Source: Myxococcales bacterium (lineage in GTDB: Bacteria > Myxococcota_A > Polyangia > Polyangiales > JAFGIB01). Taken from it: a stretch of 64,000 nucleotides of DNA. The stretch is from the NCBI GenBank assembly GCA_029880325.1, contig JAOUOP010000009.1, positions 57,012 through 121,011 on the forward strand. The letters are read 5' to 3'. The position numbers were made by a program, and so were the translations under genes. The first letter of the stretch is position 1. Each line of letters starts with the position of its first letter. Below, in pieces: positions 1-64,000 of the stretch. The notes beneath the pieces are model-generated. The model was not told the DNA's origin. It did not search any database and saw only the letters and a list, made by a program, of their open reading frames with translations.

Positions 1-707
1 GCCATTTCGAAGGCGTTCATGTGCACGCCGAGCTCACCGCGGGCCTCCACCACCTGTTCGTCGGCGGCGACCAACTCGCCGACGCTGCTGCGGATGGCGT
101 CGAGGTCGTCGGCTCGCAGGGCATCGGAGAGGTTCTGTAGCGCGGCGAAGACGTCCTGGCCTGAGCTGGCGCCGAAGATGCGCTCGCCGGTGACACCCAA
201 GGGCATGCGCACGCCCGGGCTGACCTCGACCTCGCGGCCCTCCAGGGTGCCGGCGTAGGTGCCGCTCTGGTCGAAGGGCTCGGACTCGTCCCGATAGCCG
301 CCGAAGACGTAGCGCCCGGCTGCTTCGGTGTTGGCCAGCGAGACCACCAGTTCGCGCAGCGAGTCGATTTCACCGGCGATGGAGCCCCGGTCGCCGCTGC
401 TGACCGTCGAGTTGGCCGCCTGCAGCGCCAGCTCGCGCGCCCGCTGCAGGGTGCCGCTGACCTCGTCGAGGGCGGCGTCGGCCGCGCGCAGGCCCACCCG
501 ACCGAAGTCGATGGTGCGCGCATGATCGCTGGCCTTGCGCCCGCGGGAGGCCTCGCGGCGCGCCTGGGCCGCGGCCAGCGGGTCGTCGGAGGGCTTGCTG
601 ACGCGCAGGCCCGTGGCCGCGCGCTCCTGGGCGGCGGCCATGTCCTGGCGGGCGCGCGCGATGCTGCGCTGGCTGCTGGCGTAAAACTGGGAGTCGGGTA
701 TGCGCAT
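1..707 (-). CDS. flgL: Flagellar hook-associated protein 3 (FlgL), N-terminal part; 3' end lies beyond the window
   Basis: Not in the ORF track because no stop lies inside the window. Hand translation of the minus strand from ATG 707 gives MRIPDSQFYASSQRSIARARQDMAAAQERAATGLRVSKPSDDPLAAAQ... and near position 2 ...DEQVVEARGELGVHMNAFEM. The frame was spot-checked free of stops and starts 2 nt after the flgK stop. Confidence 0.8.
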   Translation of the reverse strand, partial: MRIPDSQFYASSQRSIARARQDMAAAQERAATGLRVSKPSDDPLAAAQARREASRGRKASDHARTIDFGRVGLRAADAALDEVSGTLQRARELALQAANSTVSSGDRGSIAGEIDSLRELVVSLANTEAAGRYVFGGYRDESEPFDQSGTYAGTLEGREVEVSPGVRMPLGVTGERIFGASSGQDVFAALQNLSDALRADDLDAIRSSVGELVAADEQVVEARGELGVHMNAFEM

Positions 708-709
708 CT

Positions 710-2092
710 TCAACGACCCATGTTCAAGAGATCCGACAGCATCTGGTCGGCCACTTCGATCACCCTCAGCGACGCCTGGTAGGAGCGCTGAAATTTCATC
801 AGAGAGATCATCTCCTCGTCGCTGGAGACGCCGGAGATGCTCTCGCGCACGGCCTCCACTTGCGAGACCATGGACCCGGTCTGACTCTCGTGGGCGCGCG
901 CCGACTGCACCGCCACGCCAACGGAGGCGACAATCGATCCAAGGGCATCGCCCGCGGTCTTGGTGCCTCCGTCGGCGAAGGCCGTGGCGGCCAGATCCTG
1001 CAGTACCAGGGCTCCCCGGTTGTCACCGGGCAGGCTGGAAGCGTCGATGGCGGCAGCGACGTGGTCGGGCTGGCCCGCCACGTCGGCCGAGAGGCTCATC
1101 TGGCGCGCGGCGTCGGCACCACTCACGGGCGTAAAGAGGTTGCGCCCGCTTCCGCCGTCGAGGCCGACGCCCGCGCTGTGGGCACCGTTGTAGGCGCTGA
1201 CAACGTCCGAGGCGAGCGCGTCCAGTTGCGCCATCGTCTCCGACAACGTGCCGTCGCGCGCTGCGATGTAGCCGCCGATGCGACCGCCGGTGATCAGCCC
1301 GCTGACCCGGGTGCTGCCGGCGCCGCTTTGACGGTAGATCTCGAGCGTGCCGGTGGCCGGATCCTGGGCGGTCGACAGCTCATGGACGCTATTGTCCGAC
1401 GAGACCAGGGCCTGCGAGCCTGATAAGAGCACCGAGATGGCGCCGTTTTCGTCGGAGACCACCGTGATGGGCACCGACTGGGCGATCTCGCGAATGTGCT
1501 GGTCGCGCAGGTCGTGCAGGTCGCCGGCGTCCTGACCGCCGGTTTCGGCGCGCGCGATCTCGGCCCCCAACTTGGCGATCTCGTGGAGCTTGGCGTTGAG
1601 TTGTTCGACCTCGGAAGTGATGCGCGCGTTGGTGTCTTCGATGGCGGTGCCCACGCCCGCGGCCGCGTTGTTGAAGGCGCGGCTGAGGTCCCCGGCGCGG
1701 CTGAGGAAGAGCTGGCGCGCGGCGGTGTCACCGGGATTGACCGCCAGGTCCGACAGGGCCGTCTGAAAATCGTCGAAGGCCGGGCCGAGATTGCCCGGCG
1801 CCTCCGAGAAGATGTCGTCGAGTGCCGACAGCGAGGTGGCGCGGGCGCTGGCCTCGCCGGCACTGCTGTGGGCGCCGAGCAGGCGGCGCTCCAGGTAGGG
1901 GTCGGTGATGCGATCGGCGCCGCTGGCGCGGGCGCCACCGAAGCCGTGGCTGCCGATGGGTTCGATGTGGGCCACGCGACGGCTGAAGCCAGGGGTGGCC
2001 ACGTTGGAGGCATTGTGGGATGCGGTGGCGGTGCCAAAAGAGGCCGCGGTCATGCCATTGCGGCCAGTATTGAGAATCCCGAAGAGGCTCAT
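710..2092 (-). CDS. flgK: Flagellar hook-associated protein 1 (FlgK)
   Basis: 460 aa. N-terminus MSLFGILNTGRNGMTAA...SNVATPGFSRR and C-terminus SGVSSDEEMISLMKFQRSYQASLRVI match rod/hook family terminal motifs. Confidence 0.9.
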   Translation of the reverse strand: MSLFGILNTGRNGMTAASFGTATASHNASNVATPGFSRRVAHIEPIGSHGFGGARASGADRITDPYLERRLLGAHSSAGEASARATSLSALDDIFSEAPGNLGPAFDDFQTALSDLAVNPGDTAARQLFLSRAGDLSRAFNNAAAGVGTAIEDTNARITSEVEQLNAKLHEIAKLGAEIARAETGGQDAGDLHDLRDQHIREIAQSVPITVVSDENGAISVLLSGSQALVSSDNSVHELSTAQDPATGTLEIYRQSGAGSTRVSGLITGGRIGGYIAARDGTLSETMAQLDALASDVVSAYNGAHSAGVGLDGGSGRNLFTPVSGADAARQMSLSADVAGQPDHVAAAIDASSLPGDNRGALVLQDLAATAFADGGTKTAGDALGSIVASVGVAVQSARAHESQTGSMVSQVEAVRESISGVSSDEEMISLMKFQRSYQASLRVIEVADQMLSDLLNMGR

Positions 2093-2409
2093 AGCGCCCC
2101 CCTTGGCCCCCTCGGTGGAAGGGACCCACGCCGGATGCTGGCAACACCGCGCTGGGAATAGGTCGCCGCGGGCTCTTCACCGGCCAGGCTGCGCAAACAG
2201 GCCGTCAAGTGCCGCATCAAACCGATATTGGCCATCGCGCGCTGGCGTATGCGCTCCAGTTCCGCGGGGCGCAGGCAGCTTTGATCGAGGCTCGCCAAGA
2301 GCTGCCTTTTGTCCTCCTGAATTTGCATCAGAGCTTCGGCGTCTGCTGCGATCGCCGCCAGGCGCTCGCGCTCGAGAGCGGCCTCGAGGTCTGCAACCGC
2401 CGAAGCCAT
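2089..2409 (-). CDS. FlgN-like flagellar chaperone (assigned by position)
   Basis: 106-aa helical, acidic ORF between flgM and flgK. Its stop overlaps the flgK start codon. This is the usual flgN position. No strong motif was seen. Confidence 0.45.
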   Translation of the reverse strand: MASAVADLEAALERERLAAIAADAEALMQIQEDKRQLLASLDQSCLRPAELERIRQRAMANIGLMRHLTACLRSLAGEEPAATYSQRGVASIRRGSLPPRGPRGAL

Positions 2410-2411
2410 GC

Positions 2412-2675
2412 TCAGAGTTCCTCGCTGAGCATGGCGTCGGCGATGCGGTCGACGTCGACGGTGAAGGTGCCGTTGCGGATGGCGTCGGTCAGGCGCGCCA
2501 CGCGGGCCTCGTCGGGCTGCTCCGGAGCGCGCGCCTCGGCGAGCTGACGTGCCTGGCTCGAGACGTTGACCTGCACCGAGGGGGCTCCGCCTGGGGCCGC
2601 GTGGCCGGTGGCAGTGGGCTTTGTGTGCTCGGGTTTCTGGATGGGTGAGGGCCGATGGGGTCCTTGGATCTTCAT
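2412..2675 (-). CDS. flgM: Anti-sigma-28 factor FlgM
   Basis: 87 aa. The C-terminus ARVARLTDAIRNGTFTVDVDRIADAMLSEEL fits the FlgM sigma-binding helix pattern. Located upstream of flgN/flgK. Confidence 0.8.
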   Translation of the reverse strand: MKIQGPHRPSPIQKPEHTKPTATGHAAPGGAPSVQVNVSSQARQLAEARAPEQPDEARVARLTDAIRNGTFTVDVDRIADAMLSEEL

Positions 2676-3847
2676 GGTATGACCTCCGATCCTGCTTTCG
2701 ACCGATCGGTGATCGAACTTGAGTCGTGATCGACAGTTGCGGGCGGCTTTGTGCCCGGGACCTGCCCAGAGACCCGGGCGGGCATCGTCATTTTCTTGTT
2801 TAATCCAATAATTTCAATGGCTTCGAAGCCTGCTCGGCGGCTGGCGCCGGGCTCGGCCGCTGTGGCATTGCCGTAGCGGGTCCAGCTGCGGCGCTCGAGG
2901 TACTGGGCGCCGCCGGTGCGGGCCTCCCAGCCATCGAAGACCACACGCTCGGCCCGACCGCGGGCGTCGTAGTCGATATGGTGGATGCGTTCGACCACGG
3001 CCATGTGACCGGAACGACCCTCGCGACCGGAGCCGCTGAGCATCAGGGCTCGACGACCACTGGCCAACTCGGCGCCCAGCTCGTCGGCGCTCCTGCCCGT
3101 GAGCACCTCGCCCCAGCCGCCCTGCAGCTCGCCGTCTGCAGCATCGGCCGTGACCCGATTGGAAGCCGGCAGGCCGAGGCCCCCGGGTCGCTCGACCAAG
3201 GGCACGTCGAAGCCGGCGCGGCCGGCCAGCTCGAAGGCGAAGAGGTTGCACTTGGTGTAGCCGTGGTAGCCCTGGGCGCTTTGGACGGCGAGGCGCGCCC
3301 CCCCTCCCGGTTCATGAACACGAGCCTGGGCGGCGCTGGCGCGCAAATCGGCCGCCGAGAGCGTGCCTCCCCTCGACCACCGCTCGGCACCGCCCGAAAG
3401 CAAGGAGACCGCGGCCCGCTGCACCCGGGCGGTGGCCCCGGCGGCAGGCGCGCCCACCGGCGGTCCGTCGAAGGCGTCGGCGCCTGCCGGGATCGACAGC
3501 GGCGACAGCGGCATCGGCATACCGGGCGTGAACGAGCCGCCCGCGCCGCCGCCGCCCCCCTGGCCGTCGATGGACTGGCGCAGCACGTCGGCCAGGCCGA
3601 TGCCCCCCTGCTGGGCCAGCTGCTCGCTGATGGCGCTGTCGAACATCTGCATGTAGGTCTCGCCGCCCGGACCGCTGGCCATGGACGGGGCGCTCTGGCG
3701 CAGAACTTTCAATAGCTGCTGCAGGATCAGACCCTCGAATTGGGCGGCGGCGTCCGGCGAGGCGCCGGCTGTGGGCGCCTGGCGGAGCGGAGCGGCGGCT
3801 GCACGCTGCGGCGGCGCGGCGGGCGCACCCGGGACTTCAGCGATCAC
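2672..3847 (-). CDS. flgJ: FlgJ rod-binding protein fused to a predicted Cys/His (CHAP/NlpC-P60-like) hydrolase domain
   Basis: N-terminus AAQFEGLILQQLLKVLRQS...MQMFDSAISEQLAQQGGIGLADVL is a rod-binding domain. The C-terminal half has YTKC(200)NLFAFE and SGH(281)MAVVE spaced as in papain-fold cell-wall amidases. No glucosaminidase motifs were seen. Confidence 0.75.
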   Translation of the reverse strand: MIAEVPGAPAAPPQRAAAAPLRQAPTAGASPDAAAQFEGLILQQLLKVLRQSAPSMASGPGGETYMQMFDSAISEQLAQQGGIGLADVLRQSIDGQGGGGGAGGSFTPGMPMPLSPLSIPAGADAFDGPPVGAPAAGATARVQRAAVSLLSGGAERWSRGGTLSAADLRASAAQARVHEPGGGARLAVQSAQGYHGYTKCNLFAFELAGRAGFDVPLVERPGGLGLPASNRVTADAADGELQGGWGEVLTGRSADELGAELASGRRALMLSGSGREGRSGHMAVVERIHHIDYDARGRAERVVFDGWEARTGGAQYLERRSWTRYGNATAAEPGASRRAGFEAIEIIGLNKKMTMPARVSGQVPGTKPPATVDHDSSSITDRSKAGSEVIP

Positions 3848-4989
3848 TGGACCACCACCTCGGCGCGCAGTGCGCCGGCCGAGCGCAGCCCCTGCAGGAT
3901 CGCGATCAGGTTGCGCGGGGCGGCCCCCAGGGCGTTGAGGGCGGCGACGACCTCGGCCAGACTGGCGCTTTCGCCCATGTGGTGAATGGCGCCGGGACGC
4001 ACTTCGGCCTTGATCTGCTGCTCTTCGACCACCTCGGTCGTGCCGCCACGCGACAGCGGCGCCGGCTGCGACACGCGTGGGGTGCGCGTGATCTCCACGC
4101 TCAACCCGCCCTGGGCGATGGCCGCCTCCCGCACGCGCACGCCGGCACCGAGCACGATGGTACCGGTACGCTCATCGATCACCACCCGCGTCGGCACCGC
4201 CGGCTCCACTTCCAGCACCTGCAACTCCGAGACAAGCGCCACCGGTTGCTCGCGCATGGCCTTGGGGACCTCGACACGCACGGTACCGCCGTCGAGCGCA
4301 CGGGCCGCCTTGCTCTGGAGGTGATCGTTGATGGCCTCGGCCACGCGATGGGCGGTGATGAAGGAGGGATCGCGCAGCTGTAGCGTGAGCTGGGCGCCGC
4401 CGAGTTTGGGCGTGGGCGCGCGACGCTCGACGATGGCCCCGGCGGGCACGCGGCCGACGGTGGTCGTATTCTGGCGCACCGAGGAGCCACCCTGGGAGGC
4501 CGCGAAGCCGCCCACGATGACGGCTCCCTGGGCCACCGCATAGACCGTGCGGTCGGCCCCGAGCAGCGGGGTTTGCAGCAGCGTGCCGCCTTCGAGACTT
4601 CTGGCGTTGCCCAGGGAAGAGACGGTCACATCCAGCTGGGAACCAGGACTGCCGTAGGCCGGCAGGGTGGCGGTGACCATCACCGCTGCGGCGTTCTTGG
4701 TCTGAATCGCGTCCGGAGCGATGGTCGCACCCAGCCGGCGCAGCATGGCGGCGGTGCTCTGGACGGTGAAGCGGGCCTGGCCACGGTCGCCAGTGCCATT
4801 GAGGCCCACGATCAGGCCGTAGCCGATCAACTGGTTGGGGCGCACGCCACGGATGTCGCACAGCTGCTCGATGCGATCGGCTCGGGCGACGCCAGGACAC
4901 AGGCTCGAGAGCGCCAGCAGCGACAACGCCAGGGCGGCACCGCGCCGGGCTAAAAACTGGTAGTTACTAAGCAACGGTTGGTTCGGCAT
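3844..4989 (-). CDS. flgI: Flagellar P-ring protein FlgI
   Basis: Signal peptide followed by IRGVRPNQLIGYGLIVGLNGTGD, with full-length FlgI-like sequence. Confidence 0.92.
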   Translation of the reverse strand: MPNQPLLSNYQFLARRGAALALSLLALSSLCPGVARADRIEQLCDIRGVRPNQLIGYGLIVGLNGTGDRGQARFTVQSTAAMLRRLGATIAPDAIQTKNAAAVMVTATLPAYGSPGSQLDVTVSSLGNARSLEGGTLLQTPLLGADRTVYAVAQGAVIVGGFAASQGGSSVRQNTTTVGRVPAGAIVERRAPTPKLGGAQLTLQLRDPSFITAHRVAEAINDHLQSKAARALDGGTVRVEVPKAMREQPVALVSELQVLEVEPAVPTRVVIDERTGTIVLGAGVRVREAAIAQGGLSVEITRTPRVSQPAPLSRGGTTEVVEEQQIKAEVRPGAIHHMGESASLAEVVAALNALGAAPRNLIAILQGLRSAGALRAEVVVQ

Positions 4990-4997
4990 GGCGGATT

Positions 4998-5708
4998 TCA
5001 GAAGGGATTGATGGCGGACAGAAGGCGCGCCAGCCAGCCCTGCCGTTGGTTGTCGGTGAGGACACCGCGGCCGGTGAGCTCGATCTGGGCGTCGGCCACC
5101 AGGCTCGACTGCACGGAGTTGTCCTGCTCGATGTCCTGGGGACGAATCACACCGGAGACGTAGATGTGCAGCTCCTCATCGTTGACCATCAGCACCTTGG
5201 TGCCTTCGAGGAAAAGGTCTCCGTTGGGCAGAATGCGCCGCACGCGGACGGCGATGGCGGCGTGCACGCGGCTCTTGCGGCTGGTCTCGCCGTTGCCCGC
5301 GAAGGAACTCTGACTCATGAGTTCGATCAGCTGCGCCGGATCGATGTCCGGGTATTCATCGGCCAGGGCCTTCGACAGCCCCAAAAGACGCGGCGCACCG
5401 AGCGAGCTTTCGGTCATCCGATCCATGCCGGTCGAGGCGTCACCCTGGGCCTGGGGTGACTCGTCGACCACGATGGTCACCAGATCACCCACACCGCTGG
5501 CGCGGAAGTCGGCCACCAGCCCGCGGCTGGAGTCTTGCCACATGGAGCCCGGGCTGACCGCCTCGGGCGGACGCTCGTAGCGCCCTGGCTGGTAGTTGCG
5601 CTGGCGCGCCTTGTGGGGGCGGATGTGCTGCACGCCGCAACCACCGAAGAGCGACAGCATCAAAAGACCGGCAAGGGGGCGCAGCAAGCGCGCGCGCGAA
5701 GAACTCAT
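4998..5708 (-). CDS. flgH: Flagellar L-ring lipoprotein FlgH
   Basis: Lipoprotein signal LMLSLFGGC, then GDLVTIVVDE and the NGDLFLEGTKVLMVNDEELHIYVSGVIRPQDI core. Confidence 0.9.
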   Translation of the reverse strand: MSSSRARLLRPLAGLLMLSLFGGCGVQHIRPHKARQRNYQPGRYERPPEAVSPGSMWQDSSRGLVADFRASGVGDLVTIVVDESPQAQGDASTGMDRMTESSLGAPRLLGLSKALADEYPDIDPAQLIELMSQSSFAGNGETSRKSRVHAAIAVRVRRILPNGDLFLEGTKVLMVNDEELHIYVSGVIRPQDIEQDNSVQSSLVADAQIELTGRGVLTDNQRQGWLARLLSAINPF

Positions 5709-6412
5709 GGCAGTAGCTCCACCGTGTTTGCATCCAGCACGCGACCGCGCATCAGGCTCCTGCGCGACGGCAGCCTCAGCTTGATCACTTCACCGCGGCG
5801 GCCGGACTGGCGCGCCTCGGCCGTGGTCGAAGCCCGCACGTTGCCGACCACCGCCACGGCGCGCACACGCGCGCCGGCCTCGACCAGTGGTGGCGGACAG
5901 CTCAATGTAACGCGCAGTGGAAGTCGCTGACTGTGGCCACCGGCACTCAACTCGACGACGAGGCCCATACTGCCGGCACGCAGCGGCTCGCGTGCATCGA
6001 CCTCGGCCTCGACCTCACCGTCGCCCAAACGCACCTGCGAAGGTCCGCGCAGCGCTTCGAGCTCGCAAGGATCGACGGCGTCTGCCACCGCCGCCCGCAA
6101 CAGCGCTTCGAGTTCCTCGCCCGCGAGGCTCTGGACCCCGCGTTCGATGCGCGTTGCGCGCGGGATCTTCAGGCCCTGTGCCGAGTGACCCGCAGCCCGC
6201 AGGGCCCGCAGGATCTGGCGGCGCCGTACGGTGCGGCTGGCCCCCACCGGCGGCTCGGGCGCCACCACCACCGCGCCCACCTCGGAGCCGGCCAGAGCCG
6301 GTATAATCTCGGCCAGCGTGATGCCGGAATCGGCGAAGGCCGCAGGCGTCGATCCAAGCAAGAGCATCAACGACAGCAGAAGCGCGGCGATGGGCAAGCG
6401 TGGTGAGGGCAT
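5705..6412 (-). CDS. flgA: Flagellar P-ring assembly chaperone FlgA
   Basis: The track ORF extends to 6571. The preferred start is ATG 6412 (MPSPRLPIAALLLSLMLLLGSTPAAFA, a signal peptide). The C-terminus GEVIKLRLPSRRSLMRGRVLDANTVELLP is FlgA/SAF-like. Confidence 0.75.
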   Translation of the reverse strand: MPSPRLPIAALLLSLMLLLGSTPAAFADSGITLAEIIPALAGSEVGAVVVAPEPPVGASRTVRRRQILRALRAAGHSAQGLKIPRATRIERGVQSLAGEELEALLRAAVADAVDPCELEALRGPSQVRLGDGEVEAEVDAREPLRAGSMGLVVELSAGGHSQRLPLRVTLSCPPPLVEAGARVRAVAVVGNVRASTTAEARQSGRRGEVIKLRLPSRRSLMRGRVLDANTVELLP

Positions 6413-6425
6413 GACGCTGGAGTAC

Positions 6426-6440
6426 GCATGATTCATGCCA
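6426..6440 (-). promoter_or_regulatory. Candidate sigma54 -24/-12 promoter upstream of flgA
   Basis: Minus strand reads TGGCATGAATCATGC (GG-N10-GC), followed by a 13-nt spacer to ATG 6412. Confidence 0.45.
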
Positions 6441-6585
6441 GGGTGCCGCCCCCCGTACGCGCGGTGATTGCCCGGCGATCGCGTACCCAGCCTGCGCCGA
6501 TCGCGTCGGCAAACCATCGGGGCCGTCATGATTCGAACACCTCGCGGAGACTCGGGCTGCGGATGGGTCATGAAAGGCTCGATGC

Positions 6586-7368
6586 TCAGCGCTCGGTGGT
6601 CTTGCGCAGCATGTCGTCGGCCGCCTGAATCACCCGCTGGTTGACTTCATAGGCGCGCTGGCTGGTGATCAAGTCGATCATCTCGTTGACCACCTGCACG
6701 TTGGAGCCCTCAAGGAATCCCTGGGCCACGGTACCGAGGCCCTCCTGGCCGGGCTGGGCCACGATGGGCTGGCCGCTGGCGTCGGTCGCGCCGTAGAGGT
6801 TGCGACCCAGGGCCAGTAGCCCGCCGGGATTGGCGAAGCCGGCCAACGTGATCTGGCCGACCTCCTGCGAGGTGGTCTGACCGGGCTGGGTGATGCTGAC
6901 CACGCCATCGGGCGAGACGGTGACGGACACGGCGTCGGCCGGAATCGAGATTGCGGGCTCCACCAGAAAGCCGTCGGTGGTGACCAGCTGGCCCTCGGCA
7001 TCGGTCTTGAAGTTGCCAGCACGTGTGTAAGCCACATCACCACCGGGGCGCACGACCTGGAAGAAGCCATTGCCCTCGACCGCCACGTCGAGCGAGCCGC
7101 CGGTCTGCTGCAGGTTGCCCTGAATATGAATGTGTTCGGTGGAGACTGTTCGCGTGCCCTGGCCAACCTGGATCCCGGTCGGGAGCCGCTGGCCGTCGCC
7201 GGTGCTGCCGCCGGGAGCACGCAGCGTCTGGTAGACCAGGTCTTGAAATTCAGCCCGGCTGCGTCGAAAGCCGGTGGTGTTGACGTTGGCCATGTTGTTG
7301 GCCGTGACGTCGATGCGGGTCTGCTGGGCGGCCATGCCGGTGGCCGCGGTATTGAGTGCTCGTAGCAT
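6586..7368 (-). CDS. flgG: Flagellar distal rod protein FlgG
   Basis: N-terminus MLRALNTAATGMAAQQTRIDVTANNMANVNTTGFRRSR and C-terminus MIDLITSQRAYEVNQRVIQAADDMLR. AGGAGA Shine-Dalgarno lies upstream. Confidence 0.93.
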   Translation of the reverse strand: MLRALNTAATGMAAQQTRIDVTANNMANVNTTGFRRSRAEFQDLVYQTLRAPGGSTGDGQRLPTGIQVGQGTRTVSTEHIHIQGNLQQTGGSLDVAVEGNGFFQVVRPGGDVAYTRAGNFKTDAEGQLVTTDGFLVEPAISIPADAVSVTVSPDGVVSITQPGQTTSQEVGQITLAGFANPGGLLALGRNLYGATDASGQPIVAQPGQEGLGTVAQGFLEGSNVQVVNEMIDLITSQRAYEVNQRVIQAADDMLRKTTER

Positions 7369-7383
7369 CCTGACTTCTCCTGG

Positions 7384-7422
7384 GTCTTCTCTTCGTCTTC
7401 TCTTCGTCTTCTCTTCGTCTTC
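7384..7422. repeat. 11-bp tandem repeat (3.5 copies) in the flgF-flgG spacer
   Basis: Plus strand gtcttctcttc x3 plus a partial copy. On the coding strand this is GAAGAGAAGAC repeats just upstream of the flgG RBS. Confidence 0.9.
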
Positions 7423-7450
7423 GTCCTGTAGGCCGACGGGGCCGCGGCGT

Positions 7451-8194
7451 TCAGCTACGGGCGCCCAGTTCGCGGGCGGTGCGGCCGTCGATCTGCTCGA
7501 ACGCCCGGATCACGCGCTGGAAGGCCTCAAAGGAGCGACTCACCGTGATCAACTCGTGCATGCCCGACACGGCGTTGATGTTGGAGTTCTCGAGGTATCC
7601 CTGCAGCACCGAGGTGCGGTCATCGACCCGCGGCGCCACGCCGCCCCGCGTTTTCATCAGCGTCAAGCCATCCTTGACCAACGGTTCTTCACCGTCAAAG
7701 CGAACCACGCGAATGCGGCCCACCGGGGTCCCGTCGGCGTCGATGCTGCCGTCGCGACCGATACGGATGTCGGCGGCATTTTCTGGAAGCGTCAGGGGCT
7801 TGGGATTGCTGCCGCCCTCTGCCAGCACCGCATCGCCACCCTGGGTGCGCAACACGCCCTGGGAGTCCATCAAGAGCGATCCGGTGCGAGTGTAGCGCTC
7901 CCCGTCGGCCGTCTGCACCGCGATGTAGCCATCGCCGTCCAGGGCGACATCGAGCCGGCCGCCGGTCTCGCGCAGCGAGCCGGGCGCCGCGTCGATGGCC
8001 ACGCGATCAAAGTCCACGTACTTCAGGGTGCTGTCCTGGGTACCACTCTGGGCCCGCGCCAGCACTTCCTTGAAGGAAGCCCGGTCGGCACGAAAGCCTG
8101 TGGTATTGGCGTTGGCAACGTTGTTGGCCACGATCGCCAAATTGCGTTCCTGGGCAATCGCGCCGCTCAAGGCGCTGTAGATTCCGTTCGACAT
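7451..8194 (-). CDS. flgF: Flagellar proximal rod protein FlgF
   Basis: N-terminus MSNGIYSALSGAIAQERNLAIVANNVANANTTGFR, with C-terminal rod motif MHELITVSRSFEAFQRVI. Confidence 0.9.
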   Translation of the reverse strand: MSNGIYSALSGAIAQERNLAIVANNVANANTTGFRADRASFKEVLARAQSGTQDSTLKYVDFDRVAIDAAPGSLRETGGRLDVALDGDGYIAVQTADGERYTRTGSLLMDSQGVLRTQGGDAVLAEGGSNPKPLTLPENAADIRIGRDGSIDADGTPVGRIRVVRFDGEEPLVKDGLTLMKTRGGVAPRVDDRTSVLQGYLENSNINAVSGMHELITVSRSFEAFQRVIRAFEQIDGRTARELGARS

Positions 8195-8199
8195 AAGGG

Positions 8200-8991
8200 C
8201 TAGCTGGCCTTTCGGTTCTTAGTCGCGCGGTGCTTCCTGGTCGCAGGTGGCGCATCTACATTCATCGCAGCGCGAAGCCGCACCGTGATATCGCCCAGGA
8301 TTTGACAAACTCGACTTTCGGTTACACCCAAAATTTTCCCGATCTCGGCCTGTGTGCACTCTTCCTGGTAGTAGAGGGCCAGTACCTGCTGCTGCCGCTC
8401 GGGAAGCAGTGAGATGGCCCTCGTCAACTCCGCCTTGAGCTCAGCGCGATCGAACAGGGCGCTGGGCGTGGGGGTGTCGGCCTCGACCTGGTCGGGTTCG
8501 GCGCCGCCGAGGCGCCCCAGGGCCGGGCCCCGCGCGAGCTCTCCACTGATGCGTTGGTATTGCTCGAGCGGCATGCCGAGGCGGGCTGCGACCTCTTCTT
8601 CGGTGGGTTGGCGCCCCAGCTCGTTCTGCAGCGCGCGAATCGCGGCGGTCACTTCACCCATGCGGTTGCGGCCATAGCGGGTCAGCGAATCGTGACCGCG
8701 CAGCTCATCCAGAATTGCACCGCGGATGCGCGCCTTGGCGTAGGGCTCGAAGTTGGGGTTGCAGCTGGCGTCGTAGGCGCCGATGGCCTTGAGCAGGCCC
8801 TCGGTGCCGGCACTGATCAGGTCGTCGACCTCGATTGAATTGGGCAGTCTGCGCACCATGCGAAAAGCAATACGGCGCACGATTGGAAGGCCGATGGCGA
8901 CCAACTCATCGGCTGACAGCTCCGCGCGATGTCGGCCGTAGGCCTGGGCTCGGTCGATCGATTCGTTCAACATAGGTCCTCCTGGGGACAA
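8200..8991 (-). CDS. fliA: Flagellar sigma factor FliA (sigma-28)
   Basis: Sigma-70 regions 2-4. LLPERQQQVLALYYQEECTQAEIGKILGVTESRVCQILGD is the region 4 HTH. Located after flhF-flhG. Confidence 0.9.
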   Translation of the reverse strand: MSPGGPMLNESIDRAQAYGRHRAELSADELVAIGLPIVRRIAFRMVRRLPNSIEVDDLISAGTEGLLKAIGAYDASCNPNFEPYAKARIRGAILDELRGHDSLTRYGRNRMGEVTAAIRALQNELGRQPTEEEVAARLGMPLEQYQRISGELARGPALGRLGGAEPDQVEADTPTPSALFDRAELKAELTRAISLLPERQQQVLALYYQEECTQAEIGKILGVTESRVCQILGDITVRLRAAMNVDAPPATRKHRATKNRKAS

Positions 8992-9836
8992 AGCGTGGGC
9001 CGAAGCCGCCGCACAACGGCCTCGGTCGAGCGCGCCACCTGGGAGTCGGGAGCGCCGAGCATGTAGGGAGCTCCCAGGGCCACCGCGCGCGTAACGCTCT
9101 CGTCGCGCGGTAGCGAGCCCAGGTAGCTCAGTTCGAGTTCGAGAAAGCGACCAGCGACTTCTTCGAGCCGAGCGAAAACCTCGAAGCCCTGCATGCGATC
9201 GCGGACCTGATTGACCACCACCTGCATCTGCTGCACGCCATTGCGCCGATGCAGCACCTTGGCCATGGCGTAGGCGTCGCGAAAGGCAGTGGGCTCGGGG
9301 GTCACCACCAGAACCACGTCGTCGGCTTCGGCAGCGAAGCTGACGGTGTTGGTACCGAGACCGGCTCCGGTGTCGATGATCACCGCGTCGTACTCGATGG
9401 CCAGTTCGTGAACCGCATCCATCAGGCGCGCCCGGTCGTGGGGAGCCAGGTTCGCCATCTCATAACGGCCGGGGCAGGCCGGCAGGAGGTCGACGCCCTG
9501 GCCACGCACCAACACCTCATCGATGCTCTTGTGGCCCTGCACCAACTTCATCAAGTCGTGGGGCGCTTCCACTCCCAGCGCCAGGTCGAGACTCGCCAGG
9601 CCCAGGTCTGCATCCAGCAGCAGAACGTGATCCCCGAGCTTGGCCATGGCGTGAGCCAGGTTGGCGCTGAGCTGAGTCTTGCCGACTCCTCCCTTGCCGC
9701 TGGTGACAGCGATGGTGCGCGTTCCGTGGCGAGGCGAAGAGCGCCGCGGAGGGCGCGCGCCCTGACTTTTGGTTACCAGCCTGAGGCCCTGGGCCTGGTC
9801 GTTTGCGCGAATCATTGCATCTCCTCCCGCTGGCAC
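8967..9836 (-). CDS. flhG: MinD-type ATPase FlhG (flagellar number regulator)
   Basis: Deviant Walker A VTSGKGGVGKT and the N-terminal DQAQGLR FlhF-activating motif. Confidence 0.88.
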   Translation of the reverse strand: MPAGGDAMIRANDQAQGLRLVTKSQGARPPRRSSPRHGTRTIAVTSGKGGVGKTQLSANLAHAMAKLGDHVLLLDADLGLASLDLALGVEAPHDLMKLVQGHKSIDEVLVRGQGVDLLPACPGRYEMANLAPHDRARLMDAVHELAIEYDAVIIDTGAGLGTNTVSFAAEADDVVLVVTPEPTAFRDAYAMAKVLHRRNGVQQMQVVVNQVRDRMQGFEVFARLEEVAGRFLELELSYLGSLPRDESVTRAVALGAPYMLGAPDSQVARSTEAVVRRLRPTLCPQEDLC

Positions 9837-10780
9837 AGCAGCATCGCGAGGTGGTCGGCGCTGGCCGCTGTCAAATCCTCCGGAACCCTTTGTCCCGTGG
9901 TGAAATAGGTCAGTGGTGCATTGGCTGAAATCTGAGCGCGCGCGATGGAGCCGAAGGTCACGGCCTCATCGAGCTTGGTGGCGATGACGCCAGTCACGCC
10001 CAGTCGAAGGTGGCGCTCGACGACCGCCTCGAGTTCGCGCGCCGGGGTGGCGGTAGCCACACACAGCTGCACCCCGATGGAGCGTCCCCCATCGTGCAGA
10101 AAGTGGGCGAGCTGGCCAAAAGCGTGAAAGTCCTTGGGCGCTCGGCCAGCGGTGTCGATCAGGATGCGGTCGGCATCAGCCAGGCGATCTAGCGCACGCG
10201 ACAGGGAGGCGGCATCGTCGGCCGGCACCATCGGGATGCCAATGAGGTCCGCGTAGTGCTGCAGCTGTTCGGCACCGCCGATGCGGTACTGGTCGAGCGA
10301 AACCAGGCCTACGCGTTCCCCATCGACCAGGGCGGCGACCGCGGCAAGCTTGGCCAATGTGGTGGTCTTGCCAACGCCTGTGGGCCCAACCAGAGCCGTA
10401 ATGCGTGGAAGCTGCAGGCAGCCCGGGTCGCCTGCGGCGAAGTGCAACTCCTCTCCCAGCGCCCGAGCCACGCTCTCGGCCAACATCCGCGGGTGGCGGG
10501 GAACCGCACCGTCGCGTTCACACACTCGGTCCTCCAGCGCTGCAGCGGTCGCGTGGGGCACCCCCTGACTTTCGAGCTTGCGTGCCAGGCTGCCGCGAAA
10601 ACTGCCATCGGCAAGCAACAGCCCTTTTTCCTGAGCGTCAATCTCCGACAGCGCGCGGACCTCGACGCCGCGCGGAGACACCGCCCGTGTGCTCAGAATC
10701 ACGGCACCAGGGCCGAGTTCGCTCTTGATGCGTTCGAGGGCCTGCTCATATTTCGGGGCTCTATAGGTCTGTACGGTCAT
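9812..10780 (-). CDS. flhF: SRP-like GTPase FlhF
   Basis: GPTGVGKTTTLAKLAA, DTAGR and ATKLDE GTPase boxes. The start was moved to ATG 10780 (MTVQTYRAP...), 11 nt after the flhA stop. The track ORF runs to 10921 inside flhA. Confidence 0.85.
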   Translation of the reverse strand: MTVQTYRAPKYEQALERIKSELGPGAVILSTRAVSPRGVEVRALSEIDAQEKGLLLADGSFRGSLARKLESQGVPHATAAALEDRVCERDGAVPRHPRMLAESVARALGEELHFAAGDPGCLQLPRITALVGPTGVGKTTTLAKLAAVAALVDGERVGLVSLDQYRIGGAEQLQHYADLIGIPMVPADDAASLSRALDRLADADRILIDTAGRAPKDFHAFGQLAHFLHDGGRSIGVQLCVATATPARELEAVVERHLRLGVTGVIATKLDEAVTFGSIARAQISANAPLTYFTTGQRVPEDLTAASADHLAMLLCQREEMQ

Positions 10781-10791
10781 CGTCGATGCTC

Positions 10792-12858
10792 CTATGCGCT
10801 GACCACGCCGAGCGTTCGCACCGCGGCCTTGGAGTCGATCTCCGAGTAGGAGACGACCGATAGGCCGGGGATGCGTCGGGTGAGAAATGAGCTGACTGCG
10901 CTGCGCACATCCTGAGCGCACAGCACCACCGGGGGTGTGGTGACGCCACCGAAGGCCCGGGCGGCACCGTCCAGTGACGAGAGGATGCGCTGAGCCGAGC
11001 CGGCATCGGGCCCGTGACCGCGGAATGCGTCCTCCGCGTTGGGATCGAGCACCAGAGCAGCGACCTGGCCGAAGTCATCCTTGAAACGCGCTGTAATTGC
11101 GCGCTTGAGCCTGCGCCGCACGTACTCGGTCAAGAGCTGCGGGTCCTTCGTGTCGCGACCCTGGTCGGCCAGCGCCTCGAGGATAGTGCGCATGTCGCGA
11201 ATCGGCACCGACTCCTCGAGCAGCCTTCTAAGCACCTGGATCACCTCGCCCAGACTGAGCACACCCGGAATCAACTCATCGACAAGGCGGGGCTCGCGCT
11301 GAGCGAAGATGTCGAGTAGCTCCTGAGCCTCTCCCCGACCGAGCAGCTCCGGTGCCACCGAGCGCAACATCTCCGTGAGGTGGGTAGCGGCCACCGTCGG
11401 GGCATCGACGACGGTATAGCCATAGGCTTCGGCCGTGGCCCGATCGCTGATCCCGATCCAGCGCGCCGGCAGCCCAAATGCCGGCTCTTCCACCTGCTCG
11501 CCCTCGACCACCGGCAGCGTACCGGTGGGATCCATGGCCAGAAAGCGACCCACGCGAAGACTGCCGGAGCCCACCTCGTTGCCGCTGACCAAAAGTCGGT
11601 AGTCACCCGGAGCCAGCCTCAGGTTGTCGCGGATGTGTACCGGCGGAATGATGAGGCCGAGCTCGGCAGCCAGGTTCTTGCGGATGGCGCTGACGCGCTC
11701 GACCAGCTCCCCGCCCTTTTGGGCGTCTACCAGCGGCACCAGGTCGAAGCCGACCTCGAGTTCGAGCAGGTCGACAGGAATCATCCCCTCGATGCGCTGG
11801 CGCTCCTGCTCCTCGGGCGTCGCCTCGCTCTCGGCCTCGGCCGCCGCACGGTTGATCTGGTTTGCTCCGGAGGCCAGGCGCGCCGCCAGGGCCAGCACCC
11901 CGGCGAGCGTCAGGAAGGGCAGCGCCGGCATCGAGGGCAGAAGGCCAATGGCGGCGACCAGAGCCGCGGCCATCATCAGCGCATCGCGCCGAGCACCGAG
12001 CTGCTCGACCATCACCGGCGCCAGCGCCGCGCCGGCGGCGGCCCGCGTGACCACCACACCGGCGGCCGTCGAGACCAGCAGCGCCGGGATCTGCGACGCG
12101 AGGCCATCGCCCACCGTCAAAACCGTATAGCGGGCGGCTGCGTCGCCGGCACTCATGTCCTGCTGGGCAACGCCGACGATGAAGCCCACCACGATATTGA
12201 TGCTGGTCATCAAGAGCCCAGCGATGGCGTCGCCGCGCACGAACTTTGAGGCACCGTCCATGGCGCCGAAGAAATCGCTCTCCTGCTCGACCTCCTTGCG
12301 CTTGACGTTGGCTTGCTCCTGGGTCAAGGCGCCAGCGTTGACGTCGGCGTCGATGCTCATCTGCTTGCCCGGCAACGCATCGAGGGTGAAGCGGGCGCTG
12401 ACCTCGGCCACGCGGCCGGCGCCCTTGCTGATGACAATGAAGTTGATGATGACCAGCAGAAGGAAGATCGTGCCGCCAACCACGTAGTTGCCGCCGATCA
12501 AGAGCTCGCCGAAGGCGTGCACCACGTTTCCGGCGGCCGCGGGCCCCTCGGCGCCACGCAACAGAATCAGCCGCGTCGAGGCCACGTTCAGCGAAAGCCG
12601 AAGCAGCGTGCCGAAGAGCAAAATGGCGGGAAATGCCGACAGATCCAGGGGGCGCTCGATCTGAATGGCGATCAGGAGTAACGCCACCGACATGGCGATG
12701 GAAGTCGCCAGCAGGAGATCGAGGATCGGCGCCGGCAGCGGAATCACCATCAGCAGCACGATGCCGACGAGAATCAACGGCACGGCGCCTTCGATCGTGC
12801 GGCTCAGGCTGCCGAAGACCGAAAGCGACACCTTGGCGCCAGGAAGTATGGGCGTCAT
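10792..12858 (-). CDS. flhA: Flagellar export gate protein FlhA
   Basis: 688 aa. Multi-TM N-terminus with FHIPEP-type core (VAEVSARFTLDALPGKQMSIDAD) and a large cytoplasmic C-domain. Confidence 0.95.
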   Translation of the reverse strand: MTPILPGAKVSLSVFGSLSRTIEGAVPLILVGIVLLMVIPLPAPILDLLLATSIAMSVALLLIAIQIERPLDLSAFPAILLFGTLLRLSLNVASTRLILLRGAEGPAAAGNVVHAFGELLIGGNYVVGGTIFLLLVIINFIVISKGAGRVAEVSARFTLDALPGKQMSIDADVNAGALTQEQANVKRKEVEQESDFFGAMDGASKFVRGDAIAGLLMTSINIVVGFIVGVAQQDMSAGDAAARYTVLTVGDGLASQIPALLVSTAAGVVVTRAAAGAALAPVMVEQLGARRDALMMAAALVAAIGLLPSMPALPFLTLAGVLALAARLASGANQINRAAAEAESEATPEEQERQRIEGMIPVDLLELEVGFDLVPLVDAQKGGELVERVSAIRKNLAAELGLIIPPVHIRDNLRLAPGDYRLLVSGNEVGSGSLRVGRFLAMDPTGTLPVVEGEQVEEPAFGLPARWIGISDRATAEAYGYTVVDAPTVAATHLTEMLRSVAPELLGRGEAQELLDIFAQREPRLVDELIPGVLSLGEVIQVLRRLLEESVPIRDMRTILEALADQGRDTKDPQLLTEYVRRRLKRAITARFKDDFGQVAALVLDPNAEDAFRGHGPDAGSAQRILSSLDGAARAFGGVTTPPVVLCAQDVRSAVSSFLTRRIPGLSVVSYSEIDSKAAVRTLGVVSA

Positions 12859-13916
12859 ACCGGTGCTCCCATGGATCGGCGGCTACCGCCACCGAGCTGC
12901 ATCACCTGGGCGATAATCACCGCCACGGCGCGGAAGTGCTCGGCGGGGATCGGGCGACCGGGCTTGCACTCGGCGTACAGCGCGCGGGCCAGCGGGCGGT
13001 TTTCCACCATGGGAACCCCATGGCGACGCGCCTCGCGCTTGAGCCGCTTGGCGACTTCGTCGGCGCCCTTGGTCAGCACCATGGGCGCGGCATCGAGCTC
13101 GGGCTCGTAGCGCAGGGCGATGGCGAAATGGGTGGGGTTGGTCACCATCACGGTCGCGTCGGCGACCTGGCCGAAGGCGCCGGTGGCGATCTCACGCATG
13201 ATCTGACGGCGGCGCATCTTGATCTCCGGACGCCCCTCCTCCTGCTTCATCTCGTCCTTGAGTTGCTGGCGCGACATCTTCGACTCCTCGGCGAAGCGGC
13301 GGTGCGCCAGGAAGTAGTCGAAGGCGGCCAGCAGTACGAAGGCGACGCCACCGTGAAGCGCCAGCTTCATGGCCGCTTCACCCACGGTCGCAGCACCCAT
13401 GGAAAGCTCGGTGGCCGCCAGCACGGAGAAGTCCTGGGCCACATTGCGCACCACACGCCAGACCACGAAGCCAATCGCGATCAGCTTGAGCAGCTGCTTG
13501 AAGAGCTCGAGCGCCGACTCCTTGCCGGGCAGGAGCTTTTTGAGCTGGGGCATCGGGTCGAGGCGCTCGAACTTGAAGGCCGCCAGCTTGAGCGAAAACA
13601 GCCTCGTCTGAGCGACGCCCACCGCCATGGCGATGACGCTGGCCGCCATGATCGGCGCGGCCACAAGCCGCAGGACCGACGCCAGGGGCTCGATGGCCTG
13701 GGGCAGGCGCTGGGCGTCGGCCAGGCGGAAGCTGCGCTCGGCGAAGACCAGCAAGCGCTCGACGATATCGCCGCCCAGGAGCACCAGGCTCAGCACGACA
13801 GCCAAGACCACGGCAGCCGAACCCACATCAGCACTGCGGGCGACCTGGCCCTCTTCGCGCAGCTGCTCCTTGTGGCGTGGAGTTGCCTCCTCTGTCCGCT
13901 GCTCCTTGTCCTCCAT
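12855..13916 (-). CDS. flhB: Flagellar export switch protein FlhB
   Basis: 353 aa. Contains the NPTH autocleavage site (VMVTNPTHFAIALRY). Confidence 0.93.
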   Translation of the reverse strand: MEDKEQRTEEATPRHKEQLREEGQVARSADVGSAAVVLAVVLSLVLLGGDIVERLLVFAERSFRLADAQRLPQAIEPLASVLRLVAAPIMAASVIAMAVGVAQTRLFSLKLAAFKFERLDPMPQLKKLLPGKESALELFKQLLKLIAIGFVVWRVVRNVAQDFSVLAATELSMGAATVGEAAMKLALHGGVAFVLLAAFDYFLAHRRFAEESKMSRQQLKDEMKQEEGRPEIKMRRRQIMREIATGAFGQVADATVMVTNPTHFAIALRYEPELDAAPMVLTKGADEVAKRLKREARRHGVPMVENRPLARALYAECKPGRPIPAEHFRAVAVIIAQVMQLGGGSRRSMGAPV

Positions 13917-14692
13917 CAGCGCACTCCCAGCACGTCGGCCAGGGCCGAGGGCAGACCACGCACGGCGATGCCGATGGCGCGGGCAATCGTGGGGGCGGCG
14001 GCGAAGAGCGAGAGAAGGCCGATGGTCACGGCCACCGCGAATGTCAGCGAGAAGAGCTGCACGCGCGGAGCGGCCCGCGCCACCAGGGCGGTACCGAGTT
14101 GAACGATGAACATCGTGGCGACCACGGGAGCTGCAATCTGCAGGCCCCGTGCCAGCATTGAAGAGCCCACCCCGAGCGCCGCCTCGCTGGCGAAAACCTC
14201 CATCACCGCCCCCGGCGGCGCCAGCTGCAAACTGGTCACAATCGCGCCCACGACGGCGTGATGTCCCTCAAAAACCAGGAAAATTAGGGCCCCGAAGTAT
14301 CCCAACAGGCGCGTGGTGGGCAGTGTGGCTTCACCCAGAGTGGGGTCGACGCTGGTGGCGAAACCCAGGCCCATGGAAAAGCCCGCCACCGTTCCGGCGA
14401 TCTCGACCGCTGCCAACGTGACGCGCACCGTCAGCCCGATGACGGAACCCACCATGATTTCCCCCAGACCAGCGCCCACAAGCAGCAGCGGTTCATGGCT
14501 TGCGGGCGGCGCCAGATCGAGCGGCAGCGCCGTGGCCCCCGCGATCCACAGGGTCAGCACAGCACGTATGCTGATCGGCGTCATGGTGCTGAAAGGTGGT
14601 GGCATCAGCGCCAAAATCACCCCCACTCTGAGTGAAACAAGGAATACCAGGGGCAGCGCAGTCGCGGCCGCCGCCTCGAGCGCCCCGCTCAT
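13916..14692 (-). CDS. fliR: Flagellar export protein FliR
   Basis: 258-aa polytopic membrane protein between fliQ and flhB. Confidence 0.88.
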   Translation of the reverse strand: MSGALEAAAATALPLVFLVSLRVGVILALMPPPFSTMTPISIRAVLTLWIAGATALPLDLAPPASHEPLLLVGAGLGEIMVGSVIGLTVRVTLAAVEIAGTVAGFSMGLGFATSVDPTLGEATLPTTRLLGYFGALIFLVFEGHHAVVGAIVTSLQLAPPGAVMEVFASEAALGVGSSMLARGLQIAAPVVATMFIVQLGTALVARAAPRVQLFSLTFAVAVTIGLLSLFAAAPTIARAIGIAVRGLPSALADVLGVR

Positions 14693-14958
14693 GGCCCCAT
14701 GGTGCCGAGGGCCGTGAGGATGCCGACGGTGAACTCGCTCAGCTGCGTCAACATCCAGGGCCCGGCCGCCCCCAGCGTAGCCACCGCGGCGAGCGCCTTG
14801 GGCCCAAAGGCCACCGCCTGGTCATTGACCTGGGTGGCGGCCTGCAAGATCGCCAACAAAAGGCCCACCACCAGCACCACCAGCACCGTGGGGCCGGCCA
14901 CCATCATCGCCGTGAACAGCGCCTGGCGAAACCAGTCCAGCGCATAGGACGCGGTCAC
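14689..14958 (-). CDS. fliQ: Flagellar export protein FliQ
   Basis: 89 aa with two TM segments, located between fliP and fliR. Confidence 0.88.
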   Translation of the reverse strand: MTASYALDWFRQALFTAMMVAGPTVLVVLVVGLLLAILQAATQVNDQAVAFGPKALAAVATLGAAGPWMLTQLSEFTVGILTALGTMGP

Positions 14959-15761
14959 AGAAAGCTCCCCACCAGCGAGCGCGTCAAAAGTGCCCAGCCG
15001 TCAACCACCACGAAGAGCAAGAGCTTCAGCGGCGTCGACAACATTGTCGGCGGCAGCATCACCATGCCCATGGCGGTGAGGATCGAAGCGACGATCATGT
15101 CGATGAGCACGAAGGGAAGAAAGAGCAGGAAGCCCATCTCAAAACCCGTGCGCAGCTCGGAAATCATGAAGGCCGGCACCAGGAGATGCAGCAGCACGTC
15201 GTTGGCCTGCTGCGGCGACTCGGTGCGACTGACCTCGTAGAAGAGCAAGAGGTCGGCCTCGCGCGTGTGCTTCAGCAGAAACTCGCGGGCGATGGCGCCG
15301 GCCCGCTCGAAGGCCTGGGACTCGTCGATTTGCTTTTCGGTATAGGGCTCGAAAGCTTCGACGTTCATCTTCTGGGCAACCGGCGCCATCACCACGCCGG
15401 TCAGAAAGAGCGACAGCGCCATCACCACCTGCATCGGTGGCACGTTTTGGGTACCCACGGCCTGGCGCACGAAGGACAGCACGATCACGATTCGCGTGAA
15501 CGAGGTCATCGTGATCAAAATACCCGGCGCCAATGAAAGCACCGTGAGCAGCAGCAGCACCTTAAGCGCCGGAACCACCTGCTCTGGACCCTCGGGGTGG
15601 GTAAGGCTGATATTGAGTTGGGGAATCTGGGACTGCGCCAGACACAGCCCGGGCGCAAGCCACAGGCCCAGCGCAAGCAGCGAAAAAGCGATGCGACGGA
15701 AGAGGTCCGGGAAGCGGCGCATCCACAGACCTCGGCTCGGCTGCTTGCCCATGACCGTCAC
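14955..15761 (-). CDS. fliP: Flagellar export protein FliP
   Basis: Signal/TM segment, then LLLLTVLSLAPGILITMTSFTRIVIVLSFVRQAVGTQ, the FliP signature region. Confidence 0.93.
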   Translation of the reverse strand: MTVMGKQPSRGLWMRRFPDLFRRIAFSLLALGLWLAPGLCLAQSQIPQLNISLTHPEGPEQVVPALKVLLLLTVLSLAPGILITMTSFTRIVIVLSFVRQAVGTQNVPPMQVVMALSLFLTGVVMAPVAQKMNVEAFEPYTEKQIDESQAFERAGAIAREFLLKHTREADLLLFYEVSRTESPQQANDVLLHLLVPAFMISELRTGFEMGFLLFLPFVLIDMIVASILTAMGMVMLPPTMLSTPLKLLLFVVVDGWALLTRSLVGSFL

Positions 15762-16895
15762 CTAGCTCGCAGCGCGATTGCGCAAGCGCAGAAGGCCCGC
15801 AACCGACTCAGAGGCAACCGGATGAGAACCCGAGCGACGCCCCTGGGGCGCGGACTCCGCCTCGCGCTCGGCGCGCTTGGCCATCAAACTGCCGAGCTGG
15901 GCCCCGAAGGACGAAGCGCTCGACTCGCCGACACCACGGGAGCGCTCGTCGGAGTGCATTCCGCGATGTGCCTCGAGCAAGGACAGGCCCGCAGCCTGGT
16001 CGCCACCACTGCTGGCCACCGACGCAATGTGTTCGGTGCGGCCGGCTTGCACGCTCAGCAGGTGGTCTTCGCCAAGCGCACGCACGAGCAGGAGTTGATG
16101 ACGCGGGCCCAGACGACGGGCGCCGAGCACGGTGATCGGCGGCGCAGGCTGAGCCTGACGCTTGCGGCGGACCACGAGCTGCAGACCGGCGTAGATCATG
16201 CCAAGCAGCAGCGACGCCAATAGCAAGAGACCTGCGTTGAACCCGCGGCCCGAGGCAGTTTCGGCGTCGGATGCGCTCTGCGAGCCCAAGCCGGATAGGG
16301 CCGAACCATTTTTACGGCCGAGGGTATCCGAAAGCGCTTCGGTGTCGGTCGAAGCCGGCTCGTCCGCTACGGCCCCCTGCTGCTGGGGTGGCGTCGGCGC
16401 AGCTGTGGCGGCCGCGGGTTCGGCCTTGGTTGCGGCACCCACGCGCGCCTCGGCCTCGACCGCGCGGGCGGCCGAACGGGCGCTGAGGCCGGGCATGGTG
16501 CGCTCGCTGCGCTCTATCAAGACGCGCGCGCGATTGCCGTCGCGCACCACCTGCACCGCCTGGGCGTCGAGAACGACGCCCTTCCCCGCCGTCAGCATCA
16601 GCAGACTGCTGCGCTCGGCACCGGGACGCAGGGTCGCGGCGGTGATGAGTTCACCGTCGGTCGGAAGCCTCATGCGCACGTCCTCGTCGATGCCGGGGAA
16701 CCAGATGCGCACCCTGCGCTCAGCCACACGAATCCGCGGTGCACCAATGGCGGCACTGGTGTGCAATAAAACCTCGGCGTGATCGGCGGAGAGCGAATAG
16801 GCCGCATCGGTGATGCGTTCGGCGCGCGCCTCGCCAGCACCCAGCAGCGGCGCCGTACACAGGGCCATCGACAGGACTTCGACGCGTCGCATCAC
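15762..16895 (-). CDS. fliO: Extended FliO-like protein with an N-terminal periplasmic (AMIN-like?) domain
   Basis: 377 aa. Signal peptide and a roughly 120-aa beta-rich domain, then an Ala/Pro-rich linker. A TM segment LLLLASLLLGMIYAGLQLVV and ITVLGARRLGPRHQLLLVRALGEDHLLSV (FliO core) follow. Located between fliN and fliP. Confidence 0.7.
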   Translation of the reverse strand: MMRRVEVLSMALCTAPLLGAGEARAERITDAAYSLSADHAEVLLHTSAAIGAPRIRVAERRVRIWFPGIDEDVRMRLPTDGELITAATLRPGAERSSLLMLTAGKGVVLDAQAVQVVRDGNRARVLIERSERTMPGLSARSAARAVEAEARVGAATKAEPAAATAAPTPPQQQGAVADEPASTDTEALSDTLGRKNGSALSGLGSQSASDAETASGRGFNAGLLLLASLLLGMIYAGLQLVVRRKRQAQPAPPITVLGARRLGPRHQLLLVRALGEDHLLSVQAGRTEHIASVASSGGDQAAGLSLLEAHRGMHSDERSRGVGESSASSFGAQLGSLMAKRAEREAESAPQGRRSGSHPVASESVAGLLRLRNRAAS

Positions 16896-17248
16896 AGACC
16901 TCCGCCGGACTGCCCCAAACGCCGAACGCGCTCGTCCGGAGCGACGATGTCGGTGACGCGCACCCCGTAGCGCTCACCCACGACGACCGCCTCACCGTGG
17001 GCGATCAACGTCTCATTGGCGAAAATCTGCAGCGGCGCCCCAGCCGGCTTGTCGAGTTCGACTACCGAGCCCTCACCCACTTCCAGCAGTTCACTGACGC
17101 GCATGCGCCGTCCACCAAGCTGCACGTGCAGCACAAGGGGCACATCGAGTATGCGCTCCACATCGCCCAGGCTGCGCCCGCCGCCGGCAAGCCCACCGCC
17201 GAAAGAGGCCGCCAATGCCTCCATGCCCATATCGTCATCCTGTGTCAT
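16892..17248 (-). CDS. fliN: Flagellar C-ring protein FliN
   Basis: SpoA domain: LDVPLVLHVQLGGRRMRVSELLEVGEGSVVELDKPAGAPLQIFANETLIAHGEAVVV. Confidence 0.92.
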   Translation of the reverse strand: MTQDDDMGMEALAASFGGGLAGGGRSLGDVERILDVPLVLHVQLGGRRMRVSELLEVGEGSVVELDKPAGAPLQIFANETLIAHGEAVVVGERYGVRVTDIVAPDERVRRLGQSGGGL

Positions 17249-18213
17249 GCGTTCCTCACCTGTGGTGTCGCCGAAACTTCGATCGCCAAATTTCCATGCA
17301 GAATCACGGGGGCGCCCAATGCCACCGTGGTGTCGTCGATACGCAGCTCGAGGGGCACTTCGGGCGCCTTGTCGAGCCGAATGATGTCGCCCTTGCGAAG
17401 CATCAAGACGTCGCGCAGGGTGACGTCGGTCTGGCCGAGCACGGCGACCATGTCGACCATGGCCTCGCGCAAGCGCGCGCAGAGCCTCTCTTGGTCACCG
17501 GGCGTGCTGCGGTGCTTGCGCGGCTTGTGTCGCGGTAAAGTGTCGCGCACAGCTCCGGCCGATAGCGCCAGCATGACTTGCTCGCTGATCAAAGGCGTCA
17601 GCGCCACGCGCAACGAAACCTGCAGCATCGGCTCGAACTGCGTGAGCGCTGGCAGGTTGGTCATGTCAGTGAGAATTTCCTCGGGCGTGAGCGCCTTGGG
17701 GTCGTCGCACCAGGGCTCAGCGAAGGCTTCGACCAGCGCGACCAGCAGCGGAAGCAAGATGCGCCGATCGAGAGTGCTCAGTTCCGTGCGCGGCGGAGCC
17801 TTCTCCTCCTCGTCGAGACGCAACGGTGCGCCCAGGCGGCGATTGAGATAGAAGCTCACCAAGAGCGGCCCCAGAACCAGCAGTGCCGAACTCCCTCCGC
17901 GGGTGCTGATCGACAGCACCGCCGAACCGGGCTCGATGCTGTTTTTCACTACCTTGTAGGGCACGATTTCGGCGGGCTGTTCTTCACTGCTGGTCGAGAA
18001 GTTGGCCAGGCGCAAAAAGAAGCGGTCGGTGTGCTCGGCCAGGATTCGCGAGACGCCGTCAGCCTTGGAGAGGGAGTCACGTAGACGCCGCTCGGGGGAG
18101 GTGAGGTCAGCTTCGTCGACCGGCTCCTCACCCTCCATGCCAACGCGCAGGGCGTCGAGCAGGGCCGTGGTCTCTTCCGCCGATAGCAGCGGCTCGTTCG
18201 CGTCACCGCTCAT
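17245..18213 (-). CDS. fliM: Flagellar C-ring protein FliM
   Basis: 322 aa. N-terminal LLSAEETTALLDAL (CheY-P docking-type motif), a middle FliM domain and a C-terminal SpoA-like part. Confidence 0.9.
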   Translation of the reverse strand: MSGDANEPLLSAEETTALLDALRVGMEGEEPVDEADLTSPERRLRDSLSKADGVSRILAEHTDRFFLRLANFSTSSEEQPAEIVPYKVVKNSIEPGSAVLSISTRGGSSALLVLGPLLVSFYLNRRLGAPLRLDEEEKAPPRTELSTLDRRILLPLLVALVEAFAEPWCDDPKALTPEEILTDMTNLPALTQFEPMLQVSLRVALTPLISEQVMLALSAGAVRDTLPRHKPRKHRSTPGDQERLCARLREAMVDMVAVLGQTDVTLRDVLMLRKGDIIRLDKAPEVPLELRIDDTTVALGAPVILHGNLAIEVSATPQVRNA

Positions 18214-18704
18214 TGCACCACGAACTCGGTGAAGTAGATGCGCTTGATGACACCCTCGCCAACGACGCCGGCCAACTTGTTCTCGAGTTCCTCACGCATG
18301 GCGACCTTGTTTTCGACGCCAACGGTCTGCTGAACCCCGATGCCCGAGAAATAGAAAAGAGCCTGATCCCGCAAGGGAACCAGGCTCTCGTTGATCTGCT
18401 TTTCTGCTTGTTCGTTCTTGGCTTCGATTCTCAGTGAGACCTTGATGTAGCGACCGGCATCGGGGTCGGAGAGATTGGCCACGATGGGACGCATCTCGAC
18501 CAGCGGCCCGAAACTGGGGCCCTTGGCCTCCGAAACACCCGCATCACTGGCCCCACCGCCACCCCCGCCCGCGGCGCCGACGCGGTCCGTGCTGACCACG
18601 AAATAGCCAAGCCCCGCAAGGCCCAGCAGGTTGACCACGGCGAGCAAGACGACCAGGAGCCCGCTCTTGCCACGTTTTGTAGGTGTCTCGGCTTCCTTTT
18701 CCAT
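18210..18704 (-). CDS. fliL: Flagellar basal-body protein FliL
   Basis: 164 aa with a single TM. RYIKVSLRIEAKNEQAEKQINESLVPLRDQALFYF is the typical FliL core. Confidence 0.88.
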   Translation of the reverse strand: MEKEAETPTKRGKSGLLVVLLAVVNLLGLAGLGYFVVSTDRVGAAGGGGGGASDAGVSEAKGPSFGPLVEMRPIVANLSDPDAGRYIKVSLRIEAKNEQAEKQINESLVPLRDQALFYFSGIGVQQTVGVENKVAMREELENKLAGVVGEGVIKRIYFTEFVVQ

Positions 18705-18718
18705 GACTCTTCAGAAGA

Positions 18719-18733
18719 GCACGTCCCGTGCCA
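18719..18733 (-). promoter_or_regulatory. Candidate sigma54 -24/-12 promoter upstream of fliL
   Basis: Minus strand reads TGGCACGGGACGTGC (GG-N10-GC), followed by a 14-nt spacer (tcttctgaagagtc) to ATG 18704. Confidence 0.6.
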
Positions 18734-18868
18734 ACGCCGTGCCCGCAATTCGCGGGGGAATTCCCCCCCAAAGGCGCTCTCGAGCGACAAAAGCTCGACT
18801 TCCGGAAGCGCGCGGGCGACGGCGTCGTGACGGTGGTTTTCCATGGCGAATCGAGCCTCCAAAACCGA

Positions 18869-20164
18869 TCAGCGCTTGAGGTTGACCAGCTCGCCATACA
18901 TCTCGTCGGCGGTCGTGATCACGCGGGAATTGGCCTGAAATCCCCGCTGATAGGCGATCATGTTGACGAACTCTGTGCCCAGGTCGACGTTGCTCTGCTC
19001 GAGCGCTCCGGCCACGACCGAGCCGCGACCGCCGGCCTCGGCAACCCCGATCAGGGCCTCGCCCGAGGCCTCGGTGGCCGTCAAGAGCCCCTGTCCGGCG
19101 CGCGACAGGCCGTCGACGCTGGTGAAGTTGGCGATCGCCAACTGGCCGATGGTGCGCATCTGACCGTTGCTGAAGACGCCCGTGATGACGCCATCGGCGC
19201 CAACCGAAACGCCCGCCACCGTGCCCGAGGCATAACCGTCCTGGGTCAGTCCAGTGGTGGTGGAGGGCGCGGCGAACTGGGTGAAGCCGTCGAGGCCGGT
19301 GCCGCCGTCGGTCGTGATGGAGGTACCAAAATCGAAGTCGATGACCTGGCCGGCGGTGGCGTCGATGAAGTCCCAGCTGCTGGCGCCGGCCGTCTCGGTG
19401 TCGAGCGCGCCGTCGGTCGTGAAGGTCAAGGTACCACTGGCGCCTTCCACCGGGACGCCGGGCGTACCACCGACCACGTCGCCGCCATCCACCATCGCAT
19501 GCCACTCCCAGGCGTTGCTGGCGCTCTTGCGGAAGTAGGTGGTGATCTCGTGGGAATTTCCGAGCGAGTCGTAAACCGTCAGGGTGTTTGAGAAGTTGCT
19601 GGTGGCTGCCGGATCTGTGGGGTCCCAGGCCGGCGGCACCACCTCGTTGGAATCGAGATTGGCGGCGATGTCGGCGGAGGTGGTTGCACTGGCCGGGACG
19701 GTACCGGGACCGACCACGATGTCGCCCACGGTCGTCCCCATGGTGCCGTCGGGGTTGGCGGTGTAGCCCTGCAGGCGCAGGCTGTCGGGGTTGACCAGGT
19801 GACCGGTGTTGTCGATGTGGAACTGACCGGCGCGGGTGTAGAAGTTGCCGCTGGCGCCGCCGACGGTGCCCTCGACGACGAAGAAGCCGTTGCCCTGCAG
19901 CGCCACGTCGGTGGGGGAGTCGGTGGTCAGAAGCGCTCCCTGGGACCACACCTGTTGAATGTGAGCCAAGCGCGAGCCGGCGCCCGCCGTCGGCGTAGAG
20001 TTGGTGGTCGGAATCGAGCGGCCGAGGAGATCCTGAAAGACGCCGCGCGAGCGCTTGAAGCCCACGGTGTTGACGTTTGCGATGTTGTCACCGGTCACGC
20101 CCAGCGCCTCACTGTGCGACTGAAGACCGGAGACGCCGGTGTTGAGGGAACGTAGAATACTCAT
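18869..20164 (-). CDS. flgE: Flagellar hook protein FlgE
   Basis: The start was set at ATG 20164 (MSILRSLNTGVSGLQSHSEALGVTGDNIANVNTVGFKRSRG). The C-terminus is FVNMIAYQRGFQANSRVITTADEMYGELVNLKR. The track ORF extends upstream into the spacer. Confidence 0.92.
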   Translation of the reverse strand: MSILRSLNTGVSGLQSHSEALGVTGDNIANVNTVGFKRSRGVFQDLLGRSIPTTNSTPTAGAGSRLAHIQQVWSQGALLTTDSPTDVALQGNGFFVVEGTVGGASGNFYTRAGQFHIDNTGHLVNPDSLRLQGYTANPDGTMGTTVGDIVVGPGTVPASATTSADIAANLDSNEVVPPAWDPTDPAATSNFSNTLTVYDSLGNSHEITTYFRKSASNAWEWHAMVDGGDVVGGTPGVPVEGASGTLTFTTDGALDTETAGASSWDFIDATAGQVIDFDFGTSITTDGGTGLDGFTQFAAPSTTTGLTQDGYASGTVAGVSVGADGVITGVFSNGQMRTIGQLAIANFTSVDGLSRAGQGLLTATEASGEALIGVAEAGGRGSVVAGALEQSNVDLGTEFVNMIAYQRGFQANSRVITTADEMYGELVNLKR

Positions 20165-20216
20165 GTGTCTTTCCTTTTCGTTGTTTTCTCGTCCGGTGCG
20201 TGAAGCACGGTGCAGC

Positions 20217-20888
20217 TCACTCCGCGATGGAGATGATGTTGGACAGGGGAATCGAAGAGCTGCCGATCTGCAGCTCCGGATAGCCGTTGTCGTAGGAGAC
20301 GGAGTTGACGACGCCCACCACCTCGGAGGAAGTGGCCACGGGCAGACCGGCGGCATCGACCGCGGTCACGTCGATGCTGTAGAGGCCGGGGTCGGCACGA
20401 TTGCCGTCGCCCTCGTTTCCATCCCAGAAGATGCCGTGTGTTCCCGGGTACGTGTCGCCCAGCTCCAGGGTGCGCACCTCGCGACCGGCGGCATTGCGGA
20501 TCGACACCGTCACGCCCTCGGCCCGGCCGTTGAGCGTGAAGCTGGTCTCGGCCGGTCCGATCGGGTCCAGGTACAGGCTCTTGCCCGAAGCGGTCACGGT
20601 CTTACCCACCAGCGACGCGGTTTGCATGCTCGCGATGCCCGCGGTCTCGGCGCCCAGGATTTGCAGCGACTGGCCGATTTCCGTCAGCTTCTCGACGCCC
20701 GTGAGCTCGGAGAGCTGGCTGACCATCTCGCGCGACTCCATGGGGTTGAGCGGATCTTGATTGCGCAGCTCAGCCACCAGCAGCTGCATGAAGGCGTCGC
20801 GATCGAGGGCTCCGCTGGCAGGGCCCGACTCCTTGCGCGGGGCCAAGGTCTGCGTGTTTACCGCGCCGGTGATTGGGTTGATGGCCAT
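20217..20888 (-). CDS. flgD: Flagellar hook cap/scaffold protein FlgD
   Basis: 223 aa from ATG 20888. DRDAFMQLLVAELRNQDPLNPMESREMVSQLSELTGVEKL is the FlgD N-domain, followed by a C-terminal FlgD Ig-like part. It is embedded in a longer artefactual track ORF (20217..21833). Confidence 0.9.
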   Translation of the reverse strand: MAINPITGAVNTQTLAPRKESGPASGALDRDAFMQLLVAELRNQDPLNPMESREMVSQLSELTGVEKLTEIGQSLQILGAETAGIASMQTASLVGKTVTASGKSLYLDPIGPAETSFTLNGRAEGVTVSIRNAAGREVRTLELGDTYPGTHGIFWDGNEGDGNRADPGLYSIDVTAVDAAGLPVATSSEVVGVVNSVSYDNGYPELQIGSSSIPLSNIISIAE

Positions 20889-20890
20889 GG

Positions 20891-21565
20891 TCAAACCTCC
20901 GTATCGATCGATTGCCAGCGGGGTGTGCCGCTCTTCTTGCTGGCGCGTTCGGACGCCATCGTGCGTGCCGCCAGCGTCGACAACTGCAAGTCGTGCTTGG
21001 CCAGCGCCGCCCGCAGAGCCGAGCCCTGGGCGAAGAGGGCGGCGACCGCGGCGCTGTTGGAAAGCGTGGCGCGCAGCTGTACGGCGCGGCCCTCGAGCAA
21101 GAGCTCGAGACTGATCGGACCCAGCTGCGGATGGCGCAAATTGACCACGGCAGCGCTGGCGCCCGACTCGTGGGGCACAAGGCGAACCTCGATGCCGGGC
21201 GCCTTTGCGGCCGGCTGGGGCGCATGGGGCTTTGCGCCCGCCGGTGAACCGGCGGCGTTCGGAGTCTCGGCAGCCGGCCCCGGCCGCGCTTCGACCAGGA
21301 CCTGAATCACCTGCTCGGCCACCCATACGGCACTGACCAGCAGCGCCGCCTCCGCGGTCGCATCTTCGCGTGCGTAGGTGGTGTGCTGCGGCGGCCCGGC
21401 TGCGTCGACCTTGAGCGCCTTCTGGACCGGAGCGCTCAGGCCGAGCGCTCCTCCCAGCGTTCGCCGAAAGCCCAGAGGCGACGCTTCGAGCGGCGACGCG
21501 CTTCGTCCGAGCGAGCCTTCCGCGAGCTGGGGCCCCCGGCCGAGTGACTGCGTCGTGGCTTTCAC
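20891..21565 (-). CDS. fliK: Short FliK-like hook-length control protein
   Basis: 224 aa. The C-terminus VVNLRHPQLGPISLELLLEGRAVQLRATLSNSAAVAALFAQGSALRAALAKHDLQL fits the Flg_hook domain pattern. Located between fliJ and flgD. Confidence 0.7.
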   Translation of the reverse strand: MKATTQSLGRGPQLAEGSLGRSASPLEASPLGFRRTLGGALGLSAPVQKALKVDAAGPPQHTTYAREDATAEAALLVSAVWVAEQVIQVLVEARPGPAAETPNAAGSPAGAKPHAPQPAAKAPGIEVRLVPHESGASAAVVNLRHPQLGPISLELLLEGRAVQLRATLSNSAAVAALFAQGSALRAALAKHDLQLSTLAARTMASERASKKSGTPRWQSIDTEV

Positions 21566-21990
21566 CGCGGACCTCCCCGCTGGGCCAGATCGTCGTTTTC
21601 GCGCTGCTCGGCCCGCTGCTGCGACTGACGCCGCTCCTGCAGCGCCTGATCGCGCAGATGCTCGAAGCTACGCAGCTCGCGATCAATGTGCCTGACCGCC
21701 TCCACGCGGAGAGTCTGCTCTTGCTCGCAGCGGACCAGGTGCTCGGCCGCGCGAGCCAGACTCCCGCGCGCCATCTCCGCCAGTGACGCCCTGAGGCCCA
21801 CGTCAACAGCCGCCGCCGGCGCGGCCACCGCAAGTTCGCGCCCTAGACGAAGGCGATCGACCCTCGCGCCCTCGAGTTCCTCGCGCGCCATGTGCAGGTC
21901 GACCAGCGCCGCCGCAGCCTCGAGTTGCCGCATCTTCTTCAGACGTCGTTTGGTCGAAACCAGACGAGAGAGACCCTTGGGATCGCGCAT
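21562..21990 (-). CDS. fliJ: Flagellar export chaperone/stalk protein FliJ
   Basis: 142-aa coiled-coil protein immediately after fliI. Confidence 0.75.
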   Translation of the reverse strand: MRDPKGLSRLVSTKRRLKKMRQLEAAAALVDLHMAREELEGARVDRLRLGRELAVAAPAAAVDVGLRASLAEMARGSLARAAEHLVRCEQEQTLRVEAVRHIDRELRSFEHLRDQALQERRQSQQRAEQRENDDLAQRGGPR

Positions 21991-23333
21991 CAGCTACCCT
22001 CCATCGTTTCGGCCGGTGCCGACAGCGCCGCCGCAAGCTCGCGGTGGGCGGTACCGAGCGTCACCGGCTCGTCACTGCCCTGACAGAAAACCCGTGTCAG
22101 CGCCGGCATCGCCAGAATGGCTTCATCGAAAAGAGGGACCGTCCCCCCCTTGTACGCCCCGATCGCCAGCAAATCCTCGACCTCCGCATAGGCCGCCATC
22201 AACTCCCGAACACGATGGGCCAGCGCCATCTGATCGCGGCTGACCAACTGGGGCATCACGCGCGAGAGCGAGGCGGGAATGTCCACGGCGGGAAAGTGCC
22301 CTCGGTCGGCGAGCTTGCGCGACAGGAGGATGTGACCGTCGAGAATCGCGCGCACCGAATCGGCGATCGGATCACTCATGTCGTCGCCCTCCACCAGCAC
22401 GGTGTAGATTCCCGTGATGCTGCCAGAGCCTTCGCAGGGACCGGCGCGCTCGAGCAATCGGGGCAGAGCCGCGAAGACGCTCGGTGTGTAGCCCTTGGTG
22501 GCGGGTGGTTCACCCACGGCCAGTCCGATCTCGCGCAATGCCATGGCGTAGCGCGTCAGGCTATCCATCACCAAGAGCACCTGCTTGCCCTGGGCCCTGA
22601 AGTACTCGGCCACAGCCGTTGCATAGAGCGCGCCTCGCGCCCGGAGCAGCGGCGGATCGGAGCTGGTGGCCGCAATCACGACCGAGCGCATAAGCCCTGC
22701 GCGCGACAACGTACGGTTGACGAACTCTTCGACTTCTCGGCCACGCTCTCCGATCAGCGCGATCACTGCCACCTCGGCCGCCGCCTCGCGCACCATCAGA
22801 CCCAGGAGTGTGCTCTTGCCGACTCCTCCGCCGGCAAAGATGCCCATGCGCTGACCGCGGCCCATTGTCAGCATGGAGTCAATAGATCGAACACCCACCC
22901 ACATGGGCTCCTCCACCGGCCTGCGCAACAGCGGGTTGACGGGCGTACCCTCGAGCGGAACCCGCGCTTCGCAGTTGCTCAAGGGCTTGCCGTCAAGGGG
23001 CCGACCGAGGCTGTCGACCACGCGCCCCAAGAGGCCCGGTCCGACGGCAGCCGTGGCCGCGTCGCCCGCACGGTGCAATGTGGAGCCGACCACGAGCCCC
23101 TGAGTGCTACCCAGGGGCATCAACAGTGTGCGCTCACCGCGAAAGCCCACGACCTCGGCCTGCACCGGTACACGGCTGTGTTGAGAGCGCACCTCGTAGA
23201 GGTCCCCTACCGAAGACCTGCAATCGCCGGCCTCGAGCAACAGGCCAACCACGTCCAGGAGCCGGCCCTGGAGCGTAGGCCGAGCCACCTGCGCCACAAT
23301 CTTTTGGTACTTGCCGAGATCGATGGCCGTCAT
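21990..23333 (-). CDS. fliI: Flagellum-specific ATPase FliI
   Basis: Walker A GIFAGGGVGKSTLLG, Walker B VLLVMDSLTR, and F1-ATPase-like sequence over the full length. Confidence 0.95.
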   Translation of the reverse strand: MTAIDLGKYQKIVAQVARPTLQGRLLDVVGLLLEAGDCRSSVGDLYEVRSQHSRVPVQAEVVGFRGERTLLMPLGSTQGLVVGSTLHRAGDAATAAVGPGLLGRVVDSLGRPLDGKPLSNCEARVPLEGTPVNPLLRRPVEEPMWVGVRSIDSMLTMGRGQRMGIFAGGGVGKSTLLGLMVREAAAEVAVIALIGERGREVEEFVNRTLSRAGLMRSVVIAATSSDPPLLRARGALYATAVAEYFRAQGKQVLLVMDSLTRYAMALREIGLAVGEPPATKGYTPSVFAALPRLLERAGPCEGSGSITGIYTVLVEGDDMSDPIADSVRAILDGHILLSRKLADRGHFPAVDIPASLSRVMPQLVSRDQMALAHRVRELMAAYAEVEDLLAIGAYKGGTVPLFDEAILAMPALTRVFCQGSDEPVTLGTAHRELAAALSAPAETMEGS

Positions 23334-24001
23334 CAGTTCGCCTCCAGCTCGGCATCAAAGGCCTTGCGCACCGAACGCAGCCGCTCGTCGATGCGACCGT
23401 CGACGTGCCCCAGCTCGCTCTGCAACACGCCGCCAAGGCCCTCGATGGAGGGGTCGAGCACGAAGCGCACACGGACGCCGTCGATCACAGCAGTATCGTC
23501 GCCGAGCACCTCACACAGGGCGCCATGGGCGTCAGGGGAGACCGCAACGCGCGCCTCGCGCACATCACCCAATGTTTGAATGGCCGCGCGCACGAAGCGC
23601 TGGTGCAATGCCGGGTCGAGCTGCACCTCGCGCTCGACCAGCACGCTGGCGATGGTCACCGCCAGATCGAGCAGCTGTGCTTCGGCCGCGCGCGCCGCCT
23701 CCGCCTTGACCACCCCGAGTTCGAGCGCCGCCTGAGCAAAAACGCCCGCCTGGGCCATCAGGCGATCTCGCGCGCGCTCGGTCTCGAGCTGCTCGGCCCG
23801 AAGCTGCGCCATCATCTCTTCAAGCGGATCGACCTCGGGCTCTTGCGGCGGCGCCTCGATGGCTTCACCGATCGTACGCAGAAGGAGCGGCCGCACTTCA
23901 TCGCCGCGGGCGTCGATCCAGGCGGTGTTGCGGCCATCGCGACTCACCGCACCGCCGGAAGTCGAGGGAAAACGAATGCGTCGGGGATCAGACATAGCCA
24001 C
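23333..24001 (-). CDS. fliH: Flagellar export ATPase regulator FliH
   Basis: 222 aa with a central charged coiled coil and a FliH C-domain. Located between fliG and fliI. Confidence 0.8.
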   Translation of the reverse strand: MAMSDPRRIRFPSTSGGAVSRDGRNTAWIDARGDEVRPLLLRTIGEAIEAPPQEPEVDPLEEMMAQLRAEQLETERARDRLMAQAGVFAQAALELGVVKAEAARAAEAQLLDLAVTIASVLVEREVQLDPALHQRFVRAAIQTLGDVREARVAVSPDAHGALCEVLGDDTAVIDGVRVRFVLDPSIEGLGGVLQSELGHVDGRIDERLRSVRKAFDAELEAN

Positions 24002-25040
24002 CCTCCCCTTCCCGGGCGATGTTGATGCGACCTTCGCGCTCGAGGTTCAGAGCTGCCTCCACGATCGCCTGCTTGGCCTCTTCCACGTCGGAAATGCGTA
24101 CCGGCCCGAGCAGGTCTAGCTCCTCGCGCAAGACGGTTGCGGCTCGCGCCGAGAGGCTTCCAAAGACCTTCTCCTTCAAGTCTTCGCTCGCGGTCTTGAG
24201 GGCGGTCACCAGCTGCTCGGTAGAGACTTCCTTGAGTAGAAGCTGCATGCCGCGGCTCTCCACGCGGACGAGGTCTTCAAACGTGAACATCGAGCTACGC
24301 AAGGAATCAGCTACGGATCCATCGAGGGTGGCCAGCTCCTCGATCAGAGCCTCGGTGCGCTCGGCGTCCATGTTCTTGAGCATGGCCACCGCCGCTTCCA
24401 TGCCTTCCACTTCATAACGACCCGCGTCGGTGAAGGACTCGACCTCGGTGGCAAACTGACGCTCGAGATCCTCTATCACGCTGGTTGGCACGCTTTGCAG
24501 CTGCGCAAGACGCATCATGATCTCAGCCTGCCTCTCGGTGGGCATGTCCCCCAGGATCTGAGCGGCGCGGGTGGGCGCGAAAAGTGAGAGAATCAGAGCG
24601 ATGGTCTGCGGATGTTCGCGTTCGAGCACACCCAGGATGGTGGGCACCTCGAGCTTGGAGAGTGCCTCCACCGGCCCCCGCGCGCCCATCTCGTCGGTCC
24701 AGAGGTCAGCGGCCTTGCCCTCGCCAAGCGCCTTGCCTACCAATCGCCGAAGGTACGCACTGCTGCCCTTGAGGCTCGTGGGCACGCCCTGCTGCATGCG
24801 CAGAGCAAACTCCTGATGGATGGAGGAAACCGCAGTGGGCTCAACCTCCTTCAGCTGAAGAGCCGCTGCGCGGAGCAGCTTCACCTCGGCGTCATTGAGA
24901 TGCGACAGCACGCGGGTTGCGACCGCTTCGTCCAGGCTGACCAAAAACAAGAGGCTCTTCTGAACGCCGGTCAGTCCTCGCTGCATCGCGAGATCAGCTC
25001 CGGTCTCCTCATCGGTTTTGGTCAGCGCGTCGCTCATCAC
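23988..25040 (-). CDS. fliG: Flagellar rotor protein FliG
   Basis: 350 aa. GVQKSLLFLVSLDEAVATRVLSHL and MFTFEDLVRVESRGMQLLLKEV are hallmark FliG motifs. Confidence 0.95.
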   Translation of the reverse strand: MMSDALTKTDEETGADLAMQRGLTGVQKSLLFLVSLDEAVATRVLSHLNDAEVKLLRAAALQLKEVEPTAVSSIHQEFALRMQQGVPTSLKGSSAYLRRLVGKALGEGKAADLWTDEMGARGPVEALSKLEVPTILGVLEREHPQTIALILSLFAPTRAAQILGDMPTERQAEIMMRLAQLQSVPTSVIEDLERQFATEVESFTDAGRYEVEGMEAAVAMLKNMDAERTEALIEELATLDGSVADSLRSSMFTFEDLVRVESRGMQLLLKEVSTEQLVTALKTASEDLKEKVFGSLSARAATVLREELDLLGPVRISDVEEAKQAIVEAALNLEREGRINIAREGEGGYV

Positions 25041-26632
25041 CGCTGCTCCGTGATCCAGCCCTTGATCACGCGGGCCGCGCTTTCGGGCTCGCTATTGGCG
25101 AGTTCCGCCGCCAGCGCCCGCATCTCGTCAAGGTCTTCGCCCTTGCCGCCGCTGGCCGCGACCGCCATCGCACCAGGGACTCCGGGCAGCGCCATCGGCT
25201 GGGAACCATCGCCGAGCTGATGCGCTTCCAAGGCCGACTGTGGGGCGAGGCGAGCGCTGGCGCGCAGCAGCGCGAGCACGAAAATCAGCAAGCACAGCAA
25301 CACGATCGCCCAGCCGAGATAGGGAAGCAGCGGCTGAGCCACGTGAACCGCATCGCCCACGGTGAAGCCTGGTTCCGGCGGCGACTCCACCGCCGCGAAG
25401 GGCACGCACTCGATGGTCACCTTGTCGCCACGCTCGGTGTCGATGCCAACCGCTGTGGCCACCAGATCCTTCAGGCGCGCCAGTTCTTCTTCGCCACGCT
25501 TTTCAAAGACCCGCTGCTCGCCCTTGGTCTTCCAGATGCCGTCTACGATCACGGCCACCTGGAGGCCCTTGACCTGACCCACCGGCTCGACGGCGTGGCG
25601 CACGACCTTGCTGACCTCGTAGTTGCGGGTCTCGGTTCGCCGCACCAGACCATCACGCCCGGCGGCGCCCGCCTCCGGCGCTTCACCGCCAGGTAGATTC
25701 GAAGGAGTGCCCGGCACACCACCCACTCCGCGATCGGTACCGGCCTTGGATTCCTCGCTAATCTGAAAGCTGCGCGAGGCGATGGTCTCGGGGTCGTAGC
25801 GCTCTTCGGTCCGCTCCTCCCTGGTGAAATTCACCGCCGCCGACACCCGCACCATGGAGTGTTCCTTGCCCAGTGCGGTATCCAGAAGCTCCTGCGCCGC
25901 CAGCTCGCGCGCGCGCTCCACCTCGCGGCGAAAACCCAGGGCGTCACTCGCAAGGTCTTTGTCGTCGGTACTCTCTGCGCCCAGGGCCCGACCCTGGCCA
26001 TCGACGACGGTGACGGCGCTGGCATCCAAGCCGCGCACCGCAGAGGCCACCAGGTAAACGATGCCACGAATCTGCTCTTCGCCAGTACGGAAGCCGGTTC
26101 GCGTATGTAGAACGACCGAGGCCGAAGCCTGTTGCTCGCCGCTGCGGAAAAGCGAACGCGAAGGCAAAACAAGATGCACCCGGGCTCGCTCGACTCCCCG
26201 CAGGTGCCCGATGGTGCGCGCCAGCTCACCCTCGAGGGCACGGTGATACTTCACCTGCTCGGCAAACTCGGTCTCGCCAAAGCGTTGCTCGTCGAAGACC
26301 TCGAAGCCCACGCTTCCGCCATCGAGCACGCCCTCGCCGGCCAGTCGGAGGCGCACCTCATGCACCTTGTCCGCCGGGACGCGTACGGTGCCGGCAGGCT
26401 GCACCTCATGGGGAATGTTCAGGCTCTGCAGCCGCTCGACAATGCGGGCTTCCTCATCGCCGTCGAGGTCGGAGAAGAGCACCGCGTCGCCCGGACCGAT
26501 GCCTCCCATGGAAGTACTGATCAGCACCAGCGCGAAAACCGCGATGAAGGCAGCGACGCCAAGCCGAGCCACCCCTCCAAGAGCGGCCCAGCGGGCGCCG
26601 ACAACTCCTATCGCGTTGCGCAGGGCTTCCAT
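25037..26632 (-). CDS. fliF: Flagellar MS-ring protein FliF
   Basis: 531 aa. N- and C-terminal TM segments flank a YscJ/FliF periplasmic domain. Confidence 0.93.
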   Translation of the reverse strand: MEALRNAIGVVGARWAALGGVARLGVAAFIAVFALVLISTSMGGIGPGDAVLFSDLDGDEEARIVERLQSLNIPHEVQPAGTVRVPADKVHEVRLRLAGEGVLDGGSVGFEVFDEQRFGETEFAEQVKYHRALEGELARTIGHLRGVERARVHLVLPSRSLFRSGEQQASASVVLHTRTGFRTGEEQIRGIVYLVASAVRGLDASAVTVVDGQGRALGAESTDDKDLASDALGFRREVERARELAAQELLDTALGKEHSMVRVSAAVNFTREERTEERYDPETIASRSFQISEESKAGTDRGVGGVPGTPSNLPGGEAPEAGAAGRDGLVRRTETRNYEVSKVVRHAVEPVGQVKGLQVAVIVDGIWKTKGEQRVFEKRGEEELARLKDLVATAVGIDTERGDKVTIECVPFAAVESPPEPGFTVGDAVHVAQPLLPYLGWAIVLLCLLIFVLALLRASARLAPQSALEAHQLGDGSQPMALPGVPGAMAVAASGGKGEDLDEMRALAAELANSEPESAARVIKGWITEQR

Positions 26633-26635
26633 CGA

Positions 26636-26986
26636 TCAGGCCCCCATCCGCATCACTTCGCGGTAGGCGTCGATCAGGCGGTTGCGCACGCTCGACAGCG
26701 TGCGCAGGGAGATGTCGGCCTGTTCCATCGCGATCATGGTGCCGTGGATGTCGTGGCTCTTGCCCTCGGCAAACTCCGCGGTCCTCGCGTCGGCCGTCTT
26801 GTGCTGGGCGTCGACCTCCTTGACCATTTGCTGAAGGTGATCTGCGAAACTGCGCGCGCCTTCGACCGCGCTCTCGTCACCGAGCTGCAGTGGGCGCTCG
26901 GCCAGGGCCGGCTTGGCAATTTCCGGTCGCGACTGGATCGGGGTTTGCTGCGTGAGCAGGGCGGGAGGAAGTCCGAGCGGTGCCAT
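26636..26986 (-). CDS. fliE: Flagellar hook-basal body protein FliE
   Basis: 116 aa. The C-terminus HGTMIAMEQADISLRTLSSVRNRLIDAYREVMRM is the FliE pattern. Confidence 0.9.
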   Translation of the reverse strand: MAPLGLPPALLTQQTPIQSRPEIAKPALAERPLQLGDESAVEGARSFADHLQQMVKEVDAQHKTADARTAEFAEGKSHDIHGTMIAMEQADISLRTLSSVRNRLIDAYREVMRMGA

Positions 26987-26988
26987 CT

Positions 26989-27444
26989 TCAGGATCCGAT
27001 GGAAAGGGCCGACTGGGCCATGCCTTTGATGGTCTGCATCACGGTGACCCCTGACTCGTATGCGCGCGATGCGGTGATCAAGTTCACCATCTCCTCGACA
27101 GCGTTGACGTTGGGAAGCGCCACGAAACCGCGCTCATCGGCATCCGGATGCGAGGGATCGTACATCTGCTGCGGGGGCGCTTGGTCGCGGCGTAACTCGC
27201 TGACCTCGACGCGGTAGACCGCGGTGGGCTCGGCTCCCGCGGCGTTGGCCACAGCATCGGCGAAACGGTTGTCGGTATTCACGGGGACGGCCTGAAAGAC
27301 CGGATCGATGCGCTTGTAGGGCCCTCCCTCGGCCGTGCGCGTGGTGCGGGCGTTGGCCAGGTTCGAGGCCAGGGCGTTCATGCGCGCCCGTTGGGCATCG
27401 AGACCCGAAGATGCGATCTCCATCGCTGAAAAGAAGTCCATCAT
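26989..27444 (-). CDS. flgC: Flagellar rod protein FlgC
   Basis: M(M)DFFSAMEIASSGLDAQRARMNALASNLANARTT. Start is ATG 27444 or 27441, downstream of GGAG. The track ORF begins at 27474. Confidence 0.92.
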   Translation of the reverse strand: MMDFFSAMEIASSGLDAQRARMNALASNLANARTTRTAEGGPYKRIDPVFQAVPVNTDNRFADAVANAAGAEPTAVYRVEVSELRRDQAPPQQMYDPSHPDADERGFVALPNVNAVEEMVNLITASRAYESGVTVMQTIKGMAQSALSIGS

Positions 27445-27496
27445 CGTTCTCCTTGGGCCGCCGAGGCCCTCCACCTACCGTCGAGCGCCGTCACCA

Positions 27497-27895
27497 TCAG
27501 CCGTTGCCTCCGGTGGCCGCGTAGCGCAGCATCCCCAGGTGCTTGGAGATGAAACGCGCGGCGGCCTGGTAGCGCAGATCATTGGCCGCGAGCTTCGACA
27601 TCTCACGCTCGAGGCTGACGGAATTGCCGTCGGCGCCGACCGGAGCGGTCGTGTCCTCGACCCTGTGAACACCCTCGAGCCCCGGGCCGGCGCTCGCCGG
27701 ATTTAGGTGGCTCTTCTCGGTACGCGCCAACGGCAGCGTTCTGCCCTGCTCCACTTCACTGTCGCGCAAGATGTCGACGGGGCGAAATCCCGGGGTCTCG
27801 ACGTTGGCGATATTGGAAGCTACGACGTTATGGCGCTCGCGGTGGTACTCGAGAGCCTGCGTCAGAGCTTGGGCGCCATTGGACAGCGGCAGCAT
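27497..27895 (-). CDS. flgB: Flagellar rod protein FlgB
   Basis: MLPLSNGAQALTQALEYHRERHNVVASNIANVETPGFRP. The track start at 27913 is a TTG lying inside the sigma54 motif, so ATG 27895 is preferred. Confidence 0.9.
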   Translation of the reverse strand: MLPLSNGAQALTQALEYHRERHNVVASNIANVETPGFRPVDILRDSEVEQGRTLPLARTEKSHLNPASAGPGLEGVHRVEDTTAPVGADGNSVSLEREMSKLAANDLRYQAAARFISKHLGMLRYAATGGNG

Positions 27896-27909
27896 GGCCA
27901 GAATACGAA

Positions 27910-27924
27910 GCAACCTTCATGCCA
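27910..27924 (-). promoter_or_regulatory. Candidate sigma54 -24/-12 promoter upstream of flgB
   Basis: Minus strand reads TGGCATGAAGGTTGC (GG-N10-GC, TTGC -12 box), followed by a 14-nt spacer (ttcgtattctggcc) to ATG 27895. A sigma54 activator gene lies directly upstream. Confidence 0.6.
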
Positions 27925-37598: not shown

Positions 37599-38124
37599 GG
37601 GCTCGCGTGGGAAGGGCGTCCAGGAATCGGACGGCTGTACAGACGGCGTTCTGACGCTCGGAATGCTGGAGGGCACACCAGGCGACCTCAGGGGCCGCCA
37701 CTGCCCCCTTTCCCGCGGTGTGGGTGCGCCAGGGCGCTTGCACCACATCACGCTCCCGACGCGGAGCCCCCACCACCGCGAACGCCGGCCACCGCCGGGG
37801 TCTGAAAAACGTCCTGGCAGCCCTTTCGAGTCTTCTTCGAGCTTGTTCGTCGGACCGGATTCGAGCGCGTATACCTCTGAAATCAAACGGAAAAATCCCA
37901 AGACAGGACAAGCACGTCCACACTCTGGAACCGACTTCAGCCGCCAGCAGGAGCGCGGCGAGCGCGCGTTCGAAAATGTTCACTGCGGGGGCCACCACCA
38001 CGCCAGTAGTCCCCCAAAATGGCGCTGCGAGGCTCCGCAACAGGTCCCCATCACGCCCGCCGGAGGCGCCCCGAAGATCTGGCACGACTCTTGAGATCAG
38101 AGACTGGACGAAGGGAGTTCGACC

Positions 38125-38796
38125 ATGCGATCTCAGAGCAAGCTAAACCTTGGGGAGGCCGAAGCACGGGAGGTGCTACGGCGCTACGAACCCGACGTCG
38201 AGAAGTTGGCCCAGCGTCTGCGGCCAGCGGTGGCGCGCGCGCGGGCCCTGGACCTGGATGACCTGCGAGCCGAAGGCCGCATCGCAGTGCTCGAAGCCAT
38301 CTCCTCCTACGGTGGATACGGCGTACCCGAGCGCACCTGGGTCCGCACCCGCGTCCGCCAACGCATGATCGACACCATTCGGCGCTTCGATATCCGCACT
38401 CGCGACGAGATCCGGCTGGCCATGAAATACGCTCACGGCGAGACCGAAAACGAGCAGGAACACGAGGCCGGACGCGCCGCCGCCTCGCGTCAGATGATGT
38501 CGCTGGATTGGACCGGAAGCGACGGCCGCTCGCTCATGTCGCGCCTGAGCAATGATCGCGACTGCACGAACGAGACCGGCCCAGAGCACGATGCCCACGT
38601 CCAGCGCCAACGCCAGCGCCTGATGGACGCCATCAGCGAGCTGTCACCGCGCCAGCAGCGGGTGCTGAAGTTCCGCCTGTTCTACGGCCTGTCCCTGCGC
38701 GAAGTGGGCGATCACCTGGCGATCACCGAGTCTCGTGCTTGTCAGCTCCAAAAGCGTGCCGTGGAGCGACTGAGCCAGGCGATGCGAGCGAGCTAA
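38125..38796 (+). CDS. Second FliA/WhiG-type (group 3) sigma factor
   Basis: Region 2 DLDDLRAEGRIAVLEAISSY...VRTRVRQRMIDTIRR. Region 4 LSPRQQRVLKFRLFYGLSLREVGDHLAITESRACQLQKRAVERL. GAAGGGAG Shine-Dalgarno upstream. Confidence 0.8.
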   Translation: MRSQSKLNLGEAEAREVLRRYEPDVEKLAQRLRPAVARARALDLDDLRAEGRIAVLEAISSYGGYGVPERTWVRTRVRQRMIDTIRRFDIRTRDEIRLAMKYAHGETENEQEHEAGRAAASRQMMSLDWTGSDGRSLMSRLSNDRDCTNETGPEHDAHVQRQRQRLMDAISELSPRQQRVLKFRLFYGLSLREVGDHLAITESRACQLQKRAVERLSQAMRAS

Positions 38797-38809
38797 GGTC
38801 GGAGGCAAC

Positions 38810-39475
38810 ATGAAGCGCTCGGGCGGCGCGCATGGAAGGACCACCTCACCGAAAGTGGGGAGCGATCTGGAGCTCATTGACCCGCACACCGGCGACGAAG
38901 TGACGCGGGCGGAACTCATCAGACTGAACGCCGGCGGCGATGGCTTGCTGCGCGTAGACGTAGATAACTTAGAGTTAGAAATTGGAACACAGATCGAAAT
39001 AGTTTTCGGCAACCCGGGTGACGCGCGCTACAGCGTCCCCGCAGCCGTTGAAAAACGCCATGGGCGCACGCTGTCGCTGCGACCGATCGCCCCCTGGAAT
39101 CGCGTCCAACAGCGGGCATACTTTCGCCTTCCGACGCCGGGCCTGACCGGCACAGTAGTGGCTCTTGGCCATGAAAGCGGCGAAGAACTCGACCGGACGT
39201 CGCGCTTCGAGACCCGCATCCTCGACCTCAGCGCTGGAGGCGCGGCCATCTGCAGCCCATTTCGGCTACGCGTCGAAAGCGCCGTTGCATTGGACCTGCG
39301 GCTCTCGGCCCACGAGTCGACCACGATGCAGGGTGAGGTGAGACGGGTGTGGACCACGCCTCGCAACGAGCCACGGGCGGGCATTCGCTTCGTCGATATT
39401 GACGACGAACTGCGACAACGCCTGACGCGCTGGATCTTCGAAGCCCAGGCGCGCCGCGCTCGGGGGGCCGGATAA
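38810..39475 (+). CDS. YcgR-like PilZ-domain c-di-GMP receptor
   Basis: RxxxR (QQRAYFRL) and D/NxSxxG (ILDLSAGGA) PilZ motifs in the C-terminal half. A beta-rich N-domain is also present. Adjacent to motor genes. Confidence 0.8.
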   Translation: MKRSGGAHGRTTSPKVGSDLELIDPHTGDEVTRAELIRLNAGGDGLLRVDVDNLELEIGTQIEIVFGNPGDARYSVPAAVEKRHGRTLSLRPIAPWNRVQQRAYFRLPTPGLTGTVVALGHESGEELDRTSRFETRILDLSAGGAAICSPFRLRVESAVALDLRLSAHESTTMQGEVRRVWTTPRNEPRAGIRFVDIDDELRQRLTRWIFEAQARRARGAG

Positions 39476-39605
39476 AATTCCCGCGGTGGTCGTGGCGTTG
39501 CCGGGTAAAGATCCGGGCGCTTCTGCCGAGTTATGTAGAGTACTGGGAGCAAAGTCGGGTGACACTTTCGAACGCCCCAAACTGCCCTGGGCCTGGGAGT
39601 CCTCT

Positions 39606-40061
39606 GTGAGCGAAGAATGGGTCAACAATACTATCGAGGGTATGCGCGAGATCGCGCAAGCACTCAATTTGGGTCACTGTGAGTTCATCTCCCGGGACGG
39701 CAAGCTATCGGAGGGACTGGCCGGCGCCTACATCCCCGTGGTCGGTGACCGCGCAAACGTCCAGCTCGCCGTGCTCTCGAGCGCGCAGGGCAACAGGAAC
39801 ATGGCTCGCAGCCTCTTGCAGATGGATCCCGACGACGCTGACCTGACCAGCGAAGACGTGGCCGACGCCGTGTGCGAGATCTCGAACATGCTGGCTGGCC
39901 GCGTCAAGGCAGGCATGGCCCAGAAGGAACCCGGCCTACGCCTGGGCCTGCCGGTATTCATCGACGGTCGGCTCGAAGAAGGCAACGCCAGGAAGGTCAA
40001 CATCGTTCAAATGTCAGTCGCCAACGATCGTGTCTCGGTCATGGTGATGACCAACGCCTGA
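39606..40061 (+). CDS. CheX/CheC-like chemotaxis phosphatase family protein
   Basis: 151 aa from GTG 39606 (GGAG 6 nt upstream). EDVADAVCEISNMLAGRVKAGM resembles the CheX E..N...G motif region. The track ORF begins at 39486. Confidence 0.55.
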   Translation: MSEEWVNNTIEGMREIAQALNLGHCEFISRDGKLSEGLAGAYIPVVGDRANVQLAVLSSAQGNRNMARSLLQMDPDDADLTSEDVADAVCEISNMLAGRVKAGMAQKEPGLRLGLPVFIDGRLEEGNARKVNIVQMSVANDRVSVMVMTNA

Positions 40062-40275
40062 CCTCGACGCTCCGCAGAGGCTCGGTCCAGTCGCCGTCAC
40101 GACAGCAGAAAGTGCGCGTGATGCGCGCGCGGGCGGTCGTCTCCACGACCCGCGGCGAGCGCAGGTAATCGATGGTGAGCGTGATGGTCTTGGGTACCTT
40201 GACGGTGTCGCTCTGCATCAGCAGCTTGAAGATGGCGGCGCTCTCCATCAGCGGGCCGGCGGCTGCCACGGTTCT

Positions 40276-41028
40276 TCAAATGCCGTCGTCGTGGCAGTGG
40301 GAGATGCCCAACAGCGGTGCGATGCAGACCATGCCCTCGGGACAGCTCAACAGCGGTGCGAAGAGCACCGGCGTGCAGTCGAGCTTGCAGTAGCCCGCAT
40401 CGCAGACGACGGTCGCGTCATAGCTGCCCGCGGGCATCGTGCAGTCGCCGGCGTCGACGCAGGTGGGCGCGCAGACGCTGGCGTTGGCGGGGAATCCGGG
40501 CGTGATGACGCACTCGGAGGCGTCGCCACAGTCGGCGGTCGCCGCACAGGGGCGGTAGGGATCTTCGACCACGGCGGGCTCACCACCGGCACCGCCGCTG
40601 CCGGCCTGCACCACGCCGCCGCTGCCACCGGTGCCGCCGGTAGAAGAGGTGCCGCCACCGGTGCCGCCGACGGCATCGACGCCGCCATCGTCATCGCTCG
40701 TGCCGCCGCCGGTCGGGGGCGGCCGCGTGCTGCTGCCGCGGTCGCTGCCAGCGCTCGACATGTCGTCGGCGCCGCCCGCATCCGGCTTCGTGGACGTGAT
40801 CTCACGCGGCAATGCAATCGCCGTGGCGCAGTCGCATGGCCCCCAGCGCCGGTCCTCACCGCACACGCGCGCGCCTTGTCCGAGGCTACCGCAGTCGCAC
40901 TGCAAGACCACCCCGGGCACGCCACAGCGCTCGAAGAGTTCACAGCCACTGAGCGCGAGCGACACCAGCGACAACCCCAAGAGCAAGCCGAGACGCCCGA
41001 AACGCCCGCGCGCTGCAACCCGTCTCAT
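40276..41028 (-). CDS. Cys-rich secreted lipoprotein with Gly/Thr/Ser linker
   Basis: Signal LGLSLVSLALSGC (lipobox). An N-terminal Cys cluster, a GGTSDDDGG...GGTGGGTSSTGGTGGSGG linker and a C-terminal multi-Cys domain. Confidence 0.75.
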   Translation of the reverse strand: MRRVAARGRFGRLGLLLGLSLVSLALSGCELFERCGVPGVVLQCDCGSLGQGARVCGEDRRWGPCDCATAIALPREITSTKPDAGGADDMSSAGSDRGSSTRPPPTGGGTSDDDGGVDAVGGTGGGTSSTGGTGGSGGVVQAGSGGAGGEPAVVEDPYRPCAATADCGDASECVITPGFPANASVCAPTCVDAGDCTMPAGSYDATVVCDAGYCKLDCTPVLFAPLLSCPEGMVCIAPLLGISHCHDDGI

Positions 41029-41597
41029 GGCGCCTCCTCGCTCTGCGTTTCGCCGCTGAAGACCCAGCGGGCCAGGGCCTGGTAGCCGCTATCCTGATCG
41101 GTGCGGTAGATGTCGCGATCGTATGGGTCGACTCCGAAGTGACCGGCGCCACCGGCCTCCACGGCCAGGGGCTTGCGCAACAGCGGCGAGCTGTCGAGCG
41201 CGTTTTCGTCGATCATGGAACGGGCCAGCGAATGGGTGGTCGAGATCTCGGCGCCGGTGGGCTGGTCGAGCGCACCGGGGGTCTCGGTCTCCCCCGGCAG
41301 CCGCACCCGACCCGGACCGTAGACGCGGAAGAAGCGACCGCGGTCACCGTGGCAGGAGGGAAAGCCGCAGTCGCGCAAGAGCACGGGATAGACCTCGCGC
41401 TGGAATTGACCGAAGTCGCGCTTGACCATGCCCTCGGCGACGGCGTCGGACTGGCTGCAGGCCGGCACCGCGAGCACGCCCCACAAGAATACGAGCAAGC
41501 CCGCGATGGACCGGCCGGGTCGGCCCGGTGCGGCCGTTCGCGCGATGTTCACCGGACCCCAAAGCCCCTTGTCTTCGCGTCGAGACATGGCGGTCAT
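41025..41597 (-). CDS. Lipoprotein with CX4CH heme-like motif
   Basis: ATG 41597 forms an ATGA overlap with the upstream stop. Signal LLVFLWGVLAVPAC. Contains YPVLLRDCGFPSCHGD. Confidence 0.6.
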   Translation of the reverse strand: MTAMSRREDKGLWGPVNIARTAAPGRPGRSIAGLLVFLWGVLAVPACSQSDAVAEGMVKRDFGQFQREVYPVLLRDCGFPSCHGDRGRFFRVYGPGRVRLPGETETPGALDQPTGAEISTTHSLARSMIDENALDSSPLLRKPLAVEAGGAGHFGVDPYDRDIYRTDQDSGYQALARWVFSGETQSEEAP

Positions 41598-42391
41598 GGC
41601 TCCCATGCGAGGCGGGCGATCAGCAGGCGCTCCACGCTCTTGAAACGCCAGCCCCCGAGCGGCGCGAACGCGTGATTTTGGCGAAAGGCGATCGAGGCGC
41701 GAAAGGACGAACCGACCAGGGCGTCGAGTTCCCCGCGGCCACCGGCGGCGAAGCCCTGGCAGCAGGCTCCCTCGTCGGCCAGCTCGGAACTCATCCATGC
41801 GATCCACTGTAGCTCGGGTCCGACGCGAAGCGAGACGACGTCACCAAATCGCGCGCGCAGCTCGGCCCGGGCGCTGGGGCCGCCGAACTGGATCGGCTCC
41901 ACGCTGTACTGGCCGACCGTGGGCGCAAAGCTCAGCATCGACAGCCCGATGGGAATCGCAAGCCTCAGGGCCTCGGCCGTGGCGCCGAGCCGGATCACGG
42001 GCGCCAACGTGAACTCACCGCGCTGAAAGCGCGCGGGCACCTCCTCCGGCAGCCCGAAGAGCGGCTCGACACGCATCGTCAGCCCGAGCGAGCTGGCGTA
42101 GTTCAGGGCGATGTCGAGGGAAAACTGGCGCCTGGGCTGCACGTGCACCCCCAGGGCCACCTCTGCGGCGCCGAAGACGGTGGTGGGCATCAGCTCAACC
42201 CCGGCTCCCGCCGGCCGCTCGTAGGCGAGGCTGCCAAAGCCAAGGCCGGCGCTGCTGCGCAGTTGGAGCGCGCGCTGGGGCTCCGAGACCGAGGCCGCGG
42301 CCGAGACCGCCGAAGCGTCCTGGGCCACGGCAACACCGACGCACGACAGCGCCATCAGCAACGACCCAAGCCACAAGCCGCGCGTGCTCAT
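41594..42391 (-). CDS. Predicted outer-membrane beta-barrel protein
   Basis: Signal peptide ending VAVAQD and an alternating hydrophobic beta-strand pattern throughout. No family recognised. Confidence 0.45.
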   Translation of the reverse strand: MSTRGLWLGSLLMALSCVGVAVAQDASAVSAAASVSEPQRALQLRSSAGLGFGSLAYERPAGAGVELMPTTVFGAAEVALGVHVQPRRQFSLDIALNYASSLGLTMRVEPLFGLPEEVPARFQRGEFTLAPVIRLGATAEALRLAIPIGLSMLSFAPTVGQYSVEPIQFGGPSARAELRARFGDVVSLRVGPELQWIAWMSSELADEGACCQGFAAGGRGELDALVGSSFRASIAFRQNHAFAPLGGWRFKSVERLLIARLAWEP

Positions 42392-43545
42392 AGCGACAGC
42401 TCCGTCGCGATCGTGGCCTCGATGGCGCTGACGTCGTCGAGCAGCGCGAAGGCATCGTAGAGGTAGTAGCTGGGCGAGATGCGCAGGGCGATCCCAAGCT
42501 CGCTGCCCAGCTCGTCCAGGGCGGTGCGCTTGGAAAGCTCCAGCGCCAGGCGGTGGCTGGAGAGGGCCGACAGCTCTTTGTCGCCGGTGTAATAGGCGCC
42601 GGCGTAGTCGGCCGGATAGAGCGACTCGAAGTGGGCGGCGCTGCCCTGGGTGTAGAAGCGATAGGCGGCCGACACCAACCAGCCTTCGCCAAAGCCGAAG
42701 GCGGCGTCGGCGTCCAGCGTGTGCGACATCAACTCCCAGTCATCGATGTAGAAACGGTAACCGAGTCCGGCCGAGAGCCCATCGCTGAGCGCATGGCGGC
42801 CGCTGAGGGCAAGCGCGTGGCGCAGGCGCGTATTGGGGTTGTTCTCGGGCTTGCAGGCCTTCACCGGCAGCACGCAGCCGCCGAGCCACGCCTGGGGCGT
42901 TTCGCCAAAGCGCACGGAGCGATAGGGACTGGCCTGGTAGCCTTCGAGATGGGTCAGCTCGTAGGCGGCGCTGACAAAGGCCTCGGGCGTGAGCACCTGA
43001 TTGAACGACGCCCGCATGCCGAGCTGGCGCAGGGGTCGGTCGAAGCTCGGATCGCCCGCGCGCCCGACGCGATCGAAATAGGCTCGGGCCGTCAGCGCCA
43101 GCGTGGTCGCCTTTTCGGCCAGGCTCTGCGACAGGCCCAGGCTACCGCCGTGGGACTCGTAGTCGTATTCGACGGAGTAACGGTAGGAAGCGCCCAGGAT
43201 GCTATCGCCCAGACCGTGCTCGGCGCTGACGTCGATCTCGTCGCGCTGCTCCACCACGTATTTGTAGTTGCCGCGGGCGTCGAGGGAGGCCGCGGTGCGC
43301 ACGTCGATGGAGGCGCTGCTCCAGACGTCGACGGTGTAGACCAGGTCCAGGCGCGAGCTCTCAGCGAGCGGGGCACCCACGCGCAGCCGCGGCGTGACCA
43401 CGGTGGTGTTGTCGGTGTCGGAGCGCACGTATAGCGCGGTGCTCGCCTGGGTGGGATTGCTCTCCTGGGCGAGCCCCGGAGCACAGACGGCCAGCACGAG
43501 CGAGGCCAACGGCGCCGCCGCGAGCATCCGCGACTCAGTTGCCAA
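42388..43545 (-). CDS. DUF3570-like outer-membrane barrel protein
   Basis: Signal peptide, then ALYVRSDTDNTTVVTPRLRV and repeated Y/F-rich strands ending ...ATIATELSL. The family name is recalled from its usual pairing with DUF4266. Confidence 0.5.
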   Translation of the reverse strand: MATESRMLAAAPLASLVLAVCAPGLAQESNPTQASTALYVRSDTDNTTVVTPRLRVGAPLAESSRLDLVYTVDVWSSASIDVRTAASLDARGNYKYVVEQRDEIDVSAEHGLGDSILGASYRYSVEYDYESHGGSLGLSQSLAEKATTLALTARAYFDRVGRAGDPSFDRPLRQLGMRASFNQVLTPEAFVSAAYELTHLEGYQASPYRSVRFGETPQAWLGGCVLPVKACKPENNPNTRLRHALALSGRHALSDGLSAGLGYRFYIDDWELMSHTLDADAAFGFGEGWLVSAAYRFYTQGSAAHFESLYPADYAGAYYTGDKELSALSSHRLALELSKRTALDELGSELGIALRISPSYYLYDAFALLDDVSAIEATIATELSL

Positions 43546-45241
43546 GCTGGCCCTCCTCGGACGCGGGCGCCCAGCTCAGGTGACCGCTGTCGATGGCCCC
43601 TTCGACGTCGACCGCCAGGTCCTGCTCGTAGCCCTCCCAGGCCTTGGAAAACTCGAAGCTCTGCAGCTCGCCGGGTTCCTTGTCGGACTCGGCCACTTCC
43701 AGAAAGAGCATGTAGCGGCCATCGGGCACGGGCATGCCGTCGAGGTCGAGCCCGCGCCACAGACCCAGGTGCTCTTTGTCGTGGTCGGGCCGGGTGGCGC
43801 CCGTCATCACGTCGGGTCCGGTCTTCTCGGGGCAGGCGTGGTCCTGGTAGTAGACCAGGCCCGGCAAACGCAGCACGGCGCTGAGCTCGATGGTGGCGAC
43901 GTAGTGACCGTCCTCGGTCTCGATCCAGACGGCGGTGCAATTCTTCGGCGCGTAGCGGCCGCCGAGCGAGCGCGTGGTGAAGCTCAGGGTCAGCACGCCC
44001 TCCGTAATGACGCCGGCATCGGGCGGCAGGGCCAGGGGCTTGCAGCGATCACCCAGGCCCGCACCGGGCGTGGGCGTGTCGGTGGGATCGCTGGCGCCCA
44101 GCCGACTGCCGGGCGTGTAGAGCCCCGCGCTCGGATAGGCAGTTGGCTTGACCGGCGGGTCGTCCAACTCACAGCCAAACAAACCCAATGACAAGCCCCA
44201 TGACAAGCCCCATGACAAACCCCATGACAAACCCAATAACAAACCCAGCATCCGCGAACGCGAAGGGGCCGTCGGGCGCCAGAGCCGCCGTCCCGGCGCG
44301 CGACGCCACACCCTCAGCAGGCCCAGCGCCGCCAGCAGGGCAAACCACGGACCGTCCGCACTCGAGTTCACCGGGCCCAGCGAGCAACCGCCGCGCAACA
44401 CGCGCTGGTACTTTCCCGCCTCCGACGAACGCTCCAGGATGGGAATGGTGACCTCGTCGACCGAATCGCGGTCGAAGCTACCCGAGAGGGCTTCGGTCGC
44501 GACAAAGCCGGCGGAAAACCAGATCGGCCCTTCCCAGCTCGACGGAGCCGTCCAGCGCATTCGAACCTGATGGGCGCCGCAGGAGTTGAGCGCCACCACA
44601 CAACGCTGGCCCAGCTGGCGCGATTCACAACGCATGATGCCGGTGGAGTCGGGCTTGATGCGCCGGGCCGGCAACCCGGGGCGTACCTGGTAGAGGTTGA
44701 CCCCGAGACGTGGCTTGAGGTTCGGCCGCGTCATCTCGCACAGCTCATCGGGCCCGGCGGCGGACGCATCGATCTCGATGCTGCCCGAGGCCTTGCCACT
44801 TTCGGCCACCAGCTCCGCAACCAATCCCACCGCCGGTGTCATCGCCTCGGGGTCGTGGGGCTGGGTGGGATCGGGCCGGAGTTCGCGCCAGCGGGCGGCG
44901 AATTCTGGCCAACTCAGGGCGATCTCCTGCTGCTGGCCGGGCTCGTAGCCAGTCAGGGGCAGCCCCGCAACGTAGAGCGGAAACTCGCGCAGCCCGGGGC
45001 TCGCCTGGTGGCAGACGCTGCAGCTGAAGCCTTCCGCCGGCGATCCCGTGAACCAGCGGCCACCACCACCGCCGGCCGAAGCCAGCTCCGCATAGGCGTC
45101 GGGTGTGGAGTAGGCCTGGGCCGGAGCGCTGCTCAGGACCGTGAGCGCCACGGGCACGAGGGACACCACAAACGCCGCAAACACCGACCGGCGAAGTCGG
45201 AACTCGGGACAGCGCACAAGGTTTCCGTGCGGGCTTCGCAT
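43535..45241 (-). CDS. Composite ORF: CXXCH protein with MYXO-CTERM-like sorting tail, read through into a DUF2271-like lipoprotein
   Basis: aa 1-320 carry a signal peptide, SCSVCH and the tail GGCSLGPVNSSADGPWFALLAALGLLRVWRR. aa 331-568 begin MLGLLLGLSWGLSWGLSWGLSLGLFGC (ATG 44251). They then contain YAPKNCTAVWIETEDGHYVATI...DVMTGATRP...VPDGRYMLFLEVAE. There is no stop between the two parts. Confidence 0.6.
   Translation of the reverse strand: MRSPHGNLVRCPEFRLRRSVFAAFVVSLVPVALTVLSSAPAQAYSTPDAYAELASAGGGGGRWFTGSPAEGFSCSVCHQASPGLREFPLYVAGLPLTGYEPGQQQEIALSWPEFAARWRELRPDPTQPHDPEAMTPAVGLVAELVAESGKASGSIEIDASAAGPDELCEMTRPNLKPRLGVNLYQVRPGLPARRIKPDSTGIMRCESRQLGQRCVVALNSCGAHQVRMRWTAPSSWEGPIWFSAGFVATEALSGSFDRDSVDEVTIPILERSSEAGKYQRVLRGGCSLGPVNSSADGPWFALLAALGLLRVWRRAPGRRLWRPTAPSRSRMLGLLLGLSWGLSWGLSWGLSLGLFGCELDDPPVKPTAYPSAGLYTPGSRLGASDPTDTPTPGAGLGDRCKPLALPPDAGVITEGVLTLSFTTRSLGGRYAPKNCTAVWIETEDGHYVATIELSAVLRLPGLVYYQDHACPEKTGPDVMTGATRPDHDKEHLGLWRGLDLDGMPVPDGRYMLFLEVAESDKEPGELQSFEFSKAWEGYEQDLAVDVEGAIDSGHLSWAPASEEGQLGN
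44184..44243. repeat. 12-bp tandem repeat, about 5 copies, coding (LSWG)n
   Basis: Plus strand cccaatgacaag / ccccatgacaag / ccccatgacaaa / ccccatgacaaa / cccaataacaaa. The repeat lies in-frame inside the internal signal peptide. Confidence 0.9.
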
Positions 45242-45294
45242 GGCAGCTCGGGGCCGGAGTCAGGGGGCGATTCGATCGTCGGGCGCGGACTCGA

Positions 45295-46542
45295 TCACGG
45301 CGCGGCAAGCGCGTTGATCCACGCCTCGACGGCTTTGATGCCCTCGGTGTCTACCACGCGGGAGCCGATGGGCGGCATCTGATCCTTGGGATTAGCGGGG
45401 TCGCGCATGCTGATGAGCTGGTAGAGCAGGCTGTCGGCCGCCGAGCCCGCCACGATGCGGGTTCCGTCGCTCCAGCGCGGGGTCTGGGCCGGCACGCCGA
45501 TGGTCGAAGTCAGCGCCTCGAAGTCCACCGGCGAGCGCCCGTCGAGGGCCTCCGGGGGCAGTCGCAGCCGCAGGTCGGAGGAGTAGCCCTCTGAAGCCGG
45601 GTTGCCGTTGTGGCAACTTACGCCGCAGTTGACGTGCAGATACCCCAGCGCTGCCACGCCCACGCCCGTGCCGTCGTCACCCAGCTCGAAGCTCTCGTCG
45701 CCGGGCGGCTCGGTCAGCAGGTCGTCGGCCTTTAGATCGGCCAGGCTCAGCCCCTCGGCTCCCGGCAGCGCCATCAGCACGCGCTCGAGGCCGAGCGCCC
45801 GGTCGGTGCGACCCTTGTGGCATTGGTCGCATTCCTTGGCGCTGGGGATGTAATAGGTGTCGCCGGCCACATCGACCTCGCCGCCGGCAAAGCGGGTGGC
45901 CTCGGTCTCGTCGTCGTTCCAGTGGTAGGAGGTCTTGAGCCAGAGCGTCGGGCTGACCTTCCAGTACAGGCGCGTCTCGACGCGCTTACCCTTCCACTTG
46001 AACTCCTTGAACATGCGCGTGTCGACGGGAAGCACCCAGGCGTCGGGGTCGGAGTTGTCGATCTTCGAGCCCTCCGGCAGGTAGACCCAGCGCTGCTTCT
46101 CGGCCCCGTCGGACCACAGCTTGTAGGCCGGGGTGAAGGGGCGAACGCCGGCGGCCAGCTCCTTGCTGCCAATGTCGGCGTAGAGCCCGGCGCAGGAGAG
46201 GGTCTCGTGGACCATGTTCACCGCCGGGTCGGGGCAGCCGGCCGGGGCCGGGGCGATGGTTCCGCCGCCACTTGCGGCGCTGTCTCCGCCGCCGCCACTC
46301 GAACTCGAGCCGCTGCCGCCACCCGAACTCGCCGTGGCTTCGCCGCCGCTGCCGCCGCTCCCCGAGCCGCTCGAATCACCATCCGCGGAGGCCGAGGTGC
46401 CGCCGTCCTTGCCGCGGCCGGCGCGGGCGGCGCTGGCGTCCCCGTCGCTGTCTTGATCGGTGGACTTGGCGCAGCCGTGCGTCCCCGCCCAGGTCAGCAG
46501 AGAAATGACGAGTGCCAAGATCGGCGTCCGACTCCAGCTCAC
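45295..46542 (-). CDS. Lipoprotein, diheme c-type cytochrome-like (SO_2930-family-like)
   Basis: GTG start. Signal ...LLTWAGTHGC and a Gly/Ser linker. LWSDGAEKQRWVYLPEGS...ETRLYWKV...SYHWNDDETEA. Heme motifs CDQCH and CGVSCH. Confidence 0.6.
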   Translation of the reverse strand: MSWSRTPILALVISLLTWAGTHGCAKSTDQDSDGDASAARAGRGKDGGTSASADGDSSGSGSGGSGGEATASSGGGSGSSSSGGGGDSAASGGGTIAPAPAGCPDPAVNMVHETLSCAGLYADIGSKELAAGVRPFTPAYKLWSDGAEKQRWVYLPEGSKIDNSDPDAWVLPVDTRMFKEFKWKGKRVETRLYWKVSPTLWLKTSYHWNDDETEATRFAGGEVDVAGDTYYIPSAKECDQCHKGRTDRALGLERVLMALPGAEGLSLADLKADDLLTEPPGDESFELGDDGTGVGVAALGYLHVNCGVSCHNGNPASEGYSSDLRLRLPPEALDGRSPVDFEALTSTIGVPAQTPRWSDGTRIVAGSAADSLLYQLISMRDPANPKDQMPPIGSRVVDTEGIKAVEAWINALAAP

Positions 46543-46624
46543 AACACGCTACTCCCGCCGCCCGACCGCAACGCCGACGCCCCCCCCGGGGGGGCGTCGC
46601 GCGCGGACGGGCGAGCCGTGGGCC

Positions 46625-47674
46625 CTACGGCGCCGGTACCGCCCCGTCCGCGCCACCCGGGGCCACGTAGGTGCCATCGGGCAGCAGGATGTCGCCCTGG
46701 CCGGTCGGGGTCAGCGAGCGCATGTAGATGATCAGGCCCGTGATCTCTTCCTCGGTGGCGTCCCACTTGTGGAAGTACTCGTAGGTCTCCTGATCGGTCA
46801 TGGCACCAAACATCTCGGGCAGGATGCGGAAGCCCACACCTTCGGGCTTGCTGCCGGTGGTCATGATGGCGCGCAGCTCCTCGTCGGAGAAGCGCGCGGC
46901 CTGGGTCGGGGTGTGCTGGATCTCGAAGTACTTGGCGCCCGAGGTGTGGCAGTTGTTGCAAGCCAAGCCCTCATCGGGCGGCGGTGGCATCCAGGTCGGA
47001 TCGAGCAGCGCCATGGCAAACGCTTCGAGGTCGACGGTCCCGAGATCGAGCTCGATGCCGTTGGCGTAGCGCGCCTCACCGGCGGCCCACTGCTCCGGCG
47101 TGGCGGAGGTCACGAACAGCGGCGCGGTGCCGCCGATGTCGCCGCTGCGGGCGGCGATGGTGATCTCGGGCACGTCCTCGACGATCGTAACCAGCACGCC
47201 CTCGTTGTCGGGGTCGGGGTCGAAGATGACGGCGCTGGCGGGGATCGCCGACCAGTCCGACAGCTCGATGGTCACCCCGTCTACGTAGACGGGGACCTGG
47301 AAGGTGTGCACGCCGTCGAAGGCCGAGTACATGGTGTCGTATACGAGCGTCAGCGCTTCCCAGTCGACGTTCGGGTCGAGCATCTCGGCGACCTCGGGCG
47401 GCACCTCGTTGGGAGGCGCGGTGCCTTCGCTCGCGCTGTCGCTGCCGGTGCCGTCGTTGGAGGTGGCCGGCGTCGTGCCACTGCCGTCGGTGGCGCCGTC
47501 GGTGGTGGCGCCGCCGCCCCCGGCCCCGTCCGCGGTGCCGGACGTATTGGACGGACCATCGGCGAGGGTCGTGCCCACGGGGTCATCGTTGGCCGCGCTG
47601 CAGCCCCAGGATACCAAAAAGCTCGTCGCAGCGAGGGCGATGCCCGGCCACTGCCTCAGTCGATTGCGTTGCAT
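46625..47674 (-). CDS. Lipoprotein with C-terminal monoheme cytochrome c domain
   Basis: ATG 47674 (MQRNRLRQWPGIALAATSFLVSWGC). CNNCH, followed by FSDEELRAIMTTG...ITGLIIYMRSL, typical of class I cytochrome c. Confidence 0.65.
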   Translation of the reverse strand: MQRNRLRQWPGIALAATSFLVSWGCSAANDDPVGTTLADGPSNTSGTADGAGGGGATTDGATDGSGTTPATSNDGTGSDSASEGTAPPNEVPPEVAEMLDPNVDWEALTLVYDTMYSAFDGVHTFQVPVYVDGVTIELSDWSAIPASAVIFDPDPDNEGVLVTIVEDVPEITIAARSGDIGGTAPLFVTSATPEQWAAGEARYANGIELDLGTVDLEAFAMALLDPTWMPPPPDEGLACNNCHTSGAKYFEIQHTPTQAARFSDEELRAIMTTGSKPEGVGFRILPEMFGAMTDQETYEYFHKWDATEEEITGLIIYMRSLTPTGQGDILLPDGTYVAPGGADGAVPAP

Positions 47675-47854
47675 CTGAGTCCTCCACGATTCGCGGCGAC
47701 CCGACCGTGCCTGTGTCCCAAAGCAGTCCACGAGCGCTGTACTCGCTCGCCATCGAATGCTCGGAACCAAGGCCTTCCCATACCTGCGAATCCACTACCT
47801 ACAAAACCGACCCGAACCTACCCGCAAGTGGAAGAGAATGCTACACCCCTGGGG

Positions 47855-48139
47855 ATGCCGATCCCTAGAACGCAAAAGTCGCGAGAGGCCGCGATCGCTG
47901 GAAAACGAGCGGCGGCTCGCGGTTTCGGTGCGCGCTTCGCCCTGCCCGTCTTGCTCGTGCTTTCGGCCGCGCCGGCCTGCGCCACGGTCGCCCCCTACGA
48001 GCGCGAACGCCTGGCAAAAGCCGACATGCAAGAGGGCCGTAACCCGGACCTGCGCGCCGGCGAAGAGCATGCCACCGCCTACCGCGAAGGCTCGAGCGGG
48101 GCCACCGGCAGCAGCGGCGGCGGCTGCGGCTGCAACTGA
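47855..48139 (+). CDS. DUF4266-like small lipoprotein
   Basis: 94 aa from ATG 47855. Signal ALPVLLVLSAAPAC, then VAPYERERLAKADM and the terminal GGGCGCN typical of this family (recalled). It is the only credible part of track ORF 46460..48139. Confidence 0.6.
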   Translation: MPIPRTQKSREAAIAGKRAAARGFGARFALPVLLVLSAAPACATVAPYERERLAKADMQEGRNPDLRAGEEHATAYREGSSGATGSSGGGCGCN

Positions 48140-48250
48140 GGCATTACGGCTTCGGCCCCGCGTCGCCCAAGGCGGCAAAATCGTGACCCAATCGGCCAAA
48201 GTATTGGCAAAAGATTGGCCCGGACCAGACAGGCAGCGGACGGAGCCCCC

Positions 48251-49099
48251 TCAGCTCGCCGCCTCCAGCGCGGCGCTCGGCACAGCTTTTTTTCGGTAGG
48301 CGACAGCCCGCTCGAAGCGCGTGAGCTGGTAGTCGTCGTCGATGCCCAAGGTGGTCTCGGAGCCGCCCAGGAAAAAGTAGCCCTCGTGATCCATCACGCC
48401 GCGCACCCTGCGCAAGATGGTCTTCTTGGTGGCCGTGTCGAAGTAGATCAGCACGTTGCGAATCAGGACCAGATCCATCCTGGGGATCGCAGGCCAGGCG
48501 GACGCCAAGTTCATCTGGCGAAAGTCGATCAGCTCGCGCAGCTGTTGCTTGACCTGCCACTGGGCACCGTTTTTGTCGAAGTACTTGACGAGCATGCGCG
48601 CGGGTAACCCGCGATTGACTTCGAGCTGCGAATACAGACCTTCCTGGGCCCGGGCCAGCACCTGGGTGTCGATGTCGGTGCACAACATTTGAACCGAGCG
48701 CCGATCCAGGCCCTTGATGCAATTGGCCAGGGTCATCAGCACACTGTAGGGCTCCTGGCCGGTCGAGGTCGCACCGCACCAAATGCGGATCGGCTGCCGG
48801 CCGCGGCGCGCGACGATGTCCGGAATGACCTTCTGCTCCAGCGCACGATAGACACCGGCGTCCCGGAAGAACGACGTCTCGTTGGTCGTCATGGCCTCGA
48901 CCACCTTGCGGTGCAGCTCACCCCAACGGCTCGCGCGCAGCCGTCTGATCAGCTCGGCGACGCTTTCGAGCTTCTCCGAACGAACCAAGGTCCCCAAGCG
49001 CGCATCGACCAGATAGACCTTCGTGTCGTCGAGCACGATGGCAGAGTTGTCACGCACCATGGTTTGGATGTACTGGAATTCGGCGGGGGTAACACCCAT
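48251..49099 (-). CDS. cheR: Chemotaxis methyltransferase CheR
   Basis: TTNETSFFRD, a SAM-binding IWCGATSTGQEPYS motif and LIRNVLIYFD. Confidence 0.93.
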   Translation of the reverse strand: MGVTPAEFQYIQTMVRDNSAIVLDDTKVYLVDARLGTLVRSEKLESVAELIRRLRASRWGELHRKVVEAMTTNETSFFRDAGVYRALEQKVIPDIVARRGRQPIRIWCGATSTGQEPYSVLMTLANCIKGLDRRSVQMLCTDIDTQVLARAQEGLYSQLEVNRGLPARMLVKYFDKNGAQWQVKQQLRELIDFRQMNLASAWPAIPRMDLVLIRNVLIYFDTATKKTILRRVRGVMDHEGYFFLGGSETTLGIDDDYQLTRFERAVAYRKKAVPSAALEAAS

Positions 49100-49103
49100 G
49101 TTC

Positions 49104-50225
49104 CTACTCCTGTACCGCGACCCGCGCGGCTACACTCAACGCACCGCGTCCCGATCGGGACGCCAAGACACGACGCACCAGCTCCCTTCCCAATTCCTTG
49201 GGCGGTAGCGTGACGCTGCTGAGCCCGGCACGAACGACGTGGCCGGGCATGCCCCACACCACCGAACTCGCTTCGTCCTGAGCCATGATCAGGGCGCCCC
49301 GATCGCGGAGCTTCTCACAGCCCAGCAAGCCGTCCTGACCCATGCCCGTGAGGATTACCCCCAGAGCTCGGCCACCGTAGAGCGTGGCGACCGACTCGAA
49401 GAGCACATCCACCGCGGGACGGCAGAAATGGACCGGAGCCCCCTGGTCGAGCTTCACCGTGACTTTCGGGGAAGCGCTGAGTCTCATGTGATGGTCGCCC
49501 GGCGCGATCAACGCCTGACCCGGTATCAGCGCCTCGCCCCCCTTGGCTTCTGCCACACCGATCTTGCACTGCCCGTCCAGGCGCTCGGCCAAGAAACGGG
49601 TGAACACCGGTGGCATGTGCTGAACCAACACAAGCGGCACGGGGAAGTCCGCCGGGAACACCGAGAGAAACTCCGCCAGCGCGTTGGGGCCTCCAGTGGA
49701 GGACCCGACGGCCACCAGCTCCACCGGCTGCGACGGTGGCGGCCGCAGAGGGCGCACCACGCGCCGCGGCTCGGACTTCGCTGCGGCCTTGGCGGGAGTG
49801 AATACGGGCTTGGTCGGCCTGGGTCCGAAGGCTTTGATCTTGGGGATCAGCTCCTTGCGCAGGCGATCGAGGGACTCGGTGACGCTGCCCACGTTGGCGG
49901 GCTTGGTGACGTAGTCGTTGGCACCCAGGGCGAGCGCATCGAGCGTTGCCACCGCTCCGCGCTCGGTCAGGGTGCTGAACATTATAACCGGAAGTTTTGG
50001 ATAGAGCTTGCGAATTTCCGCAAGGGTCGCGAGCCCGTCCATCTCCGGCATTTCCATGTCCAGCGTCACCACGTCAGGCTGCAGCTGCTGAATCTTGTTG
50101 AGGCCGATCCTGCCGTGGGCGGCGCTGCCCACGACCTGCAGGGCCGGATCCTCACCGAGGGTGGTGGTCAGAATGCGCCGTACGACGATCGAGTCGTCGA
50201 CGACGAGCACGCGAATGGCAGACAC
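49104..50225 (-). CDS. cheB: Chemotaxis methylesterase/deamidase CheB
   Basis: REC domain (IRVLVVDDS...VVTLDMEMPEMDG) plus an esterase domain (GSSTGGP, ...GMGQDG...). Confidence 0.93.
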   Translation of the reverse strand: MSAIRVLVVDDSIVVRRILTTTLGEDPALQVVGSAAHGRIGLNKIQQLQPDVVTLDMEMPEMDGLATLAEIRKLYPKLPVIMFSTLTERGAVATLDALALGANDYVTKPANVGSVTESLDRLRKELIPKIKAFGPRPTKPVFTPAKAAAKSEPRRVVRPLRPPPSQPVELVAVGSSTGGPNALAEFLSVFPADFPVPLVLVQHMPPVFTRFLAERLDGQCKIGVAEAKGGEALIPGQALIAPGDHHMRLSASPKVTVKLDQGAPVHFCRPAVDVLFESVATLYGGRALGVILTGMGQDGLLGCEKLRDRGALIMAQDEASSVVWGMPGHVVRAGLSSVTLPPKELGRELVRRVLASRSGRGALSVAARVAVQE

Positions 50226-50596
50226 TAGCCCCCCCCGACGCCGAGAAGCTCGAGCTTCTCCTGAATTACCTCTTTGGTAAAAGGCTTCATCACGTACTCG
50301 TCGGCGCCCGCGTCCAGTGCCTGCTGCATTTGCTCCAACTCCGACTCGGTGGTGACCATCATCACTCGCATCGAGTCGAAATCTGAGCGCGTGCGAATCA
50401 TGCGCACGAAGTCGTAGCCGTTCATCTCCGGCATATTCCAGTCGACCAAGGCGAGCTCGGGGTGCTCGACTTCGCGCAGCAGCTGCAGCGCGTCCAGACC
50501 ATGGGCCGCTTCGAGAACCTCGAATCCCACTTCCTTCAGAATCTTGCCGAGGATCTTCCTCATCGCGGTCGAGTCGTCGACTACCAATGCTCGCAT
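50225..50596 (-). CDS. cheY: Chemotaxis response regulator CheY
   Basis: 123 aa from ATG 50596. MRALVVDDSTAMRKIL...LALVDWNMPEMNG...YVMKPF. The track ORF extends upstream into the spacer. Confidence 0.9.
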   Translation of the reverse strand: MRALVVDDSTAMRKILGKILKEVGFEVLEAAHGLDALQLLREVEHPELALVDWNMPEMNGYDFVRMIRTRSDFDSMRVMMVTTESELEQMQQALDAGADEYVMKPFTKEVIQEKLELLGVGGG

Positions 50597-50654
50597 CGTC
50601 TTGCTCTCCTGTGCGCGACCTGTCGGCCGTGTCGTTCGATAGGGGTCATGAAGA

Positions 50655-50688
50655 GGCCGGGCGGACGAGGGCGGACGCCCGCCCGGCC
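50655..50688 (-). terminator. GC-rich hairpin between mcp and cheY (attenuator/terminator-like)
   Basis: The 10-bp arms ggccgggcgg and ccgcccggcc enclose a 14-nt loop. The hairpin starts 7 nt after the mcp stop and has only a weak U-rich tail. Confidence 0.4.
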
Positions 50689-50694
50689 CTCGGG

Positions 50695-53064
50695 TCAACC
50701 CTTTTGCAGCTCTGCCGCCATACGATTGAGTTCCTCGGCGGCGCGTTGGCAATCGGCCGCTCCGGTCGTCGTGCTCTGAGCCGCGTCCGCGACCGCCGTG
50801 ATGTTCTCGGCGATCTCGGCGCTGCCGCGTGCGGCCTCGCTGATGTTGCGGCTGATGTCGCTGGCGGTCGCGGTCTGCTCCTCAACCGCCGTGGCGATGG
50901 TCACCTGGATGTCGTTGATCTGCTTGACGATCTCGTTGATCTGGGCGATGGCCTCGACAGCGCCGTTGGTGTCGCCCTGGATCGCCTCGATCTTCTGGCT
51001 GATGTCCTCCGAGGCGGTGGCCGTTTCCTTGGCCAACTCCTTGACCTCGTTGGCCACGACGGCAAATCCCTTGCCGGCTTCGCCCGCGCGCGCCGCCTCG
51101 ATGGTGGCGTTGAGCGCCAGCAGGTTGGTCTGCTGCGCGATGGAGGTGATCACCTTGATGACCTTGCCGATCTCCGTGCTGCTCTCACCCAACTTGGCCA
51201 CGGTGGCGTTGGTGCGCTCTGCCAGCTCGACACCCGTGGTGGCGACGCCCGAAGCATCGCTGGCGTTTTGCGCGATCTCCTTGATGCTGGCGCCCAGCTG
51301 CTCCATGCCGGCGGCCACGGTCTGCACGTTGCGGCTAACCTGCTCGCTGGCAGCCGAGACCACGTTGGCCTGGGCCGAGGTTTCCTCGGCGTTCGAAGCC
51401 ATCTGTTGACTGACAGCGAGCAGCTCCTCCGACGAGGTTGCAAGCGCGGTCTGCAGCTCGGCTGCGGTCTTTTCGTCGGCCACTTGCTGGGTGATGTCCG
51501 ACCAGGTCACCATGGCACCGATGTAGTCGCCCCGATTGTCGTAGATCGGGCTGACCAGCAGATCGAGGGTGGCCGGGCCCACCCCGATCTTGGCGTTGTG
51601 CGGCAAGTTGCTGGAGTCGGAGAGCAGGGCGCGCTGATGGGCTGGATTCTTGTGGAAAACGTCGATGCAGGTGCCCACGAGATCGTCGACCCGAACCGGT
51701 AGGTATTGCTCGAGGGTCTTGAGCGTACGCGTGGACGCGGGGTTTACGTACTGGATGACGTTGTCGCGGTCGGCGAACATCACGTTGACCGGCGCGTTCT
51801 CCATCATCGAGTTCACGCGCGCCATTTCGCGCTCGAGCTTCAGCCGATCGGTCACCACCTCCCAGGTCACCATCGGTCCCACGAACTGCCCGTCGGTGCC
51901 GTAGACGGCGCTGACCAGGAGGTCGAGGTACTCGCCTCCGAGTTCGATGACCGCGCGGTGGGGAAGGTTCCTGGGGTCACCCAGGAGTTTCCGCTGGTGG
52001 GATGGATTTTTGTGAAAGATGTCGACCGACGAGCCCACCACCTCGCTGGCGCGGCAGGGCAAGAGGTGCTCGATCTTCTTCAGCGTCTCGACCGAAGCCT
52101 TGTTGATATAGCGGATCACCAGATCGGTGTCGGCGAACATCACGTTCAGCGGCGCCCCATCGAGCATGGTGCGGTACTGTGCCAGATCGTCATCGTCGGA
52201 AGCGGCGCGGTCGCTTACGTTTTCCCAGCTCGCAACGTAGCCCTCGATCTTGCCCTTGTCGTCGAGCATGGCCTGAAAGCGCGTCTCGATGGTGGCCTCG
52301 CCCAGCTGCACGCTGCTGCTCTCGGGCAGCTTGCGCGGATCGGAAAGCAACCTCTTGGCCTTGCGACCGCGCTCGTGCAAGTCGAAGAGGTCGGCCCCCT
52401 CCCAGTCGTCGACGCCCCAGCCCAACGCCTCCAACGCGCTTTCGGGCAGCTCATCGAGGGCCTGTCGTGCCGCCTCGTTGGCGTGGGTAATCTTCAAGTT
52501 GGCCCCGGCCACAAAAATGCAGACCGGCGCCGCATCGAGCGCGACCTGACTCACGCGCGCCATCTCACCGGGCGGTTTGGGCACAGCCGACAAATGTGCG
52601 GGCGGCTGCACGGACGTTCCATTGCTTCGCATCGACTTTCCTCCGTTCGCGGGCTTTTCTTCGCTCGCCCGAGTACTCTTTTGATTGACGACCGATTCCT
52701 TCACAGACGCGGCCACGCCCAGCACTTCGTTGGCCAGGGCGGAGGGCACGCGCAGGGACTTCAGCGCGGCCCTGAGGTGCAGGGCCACGGCCTCGAAGTG
52801 CTCGCCCTCGATCGGAAGATGCGCATGGGCATCCTTCATGCTGCGACCCCGGTAGCGGTTCGGCCCCCCGAACGCATGGGTCAGGAAATCCACCTGCTGA
52901 TTCTTGAGCCAGCGGATATCGACGCCCTCGAAGAACGGCTCCAGGCTATCGTCGCTCAAGACGCGCAGGTAGAGTTCGTCGACCACCGCACGGATGGCCT
53001 TGCGGCCTCCGAGGCGTTCGAAGAGCGGCGGGGTGCTAGCGGCTGCGTTTGCGGAACGTGACAT
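50695..53064 (-). CDS. Soluble methyl-accepting chemotaxis protein: truncated hemoglobin + 3 PAS + MCP signalling domain
   Basis: aa 10-125, [70 protein letters not shown], fit the group I trHb pattern. Three PAS-like repeats follow, two carrying (D)IFHKNP. The C-terminal hairpin has [28 protein letters not shown]. No TM segment is present. Confidence 0.85.
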
Positions 53065-53101
53065 TGATGGGCTCTCCTGGAAAATCGCTCGGAATGTTCT
53101 T

Positions 53102-53563
53102 TCAGTTGACCGTGGCGTGATGCCGGCTTTCGCCGCCGACGGTGTTGATGGCGCGGTCGATATCGAGAATCAGCAGCAATTTGCCCTCGAGCTTGTAGAC
53201 GCTGCTGACCAGTTCGCGGGTAACGTCCCGCAGGGTGGCCGGGGGCGACTCGATGCAGTCGTCGTCGACTTCCATCACATCGCCGATCTCATCGACCAGG
53301 AGGCTGACCGGACCGTCTCCCGTACGCACGACGACGTTCATCGGAAGTTGGCCCTCGTCTGCATCGGGCAGGAGAAAGCGGCGCCTGAGATCGATGGCCG
53401 TCACGATCTGCCCCCGCAGGTTGATGAGCCCGCGCACCACCTTGGAGACGATAGGAACGGGAGTCATCTGCTGATAGCGCAGAACTTCCTGAACTTTTTC
53501 CACCTCGACCCCGAAGAAGAGGTCGCCGAGGTGAAAGGTGCAAATCTGATGGGTCTCGTGCAT
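53102..53563 (-). CDS. cheW: Chemotaxis coupling protein CheW
   Basis: 153 aa. [22 protein letters not shown] and [19 protein letters not shown]. Confidence 0.92.
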
Positions 53564-53566
53564 CGC

Positions 53567-55918
53567 TCAGGCTCCCGCCGCCATCGGCAAGCTGTCTTCG
53601 AATATATGACTGGAGACCGTGGAGACGACGGCATCGAGGTCGATCAACTCGACCACGCGCCCCTGCACCACGGTTGATCCGAGCACCCCGTTGCGTCGCC
53701 CGACTGGACGCAGATCGACGTGCTCGTCGACGATGTCGCGAATCGTGTCCACAGCCACGCCCACGTTGCGACCATTCTGGGAGTAGACCACCACATGCAT
53801 CACGTCGCGGTCACCCCCTCCGGAACCAATGTTGGGGTGATTGACTACGGCACCCAGGTGGGCGACCGGCATGATGTCGCCTCGGTACTGGATCACGTCG
53901 TAGGTGCCCACGCTCTCGAGCGCAGTCGCTGGCAGTTCCTCGAGCCGCGCGACTTTGGAAAGCGGAATCGCAAAAGGGCGTTGATTGACGTCCACCAGGA
54001 GCAGCGTTTGACGGTCACCACGCTCAGAGGATTCCGACTCGAGCACCTCGCTCAGGTCGCGCGCCTGGGCTTCGGAGATGACACGGGCCTGCTGCGCCAG
54101 ACCGAGCACGTCCAGGATCAACGCCACGCGCCCATCTCCCATGATGGTCGCGCCCGCGAACGCGCTGGCAGCCTTGAGCTGCTTGCCCAGGGGCTTGACC
54201 ACGATTTCCTCGGTGTCCTGCACCCCGTCGACCACCAGTCCAAACTGGCGATCGTCTGCCTGCAGCACCACGATATTGCAGATTTCGTCCTGCCCATCGG
54301 TTGGGGATTCAATGCCCAACTCCTGATTGAGGTATACGAGCGGTAGAAGTTGGCCGCGCAGCCGGTAAACGGGCGCCGACTGGATACGCTCGATACCGCT
54401 GCGCACCTGCTCGCCTTCCAGCCGCACGAGTTCCAGCAAACTGACCTGCGGGATCGCGTAGCGCTCCCCCCCACAGCGCACGATCAGGGCGGGGATGATG
54501 GCCAGCGTCAGGGGGATCTTCACCTTGAAGGTGGTTCCCTTGCCGGGCGCACTGTGGAGGTCGACAGTGCCACCGATGCGCTCGATGTTGGTCTTGACCA
54601 CGTCCATACCGACGCCCCGACCCGAAACATTGGTGACCTGCTCCGCCGTCGAAAAGCCTGGCAGGAAGATCAAGTTGAGCAATTGCCGCTCACCCATTCG
54701 CGACAGCTGCTCGGCGCTGAGTAGACCGCGGTCGAGGGCACGCTGCTTGAGCTTCTCCGGCGAGATGCCGGCGCCGTCGTCGGCGATCTCAATGTTGACC
54801 TGACCACCCTCGTGATAGGCGCGCAGCTGCAGCACGCCCACCGGATCCTTGCCCGCGGCCCTGCGATCATCGGGGCGCTCGATGCCGTGGTCGACGCAGT
54901 TGCGGACCAGGTGCGTCAACGGGTCCTTGATCGCCTCGATCAGTGTACGGTCAAGACCGGTCTCCTTGCCTTCCATCTCTAGGCGGACCTGTTTGCGACA
55001 GGTTCTGGCCAGGTCTCGAACGACCCGCGGTAGTTTGCTCCAGACGGTGCCGATGGGCTGCATACGCGTGCGCATCACGCCCTCCTGCAGCTCCGTGGTC
55101 ACCAGGTTCAAGCGCTGGGTGGTGGCCTGTAACGCCTGGTTATCGACCTCATCGGCAAACTGCAAAATCTGGTTGCGAGCCAGAACCAGCTCTCCCACCA
55201 GATTCATCAGCTTGTCCAGGAGGTCTACGTGCACACGAATGCTGGAGTCGGCCACCGCTGTCGAGCCGGAGCGGCTTTCACTGCTGAAGGCCTCCTCGGA
55301 GTCGACCACGGCTGCGGCTTCGGGCACCTTCGTTTCAGTCGGCGGCGCGCTGGGAGCGGCGACCGGAGCTTGCGCAGCCGCCTCTTCGATCGCCTGCTCG
55401 AAGTCGGACTCGATTGTGGCTGCGACAGGAGCCGCTTCGGAGACGCCGGCCGACCGCGGCTCCACCTCGACCACGGGCTCGGAGGCCTGCGCTGCGGGCT
55501 CGGAGGCCTGCGCTTCGGCCTCCTCGCTGGCGCCGGGCTCGAGCAGACGTGTAAGTTCGGCCACGAGCGCCGAGTAATCGCCGTCGCCCTCTTCGCCCAC
55601 GTGCTCAATATTAGCCAGCATCTCACGCACGGCGTCGACAGTCTTGAGCAACGCCGTGGCGATGGCCCCGTCGAGCTGGATCGCGCCATCGCGAATCCGG
55701 CTCAGGAGGTTTTCACCGACATGGGTCAGGGCCTCGAGCTTGCTGTAGCCCAAGAAGCCGCAGGTACCCTTGATGGTGTGGATCGTCCGGAAGATGCGAG
55801 CGATGACCTCCGGCTCGTTGGGCGATTCCTCGAGTATCACCAGGTCGCGCTCGAGCTGGTCCAGGTTCTCGTAACTCTCGATCAAAAACTCTTGTACGAC
55901 GTCGTCGAGATCATCCAT
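53567..55918 (-). CDS. cheA: Chemotaxis histidine kinase CheA with two tandem CheW-like domains
   Basis: Hpt (RIFRTIHTIKGTCG), a dimerisation domain and HATPase (DDGAGI...GRGVGMDVV). The first CheW-like domain is CGGERYAIPQVSLLELV...GDGRVALILDV. The second is LLLVDVNQRPFAIPLSKVARLEEL...QGRVVELIDLD. Confidence 0.92.
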   Translation of the reverse strand: MDDLDDVVQEFLIESYENLDQLERDLVILEESPNEPEVIARIFRTIHTIKGTCGFLGYSKLEALTHVGENLLSRIRDGAIQLDGAIATALLKTVDAVREMLANIEHVGEEGDGDYSALVAELTRLLEPGASEEAEAQASEPAAQASEPVVEVEPRSAGVSEAAPVAATIESDFEQAIEEAAAQAPVAAPSAPPTETKVPEAAAVVDSEEAFSSESRSGSTAVADSSIRVHVDLLDKLMNLVGELVLARNQILQFADEVDNQALQATTQRLNLVTTELQEGVMRTRMQPIGTVWSKLPRVVRDLARTCRKQVRLEMEGKETGLDRTLIEAIKDPLTHLVRNCVDHGIERPDDRRAAGKDPVGVLQLRAYHEGGQVNIEIADDGAGISPEKLKQRALDRGLLSAEQLSRMGERQLLNLIFLPGFSTAEQVTNVSGRGVGMDVVKTNIERIGGTVDLHSAPGKGTTFKVKIPLTLAIIPALIVRCGGERYAIPQVSLLELVRLEGEQVRSGIERIQSAPVYRLRGQLLPLVYLNQELGIESPTDGQDEICNIVVLQADDRQFGLVVDGVQDTEEIVVKPLGKQLKAASAFAGATIMGDGRVALILDVLGLAQQARVISEAQARDLSEVLESESSERGDRQTLLLVDVNQRPFAIPLSKVARLEELPATALESVGTYDVIQYRGDIMPVAHLGAVVNHPNIGSGGGDRDVMHVVVYSQNGRNVGVAVDTIRDIVDEHVDLRPVGRRNGVLGSTVVQGRVVELIDLDAVVSTVSSHIFEDSLPMAAGA

Positions 55919-56163
55919 GGCTTCGCTTGCACTCCATCACAAGGTGCGGGTCGGTGTATTCAAGGTCGGGTGCGCGCCGGACCCCTACGCGGTGACAGCT
56001 CCCTCGCCGCGCAGATGAGTACCGTCGTAGTACCCGGTGACTAAGCAAGACGCGTGCCTCGCCGGTGCAGGGCAAAGCACGCGAAAAAGTGCGCGTGATG
56101 TCGGTCGCCAGCCCCCGCTTCGGCAAGCCTCTGGCGCTGTGCTGACATGGCCTTGACATCCCC

Positions 56164-64000: not shown

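Follow-up and report, generated by a model that had tools for sequence, protein, structure and literature searches.

The 64,000-nucleotide stretch of DNA analysed here (the window; Myxococcales bacterium, GCA_029880325.1 JAOUOP010000009.1:57012-121011) holds a complete flagellar gene cluster on its minus strand. The cluster opens with the gene for an NtrC-type activator, followed by flgB, flgC, fliE, fliF, fliG, fliH, fliI, fliJ, fliK/flgD, and flgE; it continues with fliL, fliM, fliN, fliO, fliP, fliQ, fliR, flhB, flhA, flhF, flhG, fliA, flgF, and flgG; and it ends with flgA, flgH, flgI, the gene for a rod-binding protein, and flgK. Chemotaxis, motAB, PilZ, and EAL genes occupy much of the remaining window. 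The closest homologues of its FliM are at most 51% identical, and those that are named belong to Polyangiales, Sandaracinaceae, or Myxococcota metagenome-assembled genomes. Because of the origin of these FliM homologues, the host is assigned to the Myxococcota, of which, by this measure, it is an uncultured, flagellated, Polyangia-like member. The same FliL protein is present on ENA and JGI metagenome contigs. Cultured Myxococcota glide and do not swim. The presence of flagellar genes in Myxococcota metagenome-assembled genomes has been noted earlier (bioRxiv 10.1101/2021.07.06.451402).

The gene directly upstream of fliM encodes FliL. Its product scores 63.6 bits against a Pfam model whose cut-off is 24.6 and has an N-terminal transmembrane helix; the NCBIfam FliL models also match it, yet below their cut-offs. 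The ATG at 18704..18702, which reads MEKEAETPTKRGKS onward, is the only plausible start of this gene. No start further upstream is possible because an in-frame TGA (18713..18711) lies 9 nt 5' of this ATG, and the next in-frame start codons sit within the transmembrane helix. The N-termini of homologues start at the equivalent ATG, and public gene calls agree on it. (An alternative open reading frame in another frame, 18431..18844, with ATG 18844 and a distant GGAGG, is without a Pfam match and overlaps the well-supported FliL frame; it was set aside as spurious.) Since the fliM start codon overlaps the fliL stop codon and is without a Shine-Dalgarno sequence of its own (Table 1), translation of fliM is probably coupled to that of fliL.

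Table 1. Genes and predicted regulatory features discussed in the text, in order of window coordinate
Feature	Position	Strand	Remarks
Predicted flgA promoter TGGCATGAATCATGC	6426..6440	minus	followed by 13 nt and ATG 6412; product with signal peptide
Sigma-54-like motif TGGCACGGGGCCTGC	14140..14154	minus	within the fliR CDS, 223 nt upstream of flhB
fliM	17245..18213	minus	ATG overlaps fliL stop (ATGA); without own Shine-Dalgarno
fliL CDS, 164 aa	18210..18704	minus	Pfam PF03748, E 2.7e-17
Spacer tcttctgaagagtc, 14 nt	18705..18718	minus	from the -12 GC to the fliL ATG
Sigma-54 type -24/-12 element TGGCACGGGACGTGC	18719..18733	minus	GG at 18732-18731, GC at 18720-18719
Perfect palindrome GGGGGAATTCCCCC	18754..18767	minus	between upstream element and -24 box
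Conserved element GTCGAGCTTTTGTCGC, direct repeat GTCG-N7-GTCG, candidate UAS	18784..18799	minus	starts 66 nt upstream of TGGCAC
Predicted flgB promoter TGGCATGAAGGTTGC	27910..27924	minus	followed by 14 nt and ATG 27895
NtrC-family enhancer-binding protein (REC, AAA+ with GAFTGA, Fis-type HTH)	28162..29586	minus	Sigma54_activat, E 1.3e-71
PAS-HisKA-HATPase histidine kinase	29761..30987	plus	divergent from the activator gene

Ahead of the fliL ATG, the minus strand carries TGGCAC (18733..18728), GGGAC, and GTGC (18722..18719) in that order, which gives GG and GC doublets 10 nt apart in the canonical register TGGCAC-N5-NTGC (TGGCACGGGACGTGCT, 18733..18718). The sole departure from TTGC is a G in place of the first T, and G is the majority base at this position in the clade (16 of 31). 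A first-pass annotation of this DNA had described a TGGCAC/GTGC motif, a 14-nt spacer, and ATG 18704, and had stated that the spacer has the same length at flgB; the minus strand reads in exactly this way, and the spacer is 14 nt at both genes. The comparisons presented below make it very probable that this motif is the sigma-54 (RpoN) dependent promoter of the fliL operon.

The surroundings of the element contain few other signals. The flgE gene ends at 18869 and is co-oriented with fliL, leaving an intergenic region of 164 nt. When 18400..19100 was searched for a sigma-70-type promoter, nothing promoter-like was found, and a search of the same interval for intrinsic terminators gave two terminator-like matches, which lie inside fliL or on the opposite strand. 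No Rfam family matched 18300..19200 at E up to 1. The palindrome between the upstream element and the -24 box was considered as part of the core; it is not kept in relatives and so probably does not belong to it. None of the sequences GGAG, GAGG, AGGA, or AAGG occurs 3-13 nt before ATG 18704 or before the starts of flgB or flgA. Most internal genes of the cluster have either a Shine-Dalgarno sequence or overlapping stop and start codons; the three operon heads have neither.

A layout in which a predicted sigma-54 promoter abuts the start codon is common to flgB, fliL, and flgA, both in the window and in its relatives. The open reading frame that begins at ATG 27895 encodes a FlgB-type rod protein. 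Among related flgB genes, the spacer is 14 nt before ATG in L007/L014, 14 nt before GTG in L028, 13 nt before GTG in L029 and L037, 13 nt before ATG in L030, and 15 nt before ATG in L031; for flgA it is 13 nt in L032 and 14 nt in L034, with weaker 17-nt variants in L033 and L035. Other sigma-54-like motifs of the window stand at ordinary leader distances, 126 nt ahead of cheA, 155 nt ahead of a REC-EAL gene, and 223 nt ahead of flhB. At the flhB motif, which is embedded in fliR, eight of nine homologous sites retain GCA, a rare Ala codon with a usage of 6.7%, and this motif is probably an internal promoter that splits the fliL block. (The first-pass annotation had placed the fliL motif at the head of a 20-gene block extending to flgG. 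The motif does stand at fliL, but the number of genes does not hold: 14 are annotated.)

Counting of motifs within the window gives a mixed picture. The exact pattern TGGCACN6TGC occurs four times, with 0.87 expected. When one mismatch is allowed, the loose pattern is not enriched (26 matches as against 26.4 in shuffled sequence), nor is the IUPAC consensus with one mismatch significantly so (6 as against 3.7). A weight matrix was derived from 31 promoters, among them three sites of the window itself; it finds four sites of at least 17 bits, where first-order Markov simulations give 0.17; the fliL element itself scores 22.9 bits. Six sites in the window reach at least 12 bits, and each of them precedes a motility or chemotaxis gene and reads in the same direction as that gene. 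Motif counting is thus, by itself, equivocal and weak evidence; what decides the matter is conservation in relatives.

To obtain these relatives, loci around homologues of FliM, FlgB, and FlgH were fetched from genome and metagenome collections. (Some of them are near-duplicates, namely L007/L014/L027, L016/L018/L025, and L011/L022, so that there are fewer independent lineages than loci.) The pattern TGGCA[CT]-N6-NTGC is found 13-17 nt (mostly 14) before the fliL ATG in 21 of 22 Myxococcota loci, whose FliL proteins are 34-55% identical to that of the window. In an alignment of 20 loci, invariance is confined to GGCA, TGCT, and the ATG; interior positions vary freely, and the 40 nt upstream of the promoter show no conservation. 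Over the 31 promoters, the spacer measures 13 nt in 11, 14 nt in 15, 15 nt in one, 16 nt in one, and 17 nt in three, and the start codon that follows is ATG in 29 and GTG in two. Relatives with spacers of 16-17 nt are L011, L012, L033, L035, and L036. The first-pass annotation had held that the flgB-like spacing argues against chance; that the motif is no chance occurrence is borne out by its retention at the orthologous position between flanks that cannot be aligned.

The relatives also include arrangements in which the promoter can be viewed apart from flgE. In L007/L014/L027, flgB and fliL are divergent, and both genes carry a motif of their own, 14 nt from the ATG. L019 retains the motif although fliL there follows unrelated sequence, which includes an FHA-cyclase gene on the opposite strand. 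Since the motif persists where fliL is divergent or relocated, fliL cannot depend on read-through alone. Expression of fliL solely by read-through from flgE had been named at the outset as the finding that would speak against a promoter; in relatives it is countered by these very loci, and the comparative data on motif, spacing, and read-through-free context support the proposal that a genuine second sigma-54 promoter stands at the head of the fliL operon. A more distant contig, L037 (57% G+C), has a fliL without the motif, preceded by a 44-nt flgE-fliL gap and a GGAG/GAGG Shine-Dalgarno sequence, while its flgB keeps the motif. From this contrast it follows that a fliL with the promoter goes without a Shine-Dalgarno sequence, whereas a fliL without the promoter has one. 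Sequences resembling a Shine-Dalgarno (GGAGG/AGGAG) do occur within the spacers of flgB in L028 and flgA in L035, and at such genes translation from longer read-through transcripts may therefore also occur.

A sigma-54 promoter of this kind would need an activator, and the gene immediately upstream of flgB encodes a protein of the appropriate type. The GAFTGA motif and a Walker A motif can be read in the protein, which also has an HTH_8 domain. It scores below the NCBIfam equivalog cut-offs for FlgR (327 vs 750 bits), FlbD (323 vs 750 bits), and NtrC (403 vs 558.6 bits), and is an NtrC-family activator outside every named NCBIfam equivalog. The activator gene adjoins flgB also in L028 and L029 and is nearby in L031 and L037. 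Judged from its domains and position, this REC-AAA+-HTH protein is the most likely candidate for the activator of the fliL, flgB, and flgA promoters. The PAS histidine kinase encoded divergently from it is, by adjacency only, a possible cognate sensor. Among the annotated genes of the window, rpoN was not found.

A candidate site for such an activator lies upstream of the fliL promoter. The 16-nt consensus GTCGAnnTnnTGTCGC is conserved upstream of fliL promoters: 12 of 20 carry a copy 66-117 nt ahead of TGGCAC, in a constant orientation and with 0-3 mismatches. Its core, the direct repeat GTCG-N7-GTCG, has an 11-bp period and is present in 14 of 20 fliL promoters, where it lies 66-133 nt upstream of the -24 box, and in two of six flgB promoters, as against 0.024 expected per region. 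In the window, GTCGANNTNNTGTCGC has a single exact occurrence, at the upstream element. The distance is broadly that of an upstream activator sequence (UAS), commonly ~80-150 bp from the promoter, and GTCG-N7-GTCG is taken as a candidate activator site. Classical NtrC-type sites are inverted repeats. Because the fliL element is a direct repeat and not an inverted one, it may bind a different protein. The element was not found ahead of flgB or flgA in the window, and no one activator site common to flgB, fliL, and flgA was found there; GTCGAnnTnnTGTCGC is fliL-specific in most lineages, and is common to fliL and flgB only in L028/L029 and the divergent L007.

The short distance between the -12 box and the ATG bears on where the transcript would begin. 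Mapped sigma-54 start sites of Campylobacter jejuni fall 8-13 nt downstream of a motif whose last position is 2 nt past the GC (PMC3847290), and for Caulobacter the first position of the RpoN motif is placed at about -26 (PMC4287350). Because start sites lie 11-15 nt after the GC and the spacer is 13-14 nt, initiation is predicted within 0-5 nt of the ATGs; for fliL this would place the start site 0-5 nt before the AUG, at ~18704-18708. The first-pass annotation had expected a 5' end at 18705-18708, and the two positions agree. A 5' UTR of 5 nt or less is conventionally termed leaderless (PMC12754779). With a start site so near the ATG there is no room for a Shine-Dalgarno sequence, and the mRNA should therefore be leaderless, a conclusion that the first-pass annotation had not reached and that we regard as likely for fliL. 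The spacer, tightly constrained over very divergent genomes, the nearly exclusive use of ATG, and the missing Shine-Dalgarno sequence are as a requirement for a 5'-terminal AUG would predict. The predicted folding of the first 42 nt of RNA gave no distinction between 31 candidate genes and 22 internal genes, with means of -7.5 and -8.1 kcal/mol, respectively (P = 0.59). GTG is a poor leaderless start in E. coli and is used in some other bacteria; two flgB genes that start with GTG count against a leaderless reading.

Taken together, these analyses suggest how the fliL operon may be expressed; in the scheme that follows, we infer the position of the start site, the leaderless translation, the activator that acts, and the role of the upstream element. 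Sigma-54 holoenzyme would bind TGGCAC-N5-GTGC and form a closed complex, which an NtrC-type activator, most likely the GAFTGA response regulator encoded next to flgB, would remodel into an open complex. The activator may act from GTCG-N7-GTCG, ~70-130 bp upstream. The resulting transcript would begin 0-3 nt before the AUG and, being leaderless, would need no Shine-Dalgarno sequence for translation to start at its 5'-terminal AUG. With fliM coupled to fliL, FliL and FliM would be made efficiently only from transcripts of this promoter and not from flgE read-through. We consider a functional sigma-54 promoter that gives rise to a leaderless fliL mRNA to be the best explanation of the data as a whole, and a likely one.

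Alternative explanations differ from this one in how much of it they give up. One of them grants a real sigma-54 promoter but has fliL translated mainly from longer RNA, produced by read-through from flgE or from another upstream promoter, with Shine-Dalgarno-independent or standby initiation; compact intergenic regions would have brought motif and ATG together as a by-product, and no leaderless design would be involved. In its favour, flgE and fliL are co-oriented and only 164 nt apart with no convincing intrinsic terminator on the coding strand between them, and some spacers in relatives (L028 flgB, L035 flgA) contain Shine-Dalgarno-like sequences. However, the intergenic regions are not compact: they range from 164 to ~380 nt, and the promoter sits at their downstream edge, against the ATG. 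A by-product would also not be expected to hold the spacer at 13-14 nt in 26 of 31 promoters over very divergent genomes when the other sigma-54 leaders of the window, those of cheA, the REC-EAL gene, and flhB, run from 126 to 223 nt. The ATG start in 29 of 31, the Shine-Dalgarno sequence at the motif-less locus L037, and the divergent or relocated loci that have no co-oriented flagellar operon upstream argue in the same direction, and we regard translation mainly from longer transcripts as unlikely.

An explanation that gives up the promoter altogether would see in the motif a site for sigma-54 or another protein, or else an RNA element, that acts on a read-through transcript, for instance as a roadblock, as a processing site, or as an operator of translation. 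The precedent for it is that in enterobacteria sigma-54 holoenzyme occupies many non-productive or intragenic sites. Yet conservation at fliL falls on exactly the positions of sigma-54 contact (GG and GC 10 nt apart, TGGCAC, TGCT) while the interior varies; the motif invariably reads in the direction of its gene; loci without a co-oriented transcript upstream keep it as well; no Rfam family matches; and a cognate-type activator gene is adjacent to the cluster. We therefore regard a role other than that of a promoter as very unlikely. A further alternative, that a short, degenerate consensus has been matched by chance in a genome rich in G+C, accords with the unremarkable counts obtained when a mismatch is allowed, but not with the enrichment of exact and weight-matrix matches, the same geometry at two other operon heads, or orthologous conservation in 21 of 22 loci. 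The comparative data effectively refute it, and we consider it extremely improbable. The functional promoter with a leaderless fliL transcript thus remains the preferred reading.

Sigma-54 is well known to control flagellar genes, fliL operons among them, in Pseudomonas, Vibrio, Campylobacter, Helicobacter, and Caulobacter. The fliLMNOPQR operon of Pseudomonas aeruginosa (class II) depends on sigma-54 and FleQ, and flagellar operons of Vibrio cholerae depend on sigma-54 with FlrA and FlrC. The Myxococcota cluster resembles these systems in having a -24/-12 promoter before fliL-fliM-fliN-fliOPQR, an NtrC-family activator in the flagellar region, and FlhF, FlhG, and FliA in the same cluster. It differs from them in lineage and in its activator, a REC-AAA-HTH protein below every NCBIfam equivalog cut-off, and also in the promoter itself: those of Pseudomonas and Vibrio are described as having ordinary leaders and ribosome-binding sites, whereas in this cluster 13-14 nt separate the -12 box from the ATG. 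As with FlgS/FlgR of Campylobacter and Helicobacter and FlbD of Caulobacter, a two-component-type activator would act with sigma-54 to drive flagellar structural operons. FlgR, however, is without a DNA-binding domain, unlike the window activator with its HTH_8 domain.

Leaderless mRNAs tend to be treated as something that belongs to sigma-70 promoters, to stress, or to an ancestral state. They are described in Actinobacteria, Deinococcus, Caulobacter, and archaea, and one has been proposed in myxobacteria for pexR, which has a sigma-A promoter (PMC12754779). The operon heads considered here share with them the missing Shine-Dalgarno sequence, an almost invariable ATG, and a fixed, short distance from promoter to ATG. 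The described cases, however, have -10 elements of the sigma-70 family (PMC3847290, PMC12754779); every leaderless mRNA reported from C. jejuni had a sigma-70 promoter (PMC3847290). Here the promoter is predicted to be of the sigma-54, activator-dependent type, and, unlike in the described cases, the feature marks three operon heads of one machine throughout a clade. Genome-wide tables of start sites, of which that for S. meliloti (PMC3616915) is an example, may hold isolated sigma-54 leaderless cases, and no description of sigma-54-driven leaderless flagellar mRNAs was found in the open-access literature searched. Sigma-54 control of fliL is thus known; the part that appears to be new, in that we did not find it in that literature, is the fixed fusion of -12 box and start codon at three operon heads, clade-wide.

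Sigma-54 promoters are a textbook case of tightly off, activator-gated transcription. If the interpretation given here is true, it would show that sigma-54 transcripts can be systematically leaderless. It would also point to a means of tying expression of the first cistron to the position at which its RNA begins, and thereby of insulating adjacent co-oriented operons without a terminator. Extended to the lineage of flagellated Myxococcota as a whole, this would mean that sigma-54 promoters at the heads of flagellar operons (flgB, fliL, flgA) are fused to start codons, so that the first cistron (and for fliL also fliM) is translatable only from leaderless, activator-initiated RNA and is silent on read-through RNA. 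Enhancer-dependent initiation would then gate translation competence directly, a coupling not known to have been described in sigma-54 regulons. This extension is tentative, and we think it plausible without leaning towards it. There are practical consequences as well. Several public gene calls in related genomes begin within the promoter motif, and the rule TGGCAY-N6-NTGC, then 13-14 nt, then ATG can be used to correct start-codon calls. The fliL promoter region is a small, defined construct that is open to experiment, and its layout tells more about how flagellar systems may be regulated in uncultured Myxococcota, where they have received little study.

A sigma-54-like motif lies within the coding sequence of fliR, upstream of flhB (see table), where it is spanned by the fliR codons L-A-R-G-L-Q. 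At the homologous fliR site, the rare Ala codon GCA is retained in 8 of 9 distinct loci, whereas across the flagellar genes of the window just 6.7% of Ala codons are GCA (naive binomial P 3e-9); TTG is the Leu codon in 3 of the 9. Codon retention of this kind suggests selection on the nucleotide sequence itself, and the embedded motif is probably an internal promoter for flhB and flhA.

Sigma-54-like motifs, upstream repeats and affected start codons (window coordinates unless a related locus is named)
Feature	Coordinates	Strand	Position
Motif TGGCACGGGGCCTGC	14140-14154	-	within fliR; flhB ATG 13916 lies 223 nt downstream
Motif TGGCATGAATCATGC	6426-6440	-	heads flgA; 13 nt, then ATG 6412
Motif TGGCACAGTCTGTGC	36239-36253	+	155 nt before REC-EAL gene (ATG 36408)
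Motif AGGCACGCGTCTTGC	56045-56059	-	126 nt before cheA (ATG 55918)
GTCG-N7-GTCG	18784-18799	-	upstream of fliL promoter
GTCG-N7-GTCG	19103-19117	-	within flgE 3' end
GTCG-N7-GTCG	19015-19029	-	within flgE 3' end
Affected starts, window ORFs	27913; 6571		
Affected starts, related loci	L028 5054; L031 19544; L030 10001; L033 9225; L032 9315		

The motif heading flgA is followed by a start codon at which the signal peptide begins; the alternative starts, the longest-ORF start at 6571 and an ATG at 6436 that lies within the motif, are probably not used. The same layout is found in two relatives (L032 and L034), and in two others (L033 and L035) flgA has weaker motifs and 17-nt spacers. More generally, the starts given by automatic gene calling, or by taking the longest ORF, frequently lie within the promoter motif, ahead of it, or else at a later codon. 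For example, the ATG called for flgB in the related locus L028 sits inside aTGGCAC, and that called for fliL in L031 sits inside CCATGC. A rule requiring a sigma-54 motif, then 13-14 nt, then the start codon would put such starts right.

The direct repeat GTCG-N7-GTCG is conserved upstream of the fliL promoters in most relatives. Three of its five occurrences in the window are grouped in the 400 nt ahead of the fliL promoter and share one strand, and these clustered copies may constitute an array of activator sites. In the upstream sequences of flgB, a tandem 12-nt repeat, (G/A)TCGTGGTGTGC x2, followed by GTCGTGC, was noted by eye only at 28030-28070 (minus strand), about 110-145 nt before the -24 box of flgB; this repeat could correspond, at flgB, to the upstream element of fliL. 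In the related locus L007 (3055-3435; also in L014 and L027), an intergenic region of ~380 bp separates divergently transcribed flgB and fliL. The L007 region contains two sigma-54 motifs, both facing outward, and only one GTCGATTTGTTGTCGC element; the distance from this element to the box of fliL is 87 nt, and to that of flgB 247 nt.

A more distant contig, L037 (57% G+C; coordinates 19237-19282 and 9997-10026), serves as a natural control. There, no sigma-54 motif precedes fliL, and a 44-nt gap with a Shine-Dalgarno sequence is present in its place; flgB retains its motif and begins with GTG after a 13-nt spacer. This case hints that individual operons gain or lose such promoters separately.

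Precomputed Pfam matches place CsrA and FliW on one product in two relatives (L032 16466-17227 and L034 16444-17058), in both adjoining a flagellin-type gene; this product may be a CsrA-FliW fusion. Within the window's che operon, a chemoreceptor (50695-53064, minus strand) combines bacterial-like globin, PAS and MCP signalling domains, and may be a globin-coupled sensor.

Motifs with leaders of ordinary length precede cheA and the REC-EAL gene, which is divergent from motA. Their presence suggests that the sigma-54 regulon may reach chemotaxis and c-di-GMP turnover.

Follow-up and report, generated by a model that had tools for sequence, protein, structure and literature searches.

The segment 40276-48139 of the 64,000-nucleotide stretch of DNA from an uncultured Myxococcales bacterium analysed here (the window) raises the question of whether it encodes an envelope system of a new kind, as its initial annotation as an uncharacterised cluster implied, or a form of one already described. 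Seven closely packed minus-strand genes (g1 to g7) and one divergent gene (g8) are present, and the products of all eight carry export signals, as first reported. Genes overlap or abut, with overlaps of 4-11 nt from g5 through g1, and a scan of the cluster for promoter and terminator signals yielded none that defines an operon. The GC content is ~5 points above that of the flanks, which is the sole hint of a foreign origin; the placement "between motility and chemotaxis loci" is a positional description only.

The DUF3570 and DUF4266 assignments made from the sequence at first reading are borne out: g4 (42388..43545, minus strand) matches PF12094 at 3.2e-37, and g8 (47855..48139, plus strand, divergent from g7) codes for a lipoprotein that matches PF14086 at 1.5e-18. 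The DUF2271-like assignment of g5b (43535..44251, minus strand) holds at the family level, with 17 of 18 members matching PF10029 (best 2e-13), but the copy in the window stays under the Pfam cut-off of 27.3, scoring 22 bits alone and 18.8 in the whole ORF. DUF3570 and DUF2271 proteins have been shown experimentally to be flavinylated by ApbE at [S/T]GA[S/T] motifs (PMC8238504), and because the members of both families here keep conserved attachment-type motifs, the cluster is better described as a variant of a known flavinylation system than as an uncharacterised one.

Tandem flavinylation-type motifs (DVWSSAS-IDVRTAAS) lie at 43285-43329 in g4, and the D, A and S/T positions of the DUF3570 motif DxW[TS][SG]AS[IV]D[IV]xTAA[TS] are invariant in 35-37 homologs and in 6/6 paralogs in the genome. 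The g5b product has one such motif, DVMTGAT (43793-43813), with the pattern D..[TS]xAT invariant in 19 homologs. Across the two families (19-37 homologs) these D, A and S/T residues persist although identity has fallen to 33-60%, a sign that function has been kept. The usual Gly is missing from the g4 attachment motifs (SSAS and TAAS), and flavinylation has been demonstrated only at SGA[ST]-type sites (PMC8238504). Both g4 and g5b are expected to bind flavin covalently.

Two outer-membrane beta-barrels had been proposed, of which g4 is a predicted barrel and g3 (41594..42391, minus strand) possibly one. Support for both is limited to the lack of transmembrane helices and a crude amphipathicity test, in which beta-amphipathic windows in g3 reach 0.15 versus 0.02 in shuffled sequences. 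The g3 product has a type-I signal and is predicted to be beta-rich, and has no match among family models or in the PDB. It is associated with the core of the cluster, with paralogs in all four (4/4) modules of this genome. By hhalign, g3 is unrelated to DUF3570.

Haem-type motifs are carried by four families, and CGVSCH in g6 is a CX3CH rather than a CXXCH motif. The motifs are invariant throughout 27-52 homologs per family, with Cys/Cys/His invariant in the homologs of g2, g5a and g7 and kept in those of g6. In a set of ~3000 long ORFs from this genome, CxxCH occurs in 2.0% and CX3-4CH in 0.8%, so four adjacent carriers are far beyond chance.

The small g2 lipoprotein (41025..41588, minus strand) belongs to a new family and is the core partner of DUF3570, adjoining DUF3570, DUF4266 and g5a in 52 loci. 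It has two invariant motifs, YPxLxRDCGFxxCH (a CX4CH; CGFPSCH at 41349-41369) and KPLxxxxGGxxHxG (41133-41174), and the two Cys, the His and a second His are invariant across 48 homologs. No Pfam or NCBIfam model matches it, nor does any PDB sequence, and its 677 database homologs are every one "hypothetical" and devoid of Pfam domains. An AlphaFold2 model (pLDDT 84) is all-alpha and matches no PDB fold, including known cytochrome folds. We regard g2 as a putative c-type haem domain, for which the CX4CH is an unusual haem motif.

The g5a product (44252..45241, minus strand) is a choice-of-anchor V domain protein read in frame with g5b, with no stop codon between them; g5b has its own signal peptide with the lipobox LFGC (44171-44251). 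This fusion is found again in 25 of the best 120 g5a homologs, and in other genomes g5a is fused with DUF2271, DUF4266 or DUF3570. In order, g5a has a signal peptide (AQA|Y), an aromatic residue at position 1 of the mature protein that is invariant among homologs, the segment GGGGGRxFTGSP and the motif CSVCH (45008-45022; Cys/Cys/His invariant in 43 homologs), followed by a beta-sandwich of Reeler-like type and, last, a tail resembling MYXO-CTERM (GGC...RVWRR, 44300-44392). The type-I signal peptide and this tail indicate that it is not a lipoprotein, and by its MYXO-CTERM anchor it is predicted to sit on the cell surface. NF041895 is matched by 41 of the 43 homologs, MYXO-CTERM by 14 and MXAN_6652_fam by 11; the window copy scores 18 bits against NF041895 (NCBIfam cut-off 42). 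The F-spondin reeler domain is both the best profile match (4e-4) and the best fold match (probability 1.0) of the AlphaFold2 model (pLDDT 87). No second invariant haem ligand was found in the g5a homologs.

The other lipoprotein genes, g1, g6 and g7, are lineage-specific add-ons. A homolog of the SO2930-family dihaem cytochromes c, g6 (45295..46542, minus strand) aligns with positions 3-314 of the 314 in TIGR03806 at 3.2e-38, with a score of 131.7 that is far below the curated 313.3. Its motifs CDQCH (45817-45831), CGVSCH (45610-45627) and QMPP (45370-45381) are kept in seven homologs; the C61 paralog has a canonical CGSCH. Linkage of g6 to the module is seen only in C87, L015, L016, L017 and L020. 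The g7 product (46625..47674, minus strand; alternative ORF start 47770) is of an unannotated family (141 homologs, all hypothetical) with no match in Pfam, NCBIfam or the PDB. It carries an invariant CNNCH (46946-46960) in its C-terminal domain, and C239/C242/H243, H254 and H302 are invariant among 27 sequences. The Cys-rich g1 lipoprotein (40276..41028, minus strand; lipobox LSGC, with a low-complexity Gly/Ser linker) matches nothing in Pfam or NCBIfam, and its only homologs are in the syntenic loci of the closest relatives (L015 and L016), where the Cys pattern is conserved. The divergent arrangement of g8 is repeated in L015; g8 ends GGGCGCN (48116-48136), and a C-terminal GGCGCN is at least 90% conserved among 40 homologs.

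DUF3570, DUF4266, g2, g5a, g5b and g3 form a core set that is present as a group in the four modules that this genome has and at 52 loci from other Polyangia; Enhygromyxa salina and Plesiocystis pacifica are cultured carriers. The initial statement that DUF3570 and DUF4266 usually neighbour a thioredoxin-like protein and a flavin transferase agrees with Meheust et al. 2021; cytochrome-like proteins stand in for these neighbours here in cis, as was also noted at first reading. No ApbE, TlpA or DsbD gene lies within the cluster; their place is taken by the g2 family, g5a and the accessory g6 and g7 lipoproteins. ApbE is likewise missing from the 52 related 20-kb loci. It is not lost: the genome has two ApbE genes, one in an nqr operon and one standing alone on another contig with a lipoprotein signal (LLAC), and this lipoprotein ApbE, encoded in trans, has no other obvious client in the genome. 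Of the 61 g2-positive genomes in the class sample, 60 have ApbE, and the one in which none was found (G066) is 95% complete; in one genome (G002) ApbE lies ~3 kb from DUF3570-DUF4266-g2.

We consider it reasonably probable that the cluster is a Polyangia-specific variant of the DUF3570/DUF4266 system for extracytoplasmic electron transfer, one that combines flavin with haem. Its most likely function is to relay electrons through flavin and haem across the outer envelope; the redox machine of the outer envelope put forward at the outset stands as a general idea. The ApbE lipoprotein from the other contig would attach FMN in trans to the DUF3570 barrel, at its two tandem sites close to the N-terminus, and to g5b at its single site. 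The periplasmic lipoproteins g2, g6 and g7 would be matured as c-type haem proteins and connect the respiratory pool of the inner membrane by electron transfer to the flavinylated barrel, where g8 would supply a C-terminal Cys-x-Cys redox or ligand site. The endpoint would be g5a, which would bind haem c, has a Reeler-like sandwich and would be held at the cell surface by MYXO-CTERM; its N-terminal amine may ligate haem as in cytochrome f. Ferric iron, another metal or an oxidant are candidate external substrates. No inner-membrane electron entry point was found near the cluster, the sole DsbD_TM gene lying 40 kb away.

A thiol- or metal-handling system (for copper, for example) is an unlikely alternative to a haem relay. 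The Cys-x(2-4)-Cys-His of g2 and g5a and the Cys-x-Cys of DUF4266 would then bind metal or cycle between thiol and disulfide, and DUF3570 would be a flavin-assisted outer-membrane gate for metal. The canonical DUF3570/DUF4266 partners are indeed thiol proteins (TlpA/thioredoxin-like and DsbD), TlpA/redoxin-type genes are present in 12 of the 52 related loci, and in five of them MbnB/TglH/ChrH-type enzymes that modify Cys are encoded within 20 kb; the g2 model matches no cytochrome fold and g5a lacks a second conserved haem ligand. However, TlpA-type proteins serve in apocytochrome reduction too, and in four families here the second Cys is immediately followed by an invariant His, the signature of sites where haem c is attached. 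Moreover, g6 has its homologs in a dihaem cytochrome family whose Met ligand motif it keeps, bona fide multihaem cytochromes (roughly 1000 aa, with weak MtrC-type matches) lie beside the module in 8 of the 52 loci, and Met/His-rich copper motifs are not seen in the eight proteins. A PSCyt1-like CxxCH lipoprotein occurs in 15 of the 52, and it, the multihaem cytochromes and the TlpA/redoxin-type genes are redox neighbours that also speak for the relay.

Less probable still, and rather doubtful, is a degenerate, cofactor-free descendant of a flavinylation system, whose part in the outer membrane would be structural or in transport. It would fit the absence of ApbE in cis here and in the related loci, the missing Gly, the sub-threshold DUF2271 score and the one carrier without a detectable ApbE, but not the invariance of D, A and S/T over deep divergence, the near-universal ApbE of carriers (once inside a related cluster), the otherwise clientless lipoprotein ApbE or the consistently co-located redox partners. 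That unrelated envelope genes lie together by chance with fortuitous motifs, as the want of operon-defining signals might allow, is highly improbable given the overlapping genes, motifs that are invariant yet rare in the proteome, and the same set in paralogous modules and related loci, and is effectively refuted by this synteny and by the fusions that join the families.

The flavin-plus-haem relay that we favour is closest to the flavinylation-associated clusters of ApbE, DUF3570, DUF4266 and a thioredoxin-like protein, often linked to DsbD (Meheust, Huang, Rivera-Lugo, Banfield & Light 2021, eLife 10:e66878, PMC8238504). The two share the export of all components, a DUF4266 lipoprotein whose C-terminus has a CxC and, in the DUF3570 protein, a tandem pair of attachment-type motifs close to the N-terminus. 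Unlike those clusters, this one has ApbE in trans, lacks thioredoxin-like and DsbD genes, and has the motif Gly replaced; it adds the DUF2271-like lipoprotein, the CX4CH family, a choice-of-anchor V protein held by a sorting signal, another exported beta-rich protein and two more haem-motif lipoproteins. Flavinylated DUF2271 proteins are known from PepSY-like/ApbE clusters (PMC8238504; AlphaFold survey PMC11334425), and the D-x-x-[ST]-x-A-T site of the g5b family resembles the DUF2271 site at which flavinylation was demonstrated in Amantichitinum ursilacus (PMC8238504). In contrast to these, the g5b protein combines a lipoprotein signal with a long N-terminal linker; it is often the C-terminal part of a fusion with a MYXO-CTERM protein, and no ApbE, PepSY-like or DUF4198 gene adjoins it.

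The resemblance to MtrCAB of Shewanella and Pcc of Geobacter, which are porin-cytochrome outer-membrane conduits, is one of working principle only: in each, an outer-membrane barrel is encoded together with redox proteins of the periplasm and the surface. Within the window, nothing homologous to MtrA, MtrB or MtrC was found; the barrel here is unrelated and would itself carry flavin, and its partners carry one or two haem motifs instead of ten. The g6 product matches the SO2930 family along the whole model and keeps the MPP ligand motif and the two haem motifs; it differs by an inserted residue in the second haem motif and by the usual partner gene not being adjacent.

Cytochrome f is a beta-sandwich with haem ligated by its N-terminal amine, and ferric-chelate reductase 1 (FRRS1) has a reeler domain. 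Like cytochrome f, g5a has a beta-sandwich with CxxCH ~30 residues past a conserved aromatic mature N-terminus, although the 50 listed fold matches do not include cytochrome f; the match to the reeler domain has ~14% identity (TM 0.5-0.6), and haem binding and amine ligation are putative. Homologous JDVT-CTERM proteins beside DUF4266/DUF3570/TlpA have been described (Haft preprint, bioRxiv 10.1101/2023.06.07.544157), and the g5a homologs share with the NF041895, MXAN_6652 and JDVT-CTERM proteins interchangeable C-terminal sorting signals and a place beside DUF4266/DUF3570. To the choice-of-anchor V family (NF041895), for which we know of no earlier description of function, cofactor or fold, the present analysis contributes a fold of Reeler-like type, a CxxCH that is invariant, and an aromatic residue that invariably begins the mature protein.

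The 40276-48139 region contains seven minus-strand genes (g1 to g7) that overlap or abut, and a small divergent gene, g8. From g5 down to g1 the overlaps measure 4-11 nt, and g6 is separated from its two neighbours by 53 and 82 nt. Reading of the sequences identifies an export signal on every one of the eight products; g1 (LSGC), g2 (VPAC), the second part of g5 (g5b; LFGC), g6, g7 and g8 have lipoboxes, and g3, g4 and the first part of g5 (g5a) have type-I signals. The flanking genes are concerned with motility and chemotaxis (CheX-like and CheR/CheB) and have a GC content of about 0.64 (0.63-0.66), compared with 0.68-0.71 in the cluster (40000-48000). A promoter and terminator scan of the cluster was uninformative, giving no promoters and terminators at background level. 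The initial annotation proposed an uncharacterised redox machine; the cluster is real and conserved, but it is a variant of a known, functionally unsolved DUF3570/DUF4266 system. We think it probable that it encodes an electron relay, based on flavin and haem, in the outer envelope. The analysis shows export signals, synteny, paralogy, motif conservation, two folds and the availability of the flavin transferase ApbE, whereas all of the cofactors, the topology and the direction in which electrons flow are inferred.

Several of the genes can be assigned to families. The designations of g4 as DUF3570 and g8 as DUF4266 are borne out by strong matches, g4 to PF12094 (3.2e-37; 128.8 bits, cut-off 25) and g8 to PF14086 (1.5e-18), with g8 also having a lipobox and a C-terminal GGGCGCN. 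The description of g5b as DUF2271-like holds for the family, in which 17 of 18 members match PF10029 (best 2e-13) and database relatives bear precomputed matches, but the copy in the window scores below the gathering threshold (18.8-22 bits versus 27.3). The g6 product spans the full model of the SO2930 dihaem cytochromes (TIGR03806; 3.2e-38) with 131.7 bits against a curated score of 313.3. Similarly, g5a scores 15-18 bits to the choice-of-anchor V model NF041895 (cut-off 42), and 41 of 43 homologues match this at E<=0.05 (best 7.3e-13); 14 of the 43 match MYXO-CTERM (TIGR03901) and 11 the MXAN_6652 family. No Pfam or NCBIfam family was found for g1, g2, g3 or g7, and PDB sequence searches with g2, g3, g4, g6 and g7 gave no match. 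The possibility that g3 is a half-size DUF3570 was rejected, as hhalign shows no relationship. Homologous JDVT-CTERM proteins beside DUF4266, DUF3570 and TlpA genes have been mentioned in passing (Haft 2023 preprint, bioRxiv 10.1101/2023.06.07.544157), and we found no published description of the g2 family, of the choice-of-anchor V fold and motifs, or of the g5a fusions described below.

The haem-type motifs that first drew attention to these genes are conserved: neither the two Cys nor the His vary in the alignments of g2, g5a and g7, and seven g6 homologues retain all three. In g2, C-x4-C-H and a second His within KPLxxxxGGxxHxG are invariant in 48 sequences; in g5a, GGGGGRxFTGSPxDGxxCxVCH is invariant across 43; and in g7, CNNCH and two further His residues are invariant across 27. 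The seven g6 sequences keep ECDQCH, NCGVSCHN and QMPP, corresponding to one CxxCH and a second site of the form CX3CH, and a g6 paralogue on contig C61 of the same genome has a canonical CGSCH in place of CGVSCH. Among about 3000 long open reading frames (ORFs) of this genome, 2.0% have CxxCH and 0.8% have CX3-4CH, and because the motifs are both rare in this background and invariant within their families, their presence in the cluster is not due to chance. Only g6 has a match to a cytochrome c family (TIGR03806); g2 and g7 have none, and g5a is a Reeler-like sandwich. It is an unlikely alternative, and one we would still keep in mind, that these are instead components of a thiol or metal handling system, for example for copper. 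We also note that at C61:156976-159707 the g6 paralogue, the most canonical of the SO2930-like dihaem proteins, is followed by a 501-aa lipoprotein that, judged by eye, is a candidate soluble glucose/sorbosone dehydrogenase-type propeller (HNGGMLAFGPDG).

Structure models add to this picture for two of the haem-motif proteins. The g5a model is a beta-sandwich (pLDDT 87, pTM 0.85) with its N-terminal 30 residues at high confidence, and its best match is the F-spondin reeler domain (profile 4e-4; fold probability 1.0, TM 0.5-0.6 on the target). All 43 homologues have an AxA signal-peptidase site followed by an aromatic residue (Y in 21, F in 21, W in one), placing an aromatic at the predicted start of the mature protein about 30 residues ahead of the invariant CxxCH; no second invariant His or Met is present in g5a across the 43. 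Cytochrome f uses the N-terminal amine of its Tyr1 as the sixth ligand of the haem, and it is a speculation by analogy that the g5a N-terminus could be used in the same way. The g2 model is all-alpha (pLDDT 84), with a long helix ending at CX4CH and a C-terminal helix, and Foldseek matched it to no solved fold. Both g3 and g4 lack transmembrane helices and are enriched in beta-amphipathic windows (0.15 and 0.09, respectively, versus 0.02 in shuffles), which fits with, and does not prove, their prediction as outer-membrane barrels.

Flavin attachment is part of the relay reading. Both DUF3570 and DUF2271 have been shown to be substrates of ApbE at [S/T]GA[S/T], and clusters of ApbE, DUF3570, a thioredoxin-like protein and DUF4266, often with DsbD, have been reported with function unknown (Meheust et al. 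2021, PMC8238504); the portion of its supplement text available to us names no Polyangia genera. The site in g5b, DVMTGAT, fits this pattern, and D..[TS]xAT is invariant in 19 homologues. The g4 protein has tandem candidate motifs, DVWSSAS-IDVRTAAS, conforming to a DUF3570 pattern D-x-W-[TS]-[SG]-A-S-[IV]-D-[IV]-x-T-A-A-[TS]. The Gly is mostly replaced in both motifs, as [TS][SG]AS (S in 29 of 35) and TAA[TS], and the D, A and S/T positions are invariant in 35-37 homologues and in all six paralogues of this genome. We consider it quite improbable that the cluster is a degenerate, flavin-free descendant of a flavinylation system. None of the eight genes encodes ApbE, a thioredoxin-like/TlpA protein or DsbD, and neither ApbE nor DsbD_TM was found in any of 52 related loci.

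Under the relay reading, ApbE would act in trans on DUF3570 and on the DUF2271-like lipoprotein. The genome has two ApbE genes, one ending an nqr operon on contig C106 and another alone on contig C19. As the C19 gene stands by itself and its product has a lipoprotein signal (LLAC), it is a plausible trans-acting flavin transferase for the cluster, judging from its sequence and context. ApbE is present in 134 of 151 genomes sampled from the class and, where these have a g2-type match, in 60 of 61, a count that serves only as a check on a necessary condition. In one relative (G002), ApbE and DUF3570-DUF4266-g2 share a strand and lie about 3 kb apart. The only DsbD_TM gene of the present genome (471 aa, 1.8e-45) is on the same contig as the cluster and 40 kb from it, beside a gene for a TlpA-like lipoprotein; the two lie at C79:144552-146676, about 24 kb past the end of the window.

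The module recurs both within and beyond this genome. Searches with tblastn and ORF reading identify four paralogous copies on contigs C79, C87, C137 and C131, each with g5a, g5b, DUF3570, g3 and g2. Clusters of a simpler kind, with DUF4266-DUF3570, are present on C132 and on C8; after the one on C132 come genes for a lipoprotein with two CxxCH motifs and for a g2-like protein. The C8 region (C8:1500-4808) has a sixth DUF3570 with an overlapping DUF4266, preceded by an exported protein of 643 aa that matches DUF2271 weakly (E 0.0099) and has the motif CFVATAAYGSPLA...LRRLRD at its C-terminus. Scanning one genome per species with an alignment of four g2 sequences yielded the 52 related loci, all but two of which are in myxobacteria or 'delta proteobacteria'; two are labelled Pseudomonadota and one is a Thermodesulfobacteriota contig. 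Those with finer classification are all Polyangia (Sandaracinaceae, Nannocystaceae, Haliangiales, Kofleriaceae and Polyangiales), and the Nannocystaceae include Enhygromyxa salina and Plesiocystis pacifica. In almost all of the 52, g2 adjoins g5a, DUF4266, DUF3570, g3 and g5b; the closest relatives alone have g6 and g7 with the module, and g1 accompanies it in just two loci, L015 and L016. Recurrent redox neighbours are a PSCyt1-like CxxCH lipoprotein (15 loci; there are only two PSCyt1 matches in the present genome), TlpA/redoxin (12) and a multihaem cytochrome of roughly 1000 aa (8). In other Polyangia families, proteins of 900-1100 aa begin with the g2 domain in tandem and are encoded directly upstream of g2-DUF4266-DUF3570 (L067:6463-9177, L068:7192-10731 and L069:6260-9451). 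These have two Cys/His-motif domains (CX4CH, with a CX5CH variant in L067) and a TolB-like propeller, and the L067 protein has a weak match to the hydrazine synthase alpha subunit (E 1.1e-3). Five of the 52 loci have a gene for a Cys-modifying RiPP enzyme of the MbnB/TglH/ChrH family (DUF692; 1.6e-90) no more than 20 kb from the module (L033:6126-6962, L034:2-640, L054:9043-9984, L036:11319-12611 and L059:17793-18707), and in three of these the gene and the module are directly adjacent.

The g5 gene has an unusual organization, in that g5a and g5b form a single 568-aa ORF (43535-45241). At the junction (44171-44392) the MYXO-CTERM-like tail of g5a (GGCSLGP...LLRVWRR) runs in frame into the g5b signal peptide and lipobox, and the tail is thus internal because the ORF continues into g5b. 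There is no stop codon at the junction and no obvious ribosome-binding site before the internal ATG, and the g5b signal peptide is made of 12-bp repeats (LSWG, three to four copies). In the two closest GTDB orthologues, L015 and L016, a stop and a shift of frame at this point keep the genes separate, and the fusion is absent from 46 of the 47 g5a ORFs in related loci. An in-frame g5a-DUF2271 arrangement is nonetheless present in 25 of the best 120 database homologues of g5a (508-570 aa, with PF10029), and since the same architecture is seen in many independent sequences we rejected an assembly artefact as the explanation. Other database proteins have g5a fused to DUF4266 (P0244, P0246 and P0340) or to DUF3570 (P0288, and related locus L027); in the latter locus (L027:10399-12771) about 170 residues of (GS)n and (HA/DV)n dipeptide repeats link the g5a tail to DUF3570. 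In each of the six fusion proteins that were read, the sorting tail with its Arg cluster is retained and a new signal peptide comes after it. The fusions suggest a precursor that is cut into two envelope proteins, and the cutting enzymes may be myxosortase and signal peptidase II. The fusions of g5a with DUF2271, DUF4266 and DUF3570 argue that these families are functionally tied, and that the genes are adjacent merely by chance is very improbable.

In the electron relay that we favour, g2, g6 and g7 would be haem carriers of the periplasm, DUF4266 would contribute a CxC site, and g5a would be the surface endpoint. A more elaborate version, which as a joint claim we put forward tentatively and consider unlikely to hold in full, is a previously undescribed outer-membrane conduit from a two-flavin barrel to an amine-ligated surface haem protein, made in part of the lineage as a polyprotein. 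The DUF3570 barrel would carry two covalent flavins, with the CxC tail of DUF4266 as its plug or cap, and electrons would pass from periplasmic mono- and dihaem lipoproteins through the barrel to a surface-anchored Reeler-fold haem protein, the haem of which would be ligated by the protein's own N-terminal amine as in cytochrome f. Where two components are made as one polyprotein, cutting of the internal MYXO-CTERM signal and the internal lipoprotein signal by myxosortase and signal peptidase II would give equal numbers (1:1) of the surface protein and the periplasmic lipoprotein.

Clusters of the DUF3570/DUF4266 system are widespread, and flavin is known to be carried by the barrel. The variant described here offers two partner families, g2 (over 600 homologues) and choice-of-anchor V, which are both unannotated and have cofactor-type motifs that are sharply conserved. 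It further offers a predicted cell-surface endpoint, optional multihaem cytochrome neighbours, and natural fusions that tie the components together. Because there are cultured carriers (Enhygromyxa salina SWB005, Plesiocystis pacifica SIR-1 and Nannocystaceae ST9), trans flavinylation at the Gly-less motifs, haem binding at CX4CH, and surface exposure are all directly testable. In common with the system of Meheust et al. (2021), the cluster has a DUF3570 with a signal peptide and a DUF4266 with a C-terminal CxC, whereas that system has ApbE and a thioredoxin-like protein (PF13899-type) in cis and the cluster is without both. The MtrCAB porin-cytochrome conduit is built from decahaem cytochromes and an MtrB-type barrel, and with no multihaem proteins or Mtr family matches in the window, its likeness to the cluster is only in how the two would work. 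If the relay reading is correct, a large group of predatory bacteria from soil and sea would have in this cluster a flavin-based counterpart of the porin-cytochrome conduits.

Follow-up and report, generated by a model that had tools for sequence, protein, structure and literature searches.

The window analysed here (the whole 64,000-nucleotide stretch, from contig JAOUOP010000009.1 of a Myxococcales bacterium) carries on its minus strand a chemotaxis operon in which a gene encoding a soluble chemoreceptor is found between cheW and cheY. This position had been given in a preliminary description made from the sequence alone, and the Pfam CheW and Response_reg matches of the neighbouring genes confirmed it. 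The operon and its surroundings are organised as follows:

53567..55918, minus strand: cheA, with Hpt, dimerisation and HATPase_c domains and two CheW-like stretches
53102..53563, minus strand: cheW, upstream of the receptor gene (Pfam CheW, E=3e-30)
53073..53078, minus strand: Shine-Dalgarno (SD) sequence AGGAGA of the annotated receptor start (ATG 53062-53064), anti-SD duplex -7.4 kcal/mol
50695..53064, minus strand: receptor gene, ATG start, encoding a 789-aa soluble MCP with the order trHbN, linker, PAS1, PAS2, PAS3, kinase-control hairpin
50225..50596, minus strand: cheY, 123 aa, downstream of the receptor gene (Response_reg, E=1.5e-28)
49104..50225, minus strand: cheB (REC and methylesterase; Pfam)
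48251..49099, minus strand: cheR methyltransferase (Pfam)
56164..58302, minus strand: genes of an HDOD protein (56164-57057) and a double-REC protein (57061-58302), directly upstream of cheA
710..36302: flagellar regulon (Pfam-confirmed genes), the likely output

The true start of cheY is ATG 50594-50596, which follows an AGGAGA and gives the 123-aa gene call also found in the locus L088, as opposed to the 175-aa ORF listed. The flagellar regulon includes FlgK, a rod-binding (FlgJ-like) protein, FlgI, FlgH, two FlgF/G-type rod proteins, FlhA, FlhB, FliR, a FliM/N-type switch protein, FlgE, FliI, MotB and MotA, and its span also contains a sigma54 activator (28162-29649) and two sensor kinases (29761-32518).

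The receptor itself is divided into the following parts:

52675..53037, minus strand: group I truncated hemoglobin (trHb) domain, residues 10-130 (Pfam Bac_globin, HbN alignment, model)
52567..52674, minus strand: low-complexity, predicted disordered linker of about 40 aa, residues 131-166 (pLDDT 28-37 over residues 132-171)
52198..52566, minus strand: PAS1, residues 167-289, degenerate Aer2-like, with the aligned His H230 and Trp W280 kept
51835..52191, minus strand: PAS2, residues 292-410, Aer2-type heme-PAS with the Eη-His H351 within [12 protein letters not shown] and the β-Trp W401
51490..51831, minus strand: PAS3, residues 412-525, Aer2-type, with Eη-His H471, Hβ-Leu L502, Iβ-Trp W521 and a DxT motif (D523-I-T525)
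50698..51489, minus strand: kinase-control (MCP signalling) hairpin, residues 526-789 (MCPsignal at residues 599-764, E=8.5e-34)

The first domain had been described as a group I trHb with a candidate proximal His in MKDAHAHL, and both assignments were upheld. Pfam Bac_globin (PF01152) matched residues 14-125 with E=7.5e-22 and 78.2 bits against a cutoff of 21, whereas no Protoglobin or Globin match was found in the receptor at E<=0.01. The best PDB sequence matches included M. tuberculosis HbN 1idr (E=7.5e-24, ungapped, about 42% identity), and the further top matches were all group I proteins, namely cyanoglobin and the Tetrahymena, Paramecium and Chlamydomonas trHbs (E from about 1e-24 to 1e-17); the group II protein 2bkm gave E=6.9e-5. 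The key residues are G19G20, Y32 (B10), F45 (CD1), L53 (E7), Q57 (E11) and G66G67, while H80 (F8; codon 52825-52827) in MKDAHAHL aligns to HbN His81 and V93 to the HbN Val at G8. With Gln at E11, Leu at E7 and Val rather than Trp at G8, the group I assignment holds. Over 74 aligned globin domains, the F8 His and the CD1 Phe are invariant (74/74 each), and the B10 Tyr and E11 Gln are found in 73 and 71 of them, respectively. The AF2 model (pLDDT 81-92) has a predicted 2-on-2 fold with helices B (20-37), E (50-64), a one-turn F (76-79), G (87-103) and H (108-119), and compares with 1idr_A at TM 0.88 and rmsd 0.8 Å and with 1dlw at TM 0.96. The pocket formed by TyrB10, LeuE7, GlnE11, PheCD1 and HisF8 is common to this domain, HbN and other group I trHbs (cyanobacterial GlbN, Chlamydomonas THB1 and ciliate trHbs), as are the Gly-Gly hinges and ValG8. 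The domain, with its HbN-like TyrB10/GlnE11/HisF8 pocket, almost certainly binds heme. Single-domain group I trHbs act as NO dioxygenases or ligand scavengers, whereas the receptor globin is fused to a chemoreceptor.

Three PAS domains, as originally proposed, were delimited by phmmer at residues 167-289, 292-410 and 412-530, and several Pfam PAS models match over 416-528. The IFHKNP...LPH signature noticed earlier in two of them was found as (I/V)FHKNP...NLPH in PAS2 and PAS3. There, H351 and H471 are located in (I/V)FHKNPxHQR, and the sequence around His234 of P. aeruginosa Aer2 reads exactly the same over FHKNPxHQR. PAS2 matches the VcAer2 PAS structure 6ceq with E=8e-18 and 3vol with E=6e-16, and PAS3 matches them with E=2.8e-19 and E=5.4e-17. 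In the models, PAS2 and PAS3 compare with Aer2 PAS-heme structures at TM 0.78-0.83, the match of PAS3 to 6ceq_A being TM 0.83 with rmsd 1.5 Å. In PAS3, L502 aligns to PaAer2 Leu264 and D523-I-T525 to the PaAer2 D-R-T, and the MCP helix is joined directly, starting at residue 525 in the model. At the end of PAS2 the Thr alone of the DxT is retained. PAS1 shows 29-31% identity to PAS2 and PAS3 and a weak match to 6ceq (E=0.012) with the His aligned, the context of H230 (FDLHERG) being degenerate. Among 434 PAS repeats from 120 homologues, the His was found in 430 and the Trp in 432 (MAFFT columns). The preliminary description had set the receptor apart from the Aer2 heme-PAS type, a distinction that did not survive, since the PAS repeats carry the Aer2-type Eη-His, Iβ-Trp, Hβ-Leu and DxT and the Vibrio Aer2 NCBIfam model matches the protein with E=1e-88. 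By its sequence the receptor is thus multi-heme and Aer2-like, a hybrid of the globin and Aer2 heme-PAS types.

The C-terminal part is the cytoplasmic MCP hairpin that had been recognised before, its tip reading [19 protein letters not shown]. Compared with Tsr, it has two symmetric 7-residue gaps, which give it a 34-heptad-type length, and the pairs E574-Q575 and E588-Q589, aligned to Tsr 296/297 and 310/311, are candidate methylation sites. The receptor bears no C-terminal pentapeptide. No HAMP match was found in it by Pfam, the helix 525-788 is continuous in the model, and the 259 residues behind PAS3 are too few to accommodate a di-HAMP. A TM segment is also absent from the receptor, in agreement with the soluble protein described initially (top 19-residue Kyte-Doolittle mean of 1.61, at the start of PAS1). 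The MCPsignal domain, the conserved tip, the lack of TM segments, the EQ pairs and the CheA, CheW, CheR and CheB partners in the operon place the protein among the cytoplasmic MCPs.

With its trHb of intact pocket, three PAS domains, soluble MCP build and che operon, the receptor is rightly classed as a heme-based sensor for gas or redox taxis. It can be compared with two known families. HemAT and the other globin-coupled sensors are likewise soluble fusions of a heme globin to an MCP with a predicted aerotaxis role. However, they use a 3-on-3 sensor globin (Protoglobin) and a continuous helical linker, while the receptor has a 2-on-2 group I trHb on a disordered tether and three heme-PAS domains between globin and output; membership in that family was therefore rejected. 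The Aer2 receptors (PaAer2/McpB of P. aeruginosa, VcAer2 of V. cholerae, the tri-PAS VvAer2 of V. vulnificus and LiAer2 of L. interrogans) share with it the soluble MCP build, the heme-PAS signature and the possession of an own che operon (PMC10107281), and VvAer2 also has tandem PAS-heme domains. In the Aer2 core, the C-terminal PAS-heme domain is joined directly to a di-HAMP, followed by the kinase-control module (PMC10107281). The receptor lacks this di-HAMP, its hairpin is one heptad shorter per arm than the 36-heptad hairpin of Aer2 and Tsr, and it reaches 298.6 bits with the Vibrio Aer2 model NF041847, whose equivalog cutoff is 1200. It was accordingly not retained in the Aer2 family proper; an N-terminal trHb and an internal start have not been reported for Aer2 either. 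On balance, we regard the receptor as a soluble multi-heme, Aer2-like gas chemoreceptor, most likely for O2, with a tethered accessory group I trHb.

Heme binding, O2 as the ligand and the direction of signalling are what we infer for such a receptor, and its mechanism can be proposed as follows. The gas would bind the b-type heme of PAS3 (ligand H471), L502 would be displaced and W521 engaged. The change would pass through the D523-x-T525 motif into the helix starting at residue 525 and, without HAMP, into the 34-heptad-type hairpin, which would regulate CheA via CheW; CheY would then steer the nearby flagellar apparatus. Because PAS3 has no di-HAMP relay of the kind found in every characterised Aer2 receptor, its coupling to the hairpin may differ. 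CheR and CheB would adapt the receptor at E574/Q575 and E588/Q589. PAS2 (H351, W401), and possibly the degenerate PAS1 (H230, W280), would have a modulatory function as heme domains ahead of PAS3, in line with the Aer2 receptors of Vibrio, where upstream PAS domains modulate the last one; the receptor is probably alike in this respect (PMC10107281). PAS2 and PAS3 have the complete Aer2 heme and ligand residues, and PAS3 the DxT as well, which suggests that they are sensors in their own right, and the PAS hemes rather than the globin are likely the signalling sites, PAS3 foremost.

The linker that separates the globin from PAS1 contains a possible second translation start:

52639..52644, minus strand: in-frame internal SD sequence GGAGGA, encoded within N-G-G-K, with an anti-SD duplex (-9.5 kcal/mol) more stable than that of the annotated start
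52630..52632, minus strand: internal ATG (M145), located 6 nt 3' of the SD hexamer and the putative start of an isoform of 645 aa without globin

An SD sequence and a linker ATG were present in all eight homologous genes examined, with duplexes of -7.7 to -11.6 kcal/mol and the SD 5-10 nt upstream, and these sites make up seven of the top nine among 137 internal ATGs. The SD is encoded by differing amino acids from gene to gene, which points to selection at the nucleotide level. The pattern KExxM was found at 21 of 110 linker Mets and at none of the 1622 other Mets of the family (p~1e-26), and GC3 falls to 0.60-0.67 in the linker. The mRNA structure at M145 is weak (-5.1 vs -14.8±4.4 kcal/mol), a test that was clearly supportive in about three of the eight genes (the window, L001 and L087) and weak or null in the others, and that counts as secondary evidence. 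SD-like sequences inside genes can arise without initiation. In the window, an equally strong SD precedes 7 of 310 internal ATGs (about 2%; window-only p~0.02), and the argument for an internal start rests on the conservation across homologues, not on this statistic.

The conservation of the SD and ATG at the nucleotide level suggests two isoforms, the internal site probably yielding a second, globin-less one of 645 aa; the two would set the ratio of globin to receptor. A precedent is the pair CheA-L/CheA-S of E. coli, where an in-frame internal SD and ATG likewise give a long protein and a short one without the N-terminal module (PMC13515050), and beyond which nothing on internal starts in chemoreceptor genes was found in the literature. 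CheA-S is a kinase form that loses its phosphorylation site, whereas the short form of the receptor would lose a heme globin, and its start, unlike that of the E. coli pair, is deduced from sequence conservation. We tentatively propose, as a reading somewhat short of an even chance, that one gene gives two receptors and that the trHb is a detachable accessory of the signalling array (N- or C-terminal to MCPs, or in CheA), acting as a local gas conditioner and not as a conventional input domain.

The linker site could instead be no working start, so that the full-length protein alone is made. It would then be a fossil of the fusion of a trHb gene to an Aer2-like MCP gene, or a site at which SD-like ribosome pausing aids the co-translational folding or heme loading of the globin. 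Taken jointly, these two variants appear rather unlikely. The motif looks just like a former intergenic ribosome binding site and start, M-S-N-G-R-F-K following K-E-x-x, the leader before PAS1 is about as long in receptors that naturally lack the globin, and both the frequency of strong SD-like sites at the internal ATGs of the window and the inconsistent mRNA-structure signal fit such an origin. On the other hand, the SD and ATG are kept in 8/8 genes whose proteins are about 50% identical and whose linkers are otherwise unconserved, and the varying amino acids under the SD and the lack of KExxM at any non-linker Met are at odds with such a reading. A pause site, for its part, needs no conserved ATG at the optimal spacing of 5-10 nt.

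The role of the globin was considered in the light of its linker and its distribution. Unlike the globin linker, the PAS-PAS and PAS-MCP connectors are modelled as helices. In the family, the linkers range from 12 to 289 aa and are of low complexity, rich in A/S/G/T/E/K/P. The globin is present in 73 of the best 120 homologues (query counted) and absent in 47; among the carriers it is N-terminal in 69 and C-terminal to the MCP in four, and duplicated in one. A globin-less receptor, 58% identical, is found in a like cheA-cheW-MCP-cheY-cheB-cheR operon, and in the protein P0202 a globin is inserted in a CheA. A search of the representative library with the globin domain returned multi-unit trHbs, with up to 12 repeats, as top matches, and the informative matches were the long ones with a single globin. 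When contigs were scanned on the basis of the full-length alignment, the peptides picked came from the MCP tip ([16 protein letters not shown]) and mostly generic MCPs were returned, the locus L005 (a Moraxellaceae MAG) being the only one with a globin fusion. An apparent globin-region match in L004 was discarded, as the trHb-like gene there stands alone and the MCP gene behind it is unrelated and encodes a transmembrane protein.

With its disordered tether of about 40 aa, the globin looks like an array-localised accessory rather than a transmitting sensor; its absence in 47 of the 120 homologues and the internal start behind it also argue against a main transmitting role. The specific role that we prefer for it is local gas conditioning, as a very-high-affinity O2-binding or NO-dioxygenase module that would keep NO off the PAS hemes or extend the response to low O2. 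This NO-dioxygenase or gas-filter role is suggested by the similarity of its pocket to that of HbN, and no reductase partner or NO-related gene was seen in the receptor operon.

A tethered globin could also signal through ligand-dependent docking. The model put forward initially, in which the trHb is the primary O2/NO sensor, would require it to dock on PAS1 in this way, the PAS chain relaying the signal to the hairpin. The strong purifying selection on the pocket across the family and the N-terminal position of the globin in 69 of its 73 carriers, the customary place of an input domain, are consistent with this. Moreover, the degenerate PAS1 could have become an adaptor, and since the O2 affinities of the characterised Aer2 PAS domains are all similar (PMC10107281), a globin would add another range. 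We nevertheless consider it unlikely that the globin is the primary sensor. Its tether is disordered and highly variable in length, it also occurs behind the hairpin and inside a CheA, and orthologous operons work with globin-less receptors; in addition, PAS2 and PAS3 keep the whole Aer2 heme and ligand set, with the DxT in PAS3, and the conserved internal start would yield a protein devoid of globin.

As for the output, the flagellar apparatus is the likely target of the Che cluster. The operon includes a single-domain CheY together with CheB and CheR, the full flagellar regulon, with MotA/B and the FliM/N-type switch protein, lies about 12-47 kb away within the window, and homologous operons often contain CheX, a CheY-P phosphatase. 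By comparison, a system of alternative cellular function, in which the receptor would report O2 or redox state to the HDOD and double-REC proteins and thereby affect, for example, c-di-GMP or gene expression, is unlikely, even though these two genes are directly upstream of cheA on the same strand and possibly belong to the signalling unit of the receptor, a REC-EAL gene is located nearby, and the homologue of Corallococcus coralloides occurs in a non-flagellated organism with no cheY nearby (PMC6194562). In three homologous loci, hemA (glutamyl-tRNA reductase) lies immediately 3' of the receptor gene, which was counted as heme-demand support for the multi-heme reading. A conserved gene of about 118 aa, with a sub-threshold similarity to DUF420, adjoins the receptor gene in homologous loci and is absent from the window.

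Finally, it is very improbable that mis-assembly or the loss of a stop codon has created the fused ORF out of truly separate globin and MCP genes, for although the linker resembles an intergenic region with its own SD and ATG, the identical protein is present on at least two metagenome contigs, a continuous N-terminal globin fusion is found in 69 homologues from independent samples and several phyla, and the reading frame is uninterrupted at eight DNA loci.

The combination Bac_globin+PAS+MCPsignal is known from the in silico work of Sharma, Parales and Singer (2018), with Cc_4972 of C. coralloides among its members (PMC6194562), and the receptor belongs to this class, being a cytoplasmic protein that combines the three Pfam domains and is encoded in a che cluster. 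Cc_4972 has the same Pfam architecture, no TM segment, a cheA-cheW-MCP-...-cheB-cheR operon and a predicted aerotaxis role (PMC6194562). An ABC1 gene follows the receptor gene in the cluster Cc-5 and in the homologous locus L087. In C. coralloides the cluster contains ABC1 and ABM genes but lacks cheY (PMC6194562), while the operon in the window has cheY, three PAS domains in its receptor and a flagellar regulon nearby. Beyond this in silico work, nothing experimental on trHb-MCP fusions was found in the literature, and a July 2026 aerotaxis review cites, on such fusions, the 2018 prediction only. Given this publication and the frequency of the architecture in metagenomes (73 of the best 120 matches, query counted), the architecture is not new. 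The preliminary description, which had proposed an O2/NO/redox taxis sensor of a distinct kind, was right about the heme gas/redox class and overstated the novelty. The 2018 work contains neither the Aer2-type heme-PAS nor the group I assignment of the globin, the disordered tether or the internal SD-ATG (PMC6194562). What is new here is the conserved internal SD-ATG in the linker and the lack of the di-HAMP and 36-heptad core of the characterised Aer2 receptors.

The characterised heme-based aerotaxis receptors fall into a HemAT kind, which has a sensor globin, and an Aer2 kind, which has heme-PAS domains. The present family, which occurs widely in uncultured Acidobacteriota, Planctomycetota, Myxococcota, Proteobacteria and other groups, adds a third heme module, the group I trHb, to Aer2-type heme-PAS repeats. 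A 2020 globin review gives bacterial chimeric T globins for groups II and III only, so that group I fusions appear under-recognised in the globin literature (PMC7475203). Cultured carriers named in the 2018 paper, among them Corallococcus coralloides, Rubinisphaera brasiliensis, Phenylobacterium zucineum and Glaciecola nitratireducens (PMC6194562), make experiments feasible. The family bears on how a PAS-heme signal reaches the hairpin without the di-HAMP held essential in current Aer2 models, on which function a trHb has on its tether to a signalling array (what trHbN proteins do physiologically is itself still debated), and on whether internal starts give chemoreceptors, as they do CheA, isoforms of distinct function. 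If one gene does give two receptors, it would set a double precedent, for programmed N-terminal proteoforms in a chemoreceptor and for a hemoglobin tethered to a signalling array.

The receptor gene was found on the minus strand at exactly the position first proposed (50695-53064), between cheW and cheY, in an operon with the order double-REC, HDOD, cheA, cheW, receptor, cheY, cheB and cheR. The true start of cheY is at 50596, which gives a protein of 123 aa. In Pfam, residues 599-764 of the receptor matched MCPsignal (E=8.5e-34) and residues 416-528 matched several PAS models. No TM segment was detected, the Kyte-Doolittle mean being at most 1.61 in every 19-residue stretch of the receptor, in agreement with the soluble MCP of the preliminary description. 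As at least two contigs from metagenomes encode the identical protein, it is no one-off product of assembly. The receptor gene and its surroundings comprise the following features.

50695-53064, minus strand: receptor gene, 789 aa, ATG start
Upstream of the receptor ATG, minus strand: Shine-Dalgarno (SD) sequence AGGAGA
56164-57057, minus strand: HDOD protein, directly upstream of cheA
57061-58302, minus strand: double-receiver protein, upstream of cheA and beside the HDOD gene
58344-60416, minus strand: Ser/Thr protein kinase with a C-terminal thioredoxin-like and PPIase region, preceding the double-receiver gene
45295-46542, minus strand: gene with no Pfam match and high GC3, motifs CDQCH/CGVSCH or CNNCH, just downstream of cheR
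46625-47770, minus strand: second such gene, no Pfam match and high GC3, adjoining the former
42388-43545: DUF3570 gene, near these two genes
About 700-36300 (710 onward): flagellar regulon with FlgK/I/H/G/F/E, rod proteins, FlhA, FlhB, FliR, FliI and MotA/B
36408-37598: REC-EAL protein, near the flagellar regulon
38125-38796: sigma-70-family sigma factor, FliA-like

The HDOD, double-receiver and kinase genes may add a further branch, for output or input, to the Che system. The two genes downstream of cheR carry motifs resembling those of c-type heme-binding proteins (CDQCH plus CGVSCH in one gene and CNNCH in its neighbour), and a DUF4266 gene also lies nearby. The window cheA (53567-55918) contains two in-frame internal ATGs, M282 and M707, behind very strong SD-like sequences (-10.8 and -12.1 kcal/mol) which are among the strongest of the window.

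The N-terminal domain had been proposed to be a group I truncated hemoglobin (trHb), to be checked by comparing Bac_globin with Protoglobin models. Residues 14-125 matched Bac_globin (PF01152) with E=7.5e-22 (78 bits; cutoff 21), while neither Protoglobin nor the classical Globin family of Pfam matched the receptor. Its best relatives of solved structure are all group I truncated hemoglobins. Mycobacterium tuberculosis HbN (1idr) aligned without gaps across residues 13-133 (E=7.5e-24), and the group II protein 2bkm reached only 6.9e-5. In the HbN alignment both Gly-Gly hinges are kept, and Y32, F45, L53, Q57 and H80 correspond to Tyr B10, CD1, E7, Gln E11 and F8, respectively. An AlphaFold2 model of the receptor, built from an input of 18 homologues, gave the globin domain a pLDDT of 81-92, with the pre-F loop long and the F helix a single turn, as is typical of 2-on-2 globins. 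It superimposed on 1idr_A with 0.8 Å across 115 columns (TM 0.88) and on the Paramecium trHb with a TM of 0.96. The pocket was then compared among 74 globin domains (72 from homologous receptors, the query and HbN). The F8 His, which is the His of MKDAHAHL singled out beforehand as the proximal ligand, is present in 74/74, as is the CD1 Phe; Tyr B10 is kept in 73 of the 74 and Gln E11 in 71. This near-complete conservation indicates purifying selection on the heme pocket, and the domain very likely binds heme.

The preliminary description had set the receptor apart from the Aer2 heme-PAS type. This contrast does not hold, and the interpretation changes accordingly, as the PAS repeats carry the Aer2 signature: the NCBIfam Vibrio Aer2 model matched the receptor over three stretches with E=1e-88. 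PAS2 and PAS3 matched the V. cholerae Aer2 PAS-heme domain 6ceq (E=8e-18 and 2.8e-19) and also align to the P. aeruginosa Aer2 structures 3vol and 4hi4. In both, the FHKNPxHQR sequence around the Eη-His is identical (H351 and H471) and the Iβ-Trp is kept (W401 and W521). The Hβ-Leu corresponds to L502, and PAS3 ends in the DxT output motif (D523-I-T525). The predicted PAS3 structure matched 6ceq with a TM of 0.83 and an rmsd of 1.5 Å. PAS1 is degenerate, with 29-31% identity to PAS2 and PAS3 and a match to 6ceq at only E=0.012; at the aligned positions it retains His (H230) and Trp (W280). Among the 120 closest homologues, 430 of 434 PAS repeats have the His and 432 of 434 the Trp. In Aer2, the His ligates heme, the Trp hydrogen-bonds O2, the Leu is displaced and DxT relays the signal (PMC10107281). 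Judged by these residues, the repeats are Aer2-type heme-PAS domains, and each monomer of the receptor would thus hold several hemes, four at most.

The part of the receptor following PAS3 is organized differently from that of Aer2. The last PAS strand stops at residue 523, one continuous helix begins at 525 (AlphaFold2), and only 259 residues follow PAS3. No HAMP domain was detected with Pfam. Compared with Tsr, the hairpin bears two symmetric 7-residue gaps, one per arm, which points to a 34-heptad-type hairpin; the heptad class nomenclature is reportedly that of Alexander and Zhulin 2007. The pairs E574-Q575 and E588-Q589 align to Tsr methylation sites 297 and 311, candidate sites which are consistent with the presence of cheR and cheB, and the C-terminal pentapeptide is absent. 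The "Aer2 core" consists of a PAS-heme domain joined directly to a di-HAMP and then to a kinase-control module, which in VvAer2 was modelled with 36 heptads (PMC10107281). The window receptor therefore shares the PAS-heme family with Aer2 receptors but has neither of their two defining features, the di-HAMP and the 36-heptad module. Since it has no HAMP and a 34-heptad-type hairpin, it was not assigned to the Aer2 receptor family.

The combination Bac_globin+PAS+MCPsignal was published in 2018 for Corallococcus coralloides Cc_4972 and six other complete genomes as a "putative aerotaxis receptor" (Sharma, Parales and Singer 2018, PMC6194562), so the Pfam architecture was already on record. Cultured carriers include Rubinisphaera brasiliensis DSM 5305, Phenylobacterium zucineum HLK1 and C. 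coralloides DSM 2259. In that computational study PAS sensing was discussed in terms of FAD, and the Aer2 heme signature went unrecognised. For a July 2026 review of aerotaxis, trHb-PAS-MCP is still only a prediction (PMC13401364), and a 2020 globin review gives bacterial chimeric T-family globins for groups II and III only (PMC7475203). No experimental work on trHb-MCP receptors was found in the literature. The window receptor is a new example of a kind described in silico and uncharacterised; as far as could be found, two of its features are unreported, namely Aer2 heme-PAS repeats in combination with HAMP-less coupling, and a conserved internal start in its gene.

A trHb is present in 73 of the 120 best database matches, query included; it is N-terminal in 69 and C-terminal after the hairpin in four, and one protein has a tandem pair. 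The sources named among the matches include Polyangiaceae, Bryobacteraceae, Planctomycetota, Eisenbacteria and Alphaproteobacteria. The 120 proteins have 2 to 7 PAS repeats with a period of ~120 aa. In the homologues P0003, P0002 and P0016, Aer2-like heme-PAS domains are repeated 6-7 times in tandem at strict ~120-aa intervals, a number well above the three of the largest characterised Aer2 receptors. Homologue P0039 has two tandem N-terminal globins, and in P0072, P0082, P0098, P0115 and P0245 the trHb follows the MCP hairpin through G/S/D-rich linkers without Met. In P0069, P0078 and P0107 the same poly-PAS-heme MCP has a classical Globin (PF00042) match in place of Bac_globin, and different globin lineages may have been recruited to this scaffold. 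Searched against 1.84 billion representative proteins, the globin domain had 5036 relatives, the top-scoring being multi-unit truncated hemoglobins (P0121-P0130) with up to 12 repeats in 1882 aa. Ten long single-globin proteins from this set were examined: eight are MCPs with or without PAS or HAMP, one has globin and PAS domains only, and one (P0202, 578 aa) is a CheA fragment (HATPase_c, group I Bac_globin, CheW) with the globin between two CheW-like domains. The window CheA also has two CheW-like stretches but lacks the globin.

Two further genes recur next to homologous receptor genes at the loci (L-numbers) listed here.

L002:8425-9684, L084:9572-10798 and L087:6903-8174: hemA (glutamyl-tRNA reductase; GlutR_N + Shikimate_DH), directly after the receptor gene in the che operon
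L002:5513-5872, L084:6580-6936, L085:6605-6964 and L087:3626-3982: gene of ~118 aa between cheW and the receptor gene, no Pfam family

Glutamyl-tRNA reductase catalyzes the first step of heme synthesis, and the hemA adjacency at these three independent loci is a circumstantial link to high heme demand; no hemA lies directly downstream of the window receptor. The ~118-aa gene, which resembles the small membrane-protein family DUF420 below cutoff (E=2.9e-5), is missing from the window. In L087 there is, in addition, a gene resembling ABC1 kinases, as in the C. coralloides Cc-5 che cluster.

Residues 132-171, between globin and PAS1, are predicted to be disordered (pLDDT 28-37), while the PAS1-PAS2, PAS2-PAS3 and PAS3-hairpin connectors are helices in the AlphaFold2 model. 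Across the family this linker is A/S/G/T/E/K/P-rich and varies from 12 to 289 aa, and the globin is found at either MCP end or within CheA. Moreover, a globin-less receptor, 58% identical, occurs in the same cheA-cheW-MCP-cheY-cheB-cheR operon type. These features fit poorly with a rigid allosteric input and fit a module merely held near the array, so the globin is apparently an accessory on a tether.

The family linkers contain a recurring motif, M-(S/A)-N-G-(R/K)-F-K, after K-E-x-x. In the window it coincides with a potential translation start:

52639-52644, minus strand: SD hexamer GGAGGA in the linker
52630-52632, minus strand: ATG of M145, 6 nt downstream of GGAGGA

In 8/8 genes (six homologues, L005 and the window) an SD precedes the linker ATG by 5-10 nt, with anti-SD duplex energies of -7.7 to -11.6 kcal/mol. 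In every gene except L001 it matches or exceeds the SD of the annotated start; in L001 the values are nearly the same (-7.7 vs -7.9). When the 137 in-frame internal ATGs of seven genes were ranked by this energy (mean -3.7, sd 2.5), linker sites took seven of the top nine ranks, and in L005, where Met codons up to residue 260 of the ORF were scanned, the linker site had the strongest SD. The SD-encoding residues differ by gene (NGGKS, NKEQK, AKESG, KKEQT, QKEQT, QTEAT, GGKNE and AKEAA), so the constraint acts on nucleotides. KExxM, encodable as AAG GAG NNN NNN ATG, occurs at 21/110 linker Mets and 0/1622 other Mets (Fisher p~1e-26, inflated by sequence relatedness). GC3 drops to 0.60 at M145, similar to the 5' end of the gene, and local mRNA structure is weak at the window site (z=+2.2), an effect that is uneven across homologues. 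As 7/310 internal ATGs in the window have an equally strong SD, the case rests on conservation across homologues. A fossil ribosome-binding site, left over when two genes fused, or a site of ribosome pausing could also account for such an SD-ATG pair, but this is considered rather unlikely. From the sequence comparisons, M145 is likeliest a working internal start that would yield a 645-aa globin-less isoform. Its 22-aa leader before PAS1 would compare with 1-42 aa, mostly 13-40, in natural globin-less receptors, and CheA-L/CheA-S provide a chemotaxis precedent (PMC13515050).

Taken together, the receptor is somewhat more probably than otherwise a multi-heme gas receptor of Aer2-like type. PAS3 would signal straight into the HAMP-less 34-heptad-type hairpin, PAS1 and PAS2 would act as modulators, the HbN-type globin would be a tethered accessory, and the receptor would probably be made in two isoforms. 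The globin as primary sensor, the model of the preliminary description, seems improbable given the disordered, variable linker, despite the conserved heme pocket. As a tethered accessory, the globin may condition gas locally, by NO dioxygenase activity or by very-high-affinity O2 binding. This role is favoured because the globin pocket matches that of HbN and because the characterised Aer2 PAS domains, which also bind CO, are all alike in O2 affinity (PMC10107281). The source, an uncultured bacterium represented in the metagenome ENA ERZ27296366, is flagellated and GC-rich (64-70%), and the flagellar regulon of the window also includes a FliM/N-type switch protein and a sigma54 activator; the sigma factor at 38125-38796 may be FliA. 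With this regulon in the window, the Che system of the receptor plausibly controls swimming.
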